Positions 1-43,345 of a DNA stretch of 43,345 bases are shown one piece after another. The notes under the pieces were generated by a model. It made no database searches. It worked only from the letters and a program-made list of their open reading frames with translations, and was not told the DNA's origin. Each line of letters opens with the position of its first letter. Position 1 is the stretch's first letter. Both the position numbers and the translations under genes were made by a program. The stretch covers positions 1 through 43,345 of the IMG/VR virus record IMGVR_UViG_3300005805_000156, one strand, 5' to 3'. Source of the stretch: a virus. Lineage: Duplodnaviria > Caudoviricetes.

Positions 1-1
1 G

Positions 2-1582
2 TGGTATCACATTGCTTTGTGCAGATCTAGTGGTAGCACCCGACTTTTTATTGACGGGGTGCAGTCTGGTTCTACATACTCAGATCCAAATAACTATGGA
101 TCCACTGCACCACTTGGGATTGGCACATATTGGTCTGCAGGATCTCCGGTAACGACCGACACTGCCAACGGTTACATCTCTAATGTACGAGCGGTCAAAG
201 GAACAGCACTCTATACTACCAACTTTACTCCTCCATCCTCGGCCCTAACCGCTGTAAGTGGGACTTCACTACTTACGCTACAGGATAACACATTCAGGGA
301 CAACTCTAGTAATGCATTTGCTATTACTGTTGCAGGAGATGCTAAGATCGTAGGCGTGGGGCCCCTTGAAGCCACAGTACCAGGAGCATCTTTATTGCCC
401 GGATCTGTTTATTTCGACGGCACGAATGATTATCTAACTATTCCAGCATCCACGAACACGCAGCTACTTGGCGGAGACTTTACCATTGAGTGCTGGTTCT
501 ATCCAGTTTCATTTAATGCAAGTAACTACAATTACCTCATCATGCAGGATGATGGAGCCAGCGGCAGCCAAAACTTCCAGCTTACATGTTCTTCAGCAGG
601 ATTAGCAAGTTTTACAAGTTGGAACACAAGCTCACGAGCAAGTTCTTTTGGTATTACTTCAGTAAAAACTGTCAAACTTGGCGCATGGAATCACATAGCT
701 GCCACACATGTAAAATCATCCAATACGACTCGCTTGTTCTTGAATGGTAATTTAGAAGCAACTTCCGCCACAGCAATATGGGCCGGAACATCGCTGCAGA
801 CATGCCTTGGTAATTGGAGTGCTGGCATCGTTCAGACCAGCACATATGCTAAATTGAATGGCCACCTATCAGGTGTACGACTCATCAAAGGAAGAGCTCT
901 CTATACTGCCGCATTTACTGTTCCAAGTTCACCGCCAAAAGCAGCAACTGGAACAGCGCTGCTGCTTAATTTTAATGACGGTGGCATCGTAGATGCATAT
1001 GGATCTAGCAGTGCTTATTTCAATGCAAACACTGGTGTAGTATCAAATTCTGTTTCAAAGAAATATGGCGTTGGTTCAATGTACTTCACATCCACTTACA
1101 TGACCGCTCCAGCAAACCCAGATTATGCATTTGGCACTGGGGACTTCACCATTGAAATGTGGTTGAATTCCACCAATGGATCTAATAGTAGTAGGGGTAT
1201 TATTAGTATAACTGCTACTGCTGCGGCAGCAAGTGGCAGCGTATCAAATGCAGGCGTAGGAATACTGTTCGCAAGCAGTCAATTCAATGGGTTAATTAAT
1301 TTCCACATTGGTGGTTCAGCCCTGACTGGTACCATTAATGCAACAAATGGTACATTTACCCACGTTGCGCTGTGCCGTAGCGGTTCTACTGTCAGGCTGT
1401 TTGTTGGTGGAGTTCTTTCTGTTAAGACAACATCATCAGCCAATCTAACAGGTCAATTTTTAACACTAGGGGCAACTCATTTTGGTGGGCTTAATTCTCC
1501 CATGACCGGATATATTGACAATTTAGCAATATATAAAGGGTACGCTAAATATACTAGTGACACTACCTTTACTCCTGTATAA
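2..1582 (+). CDS. LamG/concanavalin-A-like repeat virion (tail/fibre) protein, 5'-truncated
   Basis: The frame is open from the window edge (WYHIALCRS...). It has three repeats of the LamG-type pattern (GDFTIE.W, W.H.A..R/H, RLF..G, GYI/LS..R..KG.A.YT..FT.P) and is Ser/Thr/Gly rich. Confidence 0.8.
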   Translation, partial: WYHIALCRSSGSTRLFIDGVQSGSTYSDPNNYGSTAPLGIGTYWSAGSPVTTDTANGYISNVRAVKGTALYTTNFTPPSSALTAVSGTSLLTLQDNTFRDNSSNAFAITVAGDAKIVGVGPLEATVPGASLLPGSVYFDGTNDYLTIPASTNTQLLGGDFTIECWFYPVSFNASNYNYLIMQDDGASGSQNFQLTCSSAGLASFTSWNTSSRASSFGITSVKTVKLGAWNHIAATHVKSSNTTRLFLNGNLEATSATAIWAGTSLQTCLGNWSAGIVQTSTYAKLNGHLSGVRLIKGRALYTAAFTVPSSPPKAATGTALLLNFNDGGIVDAYGSSSAYFNANTGVVSNSVSKKYGVGSMYFTSTYMTAPANPDYAFGTGDFTIEMWLNSTNGSNSSRGIISITATAAAASGSVSNAGVGILFASSQFNGLINFHIGGSALTGTINATNGTFTHVALCRSGSTVRLFVGGVLSVKTTSSANLTGQFLTLGATHFGGLNSPMTGYIDNLAIYKGYAKYTSDTTFTPV

Positions 1583-1603
1583 TTAAGTCATTTAATATAC
1601 ATT

Positions 1604-1634
1604 AATATGGGGCTCTCAGAGCCCCATATTTTTT
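1604..1634 (+). terminator. Rho-independent terminator
   Basis: 12-bp stem AATATGGGGCTC / GAGCCCCATATT followed by a T run, just after the LamG gene. Confidence 0.85.
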
Positions 1635-1663
1635 ATTGTTGATGACTAATTTTTCAATCTACT

Positions 1664-1693
1664 GTTTACATCTTGCGCGACTTGTGATAGAAT
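1664..1693 (+). promoter_or_regulatory. sigma70/T4-early-like promoter
   Basis: GTTTACA, 17-nt spacer, then TAGAAT preceded by TG (extended -10). Confidence 0.65.
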
Positions 1694-1748
1694 ACTCTTA
1701 TGGATTGATAAAAATCCTTAAATCTTATCCTACGTAGGAGATATTGAA

Positions 1749-2084
1749 ATGGAAAAGATTGATTTTGACAACCTAGCTAAACTGGCTTCCTCAAATCTGT
1801 TGGCATTTGAGGCAGAGCGCAGCAGGATTATCGGTGCTGCTCTGAGAGAGATTCCAGAGAAAAATCAGGCTGCATGCAGGGCCCTACAGGCAGAATTAGA
1901 CCGCACACGATCCAATATGTCCTCTGAAAAATTCTTGAAGCACCTTGCGGGTAGGCTTCAGGAAAATCTAGAGAACATGTCAGATGCCTGGGTTGCACTT
2001 GCTAATCAATGTGAGCAGTTCACCGAGAACAAACCTCTCCTGAATTCACTCAAGAAAGAAATCTCTAAGGATAACCCATCCTGA
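1749..2084 (+). CDS. DUF3135-like small helical protein
   Basis: Pattern DFD.L..LA.....FEAER..II...L...P...Q...RALQ..LD..R; AGGAG RBS. Confidence 0.6.
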   Translation: MEKIDFDNLAKLASSNLLAFEAERSRIIGAALREIPEKNQAACRALQAELDRTRSNMSSEKFLKHLAGRLQENLENMSDAWVALANQCEQFTENKPLLNSLKKEISKDNPS

Positions 2085-2117
2085 ATTTTTGAACGCGTAC
2101 TAAGAATAAATAAGGGT

Positions 2118-2197
2118 AGAGATTGCCATTCGGGATCTCTTTTTCTTGGATTGCCTTCCGGGATCCATTTTTAATTAACTTGCTTCAAAGAAGGAGT
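2118..2197 (+). promoter_or_regulatory. ROSE-like structured 5' UTR (RNA thermometer candidate) of hsp20
   Basis: Two hairpins share GATTGCC-N4-GGGATC. A third hairpin pairs ACTTGCTT with the SD sequence AAGGAGT, matching the ROSE U(U/C)GCU motif with a bulged G. Confidence 0.65.
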
Positions 2198-2203
2198 ACT
2201 ACC

Positions 2204-2638
2204 ATGACCTTACGTCCAGTTCTTCGTCCATTCCTCGCCTCACATGTGGGCTTTGATCGCCTGTTTGCAGAGTTAGATACTCTCCTTGATAAAGGCACCC
2301 CCGCACCTCCCTCATTCCCTCCATATAATATCTTCAAAGAAGGTGATTCCTATACTATTGAGCTCGCTGTGGCGGGATTCAAGCGGGAAGACATCAGGAT
2401 TGAGCATCTTAGATCAGAGAACACACTGATTGTCTCTGGAGAAAGTAAACCCAGACCCTCAAGCGAGAACAGAGAAATTATCAGGCAGGCTATAGCTAAT
2501 AGATCTTTCCGTCTATCATTTACCATTGCAGATGGAATAGAGGTCAAGACGGCATCTCTGGAAGATGGAATCTTAAAGATTTTCTTAGATTCAATCCAAA
2601 AAGAAGTAGAAAAACCACTGTTGATTGGAATCAATTAA
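2204..2638 (+). CDS. hsp20: small heat-shock protein Hsp20 (IbpA/B-like)
   Basis: Motifs GFDRLF, FPPYNI, IELAVAGF, IANRSF...F, A.LEDGIL.I. The ATG at 2204 follows AGGAG. Confidence 0.95.
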   Translation: MTLRPVLRPFLASHVGFDRLFAELDTLLDKGTPAPPSFPPYNIFKEGDSYTIELAVAGFKREDIRIEHLRSENTLIVSGESKPRPSSENREIIRQAIANRSFRLSFTIADGIEVKTASLEDGILKIFLDSIQKEVEKPLLIGIN

Positions 2639-2642
2639 AATC

Positions 2643-2667
2643 AAGGGCACCTATTAGGTGCCCTTTT
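2643..2667 (+). terminator. Rho-independent terminator
   Basis: AAGGGCACCTA-T-TAGGTGCCCTT followed by T residues. Confidence 0.8.
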
Positions 2668-2681
2668 AAATAAGGCAATCT

Positions 2682-3035
2682 ATGCGTGATATTTCTGTAG
2701 GAATCTGTAGATGGGAAGGCTTCAAGGATGCAGAACGTCTGTATGCTGTGAGTGGGTGTGGCGATCCTCAGAGCAGTCATGATATTTTTGTGTATGTCGA
2801 GCAGGTGGCGCCCTATGTAATAGTCTCAGTGCAAACAGAGGTTCACGCATCTGACTTTGGCTGTAAAAATTGGTTCACCAAGGCAGTGTGGAGACTGTAC
2901 GCTGCTGCTAGAATACTAATAAAGGGCAAAATTTCTACCAGTTCAGAATTCTATTTCATAGACCAGCAGGCAGCCCTAGACTATGCAGATGCAATAAAGC
3001 AATCTATTGAGAGAGTGAGCTTAGAGGTAGACTAG
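2682..3035 (+). CDS. hypothetical protein
   Basis: 117-aa ORF filling the gap between genes. Confidence 0.6.
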   Translation: MRDISVGICRWEGFKDAERLYAVSGCGDPQSSHDIFVYVEQVAPYVIVSVQTEVHASDFGCKNWFTKAVWRLYAAARILIKGKISTSSEFYFIDQQAALDYADAIKQSIERVSLEVD

Positions 3036-3107
3036 ACCTCTAAATTATAGTTTTGAAGTGTAGCACTGTTTGCTATAATAGCCTCTATTCAAACGTCAAA
3101 ACCTTAA

Positions 3108-3815
3108 ATGGAAACAGCCCAATCACTCACTGTTGAAACAGTTACAGGACATCAGGTAGATCCTCTAAACCCTGATCCGGCTACTATCAGCATACATGGA
3201 ATTGCTTGGTCACTGAGCAGAATTCCACGATTTGTTGGTCATACCATCACGGAGATACCCTATAACGTTGCGCAACACTCCATCTATGTATCCGAGCTGG
3301 CCGAGTTCATACTCACTGCACCGCCCGAAGCTTGCACTGAGGATGGAATAGCAGCAGACGTACTCCACAGAGCTAGAAGTGAGATAAAGGATCAAGACGT
3401 CGCGTGTGCGCTGCTCCTAGCACTACTGCATGATGGGCATGAAGCCTACATAGGTGATATTCCATCTCCCATCAAGAGAATACCAGAGATACGTACCACT
3501 CTCAAGGATATAGAGCGACGGCTTGATCTTGCAATTCGCAGCGCGGTGCTGCCTGTGGAATGCAGGTGCTCAATTGAATTTAAAGCCGAGAGAGAACTCT
3601 TCTTGGCATCTGCCCAGTCTCTCGTGGGTTACTGTGACAAACTTGCTCAGTCTATCGAGAGTTACCAATTCATGCCCTCTAGAGGAAAGAGTTGGAATCT
3701 ACCGCACCCGTCTCTCACTCTGTTGCAGAGATTTGTTCAACCTATGACACCACTGCAATCCTACAGATCTTTCTTGGAAAGATTTGAAAAGTTGCGAGCT
3801 CGAATAAATACATAG
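3108..3815 (+). CDS. HD-domain deoxynucleotide phosphohydrolase (YfbR/YfdR-like)
   Basis: IA.SLSR.PRF.GHT, YNVAQHS, LLHDGHEAYIGDIPSP.K and a later D (YCDK). A TGnTATAAT lies at 3071-3079. Confidence 0.85.
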   Translation: METAQSLTVETVTGHQVDPLNPDPATISIHGIAWSLSRIPRFVGHTITEIPYNVAQHSIYVSELAEFILTAPPEACTEDGIAADVLHRARSEIKDQDVACALLLALLHDGHEAYIGDIPSPIKRIPEIRTTLKDIERRLDLAIRSAVLPVECRCSIEFKAERELFLASAQSLVGYCDKLAQSIESYQFMPSRGKSWNLPHPSLTLLQRFVQPMTPLQSYRSFLERFEKLRARINT

Positions 3816-3847
3816 CGTCTGCATGTTTAACCTCTGGAGCTCTCGTC

Positions 3848-4141
3848 ATGCATCTAATAAAAGAATTGATTGCCGAAATGGATAAAAATACTGTAAGCGG
3901 TACTAGCGAAGAAGATAATATGCAACAATTCAATGCAGTTGTTGCGACCATCATAAGAAAATTAGATGGTATGACATCCTTCCTAGGCAAAGAAACCCCA
4001 TTTAAGAAATTATGTGTGGATGAACTATCTTGTGATGCCGCAGCATTTGACGAGATCGCTGAAAAATTGGATGAGCTAACACAGCTGTTGGCCAACATGC
4101 ACAGTGCTGTAGAGAGCTCTAGACATAAAGTAGGTGTCTAA
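3848..4141 (+). CDS. hypothetical protein, possible head-internal protein
   Basis: N-terminus MHLIKELIAE; late-promoter-like AATAAATA at 3803-3810. Confidence 0.6.
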   Translation: MHLIKELIAEMDKNTVSGTSEEDNMQQFNAVVATIIRKLDGMTSFLGKETPFKKLCVDELSCDAAAFDEIAEKLDELTQLLANMHSAVESSRHKVGV

Positions 4142-4144
4142 GAA

Positions 4145-5191
4145 ATGAGCAATTTTCAGTTAATAAGCTCTCTAAATTATGAGTTAGTTGATGCTGTTAT
4201 TCTTGAGCAGCCGGCTGACACAGACGAGAGGGCTAGCCGCGCTGGAATAGACACCGGAGAGACTGCTCTAGCAGAGATAGTCACAGATATCATGGATGTG
4301 AGCTCAGTAGATGAGCGGCTGGTTCTATTCCTTACACCAGCAGATCTTGTCAAGCTCTACCTTCAAAAAGGTGGCGGTGGCAAGGTAGTTGACAGCATGG
4401 AAGATGCTGAGATTAAGAGTGTTGCTGGAGATCTAATTTCAGCTACACCTGTTGGCAAGCTAATTCATGTACCTCGCCCACATAAATTTGTCAATTTTGT
4501 TTCTCCACCCAGAAATGCTCCTACTGGCAGAGCTGTTCTTATTGATATTCCTAAGAGTATCTTCTCCAAGCTTAAATCTCTTGCTGCTGTAGCAGGCAGT
4601 GCTACCAGTACACCCGCAGAAATGCAATCTTTTAGAGATCAATTGCGTCTGTGCATGCTACACAAATACTATACGCTAACGCTTAATATCCCTAAAACTC
4701 GGGAAATTCGTAGTGCCATGGCCAGAGCTAGAGACGTGGATGGCTGGACTAAGGTCTTCAATCCCAGGGTCATTGAAAACTTTCCCAAATATCAGACGCT
4801 GCAGGCGGCAAAAGATGAATGGGATGAGATGCAGGGTGCCAGTGCTCCCGGTCCCGCACCTGCTCCGGCTCCCGGTCCCGCACCTGCTCCGGCTCCCGGT
4901 GGTGGTGCTCCTGCTCCAGGGCCTGCACCTACACCAGCTCCACCAGCTCCAGCAGCTGGACCGGCTATAAATCCCACAACTATTAGAGTGACAATTAGCA
5001 GCATTGTTTCCAGTTTCATATCATCAGGGTCATTCAATGCAGATCAAATAGCGAATGATTTGAGAGATAATCTTCAACCAGTGCCAAAGGTTGAAGCCCT
5101 TGACGCTCTTGATAGATTAACAGGTGGTATTGATGCGGATCTTATAAGAAAGATCAAAGACAAAATTGCAGCTGATCAAACCTGGACGTGA
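4145..5191 (+). CDS. hypothetical protein with Pro/Ala/Gly linker
   Basis: 348-aa ORF with an (APGPAPAP)n linker near the C-terminus. Confidence 0.7.
   Translation: MSNFQLISSLNYELVDAVILEQPADTDERASRAGIDTGETALAEIVTDIMDVSSVDERLVLFLTPADLVKLYLQKGGGGKVVDSMEDAEIKSVAGDLISATPVGKLIHVPRPHKFVNFVSPPRNAPTGRAVLIDIPKSIFSKLKSLAAVAGSATSTPAEMQSFRDQLRLCMLHKYYTLTLNIPKTREIRSAMARARDVDGWTKVFNPRVIENFPKYQTLQAAKDEWDEMQGASAPGPAPAPAPGPAPAPAPGGGAPAPGPAPTPAPPAPAAGPAINPTTIRVTISSIVSSFISSGSFNADQIANDLRDNLQPVPKVEALDALDRLTGGIDADLIRKIKDKIAADQTWT
4844..4900 (+). repeat. 24-bp tandem repeat (about 2.4 copies) encoding APGPAPAP
   Basis: GCTCCCGGTCCCGCACCTGCTCCG x2 plus GCTCCCGGT. Confidence 0.9.
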
Positions 5192-5305
5192 TACTGTAAT
5201 TTAATCGTGCTTTCCCACGCACGAGGCCGGGCTAGAGCATAAATAGTGATAGAAGCCGAGCGCTGATCTAGCGCTCCTCCGTATCATAATCAAGGTACAT
5301 TCATC

Positions 5306-7000
5306 ATGTCAATACTAAAAGACAATATCTCATTTGCCATTCTTAAGTGCCCTGCAACTTGGAGGTCAGATCTTACGCATCGATATGCAGAATATCACAG
5401 TAGAAAATTAAATGGAGATCTGTTTAGGAAGAGAGTATATGTTTCAGAGAGCATTGATGAAGCTCTAAGTGAATGTAAAACCGACTATCTCATAATTCAG
5501 AGCGCTGGTCACATTATATTTGATGAAAAGTTTTTTGACAGTATTGCTGCTGCATTCTCGCTTATCAATGATATTTTTATTGGTGAGATCATTATTGCAG
5601 AGGACTATGCCAAGCTTGGGCAGAACTGTTTAGTATTCAATGTGCCTCTATGGGACAAATGTGGCCGCCCTGCGTACAATTCATCAATGAGAGTAGGTCC
5701 AACTTTTGCGCAACCACCAATAGACAGACACAAATACTCTCCGCTACAACTCAAAAAACTTGGATCAGACACGACAGCAATTCCACCTGGGTGCGCTGTA
5801 TTTGGGGGTGGGCTCATTGCCCGCCAGCTACAACAGTTTAATCGTGTGCAGTCCATCAAATCGTGCTTTGATGCATCTTCATACTTCTTCTTGGACAAGT
5901 CGACGCCTGCCGCAGAGATTCTCACAGAAACCTATTTTGAAAAGAGATACCTGCCACGAGTCAAGAAACATGTTTCACTGGTAGACAATGATTCATACAG
6001 CGAAATTGAATCACAGTCATTCGATACAATTGTTGTGCCCGCCCGAGGACTCAAGGCATACAATCTTTCAAAAATGACTGGCGCTAAGAAGATAATTATC
6101 TATGACTCCAATACTCTGGCGCTGGCTTTCCAACGAATACTGTTTTCCTCTCCGACTCCCAGAATCTATGGTGAAATAATTGATGGTTTTAGAAATAAGT
6201 TCCCATCAACTGAGATAGTTGATGACTACTCTGAGGATGAATACACGATAGTCCAGATTCCCAGCAACTTAGAAGTTCAGTATTTTAATACTGATCTGTT
6301 CTCATTTGAGGCTAGGGAGCTCATAGGCAGCGTGGATCCAGCCTCTAATGCATTGTTCGATTTTTCTACCATTTTCTCAACTCCTCACAATTTCTATCGT
6401 AGACCACTTCCTCAAGTATTTGGATTATTTTCTGAAATATACGGTCTAATTAAGAGTAGAACTGGCTCATCTCGCATTATTGGAGAGGCACCGGGCTTCA
6501 AAAATATGTCGGCAATCAAGGTGAATACTTTTGTGTATGAAATAGAAGATTACATGGTTGATGAGCTCTCTGAGGAAGGAGAGGTGATTGGCCAGCGGGT
6601 GGCCCAGCGCGCGCGCCAAGAAGCCTTCACACCTCAAGAGCAAGAATCTGTCACGGAAGAAGAGGTTGTTATGAAAGATCTTGCCGAGGAGCAGGAAACT
6701 GTGGCGGAGAAAATACATGATGCTCTCTATGAATTGAATAAACACCTAAATGGTAAGGGATACACTCTGTCCAATATGGATGAAAAGATAAAATTTACCA
6801 AGGTAGAAGTATTCACTGACTATGCAGCTGACTTTACCTACGAATACAATTGCCTTGCTGATAGGTGGTCATTCCTTGTAAACAAGTGCGGGCGATCAAA
6901 GATGGTGGAGTTTGCAAATGGAATGGGACTCAGTACACTAATTGATCACATTAAACTGGATCAAAAAATAAATCCAAAATCTGCAGGGAAATTACTATGA
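5306..7000 (+). CDS. multidomain hypothetical protein
   Basis: 564-aa ORF with CATAAATA at 5238-5245. It has an acidic linker and a C-terminal domain paralogous to the next gene. Confidence 0.75.
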   Translation: MSILKDNISFAILKCPATWRSDLTHRYAEYHSRKLNGDLFRKRVYVSESIDEALSECKTDYLIIQSAGHIIFDEKFFDSIAAAFSLINDIFIGEIIIAEDYAKLGQNCLVFNVPLWDKCGRPAYNSSMRVGPTFAQPPIDRHKYSPLQLKKLGSDTTAIPPGCAVFGGGLIARQLQQFNRVQSIKSCFDASSYFFLDKSTPAAEILTETYFEKRYLPRVKKHVSLVDNDSYSEIESQSFDTIVVPARGLKAYNLSKMTGAKKIIIYDSNTLALAFQRILFSSPTPRIYGEIIDGFRNKFPSTEIVDDYSEDEYTIVQIPSNLEVQYFNTDLFSFEARELIGSVDPASNALFDFSTIFSTPHNFYRRPLPQVFGLFSEIYGLIKSRTGSSRIIGEAPGFKNMSAIKVNTFVYEIEDYMVDELSEEGEVIGQRVAQRARQEAFTPQEQESVTEEEVVMKDLAEEQETVAEKIHDALYELNKHLNGKGYTLSNMDEKIKFTKVEVFTDYAADFTYEYNCLADRWSFLVNKCGRSKMVEFANGMGLSTLIDHIKLDQKINPKSAGKLL

Positions 7001-7311
7001 AGCTCAAGGATATTTTTGAATCATCTGATTTGTCAGTAGCTGACGCTGACAGAGATGCTCGAAAACTCGGATTTGAAGTAACTGCAGATGATAGCAGGCA
7101 CACATACACCAAGACAGTTGAAGTAGAGCAGGGTCAGATTGATGTGCGCTACATAATCTCTGTTCAAACAGAATCTTGGATACTGGACGCCTCTGTTTCC
7201 GGTAACAACAACTACATTCAACTGAGTGACGGTGAAGATGCAAACGGTTTGATGCGGCACATGAAGAAAAATCTCACTCAGTCCCAAATAAGAAAAATTT
7301 TTGAAGTTTAA
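6997..7311 (+). CDS. hypothetical protein, possible head-internal protein
   Basis: ATGA overlap with the upstream gene; N-terminus MKLKDIFE. Confidence 0.7.
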   Translation: MKLKDIFESSDLSVADADRDARKLGFEVTADDSRHTYTKTVEVEQGQIDVRYIISVQTESWILDASVSGNNNYIQLSDGEDANGLMRHMKKNLTQSQIRKIFEV

Positions 7312-7355
7312 TTATTATCTTAATAATAGATTCGATTTTCAAAATAGAGATCTCT

Positions 7356-7363
7356 TATAAATA
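7356..7363 (+). promoter_or_regulatory. T4-type late promoter TATAAATA
   Basis: Exact T4 gp55 late consensus 33 nt upstream of the ORF at 7396. Confidence 0.7.
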
Positions 7364-7395
7364 AAATGTGTTTACTAATTTAAGGAGCGCAACAC

Positions 7396-7974
7396 ATGAG
7401 TATTTTAAGAGAACTCTACGATTTAGATGAAGAAAAATGGAGTGGGGCAGTTACAGCAAAGTGGTCCCCACCTAAAGGGCTGTTTACCCGCCCAGCTGCA
7501 GAAATTGCAAGCGTTCTTCACAGTAACAGCAGAGACTATAATCAAGCTAGCAAAAGGTTGAATTTCTTCATTAATCGAGCTGGAGAACATCTTAGCACTG
7601 AAGACAGGACTCGACTGAACTCTGCTAAGAAAGAACTTATGAAAAAATTTGGGATCAAAGAATCTGCTATCCCTGTCAGAGAAGCCATGGCAGATCCAGC
7701 CATGAATTTGAAATACAATCCAATAAATGCTAAAACCGTCGCAGACATAGCAAATGTTGCTCGCCAGCACTTGGATGATGTAAAGGACAAAGCACAGGTT
7801 AACACACTGTTAGGTCTGGCATATGCTCGTGGATATTCAGCTGGTATGAGTGAGCTGGAGTCTCAATCTAAGAAACATCTCGCCGCAATCTCTTCTAAGG
7901 CGGCAGTAAACGCAGCGACAGAAGAAGCATTTGCTAGAGGATTTTCTGCAGGATTGTCTAGCTGGCAAAAGTAA
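7396..7974 (+). CDS. DUF3175-like domain protein
   Basis: KWS..VT, GLFT, IA..L, LNFFINRAG..LS...R..L..AK.EL...FG; AAGGAG RBS. Confidence 0.65.
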   Translation: MSILRELYDLDEEKWSGAVTAKWSPPKGLFTRPAAEIASVLHSNSRDYNQASKRLNFFINRAGEHLSTEDRTRLNSAKKELMKKFGIKESAIPVREAMADPAMNLKYNPINAKTVADIANVARQHLDDVKDKAQVNTLLGLAYARGYSAGMSELESQSKKHLAAISSKAAVNAATEEAFARGFSAGLSSWQK

Positions 7975-8077
7975 TCTTCCCAGTTTTGAGTGTGCTGGAG
8001 ACATGTTATAATAAATCATCTAACACACTCAGGTTAAATGAATTCTAAATATACCTTTCCTATGGTCGATGTACACC

Positions 8078-8233
8078 ATGAAGATCTCTATTCCACTGTC
8101 GCCTAAGAAGAGAAATCATCTTGTAGTTCCAACTATGATGAGAAAAGCAGGTGTTCACCGAGAGAGTGATGGTGGTAAAAGAGCACGTCTTAAGAAAGAA
8201 ACCAAGAAAGCGGCAAAAGAATGTCTAATCTAG
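8078..8233 (+). CDS. small basic protein (51 aa, not in ORF track)
   Basis: MKISIPLSPKKRNHLVVPTMMRKAGVHRESDGGKRARLKKETKKAAKECLI, downstream of TGTTATAAT at 8004-8012. Confidence 0.55.
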   Translation: MKISIPLSPKKRNHLVVPTMMRKAGVHRESDGGKRARLKKETKKAAKECLI

Positions 8234-8688
8234 ATCAGAGAACATATTTCAAACCACCTCGTCAGAGAGGTAAAGCCGGTCTGCTTCCATATGTTTTTGA
8301 TAATGGAGAACCTATTTTTATCTTTATGATACCATCAAACCCAAAGATGGGTGGCTTAGATCCAGCCATTGCCAAAGGAAATATTGAGGCTGGTGAGACA
8401 CCTCTTCAAGCAGCAATTAGGGAGGCGTCTGAGGAACTGGGATTGAGAACTTCAAATATGTTGAAGGATACTCTTGATCTAATATGGACTGGTTCAGGTG
8501 GATTTTCCTTGAGCATCTACACATGTGAAATAATTAACTCGCATGATTTTGATGAGCCGCACTTTGAGACCAAAGAAACTGTTTGGATGAACTATGAAAA
8601 TTTTTCCAGAGTAGGAAAAATGTGGCAGATTCCCATTGTTAAAAAAGCACGAGATTCAATTCTAAACCCTTATCAAGATCTATCATGA
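8221..8688 (+). CDS. NUDIX hydrolase
   Basis: Nudix box KGNIEAGETPLQAAIREASEELGL. Confidence 0.9.
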   Translation: MSNLDQRTYFKPPRQRGKAGLLPYVFDNGEPIFIFMIPSNPKMGGLDPAIAKGNIEAGETPLQAAIREASEELGLRTSNMLKDTLDLIWTGSGGFSLSIYTCEIINSHDFDEPHFETKETVWMNYENFSRVGKMWQIPIVKKARDSILNPYQDLS

Positions 8689-8837
8689 CACAGGAAAAAA
8701 AGCTGCCCACCTCTTTTGCGGATATCTTTAAAAAGCCTAATGGTGCCCCTAAATCTGCTGTGAACCCATTACAAAAGACGCCTAAAAAGGTGTGCTGGTT
8801 ACTGAGATCATCTATGTCGATTGGTAAGGAGAATTGA
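8685..8837 (+). CDS. small hypothetical protein (50 aa, not in ORF track)
   Basis: ATGA overlap with the Nudix stop; it ends 1 nt before the next ATG. Confidence 0.45.
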   Translation: MTQEKKLPTSFADIFKKPNGAPKSAVNPLQKTPKKVCWLLRSSMSIGKEN

Positions 8838-8838
8838 G

Positions 8839-9351
8839 ATGTTTGACGCTGAAAAGAATACCATCTATCTTGATATGGATGATGTACTCGCTGATTTTAC
8901 TGCAGAGGTAGTTGCCGTGATTGGTCACACTGTTGATAATCTGTCATCATCGTCTGGAAAACAACATATTTGGGATACTCTCAGCAAGAAGCCACACTTC
9001 TTCCTGCATCTGAAACCACTTCCATATGCCAAACAACTCTATGAACTTGCCACATCTCTAGGTAAGAGAGTTGAAATTTTAACAGCCATTCCAGAGAAAT
9101 GGGCAGATCAAGAAGAGATCAAACGCGACAAGATAGAGTGGGCCCACAGGCACATCTCTCCTAGCATAAAAGTAAATTTTGGTCCCCGTTCATGGGATAA
9201 GTGGAAATATGCAGCTAGCGGTGATGTTCTTATTGATGATTCTAAGCTAAATATTGATGACTGGACTACCAAAGCGGATGGAATTGGAATTCATCATGAT
9301 CCTAGGGATTTCGCGCGCACAGAACAAAAGATGCGGGAACTAGTAGCTTAG
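8839..9351 (+). CDS. 5'(3')-deoxyribonucleotidase (NT5C, HAD family)
   Basis: IYLDMDDVLADF, ILTA, K..W, K, DVLIDD...NI..W...G.GI.H; ATG after AGGAG. Confidence 0.9.
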   Translation: MFDAEKNTIYLDMDDVLADFTAEVVAVIGHTVDNLSSSSGKQHIWDTLSKKPHFFLHLKPLPYAKQLYELATSLGKRVEILTAIPEKWADQEEIKRDKIEWAHRHISPSIKVNFGPRSWDKWKYAASGDVLIDDSKLNIDDWTTKADGIGIHHDPRDFARTEQKMRELVA

Positions 9352-9440
9352 TAAAAATAAATTGTAGCTGCTCAATCAGATATTATCTGATTGAATTTTT
9401 ATTAAATAAAAATAACCATCTAAATTTACAGGGAAAATTT

Positions 9441-9764
9441 ATGGCAACGTTCATCATAGTTCTACTGGCTGGAATTTTTGTTATAGCACTCGTGCTGTTC
9501 ATTGATAAACTTGCAAGAGAAGCTGACGCTAAAGAGCTGCCTAATGAGCCAGCTCCAGAACCAGTTCCTCAACCAGAACCAGTTCCTCAACCAGAACCAG
9601 TTCCTCAACCAGAACCAGTTCCTCAACCAGAACCCGTAAAAGAAGATACGGTAGCCAAAGTAGCTGCCAAAAAGACCCCAGCTGTCAAGAAAAGCTCTAA
9701 TAAAGTTGCAGCTGATGGAGCCAGGGAGCCTCAAAAGAAAAGAGGTAGAAAAAAGGCGAAATAA
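9441..9764 (+). CDS. single-pass membrane protein with Pro-rich spacer and basic tail
   Basis: N-terminal hydrophobic helix, (PEPVPQ)4 and a Lys/Arg-rich C-terminus. Confidence 0.75.
   Translation: MATFIIVLLAGIFVIALVLFIDKLAREADAKELPNEPAPEPVPQPEPVPQPEPVPQPEPVPQPEPVKEDTVAKVAAKKTPAVKKSSNKVAADGAREPQKKRGRKKAK
9555..9634 (+). repeat. 18-bp tandem repeat x4.4
   Basis: CCAGAACCAGTTCCTCAA repeated perfectly four times. Confidence 0.95.
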
Positions 9765-9789
9765 TAATAAAAACTAATTAAACTAACTC

Positions 9790-9815
9790 AATGGGAGCCT
9801 AGGCTCCCATTTTTA
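9790..9815. terminator. terminator hairpin between convergent genes
   Basis: Palindrome AATGGGAGCCTAGGCTCCCATT followed by a T run. Confidence 0.75.
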
Positions 9816-10541
9816 TTGCACTGTAACTATATCTGTAAGCCTTGAACGCGATGGTATGGGATCAACACCGGGAATTAATTGTTTCAATTTTTTAACAGTA
9901 GAAATAAATTCTGAAAATTTATTGTTAGGGAGTAGCTTGTTTGGCACTATAAAGGTATAGGTAACTTTTTTGTCTGGAATAATTATTATTCTCCAAATAT
10001 GAGATGGCACTGGAGTTCCATCTACTAAACGAATTGCGTGCTCATCATGAACTGTTCCAGTTATAACAAAAATTTTCTTATTCTTAGATGCTATTTTTCT
10101 TGTGAATGTCTCAACAGATTTCCAAAGCTGTCTGTTATTTTGAGGAATCTGTGGAATAATGTTGGTCATCATGAAGCTCTTAGCTGCTTCTTCAGCGCTG
10201 TATGCAAGATCATCAAAAGGTACTAGATGCCCTCTGTCATATCCAGATCCGGCGTACGCTGAGGAGGATGACTGTGACTCTCGAGGAATATTCGGATCCG
10301 GCTTAAAAACATTCTTTCGTTCTGTGTCGGGCATGAGCAGAGTTCGGGACTCTATAGTGTGCGCTGTCCATATGGCTATCTTGGAAGCTGTTGAGTACCC
10401 GATAACAAAAGTCTGTTTGCAGAGCACCATGAGAGATTGAGATGTTTTTGGAAGCTGCCTATTAAAGGCTAGGTCTTCACACTCCGCTAGGCACGCGAAA
10501 GAAGTAAATAATAATAAGAATGAAAGGACTAGTTTTTTCAT
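9813..10541 (-). CDS. secreted DNA/RNA non-specific endonuclease (NucA/Serratia family)
   Basis: Signal peptide MKKLVLSFLLLFTSFACLA. Motifs YDRGHLVP, MTNI.PQ...N...W...E, V.VITG and VP...W.I. GATAAATA lies upstream on the minus strand (10575-10582). Confidence 0.9.
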   Translation of the reverse strand: MKKLVLSFLLLFTSFACLAECEDLAFNRQLPKTSQSLMVLCKQTFVIGYSTASKIAIWTAHTIESRTLLMPDTERKNVFKPDPNIPRESQSSSSAYAGSGYDRGHLVPFDDLAYSAEEAAKSFMMTNIIPQIPQNNRQLWKSVETFTRKIASKNKKIFVITGTVHDEHAIRLVDGTPVPSHIWRIIIIPDKKVTYTFIVPNKLLPNNKFSEFISTVKKLKQLIPGVDPIPSRSRLTDIVTVQ

Positions 10542-10655
10542 TTTTTATTCCTGTATCTATGATCATATTGACTGTATTTATCCTGACCTGGATGTGACTT
10601 AGCAGATTACAGGCACACCACTTTGTAGTATAATTTATCTAGGAGAACATATAAC

Positions 10656-10784
10656 ATGCTTATTAGTTTTGATTTCATAAATGGTGTTTCAGTAGGCATG
10701 GAATATGTTGATTCCGTGGATGAAGATTTTGAGCACACCATCATATTAGATCTCCTCTTGGTGAGATTCTTATTTCAATGGTAA
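10656..10784 (+). CDS. small hypothetical protein (42 aa, not in ORF track)
   Basis: AGGAG RBS, TATAAT at 10629-10634; MLISFDFINGVSVGMEYV...LFQW. Confidence 0.55.
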   Translation: MLISFDFINGVSVGMEYVDSVDEDFEHTIILDLLLVRFLFQW

Positions 10785-10802
10785 GTTGAAAATAGGTGAG
10801 TA

Positions 10803-11417
10803 ATGAGCTTAATTTTACTACTAGATTCAAATGGGCATCCCAACAATTGGGTAACGTGGAAGACCGCAGCCTGCTACTACAGTAAAGGATTGGTTTCATG
10901 GGGCGCTGGTGAGTGTGAGTTTGTGCTACGTGGGGGTAACAATAAATTTACTGGTGAGCAGTCCATAATTAAAGCCTCTTCAATTATAGCCGTGAAAGGG
11001 CACGTATCTAGTAAATGGTTTAGACAACCTTCTCTAACCAATTCAGAGTTATTTAGGAGAGACAGATACACTTGCGCGTACTGTGGCCAGCTGTTCAAGC
11101 ACTCTCAGCTGTCACGTGACCATATCGTCCCAAAATCAAAAGGTGGGCCGGATACCTGGATGAATGTGGTTACTTGTTGCGCCAGGTGCAACCAGAAAAA
11201 GGAAGCCAAGAGCTTGGAGGCGTGCGGAATGTCACTCCTCTACATTCCCTACGTTCCAAATCGTGCTGAGCATCTGGTTCTACAGAATAGGAATATACTC
11301 TATGATCAGATGCAATTTCTACTAGCATTTGCTCCTAAAAAATCAAGAATTCACGAATATGCCGCCGATCTTGATGCTCTAAAATGCCCCACTCAAATGA
11401 TAATTGGAGATGAATAA
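10803..11417 (+). CDS. HNH endonuclease (McrA-like, Zn-binding)
   Basis: LFRRD.YTCAYCG, SRDHIVPKSKGG.D.W.NVVTCC..CN..K. Confidence 0.9.
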   Translation: MSLILLLDSNGHPNNWVTWKTAACYYSKGLVSWGAGECEFVLRGGNNKFTGEQSIIKASSIIAVKGHVSSKWFRQPSLTNSELFRRDRYTCAYCGQLFKHSQLSRDHIVPKSKGGPDTWMNVVTCCARCNQKKEAKSLEACGMSLLYIPYVPNRAEHLVLQNRNILYDQMQFLLAFAPKKSRIHEYAADLDALKCPTQMIIGDE

Positions 11418-11418
11418 C

Positions 11419-11982
11419 ATGGATGATGAAATCGATAAAGACGGTGAAAACTTTTTACTGCTAAAGTTTGTAAAAATATATGGAACACTGTGTGTTGCTG
11501 GTTTCATACTAGCCGTGGTGTTGGCAACTCTTATAGCTAGTAGTGTCCCTACAGATTCTGTGCTGCTCAAGATAGCCATTGGATTCATCTCAACTTGGCT
11601 GTTCACCCGAGTATTCGTGATGCTAGCGCCTCCAATTGCGAAATTCATAGCGTATAGAGGAAATTGGCACAAGTGTGCCCAAGATATGAATTTTCTGGTA
11701 TCTCTTACTAAACCTCAAGCCGAACAACCTGAGACCGAGCCAGTTGAGAAATACAAGACCGTGGTGATGCACGTTGAGAATCTTCCAGAGTCTCCCATCG
11801 GCAAATTCATGGATACCGATTTCTATGAGTGGATAGATTTTAGGGACGAGGACGGTCAAATCCAAAGATTTAAATTTGATGGCACCATTAACATGGATTC
11901 ATTTCAAAATACTCCTGTTATTCATGGTGTTTATATTGTTCCACCAGGGATTATCTATAAAAAAGATGAAGCTCAAGCATAA
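11419..11982 (+). CDS. membrane protein (two TM helices)
   Basis: Two hydrophobic segments; GGAG RBS. Confidence 0.65.
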   Translation: MDDEIDKDGENFLLLKFVKIYGTLCVAGFILAVVLATLIASSVPTDSVLLKIAIGFISTWLFTRVFVMLAPPIAKFIAYRGNWHKCAQDMNFLVSLTKPQAEQPETEPVEKYKTVVMHVENLPESPIGKFMDTDFYEWIDFRDEDGQIQRFKFDGTINMDSFQNTPVIHGVYIVPPGIIYKKDEAQA

Positions 11983-12328
11983 TTAGTTACTAATCTTGAA
12001 ATGTTTTAGATATAATTACCATATGTTGGTTCATAGCCAGAACCCACCTCTTTTTCCAGAACGGAGACAGAATTACATGCAAAATGCTATATTAGAAATT
12101 GTATGCAAATTGGTTCCCTTGGGTGTGCAGTGTAATTCAGCGCAAATACACCCATTCCATACAGCTATGACCTCACGAAAAAATCAGAGAACTTCCGCAC
12201 ATGGTGCTAAAAATATGTCTGTTGGAATATTCAGTCAGTACGCTCGGCCTCAGTAGTCTAAAGTTTTTTGGAATTAAACCGTGCGCCTCAATTTACTGAT
12301 TGGAATAATTTAAATTGATGCGCTTTTG

Positions 12329-12336
12329 CATAAATA
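12329..12336 (+). promoter_or_regulatory. late-promoter-like CATAAATA upstream of prkA operon
   Basis: One mismatch to TATAAATA. The nATAAATA core recurs upstream of many genes in this window. Confidence 0.5.
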
Positions 12337-12380
12337 CCTTCATATTGTCATATGAGCCCGCATAGAGGAGTATATCTGAA

Positions 12381-14339
12381 ATGAAGCTAACAGAAACTTT
12401 TAAACAATCCTTCGTCAAAAAGTTTTCAACACAGTCAGAGATGACTCTTCTAGAGTATCTAGACTTGTGCAAGACCGACAAGATGGCATATGCTAATGCA
12501 GCAGAGCGCATGCTAGCAGCAATTGGTGAACCACAGGTAATCGATACCTCGCGTGACAGTCGCCTCAGCCGTATTTTTTCAAATAAAAAGGTTCGCTTCT
12601 ATGAAGCATTCAAGGATTTCTACGGTGCCGAAGAATCCATAGAGCGAATGGTGGCCTACTTCAGGCACTTTGCACAGGGCTTGGAAGAATCCAAACAGAT
12701 TCTCTATCTCAAGGGCCCAGTTGGTGGTGGCAAGAGCTCTCTAGTCGAGCGTCTCAAAGAACTCATGCAGCAGCACCCAATCTATGTACTCAAGGATCCC
12801 AATGAAAAGAATCCAGAGTTGCAGATTTCACCACTGTTTGAGGGCCCACTCGGTCTCTTCAATCGCGCAGAGCATGGAGAAACGCTGCAAGAGGAATACG
12901 GTATCTCTCCCCGGTATTTAAACACTGTAAGTTCTGGCTGGGCACAACAAAAACTCCGTGAATTTAATGGCGATATAACTAAATTCTCTGTTGTTCGTAT
13001 CTATCCTAACAAAGATAGTCAAGTTGGCATTATGAAGGTAGAACCAGGCGACGAGAACAACCAAGACGTATCCGTTCTTATTGGTAAAACTGATATCCGC
13101 AAGCTGGAGCAGTTCCCCCAGAACCATCCATACAGTTATTCTTACTCTGGTGGTCTAAATCGCACCACCCAGGGAATGATGGATTTCGCTGAGATGTTTA
13201 AGGCAAATATTAAGACACTCAATCCTCTCTTGATGGCAACACAAGAACACAACTATAATGGAACCGAGAATATCCCAGCGATGCCTTTCACAGGAATTAT
13301 CTGCGCTCACAGCAATGAGGCAGAGTGGTTCAAATTCCGAAATGACAAGTCTAATGAGGCTTTCCTAGATCGCGTATATATCGTGAATGTTCCCTATTGC
13401 CTACGGGTATCTGAGGAACAGAAGATCTATGAAAAGATGCTAGTGTCCTCTTCACTCAAAGATGCTCCATGCGCTCCAGAAACTCTAAAATCTCTGGCAG
13501 AGTTCATGGTTCTTACTCGACTTCATGAGCCAGAGAACAGCACCATCTATGCCAAGATGAAAGTCTACAATGGTGAGAATGTTAAGGATACCATGCCCAT
13601 GGCCAAACCTTATGAAGAATATAAGGAAGCAGGTGGAGTAGACGAGGGTATGACTGGCTTGAGCACTCGATTTGGGTTCAAGATCATCTCTCAAACATTT
13701 AACCTACGTCCAGAAGAGGTACAGGCAAATCCTATTGATCTCATGTATGTGCTAGAAGAAGCTCTCAAGCGTGAACATCTACCTGCAGAAACCATGAGTG
13801 TGTACATGGATTTCATTAAGTCTTGGGTTCAACCTCGCTATCTAGAATTCATTGACAAGGAACTGCGTATCGCTTACCTAGAGAGCTACAGCGACTTTGG
13901 GCAGACCATGTTTGAGCGATATGTACTCTTTTCAGAGGCATGGTTAGATGATTCTACTGTTAGGGATCCAGAGACTCACACCCTGTTAAATCGTGAGAAT
14001 TTGAATTCCAAGCTGGAAGAGATTGAAAAATCTGCTGGCATTGTAAATGCCAAGGATTTCCGTAATGACATCGTTCACTATGTGCTCCGCAGCCGTGCCA
14101 AGAATGAAGGAAAGATGCCAGCCTGGAATTCCTATGAGAAAATCAAGGTTGTGATTGAAAAGAAAATGTTCGCCGCAACTGCTGAGATCATGCCAGTTGT
14201 CTCATTCAATCCTAAGGGTAGCAGTGAAGAACAGAAGAAACATGACGATTTCGTTGCACGCATGAGGACCAAGGGTTACACCGATCGTCAGATTAGAACT
14301 CTTGTTGATTATTGGATTAACAATAAAAAGAGCTCTTGA
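12381..14339 (+). CDS. prkA: PrkA/YeaG family AAA+ ATPase / serine kinase
   Basis: YANAAERMLAAIGEP, F.DFYG.EE, KQILYL.GPVGGGKSS (Walker A), EPGDENNQD.S.L.GK.DIRKLE, AHSNE.EW, EAFLDR, GVDEGM.GLSTRF.FK. Confidence 0.95.
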   Translation: MKLTETFKQSFVKKFSTQSEMTLLEYLDLCKTDKMAYANAAERMLAAIGEPQVIDTSRDSRLSRIFSNKKVRFYEAFKDFYGAEESIERMVAYFRHFAQGLEESKQILYLKGPVGGGKSSLVERLKELMQQHPIYVLKDPNEKNPELQISPLFEGPLGLFNRAEHGETLQEEYGISPRYLNTVSSGWAQQKLREFNGDITKFSVVRIYPNKDSQVGIMKVEPGDENNQDVSVLIGKTDIRKLEQFPQNHPYSYSYSGGLNRTTQGMMDFAEMFKANIKTLNPLLMATQEHNYNGTENIPAMPFTGIICAHSNEAEWFKFRNDKSNEAFLDRVYIVNVPYCLRVSEEQKIYEKMLVSSSLKDAPCAPETLKSLAEFMVLTRLHEPENSTIYAKMKVYNGENVKDTMPMAKPYEEYKEAGGVDEGMTGLSTRFGFKIISQTFNLRPEEVQANPIDLMYVLEEALKREHLPAETMSVYMDFIKSWVQPRYLEFIDKELRIAYLESYSDFGQTMFERYVLFSEAWLDDSTVRDPETHTLLNRENLNSKLEEIEKSAGIVNAKDFRNDIVHYVLRSRAKNEGKMPAWNSYEKIKVVIEKKMFAATAEIMPVVSFNPKGSSEEQKKHDDFVARMRTKGYTDRQIRTLVDYWINNKKSS

Positions 14340-14376
14340 GCAGGCTTGTGGATCTTTCTAAATACGGAGTAGAATA

Positions 14377-15702
14377 ATGGCATTTATCTTTATTGATAGA
14401 AGAAAAGCTGGAAAAGGCAAATCTACTTCAAATAGACAGAAATTGATCAAGCGCATCAAGAATTTCATTAAAGTTGCAGAACCAAAGAATATTGGTACTG
14501 GTGGTGTAAGTGGGACTGGTGTTGGTGCTAATAACACCAGTCCAATTAAAGTTAGTGCGGAAGCACTAGAAGAACCACATTTTCTCTACGCTGAAGGTGG
14601 GGAAGAGACCTTAGTATTCATTGGCAATTTTGAGTATGATCGTGGAGATGTCCTAGACTTTCCACAATCAAGCGCTAAATCCTCAAAGGCTGGACTTGGT
14701 GAAAATGGGGAAGATGATTTCATCGTCAACATCGCGCGTGATGAATTTTTAGATCTGTTCTTTGAAGACTGTGAACTACCCAATCTCTCCGCTGAGAAAT
14801 ACACGGAAAAATTGGATGTTATTCAACAACAAGCAGGATTTTCTACAACAGGCAATCCCGCGCAACTGAGCATTATTAGGACGTACAAACAATCTCTTGG
14901 TAGGCGTTGGGCAATCATGGGCCCCTACAAGGAAGAGCTCCGGGAGCTCAAAGAAGAATTAGAAGAGCTCACCAATAAGTATGGATCAGAACCATCTCAA
15001 GAGGAAGTACGGGCAAGAAAGGCTGAGATAGAAGAAAGAATCATGGCACTCCATCGTAAGATGAATGCTCTTGATTGTTTTGAAAATGCTGATCTACGGT
15101 ACAGAAAGAAAGAGGCCCGACCACTAAAAACTGTTGATGCTGTACTCATCATGAGCATGGATATCTCTGGGTCAATGGATGAGAACAAGAAGAAAATAGC
15201 TAGAAGGTGGTTTGCCTTGCTCTATGCATTCATCAAGAGACGCTATACAAATACTGAATTGGTTTTCATAGCGCATACAGAAGAAGCATTTGAGATGAAT
15301 GAACAAGATTTCTTCACTACCAAGATAAATGGAGGAACCAAGGTATCTGCTGCCCTAGAGCTCATCAACAACATTATCAAAGACCGATATGATACTGCCA
15401 CCACTAACATCTATGTATCCCACGCAAGTGATGGAGACAACTATGACAGTGACAATCCTGTAGTCAAGGACATACTCATAGGTGATGGGCATCTCATGAA
15501 TAAAATCCAATTTTTTAACTATGTTGAAGTAGGTTCACAGCGTGGCTGGCTGATCAGCAACGACAGTACCACTAATCTATGGGACACCTATGATGATGTA
15601 AGAAATGCTCAGCCCAAGAGAAAGGTAACTCTTTCTGTGATAGAACATGCCGAAGACTGCTATCCTATATTTAAGAGAGTTTTCAGAAAAGAAAATTCTT
15701 AA
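14377..15702 (+). CDS. yeaH: YeaH/YhbH (DUF444) vWA-domain protein
   Basis: FIDRR..GK.KS..NRQ, MIDAS MDISGSM, FI.HT..A.E, GGT.VS.AL, NIY..HASDGDN. Confidence 0.92.
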   Translation: MAFIFIDRRKAGKGKSTSNRQKLIKRIKNFIKVAEPKNIGTGGVSGTGVGANNTSPIKVSAEALEEPHFLYAEGGEETLVFIGNFEYDRGDVLDFPQSSAKSSKAGLGENGEDDFIVNIARDEFLDLFFEDCELPNLSAEKYTEKLDVIQQQAGFSTTGNPAQLSIIRTYKQSLGRRWAIMGPYKEELRELKEELEELTNKYGSEPSQEEVRARKAEIEERIMALHRKMNALDCFENADLRYRKKEARPLKTVDAVLIMSMDISGSMDENKKKIARRWFALLYAFIKRRYTNTELVFIAHTEEAFEMNEQDFFTTKINGGTKVSAALELINNIIKDRYDTATTNIYVSHASDGDNYDSDNPVVKDILIGDGHLMNKIQFFNYVEVGSQRGWLISNDSTTNLWDTYDDVRNAQPKRKVTLSVIEHAEDCYPIFKRVFRKENS

Positions 15703-15726
15703 AGACAGGAAACGAGAGGAAAACAA

Positions 15727-17217
15727 ATGTCACCATTAATAACTTCTAGGACAGACTGGACTCCTGAGCTTCTTCAGGAAATATGGGCCCACATAGAAGA
15801 CATAGCTAAAGGAGATCTGGGGCTAGATTACTACGATCCTCAGTTTGAAGTAATCTCCGCAGAGCAGATGATAGATGCATATGCGTCAGTTGGTATGCCA
15901 GTAAACTATCATCACTGGTCTTTTGGTAAAGATTTTACCAAGAACATGACCAAGTATCAAAAGGGTAGAATGGGTTTGGCATATGAGATAGTTGTTAATA
16001 CAGATCCATGCGTGTGCTACCTCATGGAGGAGAATAATGCTGTTACTCAGACTCTTGTCATGGCGCATGCGGCCGCCGGCCATTCGTTTGTTTTCAAGAA
16101 CAACTACATGTTCAAAGAATGGACCTCTGCAAGTTCTATTATTGACTACATGCTCTTTGCCAAGAATTACATACGTGACTGTGAGAGTCGGTATGGAGAA
16201 GAAGAGGTTGAACAAGTTCTTGATGCCGCACATGCTCTAAGCATTCATGGTGTTGATAAGCGTAAGCGCAGCTACAAGAAGAGGCTGAATGAAGAGGAAC
16301 GGGCTCGTCATGAATTGGAGAAGGCAGAGGACGAACAGCGAAATCTAGACATCATTCTCAAGAAAACTTCAGTTGTGGAAGAGCACGCGCAGAAAGAAGA
16401 AGATCTAGATTCAGTTGGTGATGAGGAGAATTTGATCTACTTCATCTACAAAAACGCACCAAATCTTCCACAGTGGAAGCGAGAAATTCTAAGAATAGTC
16501 TACAAAATTCAGCAGTATTTTTATCCTCAGGGCCAAACCAAAACCCTTAATGAAGGCATGGCCACATTTACTCACTTCTACATTATGGATGAGCTAGAAA
16601 AGAGAGGTCTCATCTCTGATGATGCTCAGTTGGCGTGGCTACACCTGCACTCAAATGTAATCTACCAGCCTGACATTACTAGCCGACACTATGATGGCTC
16701 ATTCAATCCGTACGCGCTTGGATTTGCAATCTTAAATGATGTTAGGCGCATCTGTGAGGATCCCACTGATGAAGATAGAGAATGGTTCCCACAGCTCGTT
16801 GGTGCAGATTGGCGGGAAGAGGTTAGAAATGCTGTAGCAGAGCACAGAGATGAGAGCTTTATTCAGCAGTATCTCAGCCCGACCCTGATTAGAAAGCTGA
16901 GAATGTTCTCGGTTGATGTTAAACAATCAACCGGGGTGGTGACAGAAATAAGTGATGATGTTGGCTACAGAAACATTAGAAACATCCTATCCAACTCCTA
17001 CAATTCAGTAAATAGAATTCCAGAAATTGTTGCCAAATCAGCTAAGATGAGAGGTGACAGAACGCTTACACTGGAATATATTCCTTTTAGAAATCGTGAT
17101 CTACACAATGCATACGCCAGTAAAACACTGAAGCATGTTAGGAATCTATGGGGATATCCAGTGGAAATAGTGCGGCAGGGAACGGCTAGCACCTATACCT
17201 ACATGAGTATTTCTTAA
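15727..17217 (+). CDS. spoVR: SpoVR/YcgB family protein
   Basis: EQMIDAYAS.GMP..Y.HWSFGK.F, GLAYEIV.N, LVMAHA..GH..FKNN, QYFYPQ.QTK..NEG.ATF.H, NPYALGF. Confidence 0.95.
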   Translation: MSPLITSRTDWTPELLQEIWAHIEDIAKGDLGLDYYDPQFEVISAEQMIDAYASVGMPVNYHHWSFGKDFTKNMTKYQKGRMGLAYEIVVNTDPCVCYLMEENNAVTQTLVMAHAAAGHSFVFKNNYMFKEWTSASSIIDYMLFAKNYIRDCESRYGEEEVEQVLDAAHALSIHGVDKRKRSYKKRLNEEERARHELEKAEDEQRNLDIILKKTSVVEEHAQKEEDLDSVGDEENLIYFIYKNAPNLPQWKREILRIVYKIQQYFYPQGQTKTLNEGMATFTHFYIMDELEKRGLISDDAQLAWLHLHSNVIYQPDITSRHYDGSFNPYALGFAILNDVRRICEDPTDEDREWFPQLVGADWREEVRNAVAEHRDESFIQQYLSPTLIRKLRMFSVDVKQSTGVVTEISDDVGYRNIRNILSNSYNSVNRIPEIVAKSAKMRGDRTLTLEYIPFRNRDLHNAYASKTLKHVRNLWGYPVEIVRQGTASTYTYMSIS

Positions 17218-17246
17218 CGTGCAACACAAGAGCAAGGTAAAAGAAA

Positions 17247-18224
17247 GTGACAACATTTAAGCAATTTTTGAGGGAGGGAGGAGGTGCAACGCGGGTGTTC
17301 AATCCGTCTCGCGCTTCGGCTAGCGACATTACTGAGGCACTGCACTTTGCTTCTGGGTTAAAAACGCTTGGAATGTCTCCTCAAGAATTACGGGCATCTC
17401 TGCTTGGGTCTGCTGATGTGACTGCCTTGCACGCAGAAAAAGCTCTGACAAGTGGAGATGTAGATGTTGCTGTATCTGCGCCCTCTGACGATGAAGAGCT
17501 CAAGAGGCGCATGACTGAGGTATATGATGAAGCCGCTGCGCACCTGAAGAAGATCTACGCTGGCGATCCAGAGCACAGTGGTAAGAAGATTGGTGAAAAT
17601 AACTTTGGTACTCGGGTGGTGTCGCTGCCCGTACCACTCTTCAAGGATGGAGCCATACGTAAGATAGTTCAGCTGGATCTCATGTTTGTTAAGGATGTTG
17701 ACTGGGCAAAGTTCGCATACCATTCAGCGCAGCACCGCGAAGAGAATGGTTCAGCGTACAAGGGAGTAGTGAGAAATGTACTACTCATGAGCACCATAAT
17801 TCATCATAGAGAGCCAGGGAAAGATTTTGTACACTACGATCCAGAATCTGGAAACGTCATTGCTCGAGCCAGCAGGTCATTAAAGCTGGACTCTGGGATG
17901 GAGCGGTTGTTCAAGCTAGCGAAGCGCAGCAAGACGGGTAAATTTACCAAAGAACTGCAGAAAGTCAGCCCTCAAGATCTAGAAGCTTTCCTCAAAAATG
18001 CCGGATTGGACTATAAATTCTCACATGATCCGGATATCATCAGCGATCCAGATAAGCTGGCGCGGTTGTTGTTTGGCCGAGGAGTACGGGCAAAGGACAT
18101 AATGAGTGCTGAGGGTATCATAGAAAAAATACAGCACCTGCCAAACGCAAAAGAGATCCTTGATCATGCAGTTAAGGAGTTTGAAAAAGGTGGCATTCCT
18201 ATTCCTAAGGAGCTGAGCTCCTAA
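17247..18224 (+). CDS. Pol-beta-superfamily nucleotidyltransferase, possible head-internal protein
   Basis: LLGS...SGDVDVAV, third Asp in VQLDLM, YKG..RN; N-terminus (GTG) MTTFKQFLREGG. Confidence 0.7.
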   Translation: MTTFKQFLREGGGATRVFNPSRASASDITEALHFASGLKTLGMSPQELRASLLGSADVTALHAEKALTSGDVDVAVSAPSDDEELKRRMTEVYDEAAAHLKKIYAGDPEHSGKKIGENNFGTRVVSLPVPLFKDGAIRKIVQLDLMFVKDVDWAKFAYHSAQHREENGSAYKGVVRNVLLMSTIIHHREPGKDFVHYDPESGNVIARASRSLKLDSGMERLFKLAKRSKTGKFTKELQKVSPQDLEAFLKNAGLDYKFSHDPDIISDPDKLARLLFGRGVRAKDIMSAEGIIEKIQHLPNAKEILDHAVKEFEKGGIPIPKELSS

Positions 18225-18382
18225 CACCGTATCCTGCTACGCTTCAGTATTTTAAGTTCTCTCAGAGATTTAAATAATTTACAGCTTAAAACCCTTCAAG
18301 TTTTAAGCTGACTCTATCTATGATAAAATGCTCCTATACTCATAGGCTGCACCCGCACTCCCAATCACATATAGGAAATCAC

Positions 18383-19279
18383 ATGCCAAATTTTGAACTG
18401 CATCCAGCAATACAAGAAATTCGCCATGAATTTGCACGTCTGTTAAATGAGAAGCAATTCACTTCAGTAAATCGTGAATCATCAATGACAGGCCTGGTAG
18501 GCAGCAGTACTATTGAGATAGTTGGGGCATCATTCATTGCTAGTGAAGATTCTATCTTTGGCGAAGTAAATTGGGATTACGTTCAACGAGAAGAAGAATG
18601 GTATAATTCCATGGATAGATGCGTGCACAGCATCCCAGGTGGAGCTCCTCAAATCTGGCGAGCAGTTGCTGATCGCGATGGTATGATCAACAGCAACTAT
18701 GGCTGGGCTATCTATTCACCTGAGAATGGATTTATTCCAGATATCAATATCCAATCATGGAGAACCACTGCACAGCGAGATCGTGCCGAAAAAACCATGA
18801 CCACGTGGACAGAAGGTTTCTACTCAATGACTGAAATAATCGAGCTGTACGCATCATCTCAATATTCACGCGTGCTGGAAGAGCTGAAGAAAAATCCAGA
18901 ATCTCGACGAGCAGTCATGATCTATACCCGTCCTTCCATGTGGTTAGACTACAATAAAAATGGTCGCTCAGACTTCATGTGCACTAACACCGTCCAATAT
19001 CTACAGCGTGGTGGTAAACTGCACGCAATCGTACAGATGCGTAGCAATGATGCCATTTTCGGATACAGAAATGACAGAGCATGGCAGGCCCATGTTCTAC
19101 AGAAGCTCTCAGATGAGCTGGGTGTAGAGCCTGGAATTATTCATTGGCAAGTAGGTTCACTTCACGTTTACGCTCGGCACTACTATCTAGTAGATCACTA
19201 TGTAAATACGGGATCAATCAACATTACCAAACAAGAATATATGGAGCGGTATCCCGATTCTCCATACGCTTCAATCTAA
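18383..19279 (+). CDS. gp42: dCMP hydroxymethylase (T4 gp42-like, thymidylate synthase fold)
   Basis: INSNYGWAI, NPESRRAVMIYTRPSM..DYNK.G.SDFMCTNTVQY, MRSND.IFGYRND.AWQ and GSLHVY.RH. These are near-identical to the T4 gp42 motifs I recall, including the dCMP-specifying Asp. Confidence 0.93.
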   Translation: MPNFELHPAIQEIRHEFARLLNEKQFTSVNRESSMTGLVGSSTIEIVGASFIASEDSIFGEVNWDYVQREEEWYNSMDRCVHSIPGGAPQIWRAVADRDGMINSNYGWAIYSPENGFIPDINIQSWRTTAQRDRAEKTMTTWTEGFYSMTEIIELYASSQYSRVLEELKKNPESRRAVMIYTRPSMWLDYNKNGRSDFMCTNTVQYLQRGGKLHAIVQMRSNDAIFGYRNDRAWQAHVLQKLSDELGVEPGIIHWQVGSLHVYARHYYLVDHYVNTGSINITKQEYMERYPDSPYASI

Positions 19280-19289
19280 TAGGAGGATC

Positions 19290-19670
19290 ATGAGCATGAA
19301 TGATAAAATTAAACAGATTTTTAGTGCGCAGTTAGAAAAAGCAGCAATCTGTTCTGGAAATTACCTGGAAGGACGCTCAAAAGAGGCACTCTTTCAAGAT
19401 TGGTTACCCATGCTGCGTGGTGGTGATGTTCGAGAAAAAGTCCGTCATTTTGAAGAAGTTCTCAATAAAAAAATAGCTATCTGGGAGTCTCGTGCTGGGC
19501 AGAAGGAACTATATTTCATGATAGAAACTACTTGTGAACGCCCTCAGGTTATGAAGATTTGGGAGTGTGATCTTGAGAACTTGGATGACAGCTGTGATAT
19601 TGATCTGAGCTCAGTGAGGTATATCGAGGGAAGCACGATCCCGGTCTTTAAAGGTCGCACTGCAATCTAA
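19290..19670 (+). CDS. hypothetical protein
   Basis: AGGAGG RBS; immediately follows gp42. Confidence 0.7.
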   Translation: MSMNDKIKQIFSAQLEKAAICSGNYLEGRSKEALFQDWLPMLRGGDVREKVRHFEEVLNKKIAIWESRAGQKELYFMIETTCERPQVMKIWECDLENLDDSCDIDLSSVRYIEGSTIPVFKGRTAI

Positions 19671-19689
19671 CCAAACCAATCACAATATT

Positions 19690-21426
19690 ATGAAATATGA
19701 GAAGCACATCTTAGATGCTTTCACGCGTCTGGGTTTCAGTCCTCGCACTGGGCAAGTTGAAGCAATCAACAAAATTTTGATTGCATACCTAGATAATAAG
19801 GTGCAGAATGTTATACTGTCTGCACCCACTGGAACAGGTAAGAGTCTCATTGGAGCTGTTACTAGTGATGCGCTCACAGCCATTCTCAACCCATCAGTTA
19901 CGAATGCAGTAAAATCATCTATAGGACTGGTGAGCACAAATGTGCTAGCCAAGCAGTATGATGCAACATTCAGCTCTCTGCACAGCACAAAGAAATACAT
20001 CATGCTCAAGGGAGCCAGTAACTACGCGTGCAGTGCGCTCTCCTCACAAGATCAAGAAGAGAGCGCGGAGAGCTGCGCGTGGTACGACATGGTTAAATCT
20101 GGTGGTGAATTTGACAGCATAGTCACACAACACTGTAACTCGTGTGAATACCTTAACACCAAGAAACTCAAGAACTCTGTGAGGCACCTAACAACTAACT
20201 ATTCTTATTTCTTCATAGACAGGATGTACACTGGTAAGTTCGAGGATCGGGATCTCCTGGTATGGGATGAGGCCCACCTCATTAATGATCTGTTTAGTGA
20301 GCACAATGCAATCTATTTCTCACAGGCTAGACTTCAAGCAACAGCAAAAGAAATAGCTGAACTCGTGCGCCTAACCGATCTGGAAATCGCCAAGCTCATT
20401 TCTTCAGTGGCCAAGGACTGTGCTAAGAAGGATAAGATAAATGAGCAGAACTATGAGAGCTACCTGCGTGCTCTGCTAAAAATCTATGACTACGCCAAGA
20501 CAACAGGACAGACCCAGGCCGAGCGCGCACTGAGAAGTGGGCAGATGGGTCAGTATACCAAGCTCACCCGCTTTGTCAAGAAGTATGAGGGCCTCATCTG
20601 CAAAATAGATGATTACTTCAACTATGGATATGATCACATCTTTGAGTATAAAGAGGATGAGTCTGCCGTTTCCGTCAAGCCAATTTTCATAGGTGGCATG
20701 TTTGATGCACTCCAGGCATCTCCTAGAAATCTGTTTATGTCAGCAACAGTGAGCAATGAGTTCATGACCAAAACGCTGAAGCTCAATCCAGCCTCAACTG
20801 AGTTCATCAAGCTGCCACCCACCTTCTCTCCAGAGAACAAATCAATTATTTTCTTCAATCCACTCTCGCTTAATTTTACCTCTCTCCAGAATCAAACGAC
20901 GATTGATTCACTGTGCGCTAATATCCTGAAAATAGTTAAGAAGCACACAGCTGATGGAGAGCGTGGAATTATCTTGACACCATCATTTAAACTCCAGAGC
21001 TCAATCATCTCAGCGCTCAAGCCAGTGAACAAGAATGTGAAAATATTTGAGCACATGCAGGGCAAGAAACTTGAAGAGGTGCTCGCTCTGTTTAAATCCT
21101 ACACAGGAGGACCGGCTGTACTGGTCTCGCCGGCTATGTTTGAGGGAATTGATCTGCCGGGTGATCTGTCCAGATACCAGGTGTTCGTAAAGGCTCCATT
21201 CCCATCTCTTGGCGACAAGAGGATGAAATTTATTCTAGATCACTATCCTGATCTCTATGAAGAGATAACTCGCATGAAGATAGTTCAGGGCGCAGGAAGA
21301 AGCGTGAGAAGTATAGATGATCACGCCACCACCTATATTCTAGATAAGAATGCCCAGCGACTCATGATGTCGCCAAAGAATGTGTGGAAAGATGAATTCT
21401 ACATGGCCGTCAAGAGCCTGCTGTAG
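19690..21426 (+). CDS. DinG/XPD-family SF2 helicase with Fe-S cysteines
   Basis: Q motif R.GQ, APTGTGKS, KG..NY.C with further Cys, DEAH, MSAT, EGIDLPGD, K.PFP.L.D, QGAGRSVRS.DD. Confidence 0.9.
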   Translation: MKYEKHILDAFTRLGFSPRTGQVEAINKILIAYLDNKVQNVILSAPTGTGKSLIGAVTSDALTAILNPSVTNAVKSSIGLVSTNVLAKQYDATFSSLHSTKKYIMLKGASNYACSALSSQDQEESAESCAWYDMVKSGGEFDSIVTQHCNSCEYLNTKKLKNSVRHLTTNYSYFFIDRMYTGKFEDRDLLVWDEAHLINDLFSEHNAIYFSQARLQATAKEIAELVRLTDLEIAKLISSVAKDCAKKDKINEQNYESYLRALLKIYDYAKTTGQTQAERALRSGQMGQYTKLTRFVKKYEGLICKIDDYFNYGYDHIFEYKEDESAVSVKPIFIGGMFDALQASPRNLFMSATVSNEFMTKTLKLNPASTEFIKLPPTFSPENKSIIFFNPLSLNFTSLQNQTTIDSLCANILKIVKKHTADGERGIILTPSFKLQSSIISALKPVNKNVKIFEHMQGKKLEEVLALFKSYTGGPAVLVSPAMFEGIDLPGDLSRYQVFVKAPFPSLGDKRMKFILDHYPDLYEEITRMKIVQGAGRSVRSIDDHATTYILDKNAQRLMMSPKNVWKDEFYMAVKSLL

Positions 21427-21487
21427 AAATAAGATTTCTTATCTGAGTGACAGTGAGTTATAATAAACTAACTTATAAGGATTGCAT

Positions 21488-21703
21488 ATGAATTTTGATT
21501 TAGAAGATGTGAATCATATATTCCGTCACCAACAGGACACTACTGAATTAATACTCAAGGTATATAGCGGGGATAACTATCTTACTGTATCAGTCCCTCG
21601 AAAAGATATTGCCACTCTTATTCCATCTCTCAGTGCCTGGCAGTACATTGGCACTGATGCAGCTGGTACTCCAATCTTTCAAACTATTCCATCTACATTT
21701 TAA
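21488..21703 (+). CDS. hypothetical protein
   Basis: AAGGA RBS; TATAAT at 21459-21464. Confidence 0.55.
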   Translation: MNFDLEDVNHIFRHQQDTTELILKVYSGDNYLTVSVPRKDIATLIPSLSAWQYIGTDAAGTPIFQTIPSTF

Positions 21704-21706
21704 GCC

Positions 21707-22285
21707 ATGACCAAAGATTTTTCTACTCCTAGAGTTTTTATTATCGAAGGATTGGACCGTCTAGGAAAATCCACTCTCATAGAAGGTATCTTAGATGTAG
21801 GTGGTTTCTACCAAGTTATTCATTTTCAGAAACCAAAATTACTGAGCGCCTACCAAGAGAGCGCCATGAGCCGAGCAGATGCACTCTTCAAATATCAGAA
21901 GAGATCTTTTGAAACCTTGTTTGAAATGGTGAATTCAAATGGATATTTTATCTTCGATCGGGCGCACCTTGGTGAATTTGTTTACTCCCCACTTTATCGT
22001 AACTATGGTGGTGATTATGTTTTTGATCTTGAGCATATTTTTTATGTTGACATGAGGGCAGATGTACGACTGATTCTGCTCACAGAAGATTTATCTAAGA
22101 GCACTCATTTTGAAGATGATGGCCTGTCATTTGATATTACCAAGCGTGAGCAGGAGCAGCAGCTGTTTTTACAGGCATTTGACCGATCGGTCATTAGAGA
22201 TAAAAGAAAGATCTGTGTGACGGGCGCAGATGGTCATTTCAAACCCAAAGAAATAATTCTACAGGAAGCTCTTAAGAACAAATAA
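21707..22285 (+). CDS. thymidylate-kinase-like dNMP kinase
   Basis: P-loop IIEGLDRLGKST; FDRAHLGE.VY..LYR. Confidence 0.85.
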   Translation: MTKDFSTPRVFIIEGLDRLGKSTLIEGILDVGGFYQVIHFQKPKLLSAYQESAMSRADALFKYQKRSFETLFEMVNSNGYFIFDRAHLGEFVYSPLYRNYGGDYVFDLEHIFYVDMRADVRLILLTEDLSKSTHFEDDGLSFDITKREQEQQLFLQAFDRSVIRDKRKICVTGADGHFKPKEIILQEALKNK

Positions 22286-22296
22286 GGGAAGTGAAT

Positions 22297-23415
22297 ATGA
22301 AAGTAGCCGTTATTAAATTAGGATCACGCATCTCGTTCAATTCTAATGATACAAGCGGTGGAAATGGAGAAGCCCGCTCTATCATCAAGATGCTGCATCA
22401 AGGTGGTGCAACTGTTCAGATCTACACCAAGATTCTTAAGAAGGATACACTGATTCCGGACTATGAGTGGTTCGATCTGAGTGATCCCACCACTCTCTCA
22501 GATGGTGTTAGGGCAGATGCTCTAGTTGTTCTCAATGGAAATGTGAACTTCTTCGGCGGGGCTGAAGATCCAGAGCAGCTGCTTAACTATGTAGTTATTA
22601 ACCAATTCAAAGGCCCGGTGTTCTATATTCTCTGTGATCCAGAGCTCACTCTCAAACAGGTCTGGCCTTCGGTTGAAAAGAAGAGCTGGGCAGCTAATTG
22701 GTTACAGACAGACCTACTCATCACTCGAGATGACATAGTCTACATAAGTCAGCCACATGATGTGGAAAAAGTAGTTGCTTCACTGGGTAAGAATGAAATC
22801 AGACCAGCAAAAATCATTCACTATCCATTTGAAAAATTCCCGTGTCTAAATGAGCGCCTACCTTTCAATCCATCGCCAAGCGTGGATCTGTCGTACGGTG
22901 GAACCATGCGGGGCGGCAAGCGGCTCAAGAAGATGGTTAAATTCTACTTTGGTCATCCATCTCACATTTCTGTAGAAATGTTTGGAAAAATAACTGAGGA
23001 AGATTTTGATACCAAGCACACATTTGGTCTACGAGCACCCACATTTACAGGAGTGGTCAAATACGCTGACATGCTGCCCAAGATGAATGATGCCATGAGC
23101 CACTGCGTGATTGGAGATCCTTGGTATGAAGAGATCAATGATATGGCTCAGCGCTGCTACGAGAGCATTTGGTCTTCAGTTGTAACTTTTGTAGACGCAG
23201 ATCTTGATACTCTTCGCAGAGTCTATGGAGCAGACAAACAGTTGGCTGATTTTCTATATGTAAGTGACAGATTGGAGCTCTCAGAAAAAATAGAGCTGCT
23301 ACGCTGTTCTCCAGAGATCAGACAACAGATTGTGGAGGCTCAGTTTGACGCCATCAATTTCAATGCTAAGAGCTACTGTCAGGCATTTGTGAACATGTTG
23401 TGTGATAGGCGCTAG
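22297..23415 (+). CDS. bgt: DNA beta-glycosyltransferase (T4 BGT-like, GT-B)
   Basis: Colinear with T4 BGT as I recall it: MK.A.I..G, E (GEAR), N..NFFGG, catalytic Asp (YILCD), Q.WP.V....W, YGG..R.G.R..KM..F, AP.FTG, IGD..Y, R..E, YV..R.EL. Confidence 0.9.
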   Translation: MKVAVIKLGSRISFNSNDTSGGNGEARSIIKMLHQGGATVQIYTKILKKDTLIPDYEWFDLSDPTTLSDGVRADALVVLNGNVNFFGGAEDPEQLLNYVVINQFKGPVFYILCDPELTLKQVWPSVEKKSWAANWLQTDLLITRDDIVYISQPHDVEKVVASLGKNEIRPAKIIHYPFEKFPCLNERLPFNPSPSVDLSYGGTMRGGKRLKKMVKFYFGHPSHISVEMFGKITEEDFDTKHTFGLRAPTFTGVVKYADMLPKMNDAMSHCVIGDPWYEEINDMAQRCYESIWSSVVTFVDADLDTLRRVYGADKQLADFLYVSDRLELSEKIELLRCSPEIRQQIVEAQFDAINFNAKSYCQAFVNMLCDRR

Positions 23416-23508
23416 ATCTAGGTTATAATTCAGATTTATTGAGAATGATATTTCTGTAAATACCTCGGGCCCGGAATTTAAAGTATTACGTCTAAGAGGA
23501 GATAGATT

Positions 23509-25398
23509 ATGAACATTGTGATATTATCAGGTGGAACTGGTTCAATTGCTCTACAGAGAGGACTCTATGGTCTCTTAGACAGCTCTCAAGATGGTGTATC
23601 TACCAAGATATTAACTAACGCATACGATAATGGACTTTCCACTGGAGCAGTGCGTAAGGTATGCGGTGGGCACATCCTAGGACCAAGTGATGTGCGAAAG
23701 AATCAAACCACACGCTTAAAACTTGAAAAGCCAAATTCTCCATGGGCAAAATTTTTAGATATACGCTTTACTGTAGAGACGCAGGCTGCCAAAGATTACT
23801 GCCTTGAGAAGATAGCAGAACTTGAACATGATCTTCAAGCATACGCCGATGTTTCAGACAGGCACTCACTGGTTAAGAAAGTGTCAAACACTGCTCTACT
23901 GCGAGAAGCCGTAGAGCAGTTCTTCAAGCAACAGGTGGCATCAAAAATAGACTACAACGATTTTTCACTTGCCAATATTATCTACGCCGGATTTGCATCC
24001 GCAAATAAGAATTCTCTTCGTCAGGCGGCCACCATCATGGCTGGTTTAATGGGAATCAGTGATAATGTTATAGTCAATGATGACCGATCTCTATTCTTGG
24101 GCGCCACCACGAAGAGTGGCATACGAGTAACCGATGAGGGAGATATTGTATCTTGGGGTCAGATCCATGATCCATTCGTAGACATATTCTTCACAGATGC
24201 CTCCGGAGAACCTGCGCGGCCTGTACTGTGCGCTGAGGCCGAGGCTGCACTGAGCCGAGCAGATCTCATTATTCTTTCATCAGGAACTCAATGGTCATCC
24301 CTCATACCCACCTATGCATCAGAGGGTTTCAAGCAGGCCATTGAGAGAAGTTCAGCAAAGATTCTCATGGTCATGAATCGGCAGCCGGACAAGGATAGCC
24401 CAGGACAGAGCGCCAGTGATATTATCAAGCTGCTGGTTCCAAAATATTTCCCAGAAGGACGCATTAGGGTTATTCTTGATTCTACCTCAGATGACCAAAT
24501 GTCATCCCTAGATGATGAGGCACTCTCTCTTGTGCAGAGCGCCGATACCTTTGTACTAGGTGATGATTTTGCTAGAAATAAAACTCTTCACAATGCTGAT
24601 GCACTTGCCAGAGCGGTTGCTCTCACTTATTTTAAAGAATATGTTGATTCTGAGGCATTCATCTTCGATTATGATGACACTCTTATTGGACGAGGCAATC
24701 ACATGCCACGTTCTTCCATCTTGAACAAGTCACTGCTCGCTCGTCTAATCAAAAGAGATGTTAATATTTCTATCTGCACTGGTAATTCAATCAAGGCTAT
24801 AAACCTAAGAAGCACACCAATAGGACAAGAGGTATTACAGATACCAGTATTTGCAGATGGAGGCGTCAATGAGTACTACTACACTCTAAATTCCTCAGAT
24901 GATCCAGATCTTCCGGCATATGAATTTCGTAGAATTATAAATGAAGCGTGTCGCATACACCCAACCGAAATTGAAGGAATACTGAACGCTCTGGTAAATC
25001 ATGGAATTCCTATGATGAAGATTGAAAATAGAGGTGGTGTCATGCTGAGCATCAAACCCATAATTGAAGAATACAGGTCAGCGGTTTTGAGCTTGATAAA
25101 ATTCATCATAGCTGGAACAGATTTGGTGGCACACGCAACTGGTCGAACAACTATCGATATTCACAGTAAAAATCTTTCTAAACAGCACACGGTTAGACAC
25201 GCTCTAACTTCTATAAAAGGACAGCTTACATTTATTGGCGATGAATTTAGACCTGGTGGAAATGATAATCCCGTCAAACAGATGTTCAATCCTAGAGTAG
25301 CGTGTCTAGCCGTTAAAGATCCAGCGGAGACCTCTTTCTTCTTAAAGACTCTGCTCATCAAGAACAATGCCCCGGCAGCACTTCAATCACTAGTATGA
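23509..25398 (+). CDS. fusion: CofD/YvcK (UPF0052)-like transferase + HAD-IIB (phosphomannomutase/Cof-like) phosphatase
   Basis: N-terminal half: IVILSGGTG, YDNG.STG, GPSDVR, ADLIIL..GT..SSLIP. C-terminal half: FDYDDTL, CTGNS, G.TTIDI....K, FIGDEF.PGGND. Confidence 0.85.
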   Translation: MNIVILSGGTGSIALQRGLYGLLDSSQDGVSTKILTNAYDNGLSTGAVRKVCGGHILGPSDVRKNQTTRLKLEKPNSPWAKFLDIRFTVETQAAKDYCLEKIAELEHDLQAYADVSDRHSLVKKVSNTALLREAVEQFFKQQVASKIDYNDFSLANIIYAGFASANKNSLRQAATIMAGLMGISDNVIVNDDRSLFLGATTKSGIRVTDEGDIVSWGQIHDPFVDIFFTDASGEPARPVLCAEAEAALSRADLIILSSGTQWSSLIPTYASEGFKQAIERSSAKILMVMNRQPDKDSPGQSASDIIKLLVPKYFPEGRIRVILDSTSDDQMSSLDDEALSLVQSADTFVLGDDFARNKTLHNADALARAVALTYFKEYVDSEAFIFDYDDTLIGRGNHMPRSSILNKSLLARLIKRDVNISICTGNSIKAINLRSTPIGQEVLQIPVFADGGVNEYYYTLNSSDDPDLPAYEFRRIINEACRIHPTEIEGILNALVNHGIPMMKIENRGGVMLSIKPIIEEYRSAVLSLIKFIIAGTDLVAHATGRTTIDIHSKNLSKQHTVRHALTSIKGQLTFIGDEFRPGGNDNPVKQMFNPRVACLAVKDPAETSFFLKTLLIKNNAPAALQSLV

Positions 25399-26177
25399 AA
25401 TCAACAGATCTATATATTATTGCAGCTGGGAAGGGGTCTCGTATGGGAGGCTCCATCCCCAAAGCCCTGGTTCCTATCAATCCTGGCGAGCCTAATCTAA
25501 CAACCACGTTGAAGCAGGTGGGTCACGCATTTGAAACAGTCTATGTGGTGACAAATAACCTGATTCAAGATCAGTGGTCAGAATACTTTAATGGCATTGG
25601 ATCATTGGGAAGGAATGTGCATAATGTACCAATCTCTTCTGGATTAGGAGATGGTCATGCTATTCATCAAGCATTTCAGTGCGTGCAGCAACACCAGGGT
25701 GAGATTGTTATTTGTTGGGGAGATGTATTCATTCAACATGCGGAAATAGTGGATGAGCTGCTCTCTAGAGAGATGAACTCCACGAGTGGCTTGCTGCCAG
25801 CTGTTAGGGAACAGAATCCATACGTAAGCCTACTGGTTGATTCATCCATGCACTGCACAAGCGCTGATTTTTCAAAATATGGTGAATCACACCCATCAGG
25901 ATTCCACGATCAGTCCATATTCAGGTTCAATAAAACCTATATAGCACGAGCTCTAAAGGATCTACACGCTGCATTCTGGAAAGGTGGTCGTTACATTACA
26001 CCAGGTGGTGAGCTCTCACTCCTGCACGCATTTCATTATCTATATAATGTGGGTGAGCCTCTTCAGGTATATGAAACAGATTATCCCACTCTAAGCTTTA
26101 ATACTCCTGAAGAAGTTGCACAAATTCAAGCAGAAATTAATAAAAAATGGAATCTTGGTGAACGTAATGAAGTATAA
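25395..26177 (+). CDS. NTP-sugar pyrophosphorylase-like nucleotidyltransferase (GlmU-N/MobA fold)
   Basis: IIAAGKGSRMGG.IPKALVP, G.G.A, CWGD, FNT.EE; ATGA-coupled to the upstream fusion. Confidence 0.88.
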   Translation: MKSTDLYIIAAGKGSRMGGSIPKALVPINPGEPNLTTTLKQVGHAFETVYVVTNNLIQDQWSEYFNGIGSLGRNVHNVPISSGLGDGHAIHQAFQCVQQHQGEIVICWGDVFIQHAEIVDELLSREMNSTSGLLPAVREQNPYVSLLVDSSMHCTSADFSKYGESHPSGFHDQSIFRFNKTYIARALKDLHAAFWKGGRYITPGGELSLLHAFHYLYNVGEPLQVYETDYPTLSFNTPEEVAQIQAEINKKWNLGERNEV

Positions 26178-26328
26178 TAGCCTAGTAAAATACATGCATT
26201 CTTCTAAGATAAAGTTGGCATTCTGTATTCTAGCGATGGTGTTTCTACCTGTTTCTATTCTGGTGATACTGTGCTACCTCTTCTATGAGGTGTTTAGAGA
26301 CGTTTATAGAAGCCACTCGCGCAAATAA
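26167..26328 (+). CDS. small membrane protein
   Basis: 53 aa with one long hydrophobic stretch; fills the operon gap. Confidence 0.5.
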   Translation: MKYNSLVKYMHSSKIKLAFCILAMVFLPVSILVILCYLFYEVFRDVYRSHSRK

Positions 26329-26341
26329 TTTGGAGATGATC

Positions 26342-27025
26342 ATGACACATAAACCAGTATTAGTTACACTAACAGCCCCCACATCAGCAGGCAAGAGCCA
26401 CCTATTAAATTATATCAGAGATGTGGCAGCTCTGCCCTGCTTGGTTAGCACCACCACTCGTTCCCCTCGAGCAGGTGAGCGTGAGGGTGTTGATTACTTC
26501 TTTATCAGTGAAGAGCGCTCACGAGAGATTGAAGAAGCTGATGGATTTGCCGAGTTGGCACTGTATGGTGGTGTGCGATATGGTGTTACTCGAGATGAAT
26601 TAGCCAAGAAACTATCAAGTGGATTAACATTCCTAATTGTTGAACCAAGCGGTATCGACAGTTATGTGGCTCCCGCCTTAGAAATGGGGGCGCTTCATCT
26701 AAAGTATTTCATACACACAGAATTAGAAACACGAATCCAAAGATTTAAAGATCGCATACTAGCTGATATTGAGCGTGATTTTTCAAAAGACCTCTCTGTG
26801 CAGAGCACTGTGGCTGCAGTATCTCAAACAGTCTCCAAACATGTTGATCGTCTGGTTTCCATGACCACAGTTGAATCACAGTGGGGTGACGCACACCATT
26901 GGGATAGAACTCTGTTTGGAAAATCTGATCCAGCAGAGAATCTGGCCATTATCTTGAAAGACGTACAGCGCATTCTTAAAGAAGATGCTGAAAGAACAGC
27001 TTGGATAATTGCACGAGCAAACTAA
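26342..27025 (+). CDS. gmk: guanylate-kinase-like NMP kinase
   Basis: TAPTSAGKS, VSTTTRSPRAGEREGVDYFFIS, E...Y.G..YG; GGAG RBS. Confidence 0.85.
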   Translation: MTHKPVLVTLTAPTSAGKSHLLNYIRDVAALPCLVSTTTRSPRAGEREGVDYFFISEERSREIEEADGFAELALYGGVRYGVTRDELAKKLSSGLTFLIVEPSGIDSYVAPALEMGALHLKYFIHTELETRIQRFKDRILADIERDFSKDLSVQSTVAAVSQTVSKHVDRLVSMTTVESQWGDAHHWDRTLFGKSDPAENLAIILKDVQRILKEDAERTAWIIARAN

Positions 27026-27047
27026 CTACTTTTAAATGGAGGCATAC

Positions 27048-27473
27048 ATGGATAACCAAGTAACTTTTTGGCCAGCAGACATTGAGGACATGCACGCTAA
27101 ATTTGGGGTTAATCCGGTAGTAGATAGACTCACTGATTCTCAACTACGCGATTACTTAAAATTTCGCCTAGACATGGTGAGAGAAGAAGTAGATGAAGCC
27201 CATGCAGCATTCTCTAACAAGGATGCCGATGGTGTAGTTGATGCTCTAATAGATGGTATAGTCTTTGCCATAGGAACGCTTGATGCTTTTGGTGTAGATG
27301 CATATACCGCATGGAATCGAGTGCACGCTGCCAATATGAGTAAGAATCCAGGCGTTAAGCCCGGTCGTCCAAATCCGTATGGTTTCCCAGACTTGATTAA
27401 ACCAGAAGGTTGGGAGCCACCCTCTCATCTAGATAATCTTGGAATGATTCCTAGAGCTCTAGATGTAAAATAA
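27048..27473 (+). CDS. MazG-like/PRA-PH all-alpha NTP pyrophosphohydrolase
   Basis: EE.DE, DALID...FA.G, AW.RVH.ANMSK, KPEGW.PP; GGAGG RBS. Confidence 0.85.
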   Translation: MDNQVTFWPADIEDMHAKFGVNPVVDRLTDSQLRDYLKFRLDMVREEVDEAHAAFSNKDADGVVDALIDGIVFAIGTLDAFGVDAYTAWNRVHAANMSKNPGVKPGRPNPYGFPDLIKPEGWEPPSHLDNLGMIPRALDVK

Positions 27474-27553
27474 GATTTGAAGCTGAGCTTCAAAACCAGA
27501 CTGTATGCACCGTCTGGAATTATCATTGTATAAGATATAAGGAAATAAAATAT

Positions 27554-27853
27554 ATGTCTATCGCTAAAACTCTAGCTGCCGTTCAACGCACTAAACAATT
27601 CAAGTCTCTACTAGATTCTGGCCTGAAGCTGGTTTCAACAGATCGTCAACTTTCAAACGGTACTCTTGCTTTCACTGGAAAAATTCGAGTCGGTCGTCGC
27701 ACAATTAGTCCATCCTATGCTGTCACAGCTAATGGTGCAGTCATTAGCAACGAATTTGTTGCTCGTCGAATCTCAGCAGATTCTGCCGTAACTCAATATC
27801 GTCAAGGTCTTGAGGCAATTTCCCAAATTCTCTCTAAACGCGTCTCTACCTAA
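27554..27853 (+). CDS. basic hypothetical protein
   Basis: 99-aa ORF with AAGGA RBS. Confidence 0.7.
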   Translation: MSIAKTLAAVQRTKQFKSLLDSGLKLVSTDRQLSNGTLAFTGKIRVGRRTISPSYAVTANGAVISNEFVARRISADSAVTQYRQGLEAISQILSKRVST

Positions 27854-27859
27854 AAGTCC

Positions 27860-27891
27860 CCCCGGCGCATGATAGGTATCATGCGCCGGGG
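27860..27891. repeat. 15-bp perfect GC-rich inverted repeat
   Basis: CCCCGGCGCATGATA-GG-TATCATGCGCCGGGG with no adjacent T run on the + strand. Confidence 0.85.
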
Positions 27892-27924
27892 CGTGCGAGC
27901 TGAATTTTAATTATCGGAGAACTT

Positions 27925-29472
27925 ATGAAGGTCTATGGTGACATTAATTTATTAAACAACAAACTCTTAAATGCTGAATTCTCAGACAACATAACAATTG
28001 AACAGCTACCAAACTTTCCTGTAGCTCATTCAGTTGGTCATATTGCATTTGTGGATGATGTGCTCTATATCTGTATAGACACAACACCATCAGATGTCTG
28101 GGTACCACTCACCAGAGAGTTAACTGCATATAAGCATTCACAATCACCTGCTTCTACTACCTGGGAGATTCAGCATGATTTGAATACCACTGACATCACT
28201 GTCATGGTGTATGACACCACTGACCATGTTATTATCCCCGATAGTATCAGGGTCACTGGAGTTAACACTGTAGAATTAGGCTTTGCAAGTGCCATCGCTG
28301 GTAAAGCAGTGATTGTTACTGGTAGCATTGACGGTCCTGTTAGGAAGACCCCTGATGGCAGCGTTATCGTAGATTGGTCTAACATAGATAACAAACCCGC
28401 ATTTTCCACGGTGGCTACCAGCGGCAGCTATGCGGATCTAACAAACAAGCCTTCACTTGCCACAGTAGCTACTAGTGGTAGCTTTACCGATCTAAGTAAT
28501 ACTCCCACACTGAGTAATATTTTCGTTGTCGCAAAAAATGGAAACAATACCACTGGAGATGGATCGTTCAGTAAGCCATTTGCGACCATACAGAAGGCGC
28601 ATGATGTAGCTGAAGCCACTATTGCTTCATCACAAGGTGTCACAATTTTGATTATGCCTGGGACCTATACTGATGCCCTAGCCATTACTAGACCTCGAAC
28701 TGCTTTTGTAGGATTCTCTGGATTTGAATGGAGCACTATCATTCAGACAGCAGTAACCATTACTCCTTCAAGGAGAGTGGCACATCCAGGAAACAGCCCA
28801 TTCTCTTTTGAGAACATTTTCTTGAATGTTCCCAGTGGACAAGATGCTATAACTTTTACCGGAAGCACTTTCAGCGGGGCTCTTAATCTAGATAGAGTTA
28901 GAATCTACACCACAAACGGTAAGGGCATCGTAATGAACAACACCGCCACCGATTTTGACGCAACTGTGGGAGCGGCGAACAATCGAATGAAATGGGTTGA
29001 TGTTGATATTCAGACCAATAACGGCAACAAGAATGCTGTAGAAGTACAGAATGCCTATGGATCAATAAATGGTGGATATTTCTTTAGCGGATCCGCCCAA
29101 GCTGCAGTTATGGGATTAGGAGCAAATGTTACCTGCACAAATTGCACCTTTGAGGCTACTGGCGCCACGGTAGCTTCAGTGGCTACCGGTGGAAGTTTGC
29201 TATCTAGAGCCTCTTCTTTTAAGAATAATCAGGCTGATGCAAATGGAGTTGATGTTGCAGCTAATGCATATTTTGTAGTAGCAGAATGCACGTTTGCTCA
29301 CTCAACCACCGCAAGCAATACTGGTTTTGCAATTAAAGGAGTGACCGGATCTGTTATCATCTACTCGTATCTGACATTTGTGAATAACAATCCAGCAAAT
29401 TTGGTTGTCAACAACAGAGTAAGTGCCGCGGCATCACGCATCCCAATGACGACAGCGATTGCAGCAGTTTAA
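27925..29472 (+). CDS. tail fibre/spike protein with beta-helix (pectin-lyase-like) C-terminus
   Basis: N-terminal W.I.H.L...V.VYD module, (ATSGS[YF].DL.N[KT]P)2 tail repeats, VAKNGN..TGDGS..KPF.TIQKA, Asn/Gly/Thr-rich solenoid. Confidence 0.75.
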   Translation: MKVYGDINLLNNKLLNAEFSDNITIEQLPNFPVAHSVGHIAFVDDVLYICIDTTPSDVWVPLTRELTAYKHSQSPASTTWEIQHDLNTTDITVMVYDTTDHVIIPDSIRVTGVNTVELGFASAIAGKAVIVTGSIDGPVRKTPDGSVIVDWSNIDNKPAFSTVATSGSYADLTNKPSLATVATSGSFTDLSNTPTLSNIFVVAKNGNNTTGDGSFSKPFATIQKAHDVAEATIASSQGVTILIMPGTYTDALAITRPRTAFVGFSGFEWSTIIQTAVTITPSRRVAHPGNSPFSFENIFLNVPSGQDAITFTGSTFSGALNLDRVRIYTTNGKGIVMNNTATDFDATVGAANNRMKWVDVDIQTNNGNKNAVEVQNAYGSINGGYFFSGSAQAAVMGLGANVTCTNCTFEATGATVASVATGGSLLSRASSFKNNQADANGVDVAANAYFVVAECTFAHSTTASNTGFAIKGVTGSVIIYSYLTFVNNNPANLVVNNRVSAAASRIPMTTAIAAV

Positions 29473-29576
29473 CCTATTAAAATGAACTACAGCAGAATGG
29501 AGAACTTGAGCTCTCCGTTCTGCTTTCTACTAATAAATAGATAGTAGTATTCATACCTGCATTGAGAGAATGGCTC

Positions 29577-30725
29577 ATGAAACTTAAAGAATTATTTGAA
29601 GGAAAACTAGGCTTTAATCCAACATCTAGTAGTCTAGATTCTGAGACTGAGCTAAAAGAAAATAGCCAAGCTGACGAGACACGAGATGTGCTACTTGAAG
29701 GTGGATGGGCTAGCACGGTTACGCAATCAACCAAGCTGTTTCCGCACATTGCTAGAGCCGCCGCTGAAATCATGCGTGATAAGTTTGAACGAGACTTTAA
29801 CAAGTTCTTAAAATCTGAGCGTGAACAACCAATCAAGATTGGTAAGACCGTTGGTTCTAGTGCGTACTTTCACAGGGATTCAATCGCTTCACCAACCAAA
29901 GAATACGGCGACATAGACATCATCTTTACAATTCCACGGCTACAAGGAACCTCTGTGGAGAAGAACAAGACGCACTACCAAGAGTTGGTTAAGGCTTTCA
30001 TCAATGAAAAGCGGCCAGAGTATGTCTTTAAGCCTGAGGGTTCAGCTCTAGCGGGTGCGGCAGTAATAGTTAAAGTTGGCGATGAATGGGTGCAGGTTGA
30101 TCTCATAACCACGTTCACAGAGCTTGAGGATTGGACCACGCATCGAATGACACCTGAGCATGGATTAAAGGGAGCTCTCCTTGGATTCATGTACAGTGCC
30201 CTTGCTGAAACACTCAATCTTAGTATAGGTGGAATGGGAGTTCAAGCCAAGCACTCCGGGGATATGCTGGTACCATTTAAGAAACAAAAAGTCGATCACG
30301 TTGATACAGTATCAACTGATTTTGGTAAATTTATTCACCACATATTTGATTATTTCTATAATAGAGCGCGTACCGATGCGGGACAGACTGCTGTACCCAG
30401 CAAACCAAAGATACCAACCGCACTACAGAAGAATCCCGGAATGAAAAGGGATGATATTAAGGCCAGTGATCTAGCTGCAAGCATTAGAGCTCTAGCCCGG
30501 GCATTCAGTGCAAATAATATGTTTGGGCACGGCGATTTAAAACATATTAGCAATGAACATGATTTTTTGCGCCAGATAAAACACTCGTATGAAGAGAAAA
30601 TATCCAAGGCAATAGGTGCTACCAAATTTGATAAAGCAGAGACTGAGAGCGCGCGGGCGCGGGCTGAGGCAACTAAGGACACTCTTCGCTCAAAATCCAC
30701 AGAGCTCATGAATTTATTGACATAA
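29577..30725 (+). CDS. Pol-beta-superfamily nucleotidyltransferase, possible head-internal protein
   Basis: VGSS...EYGDIDII, VQVDL, LKG. The N-terminus is MKLKELFE with LLEGG further in. AATAAATA lies at 29532-29539. Confidence 0.7.
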   Translation: MKLKELFEGKLGFNPTSSSLDSETELKENSQADETRDVLLEGGWASTVTQSTKLFPHIARAAAEIMRDKFERDFNKFLKSEREQPIKIGKTVGSSAYFHRDSIASPTKEYGDIDIIFTIPRLQGTSVEKNKTHYQELVKAFINEKRPEYVFKPEGSALAGAAVIVKVGDEWVQVDLITTFTELEDWTTHRMTPEHGLKGALLGFMYSALAETLNLSIGGMGVQAKHSGDMLVPFKKQKVDHVDTVSTDFGKFIHHIFDYFYNRARTDAGQTAVPSKPKIPTALQKNPGMKRDDIKASDLAASIRALARAFSANNMFGHGDLKHISNEHDFLRQIKHSYEEKISKAIGATKFDKAETESARARAEATKDTLRSKSTELMNLLT

Positions 30726-30778
30726 TTTATCAGGCGTATTTTAATTAGATCAGAGACAGTCAAATAGGAGACTCTATC

Positions 30779-31075
30779 ATGATTTCATTATCTGTTAATG
30801 TACAAAATCCATTTAGCCAAAAATTTCAACTCTATTGGTCCAAATGTATTAAAACTATTTCTAAAAATAAATTCATTAATTTTCAATTATATAGAGATTC
30901 AAGTCTATTAGCTTTTAATTTTGATCTCAGTGTTAGAAAGTGCCACACTGGGATTAGAGCTAAAATAGGTGCGTTTGGATTCTGTTTTGAATCTGAATTT
31001 TATGATTCTCGTCACTGGGATAATCCTTTGAGCCGAGAGCAATTCTACGAGCTGCACGATAACTGCAAAGGTTAG
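30779..31075 (+). CDS. hypothetical protein
   Basis: AGGAG RBS. Confidence 0.6.
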   Translation: MISLSVNVQNPFSQKFQLYWSKCIKTISKNKFINFQLYRDSSLLAFNFDLSVRKCHTGIRAKIGAFGFCFESEFYDSRHWDNPLSREQFYELHDNCKG

Positions 31076-31091
31076 TACGCTCTAGAAACAG

Positions 31092-31151
31092 TGTGAAGTA
31101 GTTCACACTCCACGCAGCCATGCGGGTACAGGTTGATATTCATGTTATAAT
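31092..31151 (+). promoter_or_regulatory. early promoter with TGTGA-N6-TCACA box
   Basis: TGTGAagtagtTCACA at 31092-31107; TGTTATAAT ending at 31151. Confidence 0.6.
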
Positions 31152-31179
31152 AGATCTAACATCAACATCATCAACTATC

Positions 31180-31374
31180 ATGGCAACCAAGACACTTGCA
31201 TGGACTGTGGGATTTGAGGCTCATCTGGCCGAGAAGAAAAGAGTGCCTGCTCTTGATGCGCGTGTCTCGGCCCTAATTCATGAAGCCAATGGTGATAGAA
31301 AAACTATACTCAAGATTTTGGACGATTGGCTTGCTGGCTGGGATTCATCAAATTTAAACCGTGAAATTTATTAA
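31180..31374 (+). CDS. hypothetical protein
   Basis: First ATG downstream of the promoter (MATKTLAW...). Confidence 0.6.
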   Translation: MATKTLAWTVGFEAHLAEKKRVPALDARVSALIHEANGDRKTILKILDDWLAGWDSSNLNREIY

Positions 31375-31454
31375 AAATTTAACACTTCCCCGTGTGCGCA
31401 CTCTCATATCGTTGATATAATAGCTCTAACATCAAACAACCCATAGGTTCTAAC

Positions 31455-31784
31455 ATGGAATCTACAGTCAAGAAAAGAAAACGTCGCAGTGATCGTAATC
31501 ACATTATCTACGTGATTACCAACAGCGTTACTGATGAAAAATACGTTGGACTCTCAGTATGTGTTGATCGAAGTGGTCAGGAAACACTCGCCGCTCGGTG
31601 GTGCCGCCATGTTGGTCGAGCTCTTAATCAAAATAGAGATTGGAAACTCTGCAAGAGCATACGTAAATATGGGCCTGATGCTTTTATTCCAGAAATTCTG
31701 CAGATAGTTCGCGGTAAGGCTGCAGCTCACTCACTAGAAACACAACTTCGAAAGAGTGGCGAATACATTCTCAACACCGCTTAA
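31455..31784 (+). CDS. stand-alone GIY-YIG nuclease-domain protein
   Basis: HIIYVITN...KYVG, RW..H, L...IRKYG...F, E..L, LN; own promoter (TATAAT 31416-31421). Confidence 0.75.
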   Translation: MESTVKKRKRRSDRNHIIYVITNSVTDEKYVGLSVCVDRSGQETLAARWCRHVGRALNQNRDWKLCKSIRKYGPDAFIPEILQIVRGKAAAHSLETQLRKSGEYILNTA

Positions 31785-31802
31785 TCAAACGCTAATACGA
31801 CA

Positions 31803-31982
31803 ATGAAAGTAAAATTTTATCTAGATGATGAAGATGCTCTAAATTCTCTCGAATCTGTCCCACTACGAAATTTAAAGAAATTTAAGAAAAAAATAGATGA
31901 TGATTTTTCTGCTCTAAAAATGCAGAAGAAACAGAAAGAAAAATTTTCTCGTTCTACCTTAAGGAAGCATCATGGACTTTGA
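31803..31982 (+). CDS. small basic protein (59 aa, not in ORF track)
   Basis: MKVKFYLDDED...RKHHGL; fills the gap. Confidence 0.5.
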   Translation: MKVKFYLDDEDALNSLESVPLRNLKKFKKKIDDDFSALKMQKKQKEKFSRSTLRKHHGL

Positions 31983-32415
31983 AGACTTTCAAGAAAATAC
32001 AAACTTCACGTACATCTGTTTGCCCAAGGTGGCAGAGGATTCTAGAGTATGTTCTATAGTCAAGGCCACTGCCCTGCGGCTGATGAATAATCCTTACATG
32101 ACTCTTAAAGAGTTCTTCAACGGCCTCTGTGATGATGACATTTCACTACTGAGCTCATATGTTGAAAAATCTTCATTTCATGATGATGAGAGTTCAACCA
32201 GGAATCTACTTCTCCTATCCGAGATGTTGAGCGTAGCAGAAGGATCTATTCGTCAATTTTCTACCACAGTTTCATCCCAACAATTAAATTATTTCTGCAC
32301 GATCGTAACGTGTGTTAGCCTAGAAAGAAAGGGATTGGTTGAGGTGGCGCATGATTATCTTACATTTGGTACAGAATTCAGTAATGTTGAAATAGTTAAA
32401 CTTAAAAAATCTTGA
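31972..32415 (+). CDS. hypothetical protein
   Basis: AAGGA RBS. Confidence 0.65.
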   Translation: MDFEDFQENTNFTYICLPKVAEDSRVCSIVKATALRLMNNPYMTLKEFFNGLCDDDISLLSSYVEKSSFHDDESSTRNLLLLSEMLSVAEGSIRQFSTTVSSQQLNYFCTIVTCVSLERKGLVEVAHDYLTFGTEFSNVEIVKLKKS

Positions 32416-32421
32416 AGTAAA

Positions 32422-32877
32422 ATGAATTCTAAATTAAATGAGCTCTTTGGTACTATTAGTGCGCATCAGGCAAAACAATCTGCTGAATTTAATGAATGGT
32501 TTACTAATGATTGGGCTATTAAGAATTCATTGGACAGGCTCTCTGCACCGCTAGATAAAATTAAAAAGGGAGCTCTTATAGAATGGGAATATTGCCGGAG
32601 AGGAGCCACTCCAGATAATAGAAAATACTGTGATGTTATCTTAGGTGAGGGTTTTGGAGAATTATCTAATTTGGTTGTCGACGTAAAGTATGTGGGAATC
32701 AGATCGAATAGAGACGCTATATTTAATACTGTATTTCAGCGCCATGCAGCTAAAAGAAGTTGGTATGAGTCCCTTAACATTAACGAGCTTCATTTCTGGT
32801 CTCACTTAGATGATTCAGCAGTAATAGAGCCGTGGTTTAGGTGGGTTGTGAAGACTGGTGAAGTTATTAAGTTGTGA
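32422..32877 (+). CDS. hypothetical protein, possible PD-(D/E)xK nuclease fold
   Basis: G..IE ... YCDVIL ... VDVKY spacing resembles the restriction-like catalytic motif. Confidence 0.5.
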   Translation: MNSKLNELFGTISAHQAKQSAEFNEWFTNDWAIKNSLDRLSAPLDKIKKGALIEWEYCRRGATPDNRKYCDVILGEGFGELSNLVVDVKYVGIRSNRDAIFNTVFQRHAAKRSWYESLNINELHFWSHLDDSAVIEPWFRWVVKTGEVIKL

Positions 32878-32924
32878 ACTACTTCACATTTTTCTTCGCC
32901 CGCTTGCCAGGACGATGTTATAAT
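32873..32924 (+). promoter_or_regulatory. early promoter with TGTGA-N6-TCACA box
   Basis: TGTGAactactTCACA at 32873-32888; TGTTATAAT ending at 32924. Confidence 0.6.
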
Positions 32925-32952
32925 AGCTCTATCGACAAACAAAGGATCAATA

Positions 32953-33279
32953 ATGGACATGATTCAGCGACTGCGTAACAAATTGCAGCCAAAGGGTACT
33001 GCACCGGTCATATTCCTACAGGCACTTGGACCCGCAGGAATGGAAATGCACGTTGATTTCGTGCGGGCCTGCATTGATGAGCTGGAAAAAATGCCACTTC
33101 GTGCCGAACTCGGACACGGGCCTTCCAATTTGGAAAAACTTGCATACCAACTGTTGCTAGATTCTGCCTATATCAATCCTCGGGCAGAGGCAGAGCGCGA
33201 AGCATGGCTTGCAGAACAGCAGAAAAACTGTGACATAAATCACAGTTTTTCTAGGGAATTCTCTGTAGTTGTGTTATAA
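32953..33279 (+). CDS. hypothetical protein
   Basis: AAGGA RBS after the promoter. Confidence 0.6.
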   Translation: MDMIQRLRNKLQPKGTAPVIFLQALGPAGMEMHVDFVRACIDELEKMPLRAELGHGPSNLEKLAYQLLLDSAYINPRAEAEREAWLAEQQKNCDINHSFSREFSVVVL

Positions 33280-33280
33280 T
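33229..33280 (+). promoter_or_regulatory. early promoter with TGTGA-N6-TCACA box
   Basis: TGTGAcataaaTCACA at 33229-33244; TGTTATAAT ending at 33280. Confidence 0.6.
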
Positions 33281-33311
33281 TCTTATATCAGCTCATCAAT
33301 AGGAACACACT

Positions 33312-34277
33312 ATGGCAAATGTAGCTACTCTCTCATTTGACAGTCGCAGCAACAAATGGGTTGCTTCCTACGCTGGTAAAGTTCTCGCTGCCTCTCCTAA
33401 CAAAGATTATGTCATCAGTGTTATTGCCTCTGGTCGCTGTAACAAAGCTGCTAGCATGGGAGTCTCTCAAGTTCGAGAAGTTGGTAAAGCTGCCGAAGCC
33501 GCAACAGAGAACAATGAGCCGCCAGTCGATCGCTTTGGTATCAACGAGCGGTTTGATTTCTTGAGTGACTTCGTGAATATGGTTGCTGATCGCACGTGCG
33601 CCTCATTGATTGTTACAGGTGAAGGTGGTCTTGGAAAAACCTACACGGTAAACCGGACCCTCGCTCTCGCTGGGCTAACAAATGCTGCCGATGCCATTGG
33701 CCTCTCATCGGACAACGTTCTAGTAGAAGCTCAGAGCCGCAAGGTCTACTCGGTTGTAAAAGGGTTCAGCACTCCCAAAGGTCTCTACCGTACTCTCTAT
33801 GAAAATCGTAATCGTATTATCGTGTTCGATGACTGCGACAGCGTGCTCAAAGACCCAGTTGCACTCAATCTGCTAAAAGGTGCTCTTGATTCCTATGATC
33901 GTCGCATAATCAGCTGGAATGCAGAATCTTTTGGTGATGATGATCTGCCACGCAGCTTTGAATTCAAGGGTGGGGTAATCTTTATCAGCAATCTTCCACT
34001 CTTCAAGATCGACCAAGCCATTCGCAGCCGGGCAATCTGTGTGGATCTCTCCATGAATGTGTCTCAAAAGATTGAGCGCATGCGCGCACTTATCATGACT
34101 GAAGAGTTCTTGCCAGAGTACTCCGAGCAGACCAAGACCAGTGCCGTTGAATTCCTTGATCGGATGAAGGACGAAGCCAAGGAACTCAGCCTTCGTACGC
34201 TGATTTCTATTACTAAAGTTGCTGCTCGTGGTGGTGCATGGGAACGTCGTGCAGAATACCTCCTCACCGCTAACTAA
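33312..34277 (+). CDS. AAA+ family ATPase
   Basis: Walker A GEGGLGKT, Walker B IIVFDDCD, sensor FISN, Arg finger AIRSR. Confidence 0.85.
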   Translation: MANVATLSFDSRSNKWVASYAGKVLAASPNKDYVISVIASGRCNKAASMGVSQVREVGKAAEAATENNEPPVDRFGINERFDFLSDFVNMVADRTCASLIVTGEGGLGKTYTVNRTLALAGLTNAADAIGLSSDNVLVEAQSRKVYSVVKGFSTPKGLYRTLYENRNRIIVFDDCDSVLKDPVALNLLKGALDSYDRRIISWNAESFGDDDLPRSFEFKGGVIFISNLPLFKIDQAIRSRAICVDLSMNVSQKIERMRALIMTEEFLPEYSEQTKTSAVEFLDRMKDEAKELSLRTLISITKVAARGGAWERRAEYLLTAN

Positions 34278-34290
34278 TGAGAGTAACTAA

Positions 34291-34500
34291 ATGATCAAAA
34301 TTCACGATCCTAATTTTCCCAATGATGAAACACGCGCCGTCGAACTCTCACTAGCCCAGCTACAAGTTGTCCGTGAATATGTGTGTGAGTGTCTCAATGC
34401 TAGACAGGGCCGAGGACAGAGAATTAGAGAAGGTCGCATAATTCAAATGCTAGAACAAGCAGGAAAACCAATTGTATTCAATCAACTAGATAAGGAGTGA
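34291..34500 (+). CDS. hypothetical protein
   Basis: Short ORF in operon context. Confidence 0.55.
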   Translation: MIKIHDPNFPNDETRAVELSLAQLQVVREYVCECLNARQGRGQRIREGRIIQMLEQAGKPIVFNQLDKE

Positions 34501-34503
34501 TGC

Positions 34504-34908
34504 ATGTCTTCACACTGCAACATTGGCGTAGAACATGAGAATGGTTCAATTAGTTATGTATACTGTCACTTTGATGGGTATCCAGTTAACATTACACGCA
34601 TTCTTACACGTTTCTACAACTCCTATGACTCAGCTCTTGCACTAGTTGAGTTGGGAGAGCTGAGCTGTATTGGTAAGACTCTGGACGAGTGCAAGGCATA
34701 TCATCGCGACTTTGGTGAATTCTATGAAGTATGGAATGAGTCGGATGCTGAAAAAATGTATCTACAGGAATACAATTACCTGTTTAGAACCGTGAATAAT
34801 GGTTGGTGGATTAAGAAATGCACCTCTCCCGAGTGGGTGCAGATTGATGATAATTTCAATCCCGCCGCTTGGCAGCTGCGGCTACAATTAGTGCGAAATG
34901 CTGGCTAA
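34504..34908 (+). CDS. phage hypothetical protein with YCH.DGY motif
   Basis: IG.....G....VYCHFDGYP...L...Y, L..LG.LS, YHRD.GE, EY.YLF; AAGGAG RBS. Confidence 0.7.
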   Translation: MSSHCNIGVEHENGSISYVYCHFDGYPVNITRILTRFYNSYDSALALVELGELSCIGKTLDECKAYHRDFGEFYEVWNESDAEKMYLQEYNYLFRTVNNGWWIKKCTSPEWVQIDDNFNPAAWQLRLQLVRNAG

Positions 34909-35442
34909 TAGGTATCCCTGAATACGGGAGCCCTGTAGTAGATGGGCTCTCTGTAATTTTATTAGTTCAGTATTCTCTGTTAGCTGACACCACAGATCAC
35001 ATGAGAAACTCTGCTGTCTAACAGAACCAAACAGTGATGATACATTGGGTGAAAGTGAGTTGAAATAGGATACGTGAACTCCACCACAGTATTCTCCTCC
35101 GTTTTTTGATGACAGAAATGGAAGCCCTTCTAGCATCACATAGCTCTGCTTCTTAGATTCATTTATACTGATTACTCTCACATCGAATGAAGCAAAAAGA
35201 AGTGGACCAAACCGCGTGTAGTCGCTTCCCAGCGATTCGGTCTGAATTGCGGCCCCTCCTGGCCCACTTATTAACTTTGGATTCCAGGTCCCTCGCATGG
35301 ATGAGGGAGAGTCTGAGACCTCTGACTGCTGTTTAACTGAGAGCAGTCCATCATCTGAGATGTTCAGCCCATCACCAATCATGACCAGCCCAAGGCTGCT
35401 GGCCGATGCTATAGAGTTGGATGGCTGCCTGGTATACGACAT
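34888..35442 (-). CDS. fibre-tip-like protein
   Basis: Starts MSY; contains the AS..SLG.V.IG.GL.I..DG.LSV shaft motif and a GTW.P...Y.R.G...GLPF tip motif. Confidence 0.65.
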   Translation of the reverse strand: MSYTRQPSNSIASASSLGLVMIGDGLNISDDGLLSVKQQSEVSDSPSSMRGTWNPKLISGPGGAAIQTESLGSDYTRFGPLLFASFDVRVISINESKKQSYVMLEGLPFLSSKNGGEYCGGVHVSYFNSLSPNVSSLFGSVRQQSFSCDLWCQLTENTELIKLQRAHLLQGSRIQGYLLASISH

Positions 35443-35456
35443 GATGCACCTGTAGA

Positions 35457-36089
35457 TTAGATTATTCTCCACTGACCGGCTCTAAACACAACGCTTATGG
35501 CCTGGTATGGGACACTGATAACATAATTAGGTTTGCCATCGACAAGTTCGGTGGTCTGAGGCGCTATAGTGATTTTACCACTTCCTTGCCCATACTCATC
35601 CTTTATGGTATAGACGCGACCAGCAACACCTAGCGGAAGAGTGATGGTCACTGCGCTTGCACTTGAGACGCCAATGTATTCATCATTTGCTGTTGCAGTA
35701 TAGTTAGAGGTTGTTCCAACAACTGATATAAGATCAGCGCCAACTGCAGACACTGTGATGTTGCCTGTTGAACCGCTCAGAGTGATGCCTGGGCCTGCGG
35801 TCAGTGTCAGCACTCCAGTATTTCTAATAGTGAAGGTTGAGCTTGGACCAGATGTTGTGACCGAGGATAGAGAGATTCCATCGCTCGCTGTTGGGGTTAC
35901 AGTGGTAATAACTGATTTACCATCAAGAGTCAGGGCTGTTGTTGCCGCGACCTCATCAAATACAACATCGGCAGTTGTAGATACATCCTGGGGGATGGAA
36001 ATTACACCATCAGCATTTACGCTGATGTAGTCTCCTATTTGGGTTACCCCATAAGAGGTTTTTGACGCTGGTTGACTTAAATATGACAT
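35457..36089 (-). CDS. fibre-like protein with shared C-terminal module
   Basis: Starts MSY; has GV..LTAG.GI.LS..TG.IT repeats and the C-terminal TLP..G....IKD..G...I.I......DG...PY...W.II module. Confidence 0.7.
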   Translation of the reverse strand: MSYLSQPASKTSYGVTQIGDYISVNADGVISIPQDVSTTADVVFDEVAATTALTLDGKSVITTVTPTASDGISLSSVTTSGPSSTFTIRNTGVLTLTAGPGITLSGSTGNITVSAVGADLISVVGTTSNYTATANDEYIGVSSASAVTITLPLGVAGRVYTIKDEYGQGSGKITIAPQTTELVDGKPNYVISVPYQAISVVFRAGQWRII

Positions 36090-36102
36090 GCTGCTTTCTC
36101 CT

Positions 36103-36600
36103 CTAGATTACATGCCAAGAATTTCCTTGGCTTATTAAGTTTACGGATTCATAGGGAACTGTGAGAACGCGAGTTGAGTCACCGTCAATGGTGCTGGTTC
36201 CCTGAGCGACAATGGTCACTTTTCTAGTTCCTAGTGGGGGACCCATGTCAGCCTTTATAACAAGCTGAATACAATCCTCTGGATTATCTGGTAGAAAAAC
36301 GTTTACTGGGCCGGAGCTTTTTACACCTATATAGTAATCCGATGTCAAGGCCGTGTAGTCGGTGGTGACCAAGATTGCTCTGCATGGATGCTCTGGTGAT
36401 GGGAAGGTAACAGATATTGTTCCATCTGGGGTGACATCTATATTGTTACCCACTTTAACAACACCGAGGCTGGTGGTGGTTGCTATGTCGGCATCTAATG
36501 TAACGGGAACAATCCCAGGTGGCTGTGTAATAGAAGGGGAAGGATTCTGTTTTAATCCAACTCCAGCTAGTGTTACTTGTGGTGGTCTGTTGTAAGCCAT
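36103..36600 (-). CDS. fibre-like protein with shared C-terminal module
   Basis: Starts MAY; has the AT..SLGVVKVG.NI.V..DGTISV motif and the same C-terminal module. Confidence 0.7.
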   Translation of the reverse strand: MAYNRPPQVTLAGVGLKQNPSPSITQPPGIVPVTLDADIATTTSLGVVKVGNNIDVTPDGTISVTFPSPEHPCRAILVTTDYTALTSDYYIGVKSSGPVNVFLPDNPEDCIQLVIKADMGPPLGTRKVTIVAQGTSTIDGDSTRVLTVPYESVNLISQGNSWHVI

Positions 36601-36602
36601 GA

Positions 36603-37007
36603 TTATATTAGAATCCACTGACTGCCATCAAAAACCAACGTAAGTGCACCATATGGAGCATTTACAGTCGCCGTGGCTGCTCCATCAATTACATCAGCAC
36701 CAGCTGGAGTTATTGTAATAGGAGTAGCGGGAGCGGCAAGACCTAATCCATCCTTAATGGTGAATACTTTTCCAGCAACTCCGGCTGGCAGAGTCACAGT
36801 CACAGCGACTGGTCCAGGCACTTGGACGCTGATGACCTCATCAGTTGTACTACTTACAGCCACTGGGGTTGTAACAGCAATTCTGACTGCAAGTGGAGTT
36901 ATACCACTTGCGCTTATGGTGACAGTATTTGCTCCTGTACCAACAGTTGGCGTGACTGTGATACCTGATCCTGCTAGTATTGATGCTGGGTTATTGGTGT
37001 ATGACAT
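36603..37007 (-). CDS. fibre-like protein with shared C-terminal module
   Basis: Starts MSY; TLPAGVAGKVFTIKDG.G ... IDG ... PYG.LTLVFDGSQW.LI. Confidence 0.7.
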   Translation of the reverse strand: MSYTNNPASILAGSGITVTPTVGTGANTVTISASGITPLAVRIAVTTPVAVSSTTDEVISVQVPGPVAVTVTLPAGVAGKVFTIKDGLGLAAPATPITITPAGADVIDGAATATVNAPYGALTLVFDGSQWILI

Positions 37008-37084
37008 AGGGTCTCTCCATTCAATCTTGAGTCATTGGGATAACAGTAATTCTGGAACAGTAATTCTGTGCACGGGTAGCATGA

Positions 37085-37642
37085 TTATACCTGAGTTAGT
37101 GTGACACGCGCGCTAGGAGTTGCTGGCCGTACCGGATTTATCTGTGGGCCAGTTGCAAGTAAGCGCACATTTGTATCTAAACTCTGCCACATGATTTCTA
37201 CATAATCACCTGCTGCCAGTGCAAGTGAATACTGCCAACCTGCAAGCAACACCGCATTATTAAATACCAGACTCAGAGATGTATTTGAATCTGTTTCATC
37301 TATACCATTCCGGCGCAGCCAAATGTCCATGAGGTCTGTACCCGCATCGGTTTTATCAGCCTGAACAGTAAATTGCAAACTGTAGTTACCCGCTGCAGCT
37401 ACCGTGAGTTGCGTGCCGGCGACCAAGGAGACACCTTGCGAAAGTACAGTATTTGAAAATGAGACAGTATTGATAGCGCTCTGAACTGGATTTGTTTGAA
37501 TGGCAGTACTGTAGAAATAACCTATAGCTCCACCGGCGCCAGCGTTTGATGATAGCAGTCCGGCAGGAGTAATTGATAGATTTGATCCTACCTGTACGGT
37601 ACCAGGGCTAGAAACGGTTGCTAGTGGAAGACGGTATGCCAT
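37085..37642 (-). CDS. fibre protein with C1q/BclA-CTD-like beta-sandwich
   Basis: Starts MAY; ...TV..AGNY.LQF.VQ ... IWLR.NG ... L.AGDYVEI ... SARVTLTQV. Confidence 0.6.
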   Translation of the reverse strand: MAYRLPLATVSSPGTVQVGSNLSITPAGLLSSNAGAGGAIGYFYSTAIQTNPVQSAINTVSFSNTVLSQGVSLVAGTQLTVAAAGNYSLQFTVQADKTDAGTDLMDIWLRRNGIDETDSNTSLSLVFNNAVLLAGWQYSLALAAGDYVEIMWQSLDTNVRLLATGPQINPVRPATPSARVTLTQV

Positions 37643-37655
37643 GATAGTATCCCTA

Positions 37656-38327
37656 TTAAATTATGCTCCACTGTATTCCATTGAATACAAAGGTTAGACT
37701 ACCATATGATGAATTGATTGTTGCTATAGGAGAACCGTCAATTAGCGCAACATCTGTTACGGTGATGGGGTTTATGTTGGCAGCCCCAAAAATATCCTTC
37801 ACTATGTATATCGTACCAACTGGAGCCAGTGGTAGTGATACTTGACTTGGGCCAGCAACGCTTACTCCCAAAAAATAATCTGTAGGCTGTGCTAGATATG
37901 GAGTCGTATTAACAATTGTAACGGGAACTATTAACCCGCCAGTAGGACCGGTAGGGCCAGTAGGACCGGTAGGGCCAGTAGGACCGGTAGGGCCAATATC
38001 TCCTTGAGGACCGGTGGGACCTGTTGGACCAATATCTCCTTGAGGACCGGTGGGACCTGTTGGACCAGTTGGACCCCCACTTGGCCCAGTTGGCCCAGTT
38101 GGACCAGTTGGACCAATCTCTCCTTGAGGACCCGTTGGACCCGTGGGACCAATCCCACCGCCACCAATGTCAATAGAAAAAACATCGGATGCATTATTAT
38201 TCAATGCTGCAGTGGCAAGTGCTAGAACTTCATCCACACTCCTGCCATTTAATTTGCCGAAATATTTTTTAAATGCTATTGCAGCATTAATATCTCTTAA
38301 TTGTTTATTAAGACTGCCGTTGTTCAT
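37656..38327 (-). CDS. collagen-like protein (GPT repeats) with shared C-terminal module
   Basis: 23 Gly-X-Y triplets, mostly GPT; C-terminal module paralogous to its neighbours. Confidence 0.85.
37941..38150 (-). repeat. collagen Gly-X-Y coding repeat
   Basis: 8 triplets, one extra Gly, then 15 triplets ([15 protein letters not shown]). Confidence 0.95.
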
Positions 38328-38329
38328 GA

Positions 38330-38536
38330 TCAAATTGCCGTTTGATTGATGAACTGTGAGGTACCAGACATGGTACCGGTGTTCGTTATGTCTTGCGCTG
38401 CAGTCTGTATTTGGCTGTCAACTATGGCTGGTGTGTAGCACCAGTATGGGTTAGTGCACATACCCCTGCCAGGAACGTACCATGGCATGCTGTATCTTGT
38501 ATAAAATCCGTATGGAGAATAATAAATGCTATGCAT
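38330..38536 (-). CDS. small Tyr/Pro-rich protein with NTGTM tail
   Basis: Aromatic-rich N-terminus; the C-terminus resembles those of the 39348 and 39961 proteins. Confidence 0.65.
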
Positions 38537-39122
38537 GTTCGGCTCCTATGTTGAACGTGTCTGGGCATCTGGCAACTATTCCACTTGAAAAAATATCTGC
38601 CAGCTTGGTTGTTTCTTCACGCACGGACATCATGTAGGATGCTTCCATTTCCCATTCTTCAGCCACTCTGGCCATAAAGATATTCAGCCAAAGATTGAAT
38701 ATCTTTACAAGGATTGGATTTACTATTTCATTCTTCCAATAAACAGGATTCACAGATTCCATAAATGACGTCAGAGAATTTATCATATGTAGATCTGATT
38801 GAGATACACCTATTATGCTCTCTCCCTGTTGTAATGATTCTATTTTTGATGCTAAAAGAGATGTAAATGATCTTAAAAATGAATAAAACTTGGTTGCACA
38901 AATGGCATCATAGTGCAACGCTACAATAGAGCAAATATCGTATATGCGCTGTAAAACCCACTCACCCAAATGCACCACATCTGGAAGTGATCCTAGAGCT
39001 GACACTGTATAAGACCTAAATGACTCAAAGAATTTCATGAATGAGTCAGCACACTCTTTGCTAAATGATTCTATGGTGCGTGTATGTGTTGATGCTAGTG
39101 CGATCTGTGTGGTCTTATGCAT
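38529..39122 (-). CDS. alpha-helical hypothetical protein resembling a Firmicutes family
   Basis: LPD ... Y....A.KF...L ... NP.YW ... ARV...W ... LAD.FS.GIV...PD.F; AAGGA RBS. Confidence 0.6.
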   Translation of the reverse strand: MHKTTQIALASTHTRTIESFSKECADSFMKFFESFRSYTVSALGSLPDVVHLGEWVLQRIYDICSIVALHYDAICATKFYSFLRSFTSLLASKIESLQQGESIIGVSQSDLHMINSLTSFMESVNPVYWKNEIVNPILVKIFNLWLNIFMARVAEEWEMEASYMMSVREETTKLADIFSSGIVARCPDTFNIGAEHA

Positions 39123-39182
39123 GATGTGTCCTTTAAAGTGATGGGAAGAGCCTCAATCCTCCCATCGCGTTAAATAAAAACT

Positions 39183-39329
39183 CTACCCTAGGAACCCATA
39201 CGGATAGTAGCTGCGCGGATATCTCAAAAACGGAGAATAGTAGACATCATAGCGCGCGTACCTTGGATAGCATGGATAGCATGAGTAGCCATTCCAGTAT
39301 GGGTAAGGTGGTGGGTAATACCTTATCAT
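39183..39329 (-). CDS. 48-aa Tyr/Pro-rich peptide (not in ORF track)
   Basis: MIRYYPPPYPYWNGYSCYPCYPRYARYDVYYSPFLRYPRSYYPYGFLG; AGGAG lies 11 nt upstream. Confidence 0.65.
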   Translation of the reverse strand: MIRYYPPPYPYWNGYSCYPCYPRYARYDVYYSPFLRYPRSYYPYGFLG

Positions 39330-39347
39330 AAATGACTGCGCTCCTGG

Positions 39348-39941
39348 TTAGGCAATATTAGTGGGATTAGCTGTCTGAGTGGTATCAGTTGCAATTCCGG
39401 TATTAACAAAACCTTGACCAGCGCTCTGGAGTTGGCTGCCTAGAGCTGCGATCTGGCTGCTTACGCCTACGGCTTGAAAGGCACCATTTAGGCCATCAAA
39501 ATCACGATCCCAACCACGGAAACCTTCACGTAGAGCGATAACCTCTGTTGCACGGTCTGTCAATTCACGGTTAAGATTCTCACGATCAATAGAACCAATG
39601 ATTGCGTTGGTCGCTGAACCCTCATTCATGATGACCTCAGCAGTATGAGCTGCTGATAGCTGTATCGCAGATTTAAGACGCTCAGCAGCCAGCATGCTCT
39701 GGGTGTTGGCATCATTTACGGTTTGCTTGAGAGCATCCAATTGGGCTGCGGTGTGAAATGCGGTCTGCATAGCACGGTTGTTAATGTCATTTGTTTGAGC
39801 AACTTGAAGTTTGTAGTTCTCAAAGATACTGTCAGACACCTTTGTTTCAATTTCACCCATCTTGGTGTATAACTGAAACATTGGATCAGTTGTAAAACTG
39901 CCGACGGGGATAGTGGGTACCCCTTCCATTCCATTTGCCAT
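39348..39941 (-). CDS. coiled-coil protein, paralog 2
   Basis: AGGAGG RBS; highly similar to 39961-40503. Confidence 0.8.
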   Translation of the reverse strand: MANGMEGVPTIPVGSFTTDPMFQLYTKMGEIETKVSDSIFENYKLQVAQTNDINNRAMQTAFHTAAQLDALKQTVNDANTQSMLAAERLKSAIQLSAAHTAEVIMNEGSATNAIIGSIDRENLNRELTDRATEVIALREGFRGWDRDFDGLNGAFQAVGVSSQIAALGSQLQSAGQGFVNTGIATDTTQTANPTNIA

Positions 39942-39960
39942 TTTTATTTCCTCCTAGGTA

Positions 39961-40503
39961 TTAACCGATGTTGGTTGGGTTAGAAGTTTGGGTTGTGCCT
40001 GTCATGGTACCAGTGTTTACGACACCTTGACGAACACTCTGAAGTTGGCTTCCTAGAGCGGCAATCTGATTGCTTACTGATGCAGCCTGATAGGCTCCAT
40101 TTAGGCGGCCCCAGTCACGTTCCCAACCACGGAAACCTTCACGTAGAGCGATAACCTCTGTTGCACGATCTGTTAGTTGACGATTTAGATTCTCACGATC
40201 AATAGAGCCAATCAATGCACGAGTAGCACCACCTTCTGCCATGGCTACCTCATTGGTATGAGCAGCGGCAAGTTGAACGGCGCTGTTGAGTCTCTCAAAT
40301 GCTAGCATGTTCTGGGTGTTGGCATCATTTACAGCTTGCTTGATTCCAGCAAGAGTGGCATCGGTGTGAAATGCAGTTTGCATTGCGCGGTTATTGATGT
40401 CATTTGTCTGAGCTACTGAAAGTTTGTAGTTCTCAAAGACGCTATTTGAAACTTTCGTTTCGATTTCGCCTAATTTAGTATAGACTTGAAATAGTGGATC
40501 CAT
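39961..40503 (-). CDS. coiled-coil protein, paralog 1
   Basis: AGGAGG RBS; first gene after the late promoter. Confidence 0.8.
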   Translation of the reverse strand: MDPLFQVYTKLGEIETKVSNSVFENYKLSVAQTNDINNRAMQTAFHTDATLAGIKQAVNDANTQNMLAFERLNSAVQLAAAHTNEVAMAEGGATRALIGSIDRENLNRQLTDRATEVIALREGFRGWERDWGRLNGAYQAASVSNQIAALGSQLQSVRQGVVNTGTMTGTTQTSNPTNIG

Positions 40504-40558
40504 ATTTTTCCTCCTAAATTAATTTATTTTGATAATGAAGATATTGCATTATCAAATA

Positions 40559-40566
40559 TATTTATA
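40559..40566 (-). promoter_or_regulatory. T4-type late promoter TATAAATA
   Basis: Exact consensus on the minus strand, heading the 34888-40503 operon. Confidence 0.7.
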
Positions 40567-40785
40567 TAATATCCCCGGTTTTTATGAAAAAACTTAATCA
40601 GTTCTAAAGATTTACAGAGCGTGGTATAATTGTCATACAGCAGCTTCATAATCAAAAATTCTGATTGATATTCTAAAAATCAACTGCATAAATAGTTTAA
40701 GATTTTCAAAAGGAAGTAGCTAGTTAAGTATATGCGTGATAAATCCTTAAGGAAACTCTGTAGCTTTGAAGAAAGGTGGTAGTTC

Positions 40786-41055
40786 ATGCACTCTCTTGAA
40801 GAACTAATTAAACAGCGTGAAGAATTAGAATTAAAAATAAAGAACACTCGTGACTTAGAGAGATCACGCGCCATCGATGATATAAAACGTCAAGTCAAGC
40901 TGTATGCAATAAGTCCATATGATATTTTCTCTGATATTTCGGTGAAAGTTGAAGCAAAATACAAGAATCCTCTGACAGGTGAGACATGGTCTGGAAGAGG
41001 AAAGACTCCAAAGTGGTTGGAAGGTAAGAACAGATCTGATTTTGAGATCAAGTAA
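40786..41055 (+). CDS. hns: H-NS family nucleoid-associated protein (short, Bv3F-like)
   Basis: N-terminal coiled coil plus KY.NP.TGETWSGRG..PKW. Confidence 0.92.
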   Translation: MHSLEELIKQREELELKIKNTRDLERSRAIDDIKRQVKLYAISPYDIFSDISVKVEAKYKNPLTGETWSGRGKTPKWLEGKNRSDFEIK

Positions 41056-41191
41056 GAGTGTTAAATTTTTAACACTCCGTCACCTATGACGTGTGTACTT
41101 TCTCCAGGACACAGGCTATAATCTTATTAACGGTTAGATAAACAAAGACTGATTGTCTAATCAAATTTAGCGCAACTATTTGGAGATTATC

Positions 41192-41650
41192 ATGCTGCAG
41201 AAAATCGCTTCTATCATGGGTATCGAAAATGCTCAAAACGCCGGCGCTGCAATGGACCACCTCAACCGAGTGGCTTCCAAGATTCCAGCAGGAGTAGATG
41301 GCGACGATCCAGCATTTTCCACTTTAGTGGAACAGGCTATCTCTGAAGTTGAACAAGAGAGCAAGGCCGTCTTCGCTGTGGTGGTTTCAACTGTAACAGC
41401 TGAACCCGTCAAACCTACTCTCAAGATTAAATCTTCCCCCAAAGGTAGCCGTATCAAGGTAGCTGCTGTTAATGGAGTTCGCTTCTCATTTGGTCCTATC
41501 TGGAATGAGAGCGTGAAGAAGGCCAAGGGTATTGCTGTGGCTCCGGCTAATCGGACAAAATTGAATCACCAGGCTAGCATGTTGGGGATTGATGAACCTG
41601 AGTCCCTGGAACCATCTCAGCTGTGCGCTCAAATTAGCACACGTCTGTGA
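41192..41650 (+). CDS. hypothetical protein
   Basis: GGAG RBS; promoter with GTGTAC and TATAAT (41117-41122). Confidence 0.65.
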   Translation: MLQKIASIMGIENAQNAGAAMDHLNRVASKIPAGVDGDDPAFSTLVEQAISEVEQESKAVFAVVVSTVTAEPVKPTLKIKSSPKGSRIKVAAVNGVRFSFGPIWNESVKKAKGIAVAPANRTKLNHQASMLGIDEPESLEPSQLCAQISTRL

Positions 41651-41706
41651 ATTTTCAAATCAAACGAGATTCAATCATGCCAATCGCTACCAAGATTCTG
41701 TGCACC

Positions 41707-41895
41707 ATGAAAAAATCCATGATCTTAGCAATTGTGGCCCCCATGCTTTTTTCTGGCTGTGCCACACACAGCCATGGCCGAGGTGGCTACGACAGCACTG
41801 GAGTCTGTGTAACAGGTGGCTATTCTCTGTATGGATGTTCAGGGTCATCTATGCAGCTGGAATATACTATAAGAATCAACAAACGTCTAAACTAA
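41707..41895 (+). CDS. small lipoprotein
   Basis: MKKSMILAIVAPMLFSG-C lipobox. Confidence 0.55.
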   Translation: MKKSMILAIVAPMLFSGCATHSHGRGGYDSTGVCVTGGYSLYGCSGSSMQLEYTIRINKRLN

Positions 41896-41994
41896 AATTA
41901 AGTCTCATGCGAGAGAAGATGAGATTGCATAGTGACCACCAGCGGAGTGGTCAGAGATAGCGGTAGAAATGTAGCAATTGCAGAGGGCAGTATT

Positions 41995-42357
41995 ATGTAC
42001 GAATTAATTTTTATTACCTCAGTGTGCATGAGGAATGAGGATGAAGAGTCGTGCGAACAACAGCGGATCTCTGAATATCACGCGTCCATCTCGGGCTGTC
42101 TGGATAAGGCGCATGAGCTATGGTCGGAGACCCTCTCACGGGGAGGAAGATTAACCTACTCTGGCTGTCAAAAGGCTAATGGAGCTGCTACAAGCACGAC
42201 TGATCTCTATAATTTCAAGCACAAAGACTATTCTTTTAGATTAAACAGAATTGACATAGCAAACTTTGAAACATCCCTCTTAGGCAATCCCGCAAGTGCT
42301 AAGCTTCAACTGCGACCTGGTCGAACAACCCGAATACTGCTCACAATCAAATTCTAA
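41995..42357 (+). CDS. hypothetical protein
   Basis: GAGG RBS; four Cys residues. Confidence 0.55.
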   Translation: MYELIFITSVCMRNEDEESCEQQRISEYHASISGCLDKAHELWSETLSRGGRLTYSGCQKANGAATSTTDLYNFKHKDYSFRLNRIDIANFETSLLGNPASAKLQLRPGRTTRILLTIKF

Positions 42358-42358
42358 A

Positions 42359-42877
42359 ATGTCCAAGATTTTCTTTACCTCAGATCTTCATTTCTCACAC
42401 GCAAACATTATCAAGTACTGTGGGCGTCCATGGTCTACAGTAGATGAGATGGATCTGGCTCTTGTAGAGAGATGGAATAGTGCTGTATCGGATGAGGATG
42501 ATATCTACATTCTTGGTGATGTATTCCTGTGCCCTGCTGTAAGGGCACATCTCATACTTGACGCGCTAAATGGGCGCAAGCATCTTGTACTGGGAAATCA
42601 TGATAAGACCATCTCTGGTTCAATGGAGATGCGCCGCCGTTTCAATATACTCCCACCACTCTACTCAACAACACTTGACGGTATCAAGGTGGTCATGTGC
42701 CACTTTCCACTATTAAGCTGGGAAGCGCAGTACTATGGATCAGTGATGCTGCACGGGCACGCTCATGGTAAGATCCCGCATGACCCAGCAATCCGACGAC
42801 TAGATGTGGGAGTAGATGCGCACGGCTATGCTCCTGTAGAATGGACACAGGTCAAGCAGGTGCTGAGCATTCAATAG
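42359..42877 (+). CDS. calcineurin-like metallophosphoesterase
   Basis: SDLHF.H, LGD, GNHD, HFP, HGH.HG, DVGVD. Confidence 0.92.
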   Translation: MSKIFFTSDLHFSHANIIKYCGRPWSTVDEMDLALVERWNSAVSDEDDIYILGDVFLCPAVRAHLILDALNGRKHLVLGNHDKTISGSMEMRRRFNILPPLYSTTLDGIKVVMCHFPLLSWEAQYYGSVMLHGHAHGKIPHDPAIRRLDVGVDAHGYAPVEWTQVKQVLSIQ

Positions 42878-42943
42878 TAAAGAGCGATGACTCACTAGAT
42901 CACTAAATAACATTACCATATACTCAAAATAGGAGAGTGCTAG

Positions 42944-43159
42944 ATGGGTCAGTCACGCATGAGCTCTTTTTTAGAAGCACTCGCAAATGTTACCATATCT
43001 TACATGGTTTCATTTAGTCTGCAACTCTTTATATTCCCACTGTTTGGGGTGCTGGTTCCAATTGAAGCAAACATGATACTCTCGGCACTTATAACTGGAA
43101 TTGCAACAATTAGAATCTATCTCCTCAGGAGACTGTTCAACTACCTAGCGCATCGCTAG
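42944..43159 (+). CDS. small two-TM phage membrane protein
   Basis: QSR..S..E...N....Y......Q..IFPLFG ... R.Y..RR.FN, a pattern I recognise from phage proteins; AGGAG RBS. Confidence 0.7.
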   Translation: MGQSRMSSFLEALANVTISYMVSFSLQLFIFPLFGVLVPIEANMILSALITGIATIRIYLLRRLFNYLAHR

Positions 43160-43225
43160 TGCCGCACCTACACTATACATTCTAGGATACCGGTCAGACT
43201 AGAAATGGCATTCTTTAGCATATCT

Positions 43226-43345
43226 TCATTCTATTTTACTTTCTGCTGCAAGAGCATGGTGTATTTCCCAATACTCATCTGGAAAGTATTCTACTTCTAA
43301 AAATTTGGATGGAACTGCACCCGGAACCACTATTTGTTCCTCATC
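43226..43345 (-). CDS. 3' end of a gene entering from the right edge
   Basis: Open frame DEEQIVVPGAVPSKFLEVEYFPDEYWEIHHALAAESKIE*. Confidence 0.4.
   Translation of the reverse strand, partial: DEEQIVVPGAVPSKFLEVEYFPDEYWEIHHALAAESKIE

Follow-up and report, generated by a model that had tools for sequence, protein, structure and literature searches.

A YvcK–HAD and nucleotidyltransferase cassette beside a T4-type DNA glycosyltransferase gene: a candidate route to a sugar donor for hydroxymethylcytosine in large phages

The window analysed here is a stretch of 43,345 nucleotides from a virus of the Caudoviricetes (IMG/VR record IMGVR_UViG_3300005805_000156). Positions 18383–27473 carry the genes listed in table 1. 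The seven named in a first-pass annotation are all present at the coordinates it gave and on the + strand, as borne out by gene calls and family matches. Its description of a single co-oriented run holds for the strand, but the run is broken by a helicase gene and three small open reading frames. Co-orientation itself carries no information, since almost every real gene between positions 1 and 34,900 lies on the + strand. Promoter-like sites (26 vs 22.0 ± 4.5 in shuffles) and terminator-like sites (9 vs 6.1 ± 2.0) are near shuffle level. Palindrome avoidance is uninformative (6-mer ratio 0.95). The fusion and nucleotidyltransferase (NTP-transferase) genes, together termed the cassette, overlap by 4 nt, and ribosome-binding sites suggest the later starts tabulated for the last two genes.

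Table 1. Genes and open reading frames at positions 18383–27473 of the window.
Feature	Position	Strand	Match and remarks
gp42-like dCMP hydroxymethylase	18383..19279	+	T4 dCMP hydroxymethylase 1b49, E 1.7e-73; 298 aa
DinG/YoaA-like helicase	19690..21426	+	phrog_2488, E 2.6e-79; 578 aa
Thymidylate-kinase-like (TMK-like) dNMP kinase	21707..22285	+	phrog_761, E 3.8e-10
T4 beta-glucosyltransferase (BGT)-like DNA glycosyltransferase, GT-B	22297..23415	+	1bgt, E 9.6e-34; 372 aa
YvcK/UPF0052-like::HAD-IIB phosphomutase-like fusion	23509..25398	+	PF01933, E 3e-17; cassette core
GlmU-N-terminal-like sugar-1-phosphate nucleotidyltransferase (NTP-transferase)	25395..26177	+	PF12804; cassette core
Guanylate-kinase-like NMP kinase	26285..27025	+	PF00625; likely true start 26336/26342
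MazG/PRA-PH-like NTP pyrophosphatase	27036..27473	+	PF01503, phrog_671; likely start 27048
Small open reading frames breaking up the run	19290–19670, 21482–21703, 26116–26328

Compared with its T4 counterpart, the gp42 homologue carries an insert of some 43 aa, and its residues D197, C200, D223 and D231 align with ThyA L143D, C146, D169 and N177D. The dCMP-hydroxymethylase signature comprises catalytic C200, D231 at ThyA 177 (dCMP) and acidic D197 at ThyA 143; the same residues occur in 19 of 19 distinct linked gp42 homologues. An Asn at ThyA D169 marks the 5-hydroxy-dCMP synthases of the RB69 gp48 type (PMC13326640). D223 is kept at this position, and a hydroxycytosine/arabinose pathway was rejected on that ground. 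Judged by its residues, the enzyme is a T4-type dCMP hydroxymethylase and not a hydroxylase, which together with the 1b49 match supports the hydroxymethylcytosine (hmC) chemistry proposed at first pass. The TMK-like enzyme is likely to act as the hm-dCMP kinase; its gene lies in 28 of the 43 viral fusion loci described below and also beside BGTs without the cassette.

T4 glucosylates hmC with host UDP-glucose. The BGT homologue is 27% identical to T4 BGT, scores 65.4 bits against PF09198 (cut-off 27) and retains the T4 catalytic and UDP-binding residues E22, D100, R191, R195, R269 and E272. With the match to 1bgt, these features support its assignment. Three T4 residues are replaced, V18 by G21, T99 by C113 and L268 by Q285; as neighbours of E22, D100 and R269, these positions may line the donor pocket. 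In a comparison that set aside 28 of 114 BGTs assignable to neither class, Gln at T4 position 268 was found in 55 of 55 distinct cassette-linked BGTs vs 8 of 31 unlinked ones; the V18 position is G, A, P or T in 55/55 linked and V, I or L in 24/31 unlinked sequences. No single residue is diagnostic: Q268 and C99 persist in a nested clade that lost the cassette (7 rows), and Ala stands at the V18 position of five unlinked BGTs from the base of the tree. The changes at V18, T99 and L268 track the cassette, and would speak indirectly against UDP-glucose as the BGT donor.

The fusion protein consists of a YvcK/UPF0052-like domain (aa 1–375) and a HAD-IIB phosphomutase-like domain (aa 380–620), and its structure is predicted with a pLDDT of 94.6. 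The N-terminal domain matches the YvcK fold (VIA Z 31; rmsd 2.4 over 292 residues) better than that of F420 CofD/FbiA (Z 21–22). It has YvcK-type motifs, and on the YvcK/CofD tree, in which one wrong-frame fragment (row YvcK_L350) was disregarded, a pair of CofD sequences forms a long branch of its own. A CofD/FbiA identity was rejected on these motifs and because the scan of window proteins turned up no F420 genes. Of the CofD/YvcK–HAD fusion named earlier, the YvcK–HAD part thus stands and the F420 CofD type does not. The fusion scores far below the cut-off of TIGR01826, the YvcK/GlmR model (61.6 vs 196 bits). Listeria GlmR residues D40, D59, R61, R81, N95, E148 and H301 are retained. Among the GlmR uridylyltransferase residues, D40 is conserved, N or D occupies position 41, and N198 is T or S in 52/52 relatives; K64 and D/E294 (each 52/52) are the family's own. 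Plasmid matches, either a lone member of the family or YvcK-type genes at a greater distance, do not name the sugar.

In the HAD domain, motifs I–IV and the C2b cap are present, and D387/D389, K558 and GDE..GND are intact. Profiles favour α-phosphoglucomutase (α-PGM; E 6.6e-16) over the best phosphatase (E 5.9e-6), the top match being the Lactococcus α-PGM. By fold, phosphomannomutase (PMM) and α-PGM reach Z 17–18, with trehalose-phosphate phosphatases tied within 1 Z; a viral fold library gave three HAD matches only. Motifs and profile thus place the domain in the HAD-IIB α-phosphomutase (PMM/α-PGM) family, and it may catalyse a mutase reaction.

The NTP-transferase has GlmU as its best PDB match (E 4.4e-18), with GalU-type enzymes at E 1e-4 or worse. 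It does not carry the full set of features of a GlmU uridylyltransferase (K25, Q76, D105 and the acetyltransferase domain): K23 and D110 are kept, Q76 aligns to I82, the T of the LGTGH motif is changed, the C-terminal acetyltransferase domain is absent and all GlmU models score far below cut-off. On the differences at Q76 and in the LGTGH motif and the missing acetyltransferase domain, a UDP-GlcNAc booster made up of YvcK, mutase and GlmU was set aside. Loss of Q76 suggests that the nucleotide carrier may be other than uridine. The GlmU sugar-binding Glu maps ambiguously onto the NTP-transferase, so no sugar size was inferred.

A locus search with the single fusion sequence gave no match, and an alignment-based search recovered the loci. 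Linkage to gp42 or BGT in other genomes, on which the first-pass annotation had staked its proposal, was found: the fusion adjoins the NTP-transferase in 42 and BGT in 40 of 43 viral loci, a count that includes near-duplicate contigs. Reciprocally, the fusion lies in 38 of 52 BGT loci, the query alignment having been built from linked BGTs. The linkage of all three genes is far beyond chance, because it persists across unrelated gene neighbourhoods at fusion identities of 27–56%. In four proteins (P0223, P0231, P0237 and P0241) the NTP-transferase is joined to YvcK–HAD; such triple fusions place the two cassette proteins in one pathway. BGT is missing from one 99%-complete virus record that carries the cassette, which can therefore have other uses in viruses. 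With viral and cellular sequences pooled, the profile gives 312 clusters at E<1e-30. Some cassette lineages insert a SAM methyltransferase. An Atlas entry records a 773-aa cluster with the fusion's YvcK-like domain in Nucleocytoviricota.

On a 67-row BGT tree (quick IQ-TREE run) the cassette needs five changes, interpreted as a single gain plus four losses; starred branches force only three. Stems of the cassette-loss lineages measure 0.79, 0.94, 0.95 and 0.98 vs at most 0.53 for cassette-bearing clades; the cassette-linked BGT L042 is likewise long-branched (1.52). BGTs that lost the cassette have altered motifs near catalytic residues. In records 94, 98, 100 and 100% complete the cassette is missing from the entire genome, with a positive control run. 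An apparent reversion of L294 to the T4 residues inside the cassette clade (FastTree) was dropped, as the maximum-likelihood tree puts L294 and L274 outside.

The neighbouring genes behave differently. The guanylate-kinase-like gene (19 of 43 viral fusion loci) is kept in a sister clade after cassette loss and is for that reason no member of the cassette; the MazG-like gene is found in 15 of 43. The cluster membership claimed earlier for these two was not borne out. The MazG-like enzyme is possibly a dCTPase equivalent. The helicase (17/43, close clade only) is a bystander in the gene order of its clade.

The cassette also occurs in cells. In a set of 79 loci drawn from records of cellular genomes, the nucleotidyltransferase is present in 72, a HAD protein in 60 and a GT2, GT4 or GT8 enzyme in 67; neither BGT nor gp42 was found inside the fetched stretches. 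In bacterial glycan loci the cassette stands beside GT1, GT2, GT4 and GT8 transferases, and YvcK::GT2 fusions occur. HAD-IIB (40 loci) and β-PGM-like HAD-IA (20 loci) never co-occur in this set; therefore two mutase-type families fill one step. This glycan-locus setting and the triple fusions point to a portable NDP-sugar donor pathway. Of 300 genomes sampled from a single bacterial phylum, 7 matched the YvcK-like cassette. In E. coli genomes blastn, an insensitive method, gave no match that would tie it to fructosylated capsules (E. coli K4 kfo genes).

The cluster is likely to substitute hmC for cytosine. The cassette probably supplies a donor distinct from host UDP-glucose, whose sugar BGT would then attach to hmC; this reading carries moderate confidence. 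The proposed steps are as follows. (i) The gp42 orthologue would make hm-dCMP, which the kinase would pass to replication, as in T4. (ii) In the least certain step, the YvcK-like domain would convert a central host sugar phosphate into the required one. The first choice, at about an even chance, is an isomerase-like step feeding a mutase; a kinase-like step feeding a bisphosphatase ranks second, with about a third of the weight. None of the characterized members of the family is an isomerase: GlmR is a nucleotidyltransferase and CofD a phosphotransferase. (iii) The HAD-IIB domain would then give the sugar 1-phosphate, from which (iv) the GlmU-like enzyme would form an NDP-sugar. (v) The BGT homologue would move the sugar onto hmC in DNA. 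That the genes following BGT make a donor, as first proposed, is supported by the BGT linkage and by the pairing of the cassette with other glycosyltransferase families in cells. The sugar likely differs from the glucose of T4; candidates for it are a pentose, a heptose and an epimeric hexose of equal mass, for instance mannose, with the caveat that the closest HAD relatives, α-PGM and PMM, are also usable in a plain glucose route. By analogy with T4, the likely purpose is defence evasion through protection from restriction and CRISPR. A further-reaching version is plausible, though held at less than even confidence: the YvcK-like domain, with Lys64 and Asp294, would catalyse a reaction new for its fold in an undescribed NDP-sugar pathway. 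The product would be a monosaccharide new to DNA, perhaps carried on a nucleotide other than uridine and bearing a methyl group where the SAM methyltransferase is inserted; the same donor would serve bacterial surface glycans, with repeated transfer between phages and cells.

Alternatively, the phage may keep a private glucose supply, in which the HAD domain is a phosphoglucomutase, the NTP-transferase yields UDP-glucose or another NDP-glucose, the YvcK-like domain steers carbon flux and the DNA holds ordinary β-glucosyl-hmC. The Lactococcus match, the retained catalytic and UDP-binding residues of BGT and the description of GlmR as a cell-wall precursor flux protein are consistent with this. 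It is considered unlikely, as the NTP-transferase resembles GlmU far more than GalU, BGT changes follow cassette gain and loss, and a second UDP-glucose route would be needless in bacterial glycan loci, where the cassette nevertheless sits beside dedicated transferases.

CofD chemistry is the transfer of a phospho-group from an NDP-activated donor to a polyol. A two-step decoration could accordingly be envisaged: BGT adds glucose, the YvcK/CofD-like domain, in CofC/CofD fashion, takes phospho-X from the NDP-X that the NTP-transferase produces and puts it on that sugar, and the HAD domain trims or supplies phosphate. The CofD/FbiA fold match and the YvcK::GT2 fusions fit such a scheme. It gives no reason for BGT to change along with the cassette, the motifs are YvcK-like, the same cassette accompanies widely differing acceptors (DNA, GT1 small-molecule, lipid-carrier GT2), and the guanylate kinase, rejected as GMP recycler of a CofC/CofD-like pair, is unlinked. 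The scheme is regarded as rather improbable, and the branch of the first-pass proposal that invoked a second group on the glycosylated base has lost ground with it. That the cassette serves virion or host-surface glycosylation and merely neighbours BGT is very improbable. The BGT-less virus record and the Nucleocytoviricota cluster would suit such a role, against which stand the adjoining BGT in most loci across distant lineages, its alteration where the cassette was lost and the finding of no other glycosyltransferase among the 45 window proteins scanned.

A donor of the cassette's own making would set this cluster apart from the T4 hmC pathway (gp42, gp1, gp56, BGT), with which it shares the gp42 active-site motifs and the BGT catalytic residues while differing at the three BGT positions above. 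Neither cassette gene was found in T4-like phages, each matching 2 of 50,697 phage records. In the arabinosyl-5-hydroxycytosine pathway of RB69, DLP3 and HY126, the donor is made by a HAD protein, a kinase and an NTP-transferase, near a TS homologue, a nucleotide kinase and a DNA glycosyltransferase (PMC13326640), a likeness to the present layout. That pathway has a D169N hydroxylase, a sugar-phosphate isomerase, a kinase::MurU-like transferase and non-BGT transferases (PMC13326640), whereas here D169 is kept, and YvcK-like and mutase-type HAD domains replace the SIS isomerase and APH kinase. No sugar-phosphate isomerase or sugar kinase gene was found among the scanned window proteins, and none is named among 63 flanking proteins of relatives save one cupin in L027. 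The heptosyl-hmC donor of contig 53 is likewise made by HAD, kinase and NTP-transferase functions, and its GT-B transferase of T4-BGT architecture needs a HAD-containing enzyme and a nucleotidyltransferase for a non-glucose sugar (Pyle et al., bioRxiv 2023.12.21.572611). There, hmC arises via methyltransferase and dioxygenase, and a HAD::APH kinase and a cytidylyltransferase are used instead of HAD::YvcK-like; CofD and YvcK have no mention in the main text (bioRxiv 2023.12.21.572611). YvcK/GlmR (UPF0052, TIGR01826) shares the fold and conserved GlmR residues, whereas the present domain is HAD-fused and lies in glycan or DNA-modification loci. Phage-made sugar donors are thus already known (RB69 arabinose, heptosyl-hmC), and the YvcK–HAD route would be a new variant; a literature search found no paper on the YvcK–HAD/NTP-transferase cassette.

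What sugar hmC carries affects the ability of restriction enzymes, CRISPR nucleases and defence glycosylases to act on phage DNA, and the reading favoured here, if true, would add a widespread further route to hypermodified cytosine in large phages. An orphan YvcK-like enzyme family would become directly testable, with a simple readout in the phage version, where five genes in laboratory E. coli would be enough to place the product on DNA. The Ralstonia jumbo phage RsoM2USA (MG752970) is the one cultured phage in which every member of the set was found; the homologues are ORF10 (TS), ORF6 (kinase), ORF2 (BGT, 45% identity), ORF1 (fusion, 39%) and ORF486 (NTP-transferase, 35%). All five are annotated as hypothetical in that record; the available portion of its description, which reports no DNA base analysis, names ORF2 a β-glucosyltransferase and ORF486 GlmU (PMC8504454).

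The fusion of a YvcK/UPF0052-like domain to a HAD-IIB domain and the GlmU-like nucleotidyltransferase (NTP-transferase), whose gene overlaps that of the fusion by 4 nt, form what we judge to be a real, conserved donor cassette, as yet uncharacterised, that goes with a hydroxymethylcytosine (hmC) glycosyltransferase of the T4 type. The survey of synteny proposed in the first-pass annotation bears out the linkage. It covered 43 fusion loci (40 from IMG/VR, two GenBank phages and the window), with near-duplicate contigs included and the two ends of one record counted as one locus. The NTP-transferase is present in 42 of these and the homologue of T4 beta-glucosyltransferase (BGT) in 40, followed by the TMK-like kinase (28) and the gp42-like dCMP hydroxymethylase (27). 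The presence of guanylate kinase (19), helicase (17) and MazG (15) goes with the close clade. The three loci lacking BGT comprise one at a contig edge, one 13%-complete fragment and L034 (G010), a virus record of 352 kb and 99% completeness that has the cassette and lacks BGT. Starting from BGT, the fusion is found in 38 of 52 loci. RsoM2USA and one uncultured phage of 462 kb are the only matches to the fusion or the NTP-transferase in a set of 50,697 phage records. No sugar kinase, SIS isomerase or epimerase is named among the 64 flanking proteins of relatives scanned, which include one cupin. In literature outside the subscription journals, no publication was found joining YvcK with bacteriophage glycosyltransferase and hydroxymethyl, or CofD with hydroxymethylcytosine; neither CofD nor YvcK occurs in the part of it checked for each word.

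The window is a complete virus record of 43,345 bases. All seven genes that the first-pass annotation assigned to a cytosine hypermodification cluster were found, on the plus strand, and within the run there are also three small ORFs and a helicase of the DinG/YoaA type. Their common orientation, also claimed there, holds but carries little meaning, because nearly every gene up to 34.9 kb lies on this strand. Promoter and terminator scans of the window gave counts near shuffle level; hairpins occur on both flanks of the cluster, classed as terminator-like on the minus strand only, with the total count of such sites near chance. The DxD motifs of two ORFs can be read as resembling those of pol-beta-type nucleotidyltransferases; in 14 of the 43 loci compared, the first of these ORFs has its counterpart next to the gp42-like gene or close by. 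The minus-strand block of small genes probably serves virion decoration.

Features of the window
Feature	Position	Strand	Remark
Tail-fibre-like genes	2-1582 and 27925-29472
PrkA, DUF444 (YeaH), SpoVR genes	12381-17217		consecutive; bacterial stress operon in phage
ORF without Pfam or NCBIfam match	17247-18224		DxD motifs
Hairpin	18282-18310
gp42-like dCMP hydroxymethylase	18383-19279	+
Kinase, TMK-like	21707-22285	+
BGT	22297-23415	+
Fusion	23509-25398	+	629 aa
NTP-transferase	25395-26177	+
Hairpin	27476-27494
ORF without Pfam or NCBIfam match	29562-30725		DxD motifs
Block of small genes	34888-40503	minus	includes collagen-repeat and BclA-like protein

The gp42-like protein hits T4 dCMP hydroxymethylase with an E-value of 1.7e-73. 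It retains the catalytic Cys, the dCMP-selecting Asp, ThyA D169 and the acidic residue associated with hydroxymethylation. In RB69-type phage hydroxylases D169N is the distinguishing mark (PMC13326640), whereas D169 is retained here; judged by these residues, the base made is therefore likely to be hmC. The same residue pattern recurs in 19 of 19 distinct gp42-like homologues from linked loci, that is, loci also containing the cassette. Relative to T4 gp42, the protein carries an insertion of about 43 aa (at about aa 116-158), the length of which varies among relatives. BGT retains E22, D100, R191, R195, R269 and E272.

The fusion belongs to a sizeable family: 406 proteins (90% clustering) among 7,999 candidates scored, with 312 representatives at E<1e-30. 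All three domains are joined in one protein in four cases, and a GT2 enzyme is joined to YvcK-HAD in one. The structure predicted for the fusion (pLDDT 94.6) consists of a first domain that compares best with YvcK/UPF0052 (Z 31, versus Z 21-22 for CofD/FbiA) and a HAD-IIB domain for which PMM and alpha-PGM score Z 17-18, level with trehalose-phosphate phosphatases; the sequence profile of the HAD part favours mutases by ten orders of magnitude. Activity of Listeria GlmR requires D40, D41 and N198, as reported in PMC10128056. In comparison, D40 is retained in the fusion family, position 41 holds N or D, and N198 has given way to T or S in 52 of 52 relatives; K64 (52/52) and D/E294 are additions of the family's own. 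The YvcK-like domain therefore represents a distinct subfamily that is probably catalytic. The NTP-transferase resembles the N-terminal part of GlmU, with K25 and D105 retained and Ile at the position of Q76.

On balance, a route in which BGT transfers a cassette-made NDP-sugar onto hmC is the account we consider probable. hm-dCMP would be synthesized and then incorporated; the YvcK-like domain would produce a sugar phosphate, the HAD domain would shift or remove phosphate to give a sugar 1-phosphate, the GlmU-like enzyme would activate this, and BGT would move the activated sugar onto hmC. The GDP-mannose route consists of an isomerase, a mutase and a pyrophosphorylase, and the cassette parallels this layout, the YvcK-like domain standing where the initial enzyme would be. 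The same parallel exists with the kinase-phosphatase-transferase routes of RB69 (PMC13326640) and of a heptosyl-hmC cluster (bioRxiv 2023.12.21.572611). That the cassette is a private glucose supply, the DNA carrying ordinary glucosyl-hmC, is unlikely but the least so of the alternatives. A CofD-like second step is a rather improbable explanation, and a non-DNA use of the cassette product appears very improbable.

The history of BGT was compared with that of the cassette using a collection of BGT-like sequences, 114 of them distinct. Of these, 55 are linked, 31 count as unlinked, with 3 kb or more of sequence available downstream, and the remaining 28, of undetermined status, were left out. 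On a BGT tree of 67 rows from a quick IQ-TREE run, the cassette label needs five changes, at least three of them forced by well-supported branches, and can be read as one gain and four losses. Stems of the loss lineages measure 0.79, 0.94, 0.95 and 0.98, against at most 0.53 in cassette-bearing clades; one linked BGT with an end branch of 1.52 is the exception. T4 positions 18, 99 and 268 are presumably in contact with the donor. Position 268 is Q in 55/55 linked versus 8/31 unlinked BGTs; at position 99 every linked BGT has C or F, and 16/31 unlinked ones have T. The V18 position holds a small residue or Pro/Thr in all linked BGTs and V, I or L in 24/31 unlinked; each of the three loss clades with several members falls in this second group. 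Counter-evidence comes from a nested loss clade retaining Q268 and C99, and from Ala at position 18 in five basal unlinked BGTs. Genome-wide searches found the cassette in 0/5 and 0/4 records, four of these at least 94% complete; in a separate set of five records one matched, the positive control. A sister clade (L060, L062, L063, L065, L068, L088, L287) retains the order TS-helicase-kinase-BGT-guanylate kinase with the cassette absent genome-wide; it has its own BGT motifs and a TS from another subgroup, and makes a natural control that perhaps uses a different donor. Another BGT clade (L071-L074, L218, L226, L232, L250) has no cassette, and no gp42-like gene within the fetched flanks; after its BGTs come several further ORFs that resemble glycosyltransferases.

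In genome contigs, 440 relatives came to light, and the best 79 loci were retained as the cellular set. With profiles partly derived from those same loci, a nucleotidyltransferase was found in 72/79, a GT2, GT4 or GT8 enzyme in 67/79, HAD-IIB in 40/79 and a beta-PGM-like HAD-IA in 20/79, the two HAD types never together. BGT and gp42 were found in 0/79 within the fetched stretch; at least one of the 79, L111, is in fact a contig of phage origin binned into a MAG, and its BGT stands at the beginning of that contig. Neighbours of the cellular cassette include flippases, GtrA, lipid-carrier-type GT2 and GT1 enzymes. A constant cassette beside varying transferases looks like the pattern of a donor pathway. 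Fused-form copies from cells are nested among phage copies (FastTree support 0.995). A SAM methyltransferase lies between BGT and the fusion in four viral loci (L020, L022, L023, L032) and elsewhere in the locus in three (L206, L237, L286); a related gene stands beside 13/79 cellular loci, and in six of these 13 a radical SAM gene is present as well. This recurrence beside phage and cellular cassettes suggests methylated versions of the sugar. In L158 and L171 a YvcK-like gene and a HAD lie within a cluster of polyketide-synthase type that also encodes a GT1 enzyme, without a GlmU-like gene in the fetched stretch. The fusion of L097, a bacterial MAG contig, is 50% identical to that of the window, falls inside its phage clade (support 1.0) and adjoins a GT1 enzyme and sulfotransferases; its transfer between phage and cell is possible.

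What the first reader, a model, noticed from the sequence alone, without database searches (positions are those of the whole stretch)
23509..27025. CofD/YvcK-HAD fusion with nucleotidyltransferase and GMP-kinase-like gene: possible CofC/CofD-type chemistry
Seen: a 629-aa protein joining a UPF0052/CofD domain (GGTG, D.G.STG, SDVR, SSLIP) to a HAD-IIB domain (DYDDT, TG, K, GD...GGND). It is translationally coupled (ATGA) to an NTP-transferase, with a gmk-like gene close behind. Known: in F420 synthesis CofC activates a phospho-metabolite with GTP, and CofD transfers it to a hydroxyl and releases GMP. YvcK/GlmR binds UDP-sugars. Inference, option A: NTP-transferase makes NDP-X, the CofD domain transfers X-phosphate, HAD trims or shifts the phosphate, and the kinase recycles GMP. 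Option B: the fusion makes a sugar-1-phosphate that the NTP-transferase activates for BGT. I do not know this architecture from any characterised phage.
Basis: partly seen in the sequence, partly recalled or inferred. Interest (0 to 1): 0.82.

Follow-up and report, generated by a model that had tools for sequence, protein, structure and literature searches.

The report
Phage sugar-donor cassette for DNA glycosylation
This jumbo-phage fragment carries T4-type genes for hydroxymethylcytosine DNA next to an unstudied three-enzyme cassette, also found in bacteria, an archaeon and giant viruses, that likely builds its own activated sugar for the DNA glycosyltransferase, with a YvcK/CofD-fold domain predicted to act as the sugar kinase.

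Summary
Observation confirmed: a 629-aa YvcK/CofD-fold + HAD-IIB fusion, ATGA-coupled to an NTP-transferase, with a gmk-like gene behind. Option A (CofC/CofD chemistry, GMP recycling) is not supported. The domain is YvcK-like (Z 31) rather than CofD-like (Z 21-22). The transferase is GlmU-like. gmk lies in only 16 of 34 phage loci and stays where the cassette is absent. Option B is supported. The window encodes a T4 gp42 orthologue and a T4 beta-glucosyltransferase (BGT) relative. The three domains recur in several fusion orders in phages, giant viruses, bacteria and an archaeon, mostly beside glycosyltransferases. New here: the YvcK-like domain likely fills the anomeric-kinase slot. Two related phages lack the cassette and instead carry an RB69-type isomerase plus NTP-transferase-kinase. 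A sub-clade adds a GmhA-like isomerase yet keeps the domain intact. A tested phage pathway (kinase-HAD + NTP-transferase + BGT-like enzyme) gives heptosyl-hmC. Against: the HAD looks like a phosphomannomutase, which would make a kinase unnecessary, and no kinase activity is known for this fold. The sugar is unknown, probably not glucose. The scan noted this cassette twice before on other DNA.

The parts
18320..19279 (+). dCMP hydroxymethylase, T4 gp42 orthologue (makes the 5hmC acceptor; inferred from signature)
   Evidence: Pfam Thymidylat_synt 4e-14; T4 gp42 D145, C148, D171, D179 kept in 25 of 25 family sequences; D169N hydroxylase signature of PMC13326640 absent
21707..22285 (+). dNMP (thymidylate-kinase-like) kinase, likely for hm-dCMP
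   Evidence: phrog_761 3.8e-10; in 25 of 34 phage loci
22291..23415 (+). T4 beta-glucosyltransferase homologue (DNA glycosyltransferase) of a distinct clade
   Evidence: T4 BGT 1bgt E 1e-33; D100, R191, R195, R269 kept in 38 of 38; S67G in 38 of 38, L268Q in 37 of 38
23509..24633 (+). YvcK/CofD-fold domain (residues 1-375); predicted anomeric sugar-phosphate kinase
   Evidence: 38 positions >=90% conserved in 168 domains
24634..25398 (+). HAD-IIB domain, phosphomannomutase/alpha-PGM-like; predicted sugar-bisphosphate phosphatase or mutase
   Evidence: D387, D389, T391, G545, K558 in 84 of 84; cap R508 in 80, K/R516 in 83, R/K523 in 83 of 84
25395..26177 (+). GlmU-like sugar-1-phosphate nucleotidyltransferase with altered base and sugar pockets
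   Evidence: profile vs GlmU E 1e-22 over positions 2-246 of 249; model pLDDT 95.1, best folds GlmU, TM 0.76-0.83; conservation in 99 sequences
26167..26328 (+). 53-aa hydrophobic ORF between the NTP-transferase and gmk; unknown, not part of the module
   Evidence: no Pfam match
26342..27025 (+). Guanylate-kinase-like gene (ORF opens at 26285); a clade-specific neighbour, not part of the cassette
   Evidence: PDB guanylate kinases E 2e-11; 16 of 34 phage loci; kept in L217 and L219, which lack the cassette
27036..27473 (+). MazG-like NTP pyrophosphatase, likely the dCTPase of the hmC pathway
   Evidence: phrog_671 1.6e-21; PRA-PH 1.5e-9

Best explanation
This is likely a 5-hydroxymethylcytosine glycosylation cluster whose three-domain cassette would make its own NDP-sugar donor, with the YvcK-like domain predicted to be the kinase. 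Step 1 (signature shown, activity inferred): the gp42 orthologue, the dNMP kinase and the MazG-like dCTPase put 5hmC into DNA. Step 2 (inferred, about 0.5): the YvcK/CofD-fold domain phosphorylates the anomeric hydroxyl of a host sugar-omega-phosphate. It would use its GGTG loop and the D40/D61 metal site to move a phosphate from a nucleotide, as CofD/FbiA attack a nucleotide diphosphate with a sugar-alcohol hydroxyl. Step 3 (fold shown, activity inferred): the fused HAD removes the distal phosphate, leaving the sugar-1-phosphate. Step 4 (fold shown, substrates unknown): the GlmU-like enzyme makes the NDP-sugar. Step 5 (catalytic residues shown): the BGT homologue transfers the sugar to hmC, likely shielding the DNA from nucleases. 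That the cassette is a sugar-donor module I put at about 0.8. The sugar is probably not glucose (my odds: pentose such as arabinose or ribose 0.3, glucose 0.25, other hexose or ketose 0.25, heptose 0.2).
For: (a) Linkage, counted on non-redundant loci with >=3 kb flanks: NTP-transferase within 6 kb in 33 of 34 phage, 8 of 8 gut, 5 of 5 soil, 6 of 6 giant-virus and 52 of 53 GT2-type loci. A HAD in 33 of 34, 8 of 8, 5 of 5, 6 of 6 and 48 of 53. BGT in 34 of 34 phage loci. (b) Several fusion orders occur: YvcK-HAD + NTase (window); YvcK + HAD-NTase (L216); YvcK-HAD-NTase triple fusion (L084, L272-L289); HAD-NTase + YvcK-GT2 (L169); NTase-YvcK-GT2 (L122). (c) The cassette sits by unrelated glycosyltransferases: BGT; GT1; GT2 with GtrA and GT-C; GT8; Wzx/TagF; Fringe-like. 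(d) Substitution: L217/G001 and L219/G002 keep TS, helicase, dNMP kinase, BGT and gmk but lack the cassette. About 8-10 kb on they carry an SIS isomerase plus an NTase-kinase 34% identical to RB69 ORF052c/053c. Their BGTs nest inside the cassette-linked clade (quick tree). Five large cassette phages lack that NTase-kinase (0 of 5). (e) L108 and L235 add a GmhA-like isomerase. L108's YvcK domain stays constrained (34 of 38 conserved positions, end branch 0.32). So the domain is not the isomerase, and isomerase + X + HAD + NTase leaves the kinase as X. (f) Precedent: phage contig 53 (HAD/APH-kinase fusion + CTP transferase + T4-BGT-like GT) gave mono- and di-heptosyl-hmC in E. coli, all three needed, with no isomerase named (10.1101/2023.12.21.572611, section 7 read). 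RB69/DLP3/HY126 use isomerase, kinase, HAD and NTase for UDP-arabinose (PMC13326640, section 27 read). (g) No kinase family recurs among the neighbours scanned with Pfam/NCBIfam; single cases were a HldE-like gene at L169, a GHMP gene at L185 and an APS-kinase-like gene at L058. (h) BGT positions T267/L268 track the donor genes: not-T plus Q in 43 of 45 cassette-linked and 2 of 2 isomerase-linked BGTs; T in 8 of 12 without either.
Against: No kinase activity is reported for this fold in what I read: GlmR is a uridylyltransferase in vitro (PMC10128056, passages) and CofD/FbiA a phospho-lactyl transferase (PMC8498797, passages). The phage HAD is closest to phosphomannomutases/alpha-PGM and keeps basic cap residues. 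The bacterial HAD-IA is closest to the beta-PGM family (TIGR02009, below cut-off). A mutase would make a kinase unnecessary. The two GmhA loci are one clade, so one event (support 92), and L235's domain has a very long branch (4.9; 29 of 38 kept) that could be decay. The substitution rests on two sister phages with a long BGT stem (0.91), no AfhF-type HAD was seen beside their genes, and one search had no positive control. The GmhB-like HAD at L166 is weak support, because that genome has a HAD-NTase fusion on another contig. At least 6 of the 34 phage loci were reached through the BGT query, so 34 of 34 is partly built in. L036 has no adjacent NTase and L194 stands alone. That T267/L268/S67 line the sugar pocket is recalled, not checked.
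Confidence: 0.5

Rival explanations
1. Same donor module, different division of labour: the HAD is a phosphomutase (omega-P to 1-P) and the YvcK-like domain changes the sugar skeleton (epimerase or isomerase on the sugar phosphate or the NDP-sugar, possibly with bound NAD).
For: HAD folds nearest PMM/alpha-PGM (Z 17.9-17.6, tied with a trehalose-phosphatase-like fold at 17.0); conserved basic cap; the bacterial partner HAD is beta-PGM-like; YvcK structure 2O2Z holds NAD (PMC13046274 passage); epimerases partner other phage DNA GTs.
Against: The domain stays intact beside a GmhA-like isomerase in L108. It keeps the two-Asp metal site and GGTG loop typical of phosphoryl chemistry. The replacing cassette in G001/G002 contains a kinase.
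Confidence: 0.25
2. The cassette simply boosts an ordinary donor (UDP-glucose or similar): PMM/PGM-like mutase plus pyrophosphorylase, with the YvcK-like domain a GlmR-type accessory nucleotidyltransferase or sugar-nucleotide sensor; the DNA would be plain glucosyl-hmC.
For: YvcK is the closest fold; GlmR makes UDP-GlcNAc in vitro; BGT keeps T4's E22, D100, R191, R195, R269 and mostly E272.
Against: Of the three GlmR residues mutated to kill activity (D40, D41, N198), the window keeps one: D40, with N41 and T268 (mapping by alignment to 2HZB; N198 position inferred). A second nucleotidyltransferase beside a GlmU-like one would be redundant. The NTase has lost GlmU's sugar residues (T82 to D, E154 to S, N169 to D; numbering recalled). 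BGT residues shift with the cassette. GlmR's activity in cells is questioned (10.64898/2026.06.23.733835, one passage).
Confidence: 0.14
3. One reading: the NTase makes NDP-X, the CofD-like domain transfers X-phosphate to a hydroxyl (on the sugar or on glycosylated DNA) and releases GMP, the HAD trims, and gmk recycles GMP.
For: Same superfold as CofD/FbiA (Z 20.6-22.1) with two conserved aspartates; gmk adjacent in the window's clade; TagF-type and phosphonate genes lie near some gut copies.
Against: NTase is GlmU-like, not CofC-like. gmk is in 16 of 34 phage loci and in none of the other groups, and is kept without the cassette. The cassette is replaced by a known NDP-sugar pathway in two relatives. 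Most cassette phages show only one DNA glycosyltransferase nearby.
Confidence: 0.08

Closest known systems
Phage T4 hmC glucosylation (gp42, dNMP kinase, dCTPase, beta-glucosyltransferase)
   Same: gp42 orthologue with the hydroxymethylase signature; BGT with the catalytic D100 and phosphate-binding arginines
   Different: T4 uses host UDP-glucose. Here a donor cassette is linked and BGT differs at S67, N215, T267 and L268.
Phage contig 53 heptosyl-hmC pathway (10.1101/2023.12.21.572611, section 7 read)
   Same: Kinase-slot/HAD fusion + nucleotidyltransferase + T4-BGT-like GT-B acting on 5hmC
   Different: There the HAD partner is an APH-like kinase, and the cluster comes from a screen of methylase/TET-type clusters (abstract). 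Here the partner is a YvcK/CofD-fold domain and hmC would come from gp42.
RB69/DLP3/HY126 UDP-arabinose pathway (PMC13326640, sections 24, 25, 27-29 read)
   Same: Phage-made NDP-sugar via HAD and NTase; its isomerase and NTase-kinase replace this cassette in two relatives
   Different: Those phages use 5-hydroxycytosine (D169N), an APH-type kinase, an isomerase and other GTs. The window has D169, no isomerase and no APH kinase.
YvcK/GlmR (TIGR01826)
   Same: Closest fold (Z 31), GGTG loop, first catalytic Asp, PxD-R motif
   Different: 61.6 bits against a cut-off of 196; a long helical insertion; second Asp is Asn here; fused to a HAD; glycan-donor context instead of the yvcJ-glmR operon.
CofD/FbiA with CofC/FbiD (F420 synthesis)
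   Same: Superfold and two-aspartate metal site
   Different: Z 21-22, 12-16% identity; partner is GlmU-like; no F420 gene among the neighbours scanned.

Membership tests
CofD/UPF0052 superfamily (PF01933) | Profile match over the gathering cut-off | tested here: met
   63.2 bits vs 30
CofD/UPF0052 superfamily (PF01933) | YvcK/CofD fold | tested here: met
   Z 31.1 to 2o2z, rmsd 2.3, 292 aligned
YvcK/GlmR (TIGR01826) | Score over the curated cut-off | tested here: not met
   61.6 vs 196 bits
YvcK/GlmR (TIGR01826) | Catalytic D-D pair and Asn (L. monocytogenes D40, D41, N198) | tested here: not met
   D40 kept; N41 (D in 93, N in 62 of 168) and T268 (T or S in 167 of 168); N198 mapping inferred
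YvcK/GlmR (TIGR01826) | UDP-GlcNAc binding and uridylyltransferase activity | not testable with these tools
   Needs an assay
F420 CofD/FbiA | Closer to CofD/FbiA than to YvcK, with a CofC partner | tested here: not met
   Z 20.6-22.1 vs 31.1; partner matches GlmU; no F420 CofD model among the 4 NCBIfam families at E<=0.05
GAK-system CofD-like protein (TIGR04357) | Score over the cut-off | tested here: not met
   45.5 vs 340 bits
HAD subfamily IIB | DxDxT, T/S, K and GD...D motifs with a C2 cap fold | tested here: met
   Hydrolase_3 22.9 vs 20.9 bits; TIGR01484 is below cut-off at 17.7 vs 41.8
alpha-phosphomannomutase / alpha-PGM | Nearest fold and family score | tested here: inconclusive
   Z 17.9 tied with a trehalose-phosphatase-like fold at 17.0; PF03332 17.5 vs 22.4 bits
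alpha-phosphomannomutase / alpha-PGM | Mutase rather than phosphatase activity | not testable with these tools
   Needs an assay
GlmU-like sugar-1-phosphate nucleotidyltransferases | G-x-G-x-R-x6-K loop, GD metal motif and full sugar-binding subdomain | tested here: met
   G12, R16, K23, W108-G109-D110 invariant in 46 of 46; TM 0.76-0.83
GlmU-like sugar-1-phosphate nucleotidyltransferases | Uracil-binding Gln (H. influenzae Q76) for UTP | tested here: not met
   I80 in the phage, soil and gut groups (93-100%); Q in 88% of the GT2 group; Q76 role from PMC10128056. The NTP is open.
dCMP hydroxymethylase (T4 gp42) | ThyA L143D/E, N177D, catalytic Cys, D169 kept | tested here: met
   25 of 25; signature from PMC13326640
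5-hydroxy-dCMP synthase | D169N | tested here: not met
   D in 25 of 25
T4 DNA beta-glucosyltransferase | Pfam T4-Gluco-transf; E22, D100, R191, R195, R269, E272 | tested here: met
   65.4 vs 27 bits
T4 DNA beta-glucosyltransferase | UDP-glucose as donor | not testable with these tools
   Residue shifts suggest another donor
Guanylate kinase | P-loop and GMP-binding subdomain | tested here: met
   46.1 vs 25.2 bits; TIGR03263 is below cut-off
Known anomeric sugar kinases (APH-like, GHMP, PfkB) | Fold or profile of one of these families | tested here: inconclusive
   None listed in Pfam or among the top folds shown; the claim is that the domain works like them, not that it belongs to them

The most novel reading that the evidence does not exclude
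The YvcK/CofD fold includes a new class of anomeric sugar-phosphate kinase. With a HAD and a GlmU-like enzyme it forms a portable NDP-sugar cassette used by jumbo phages, giant viruses, bacteria and archaea. In this phage clade it yields a non-glucose sugar on hydroxymethylcytosine, a DNA base not described in the papers read here.
Probability: 0.4. Interest if true: 0.82.

Novelty: new variant of a known kind. Interest (0 to 1): 0.66.

Why it matters
It would add a third chemistry to a superfamily whose main member, YvcK/GlmR, still has a debated function. It predicts a new glycosylated base in a widespread jumbo-phage clade, which bears on escape from restriction enzymes and CRISPR. It also points to an unrecognised NDP-sugar route in surface-glycan loci of gut, soil and aquatic bacteria and in giant-virus glycosylation clusters. 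The test is cheap: a published E. coli reconstitution with nucleoside LC-MS already works for pathways of this layout, and one isolated phage carries the same genes.

Tried and rejected
Literature (library of PMC CC-licensed papers plus bioRxiv only). CofD + phage + hydroxymethylcytosine: 0 papers. YvcK + phage + DNA modification: 0. A six-term search: 60 papers, none of the 30 listed contained 'CofD'. phospho-L-lactate transferase + glycosyltransferase + virus: 1 unrelated paper. A YvcK/UPF0052/virus search was swamped by giant-virus papers (1,145; 20 listed) and is uninformative. Word searches found no CofD/YvcK in the jumbo-phage review PMC7824862, and no CofD in the RsoM2USA paper PMC8504454 or in PMC13326640. 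The RsoM2USA paper names ORF2 as a beta-glucosyltransferase and has no hit for 'digest'. The HY126 and LC53 papers were not read, only as cited in PMC13326640. Supplements were not opened; those of the bioRxiv glycan paper are closed and may list contigs with this cassette. PHROGs has no family for the fusion or the NTase. The ESM Atlas gave only CofD-named clusters, plus a giant-virus cluster. Cluster look-ups named only Segatella hominis and Enterocloster citroniae, with no known glycan to read the sugar from. Plasmid searches gave one close copy and otherwise distant hits, several annotated as GAK-type. GmhA was not found in 3 incomplete genomes of the T45/S60-variant clade or its sister or in one giant-virus bin; both are uninformative. 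A HAD-IIB search of G001/G002 gave 0 of 2, but AfhF is another HAD type. GmhB as a substitute for the HAD was downgraded. Promoter scan: 18 sites against 14.4 +/- 4.5 in shuffles, so the site at 23402-23429 is not significant. A giant-virus single-protein scan found nothing. No complex prediction was run, since binding would not separate the rivals. Both trees are quick trees; the careful BGT search did not finish.


Full report
Observation. The three ORFs, the motifs and the ATGA overlap are as described. Pfam gives CofD (E 3e-17), Hydrolase_3 and a weak PMM match for the fusion, NTP_transf_3 for the next gene and Guanylate_kin for the third. An AlphaFold2 model from 120 homologues is confident (pLDDT 94.3). 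Its N-terminal 372 residues match YvcK/UPF0052 structures at Z 31 and CofD/FbiA at Z 21-22. Its C-terminal domain matches phosphomannomutases and alpha-PGM at Z 17.6-17.9, tied with a trehalose-phosphatase-like fold. Corrections: a 53-aa hydrophobic ORF separates the transferase from gmk, whose start is probably 26342. The window is a 43-kb virus record; relatives lie on complete or near-complete 343-462 kb phage genomes.

Surroundings. Upstream lie a thymidylate-synthase-fold gene, a helicase, a dNMP kinase and a T4 beta-glucosyltransferase (BGT) homologue; downstream is a MazG-like pyrophosphatase. The synthase keeps T4 gp42's D145, C148, D171 and D179 in 25 of 25 family sequences. By the signatures in PMC13326640 (sections 24 and 28 read) that means dCMP hydroxymethylase, not 5-hydroxy-dCMP synthase. 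BGT keeps D100, R191, R195 and R269 in 38 of 38, but differs from T4 at S67 (G in 38), N215 (K in 35) and L268 (Q in 37). The isolate RsoM2USA has the synthase, kinase, BGT and fusion, and the transferase across the join of its linear record. Its paper does not mention CofD (word search).

What is conserved. I fetched loci by the fusion (37 viral, 73 metagenome, and the best 80 of 112 genome loci), by BGT (53) and by a divergent sub-clade (30). After removing duplicates and keeping loci with 3 kb on each side (34 of 57 phage, 8 of 15 gut, 5 of 16 soil, 6 of 14 giant-virus, 53 of 77 GT2-type, 1 of 1 plasmid; groups assigned by hand), the NTP-transferase is near in 33, 8, 5, 6, 52 and 0, and a HAD in 33, 8, 5, 6, 48 and 0. 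The phage locus scored without a HAD (L259 = L235) shows HAD motifs by eye. BGT is near in 34 of 34 phage loci, at least 6 of them reached through the BGT query. gmk is near in 16 of 34 phage loci and in none of the other groups. The three domains occur in several fusion orders, including a single 775-aa polypeptide in giant viruses. They sit beside unrelated glycosyltransferases: BGT; GT1; GT2 with GtrA and GT-C; GT8; Wzx/TagF. GT2-type copies come from Bdellovibrionota, Acidobacteriota, Magnetococcales, Patescibacteria, an actinomycete and a Woesearchaeote, among others. The transferase is GlmU-like along its length. It has I in place of the uracil-binding Gln in phage, soil and gut copies and changed sugar-pocket residues (GlmU numbering partly recalled). 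So the module is YvcK-like + HAD + sugar-1-phosphate nucleotidyltransferase; gmk is a bystander; and the simplest reading is an NDP-sugar donor pathway.

Which step the YvcK-like domain does. Three lines point to the kinase slot. First, replacement. L217/G001 (87% complete) and L219/G002 (complete) keep the synthase, helicase, dNMP kinase, BGT and gmk in order but lack the cassette. They carry an SIS isomerase and an NTase-kinase 34% identical to RB69 ORF052c/053c, the enzymes of the UDP-arabinose route described in PMC13326640 (section 27). Their BGTs nest in the cassette-linked clade on a long stem (quick tree). Conversely, five large cassette phages lack that NTase-kinase (0 of 5). The isomerase is in 1 of 5, away from the cluster, and GmhA in 0 of 4, with L235 as positive control. 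Second, co-occurrence. L108 and L235 add a GmhA-like isomerase, and L108's YvcK-like domain keeps 34 of 38 conserved positions on an ordinary branch. Isomerase, X, HAD and NTase is the heptose/arabinose layout, in which X is the kinase. Third, precedent. Phage contig 53 in 10.1101/2023.12.21.572611 (section 7 read) has a HAD/APH-kinase fusion, a CTP transferase and a T4-BGT-like enzyme, all three needed for heptosyl-hmC in E. coli: the window's layout with another fold in the kinase position. The chemistry is plausible. FbiA holds a metal with two aspartates and lets a sugar-alcohol hydroxyl attack a nucleotide beta-phosphate (PMC8498797, passage). This family keeps GGxG, D40, D61 and four basic residues (R49, R63, K64, R86) in at least 158 of 168 domains. 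That D40/D61 equal FbiA's pair is inferred from motif position.

Against this reading. No kinase activity is known for the fold in what I read. The HAD is most like mutases and keeps basic cap residues, and the bacterial HAD is beta-PGM-like, so a mutase plus a skeleton-changing enzyme remains a real rival. The GmhA loci are one event, and L235's branch is very long (4.9; 29 of 38 kept). The replacement rests on two sister phages, no AfhF-type HAD was seen by their genes, and one search lacked a positive control. GmhB-like HADs at L166 and L183, both without the usual HAD, first looked like substitutes, but L166's genome has the HAD-NTase fusion elsewhere. One phage locus lacks the transferase and one plasmid copy stands alone.

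The sugar is not determined. BGT positions 267/268 read not-T plus Q in 43 of 45 cassette-linked enzymes and in both isomerase-linked ones, while T267 is present in 8 of 12 without either. Kinship can explain part of this, and the role of these residues is recalled. Arabinose is suggested by the replacement and heptose by the GmhA sub-clade, which alone changes T45 and S60. A universal substrate is suggested by the copies in giant viruses and an archaeon. I put non-glucose at about 0.75.

Comparison and novelty. The system works like T4 glucosylation with an RB69- or contig-53-type donor route. The domain belongs to PF01933 but fails the cut-offs for YvcK and the GAK protein, keeps one of GlmR's three tested catalytic residues and is not an F420 CofD. 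Four paper searches found no description of the cassette and a fifth was uninformative; subscription papers and supplements were not seen. Two earlier notes of this scan (e1-5785316, e1-5967558) describe the same cassette on other genomes as a sugar-donor module. They agree with what I had already tested, and the lines shown do not mention the kinase-slot evidence. Verdict: new variant of a known kind, interest 0.66; donor module about 0.8, kinase role about 0.5.

Noticed in passing
window 12381-17217: PrkA/YeaG, DUF444 and SpoVR genes in a row; RsoM2USA also has a PrkA-family gene.
   Followed up: no
window 17247-18224 and 29562-30725: Two proteins with no Pfam or PHROG match; by eye both show a GS...DxD pattern like Pol-beta nucleotidyltransferases (recalled motif, untested). 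The first is conserved upstream of the gp42 orthologue in the clade.
   Followed up: no
L084:1382-3721; L272-L289: Giant-virus contigs carry the cassette as one ~775-aa triple fusion, some near Fringe-like GTs, methyltransferases or a capsid-protein-like ORF.
   Followed up: partly
L045, L054, L056, L113: Soil bacterial copies beside a GT1 (EryCIII-like) glycosyltransferase nest inside the window's phage clade, about 50% identical (quick tree), suggesting phage-bacterium exchange; direction not tested.
   Followed up: partly
L019, L021, L028, L271 and many GT2-type loci: A SAM methyltransferase sits between BGT and the fusion in several phages and beside the cassette in bacteria: the sugar may be methylated.
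   Followed up: no
L218 (G003, complete 154 kb): A BGT from the cassette-linked clade in a phage with no match for the fusion or the NTase; it has T at position 267 like T4, as if back on a host donor.
   Followed up: partly
L037, L103, L104, L106, L108, L235: The only sub-clade that changes T45 (all six) and S60 (G in five, a gap in L235) next to the metal site; it holds both GmhA-bearing loci, consistent with a larger (heptose) substrate.
   Followed up: partly
L194:11983-14174: A stand-alone copy on an Acaryochloris plasmid faces a CAP12/Pycsar-type TIR protein, with no HAD or NTase nearby.
   Followed up: no
L257:3778-6349 (G006); L258 (G009): Second sugar clusters elsewhere in these jumbo phages: NTP-transferase + HAD in G006; an arabinose-5-P-isomerase-like gene beside a KdsB-like gene (recognised by eye) in G009.
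   Followed up: no
window 3108-3815; whole window: YfbR-like HD 5'-deoxynucleotidase; no tRNA genes.
   Followed up: no
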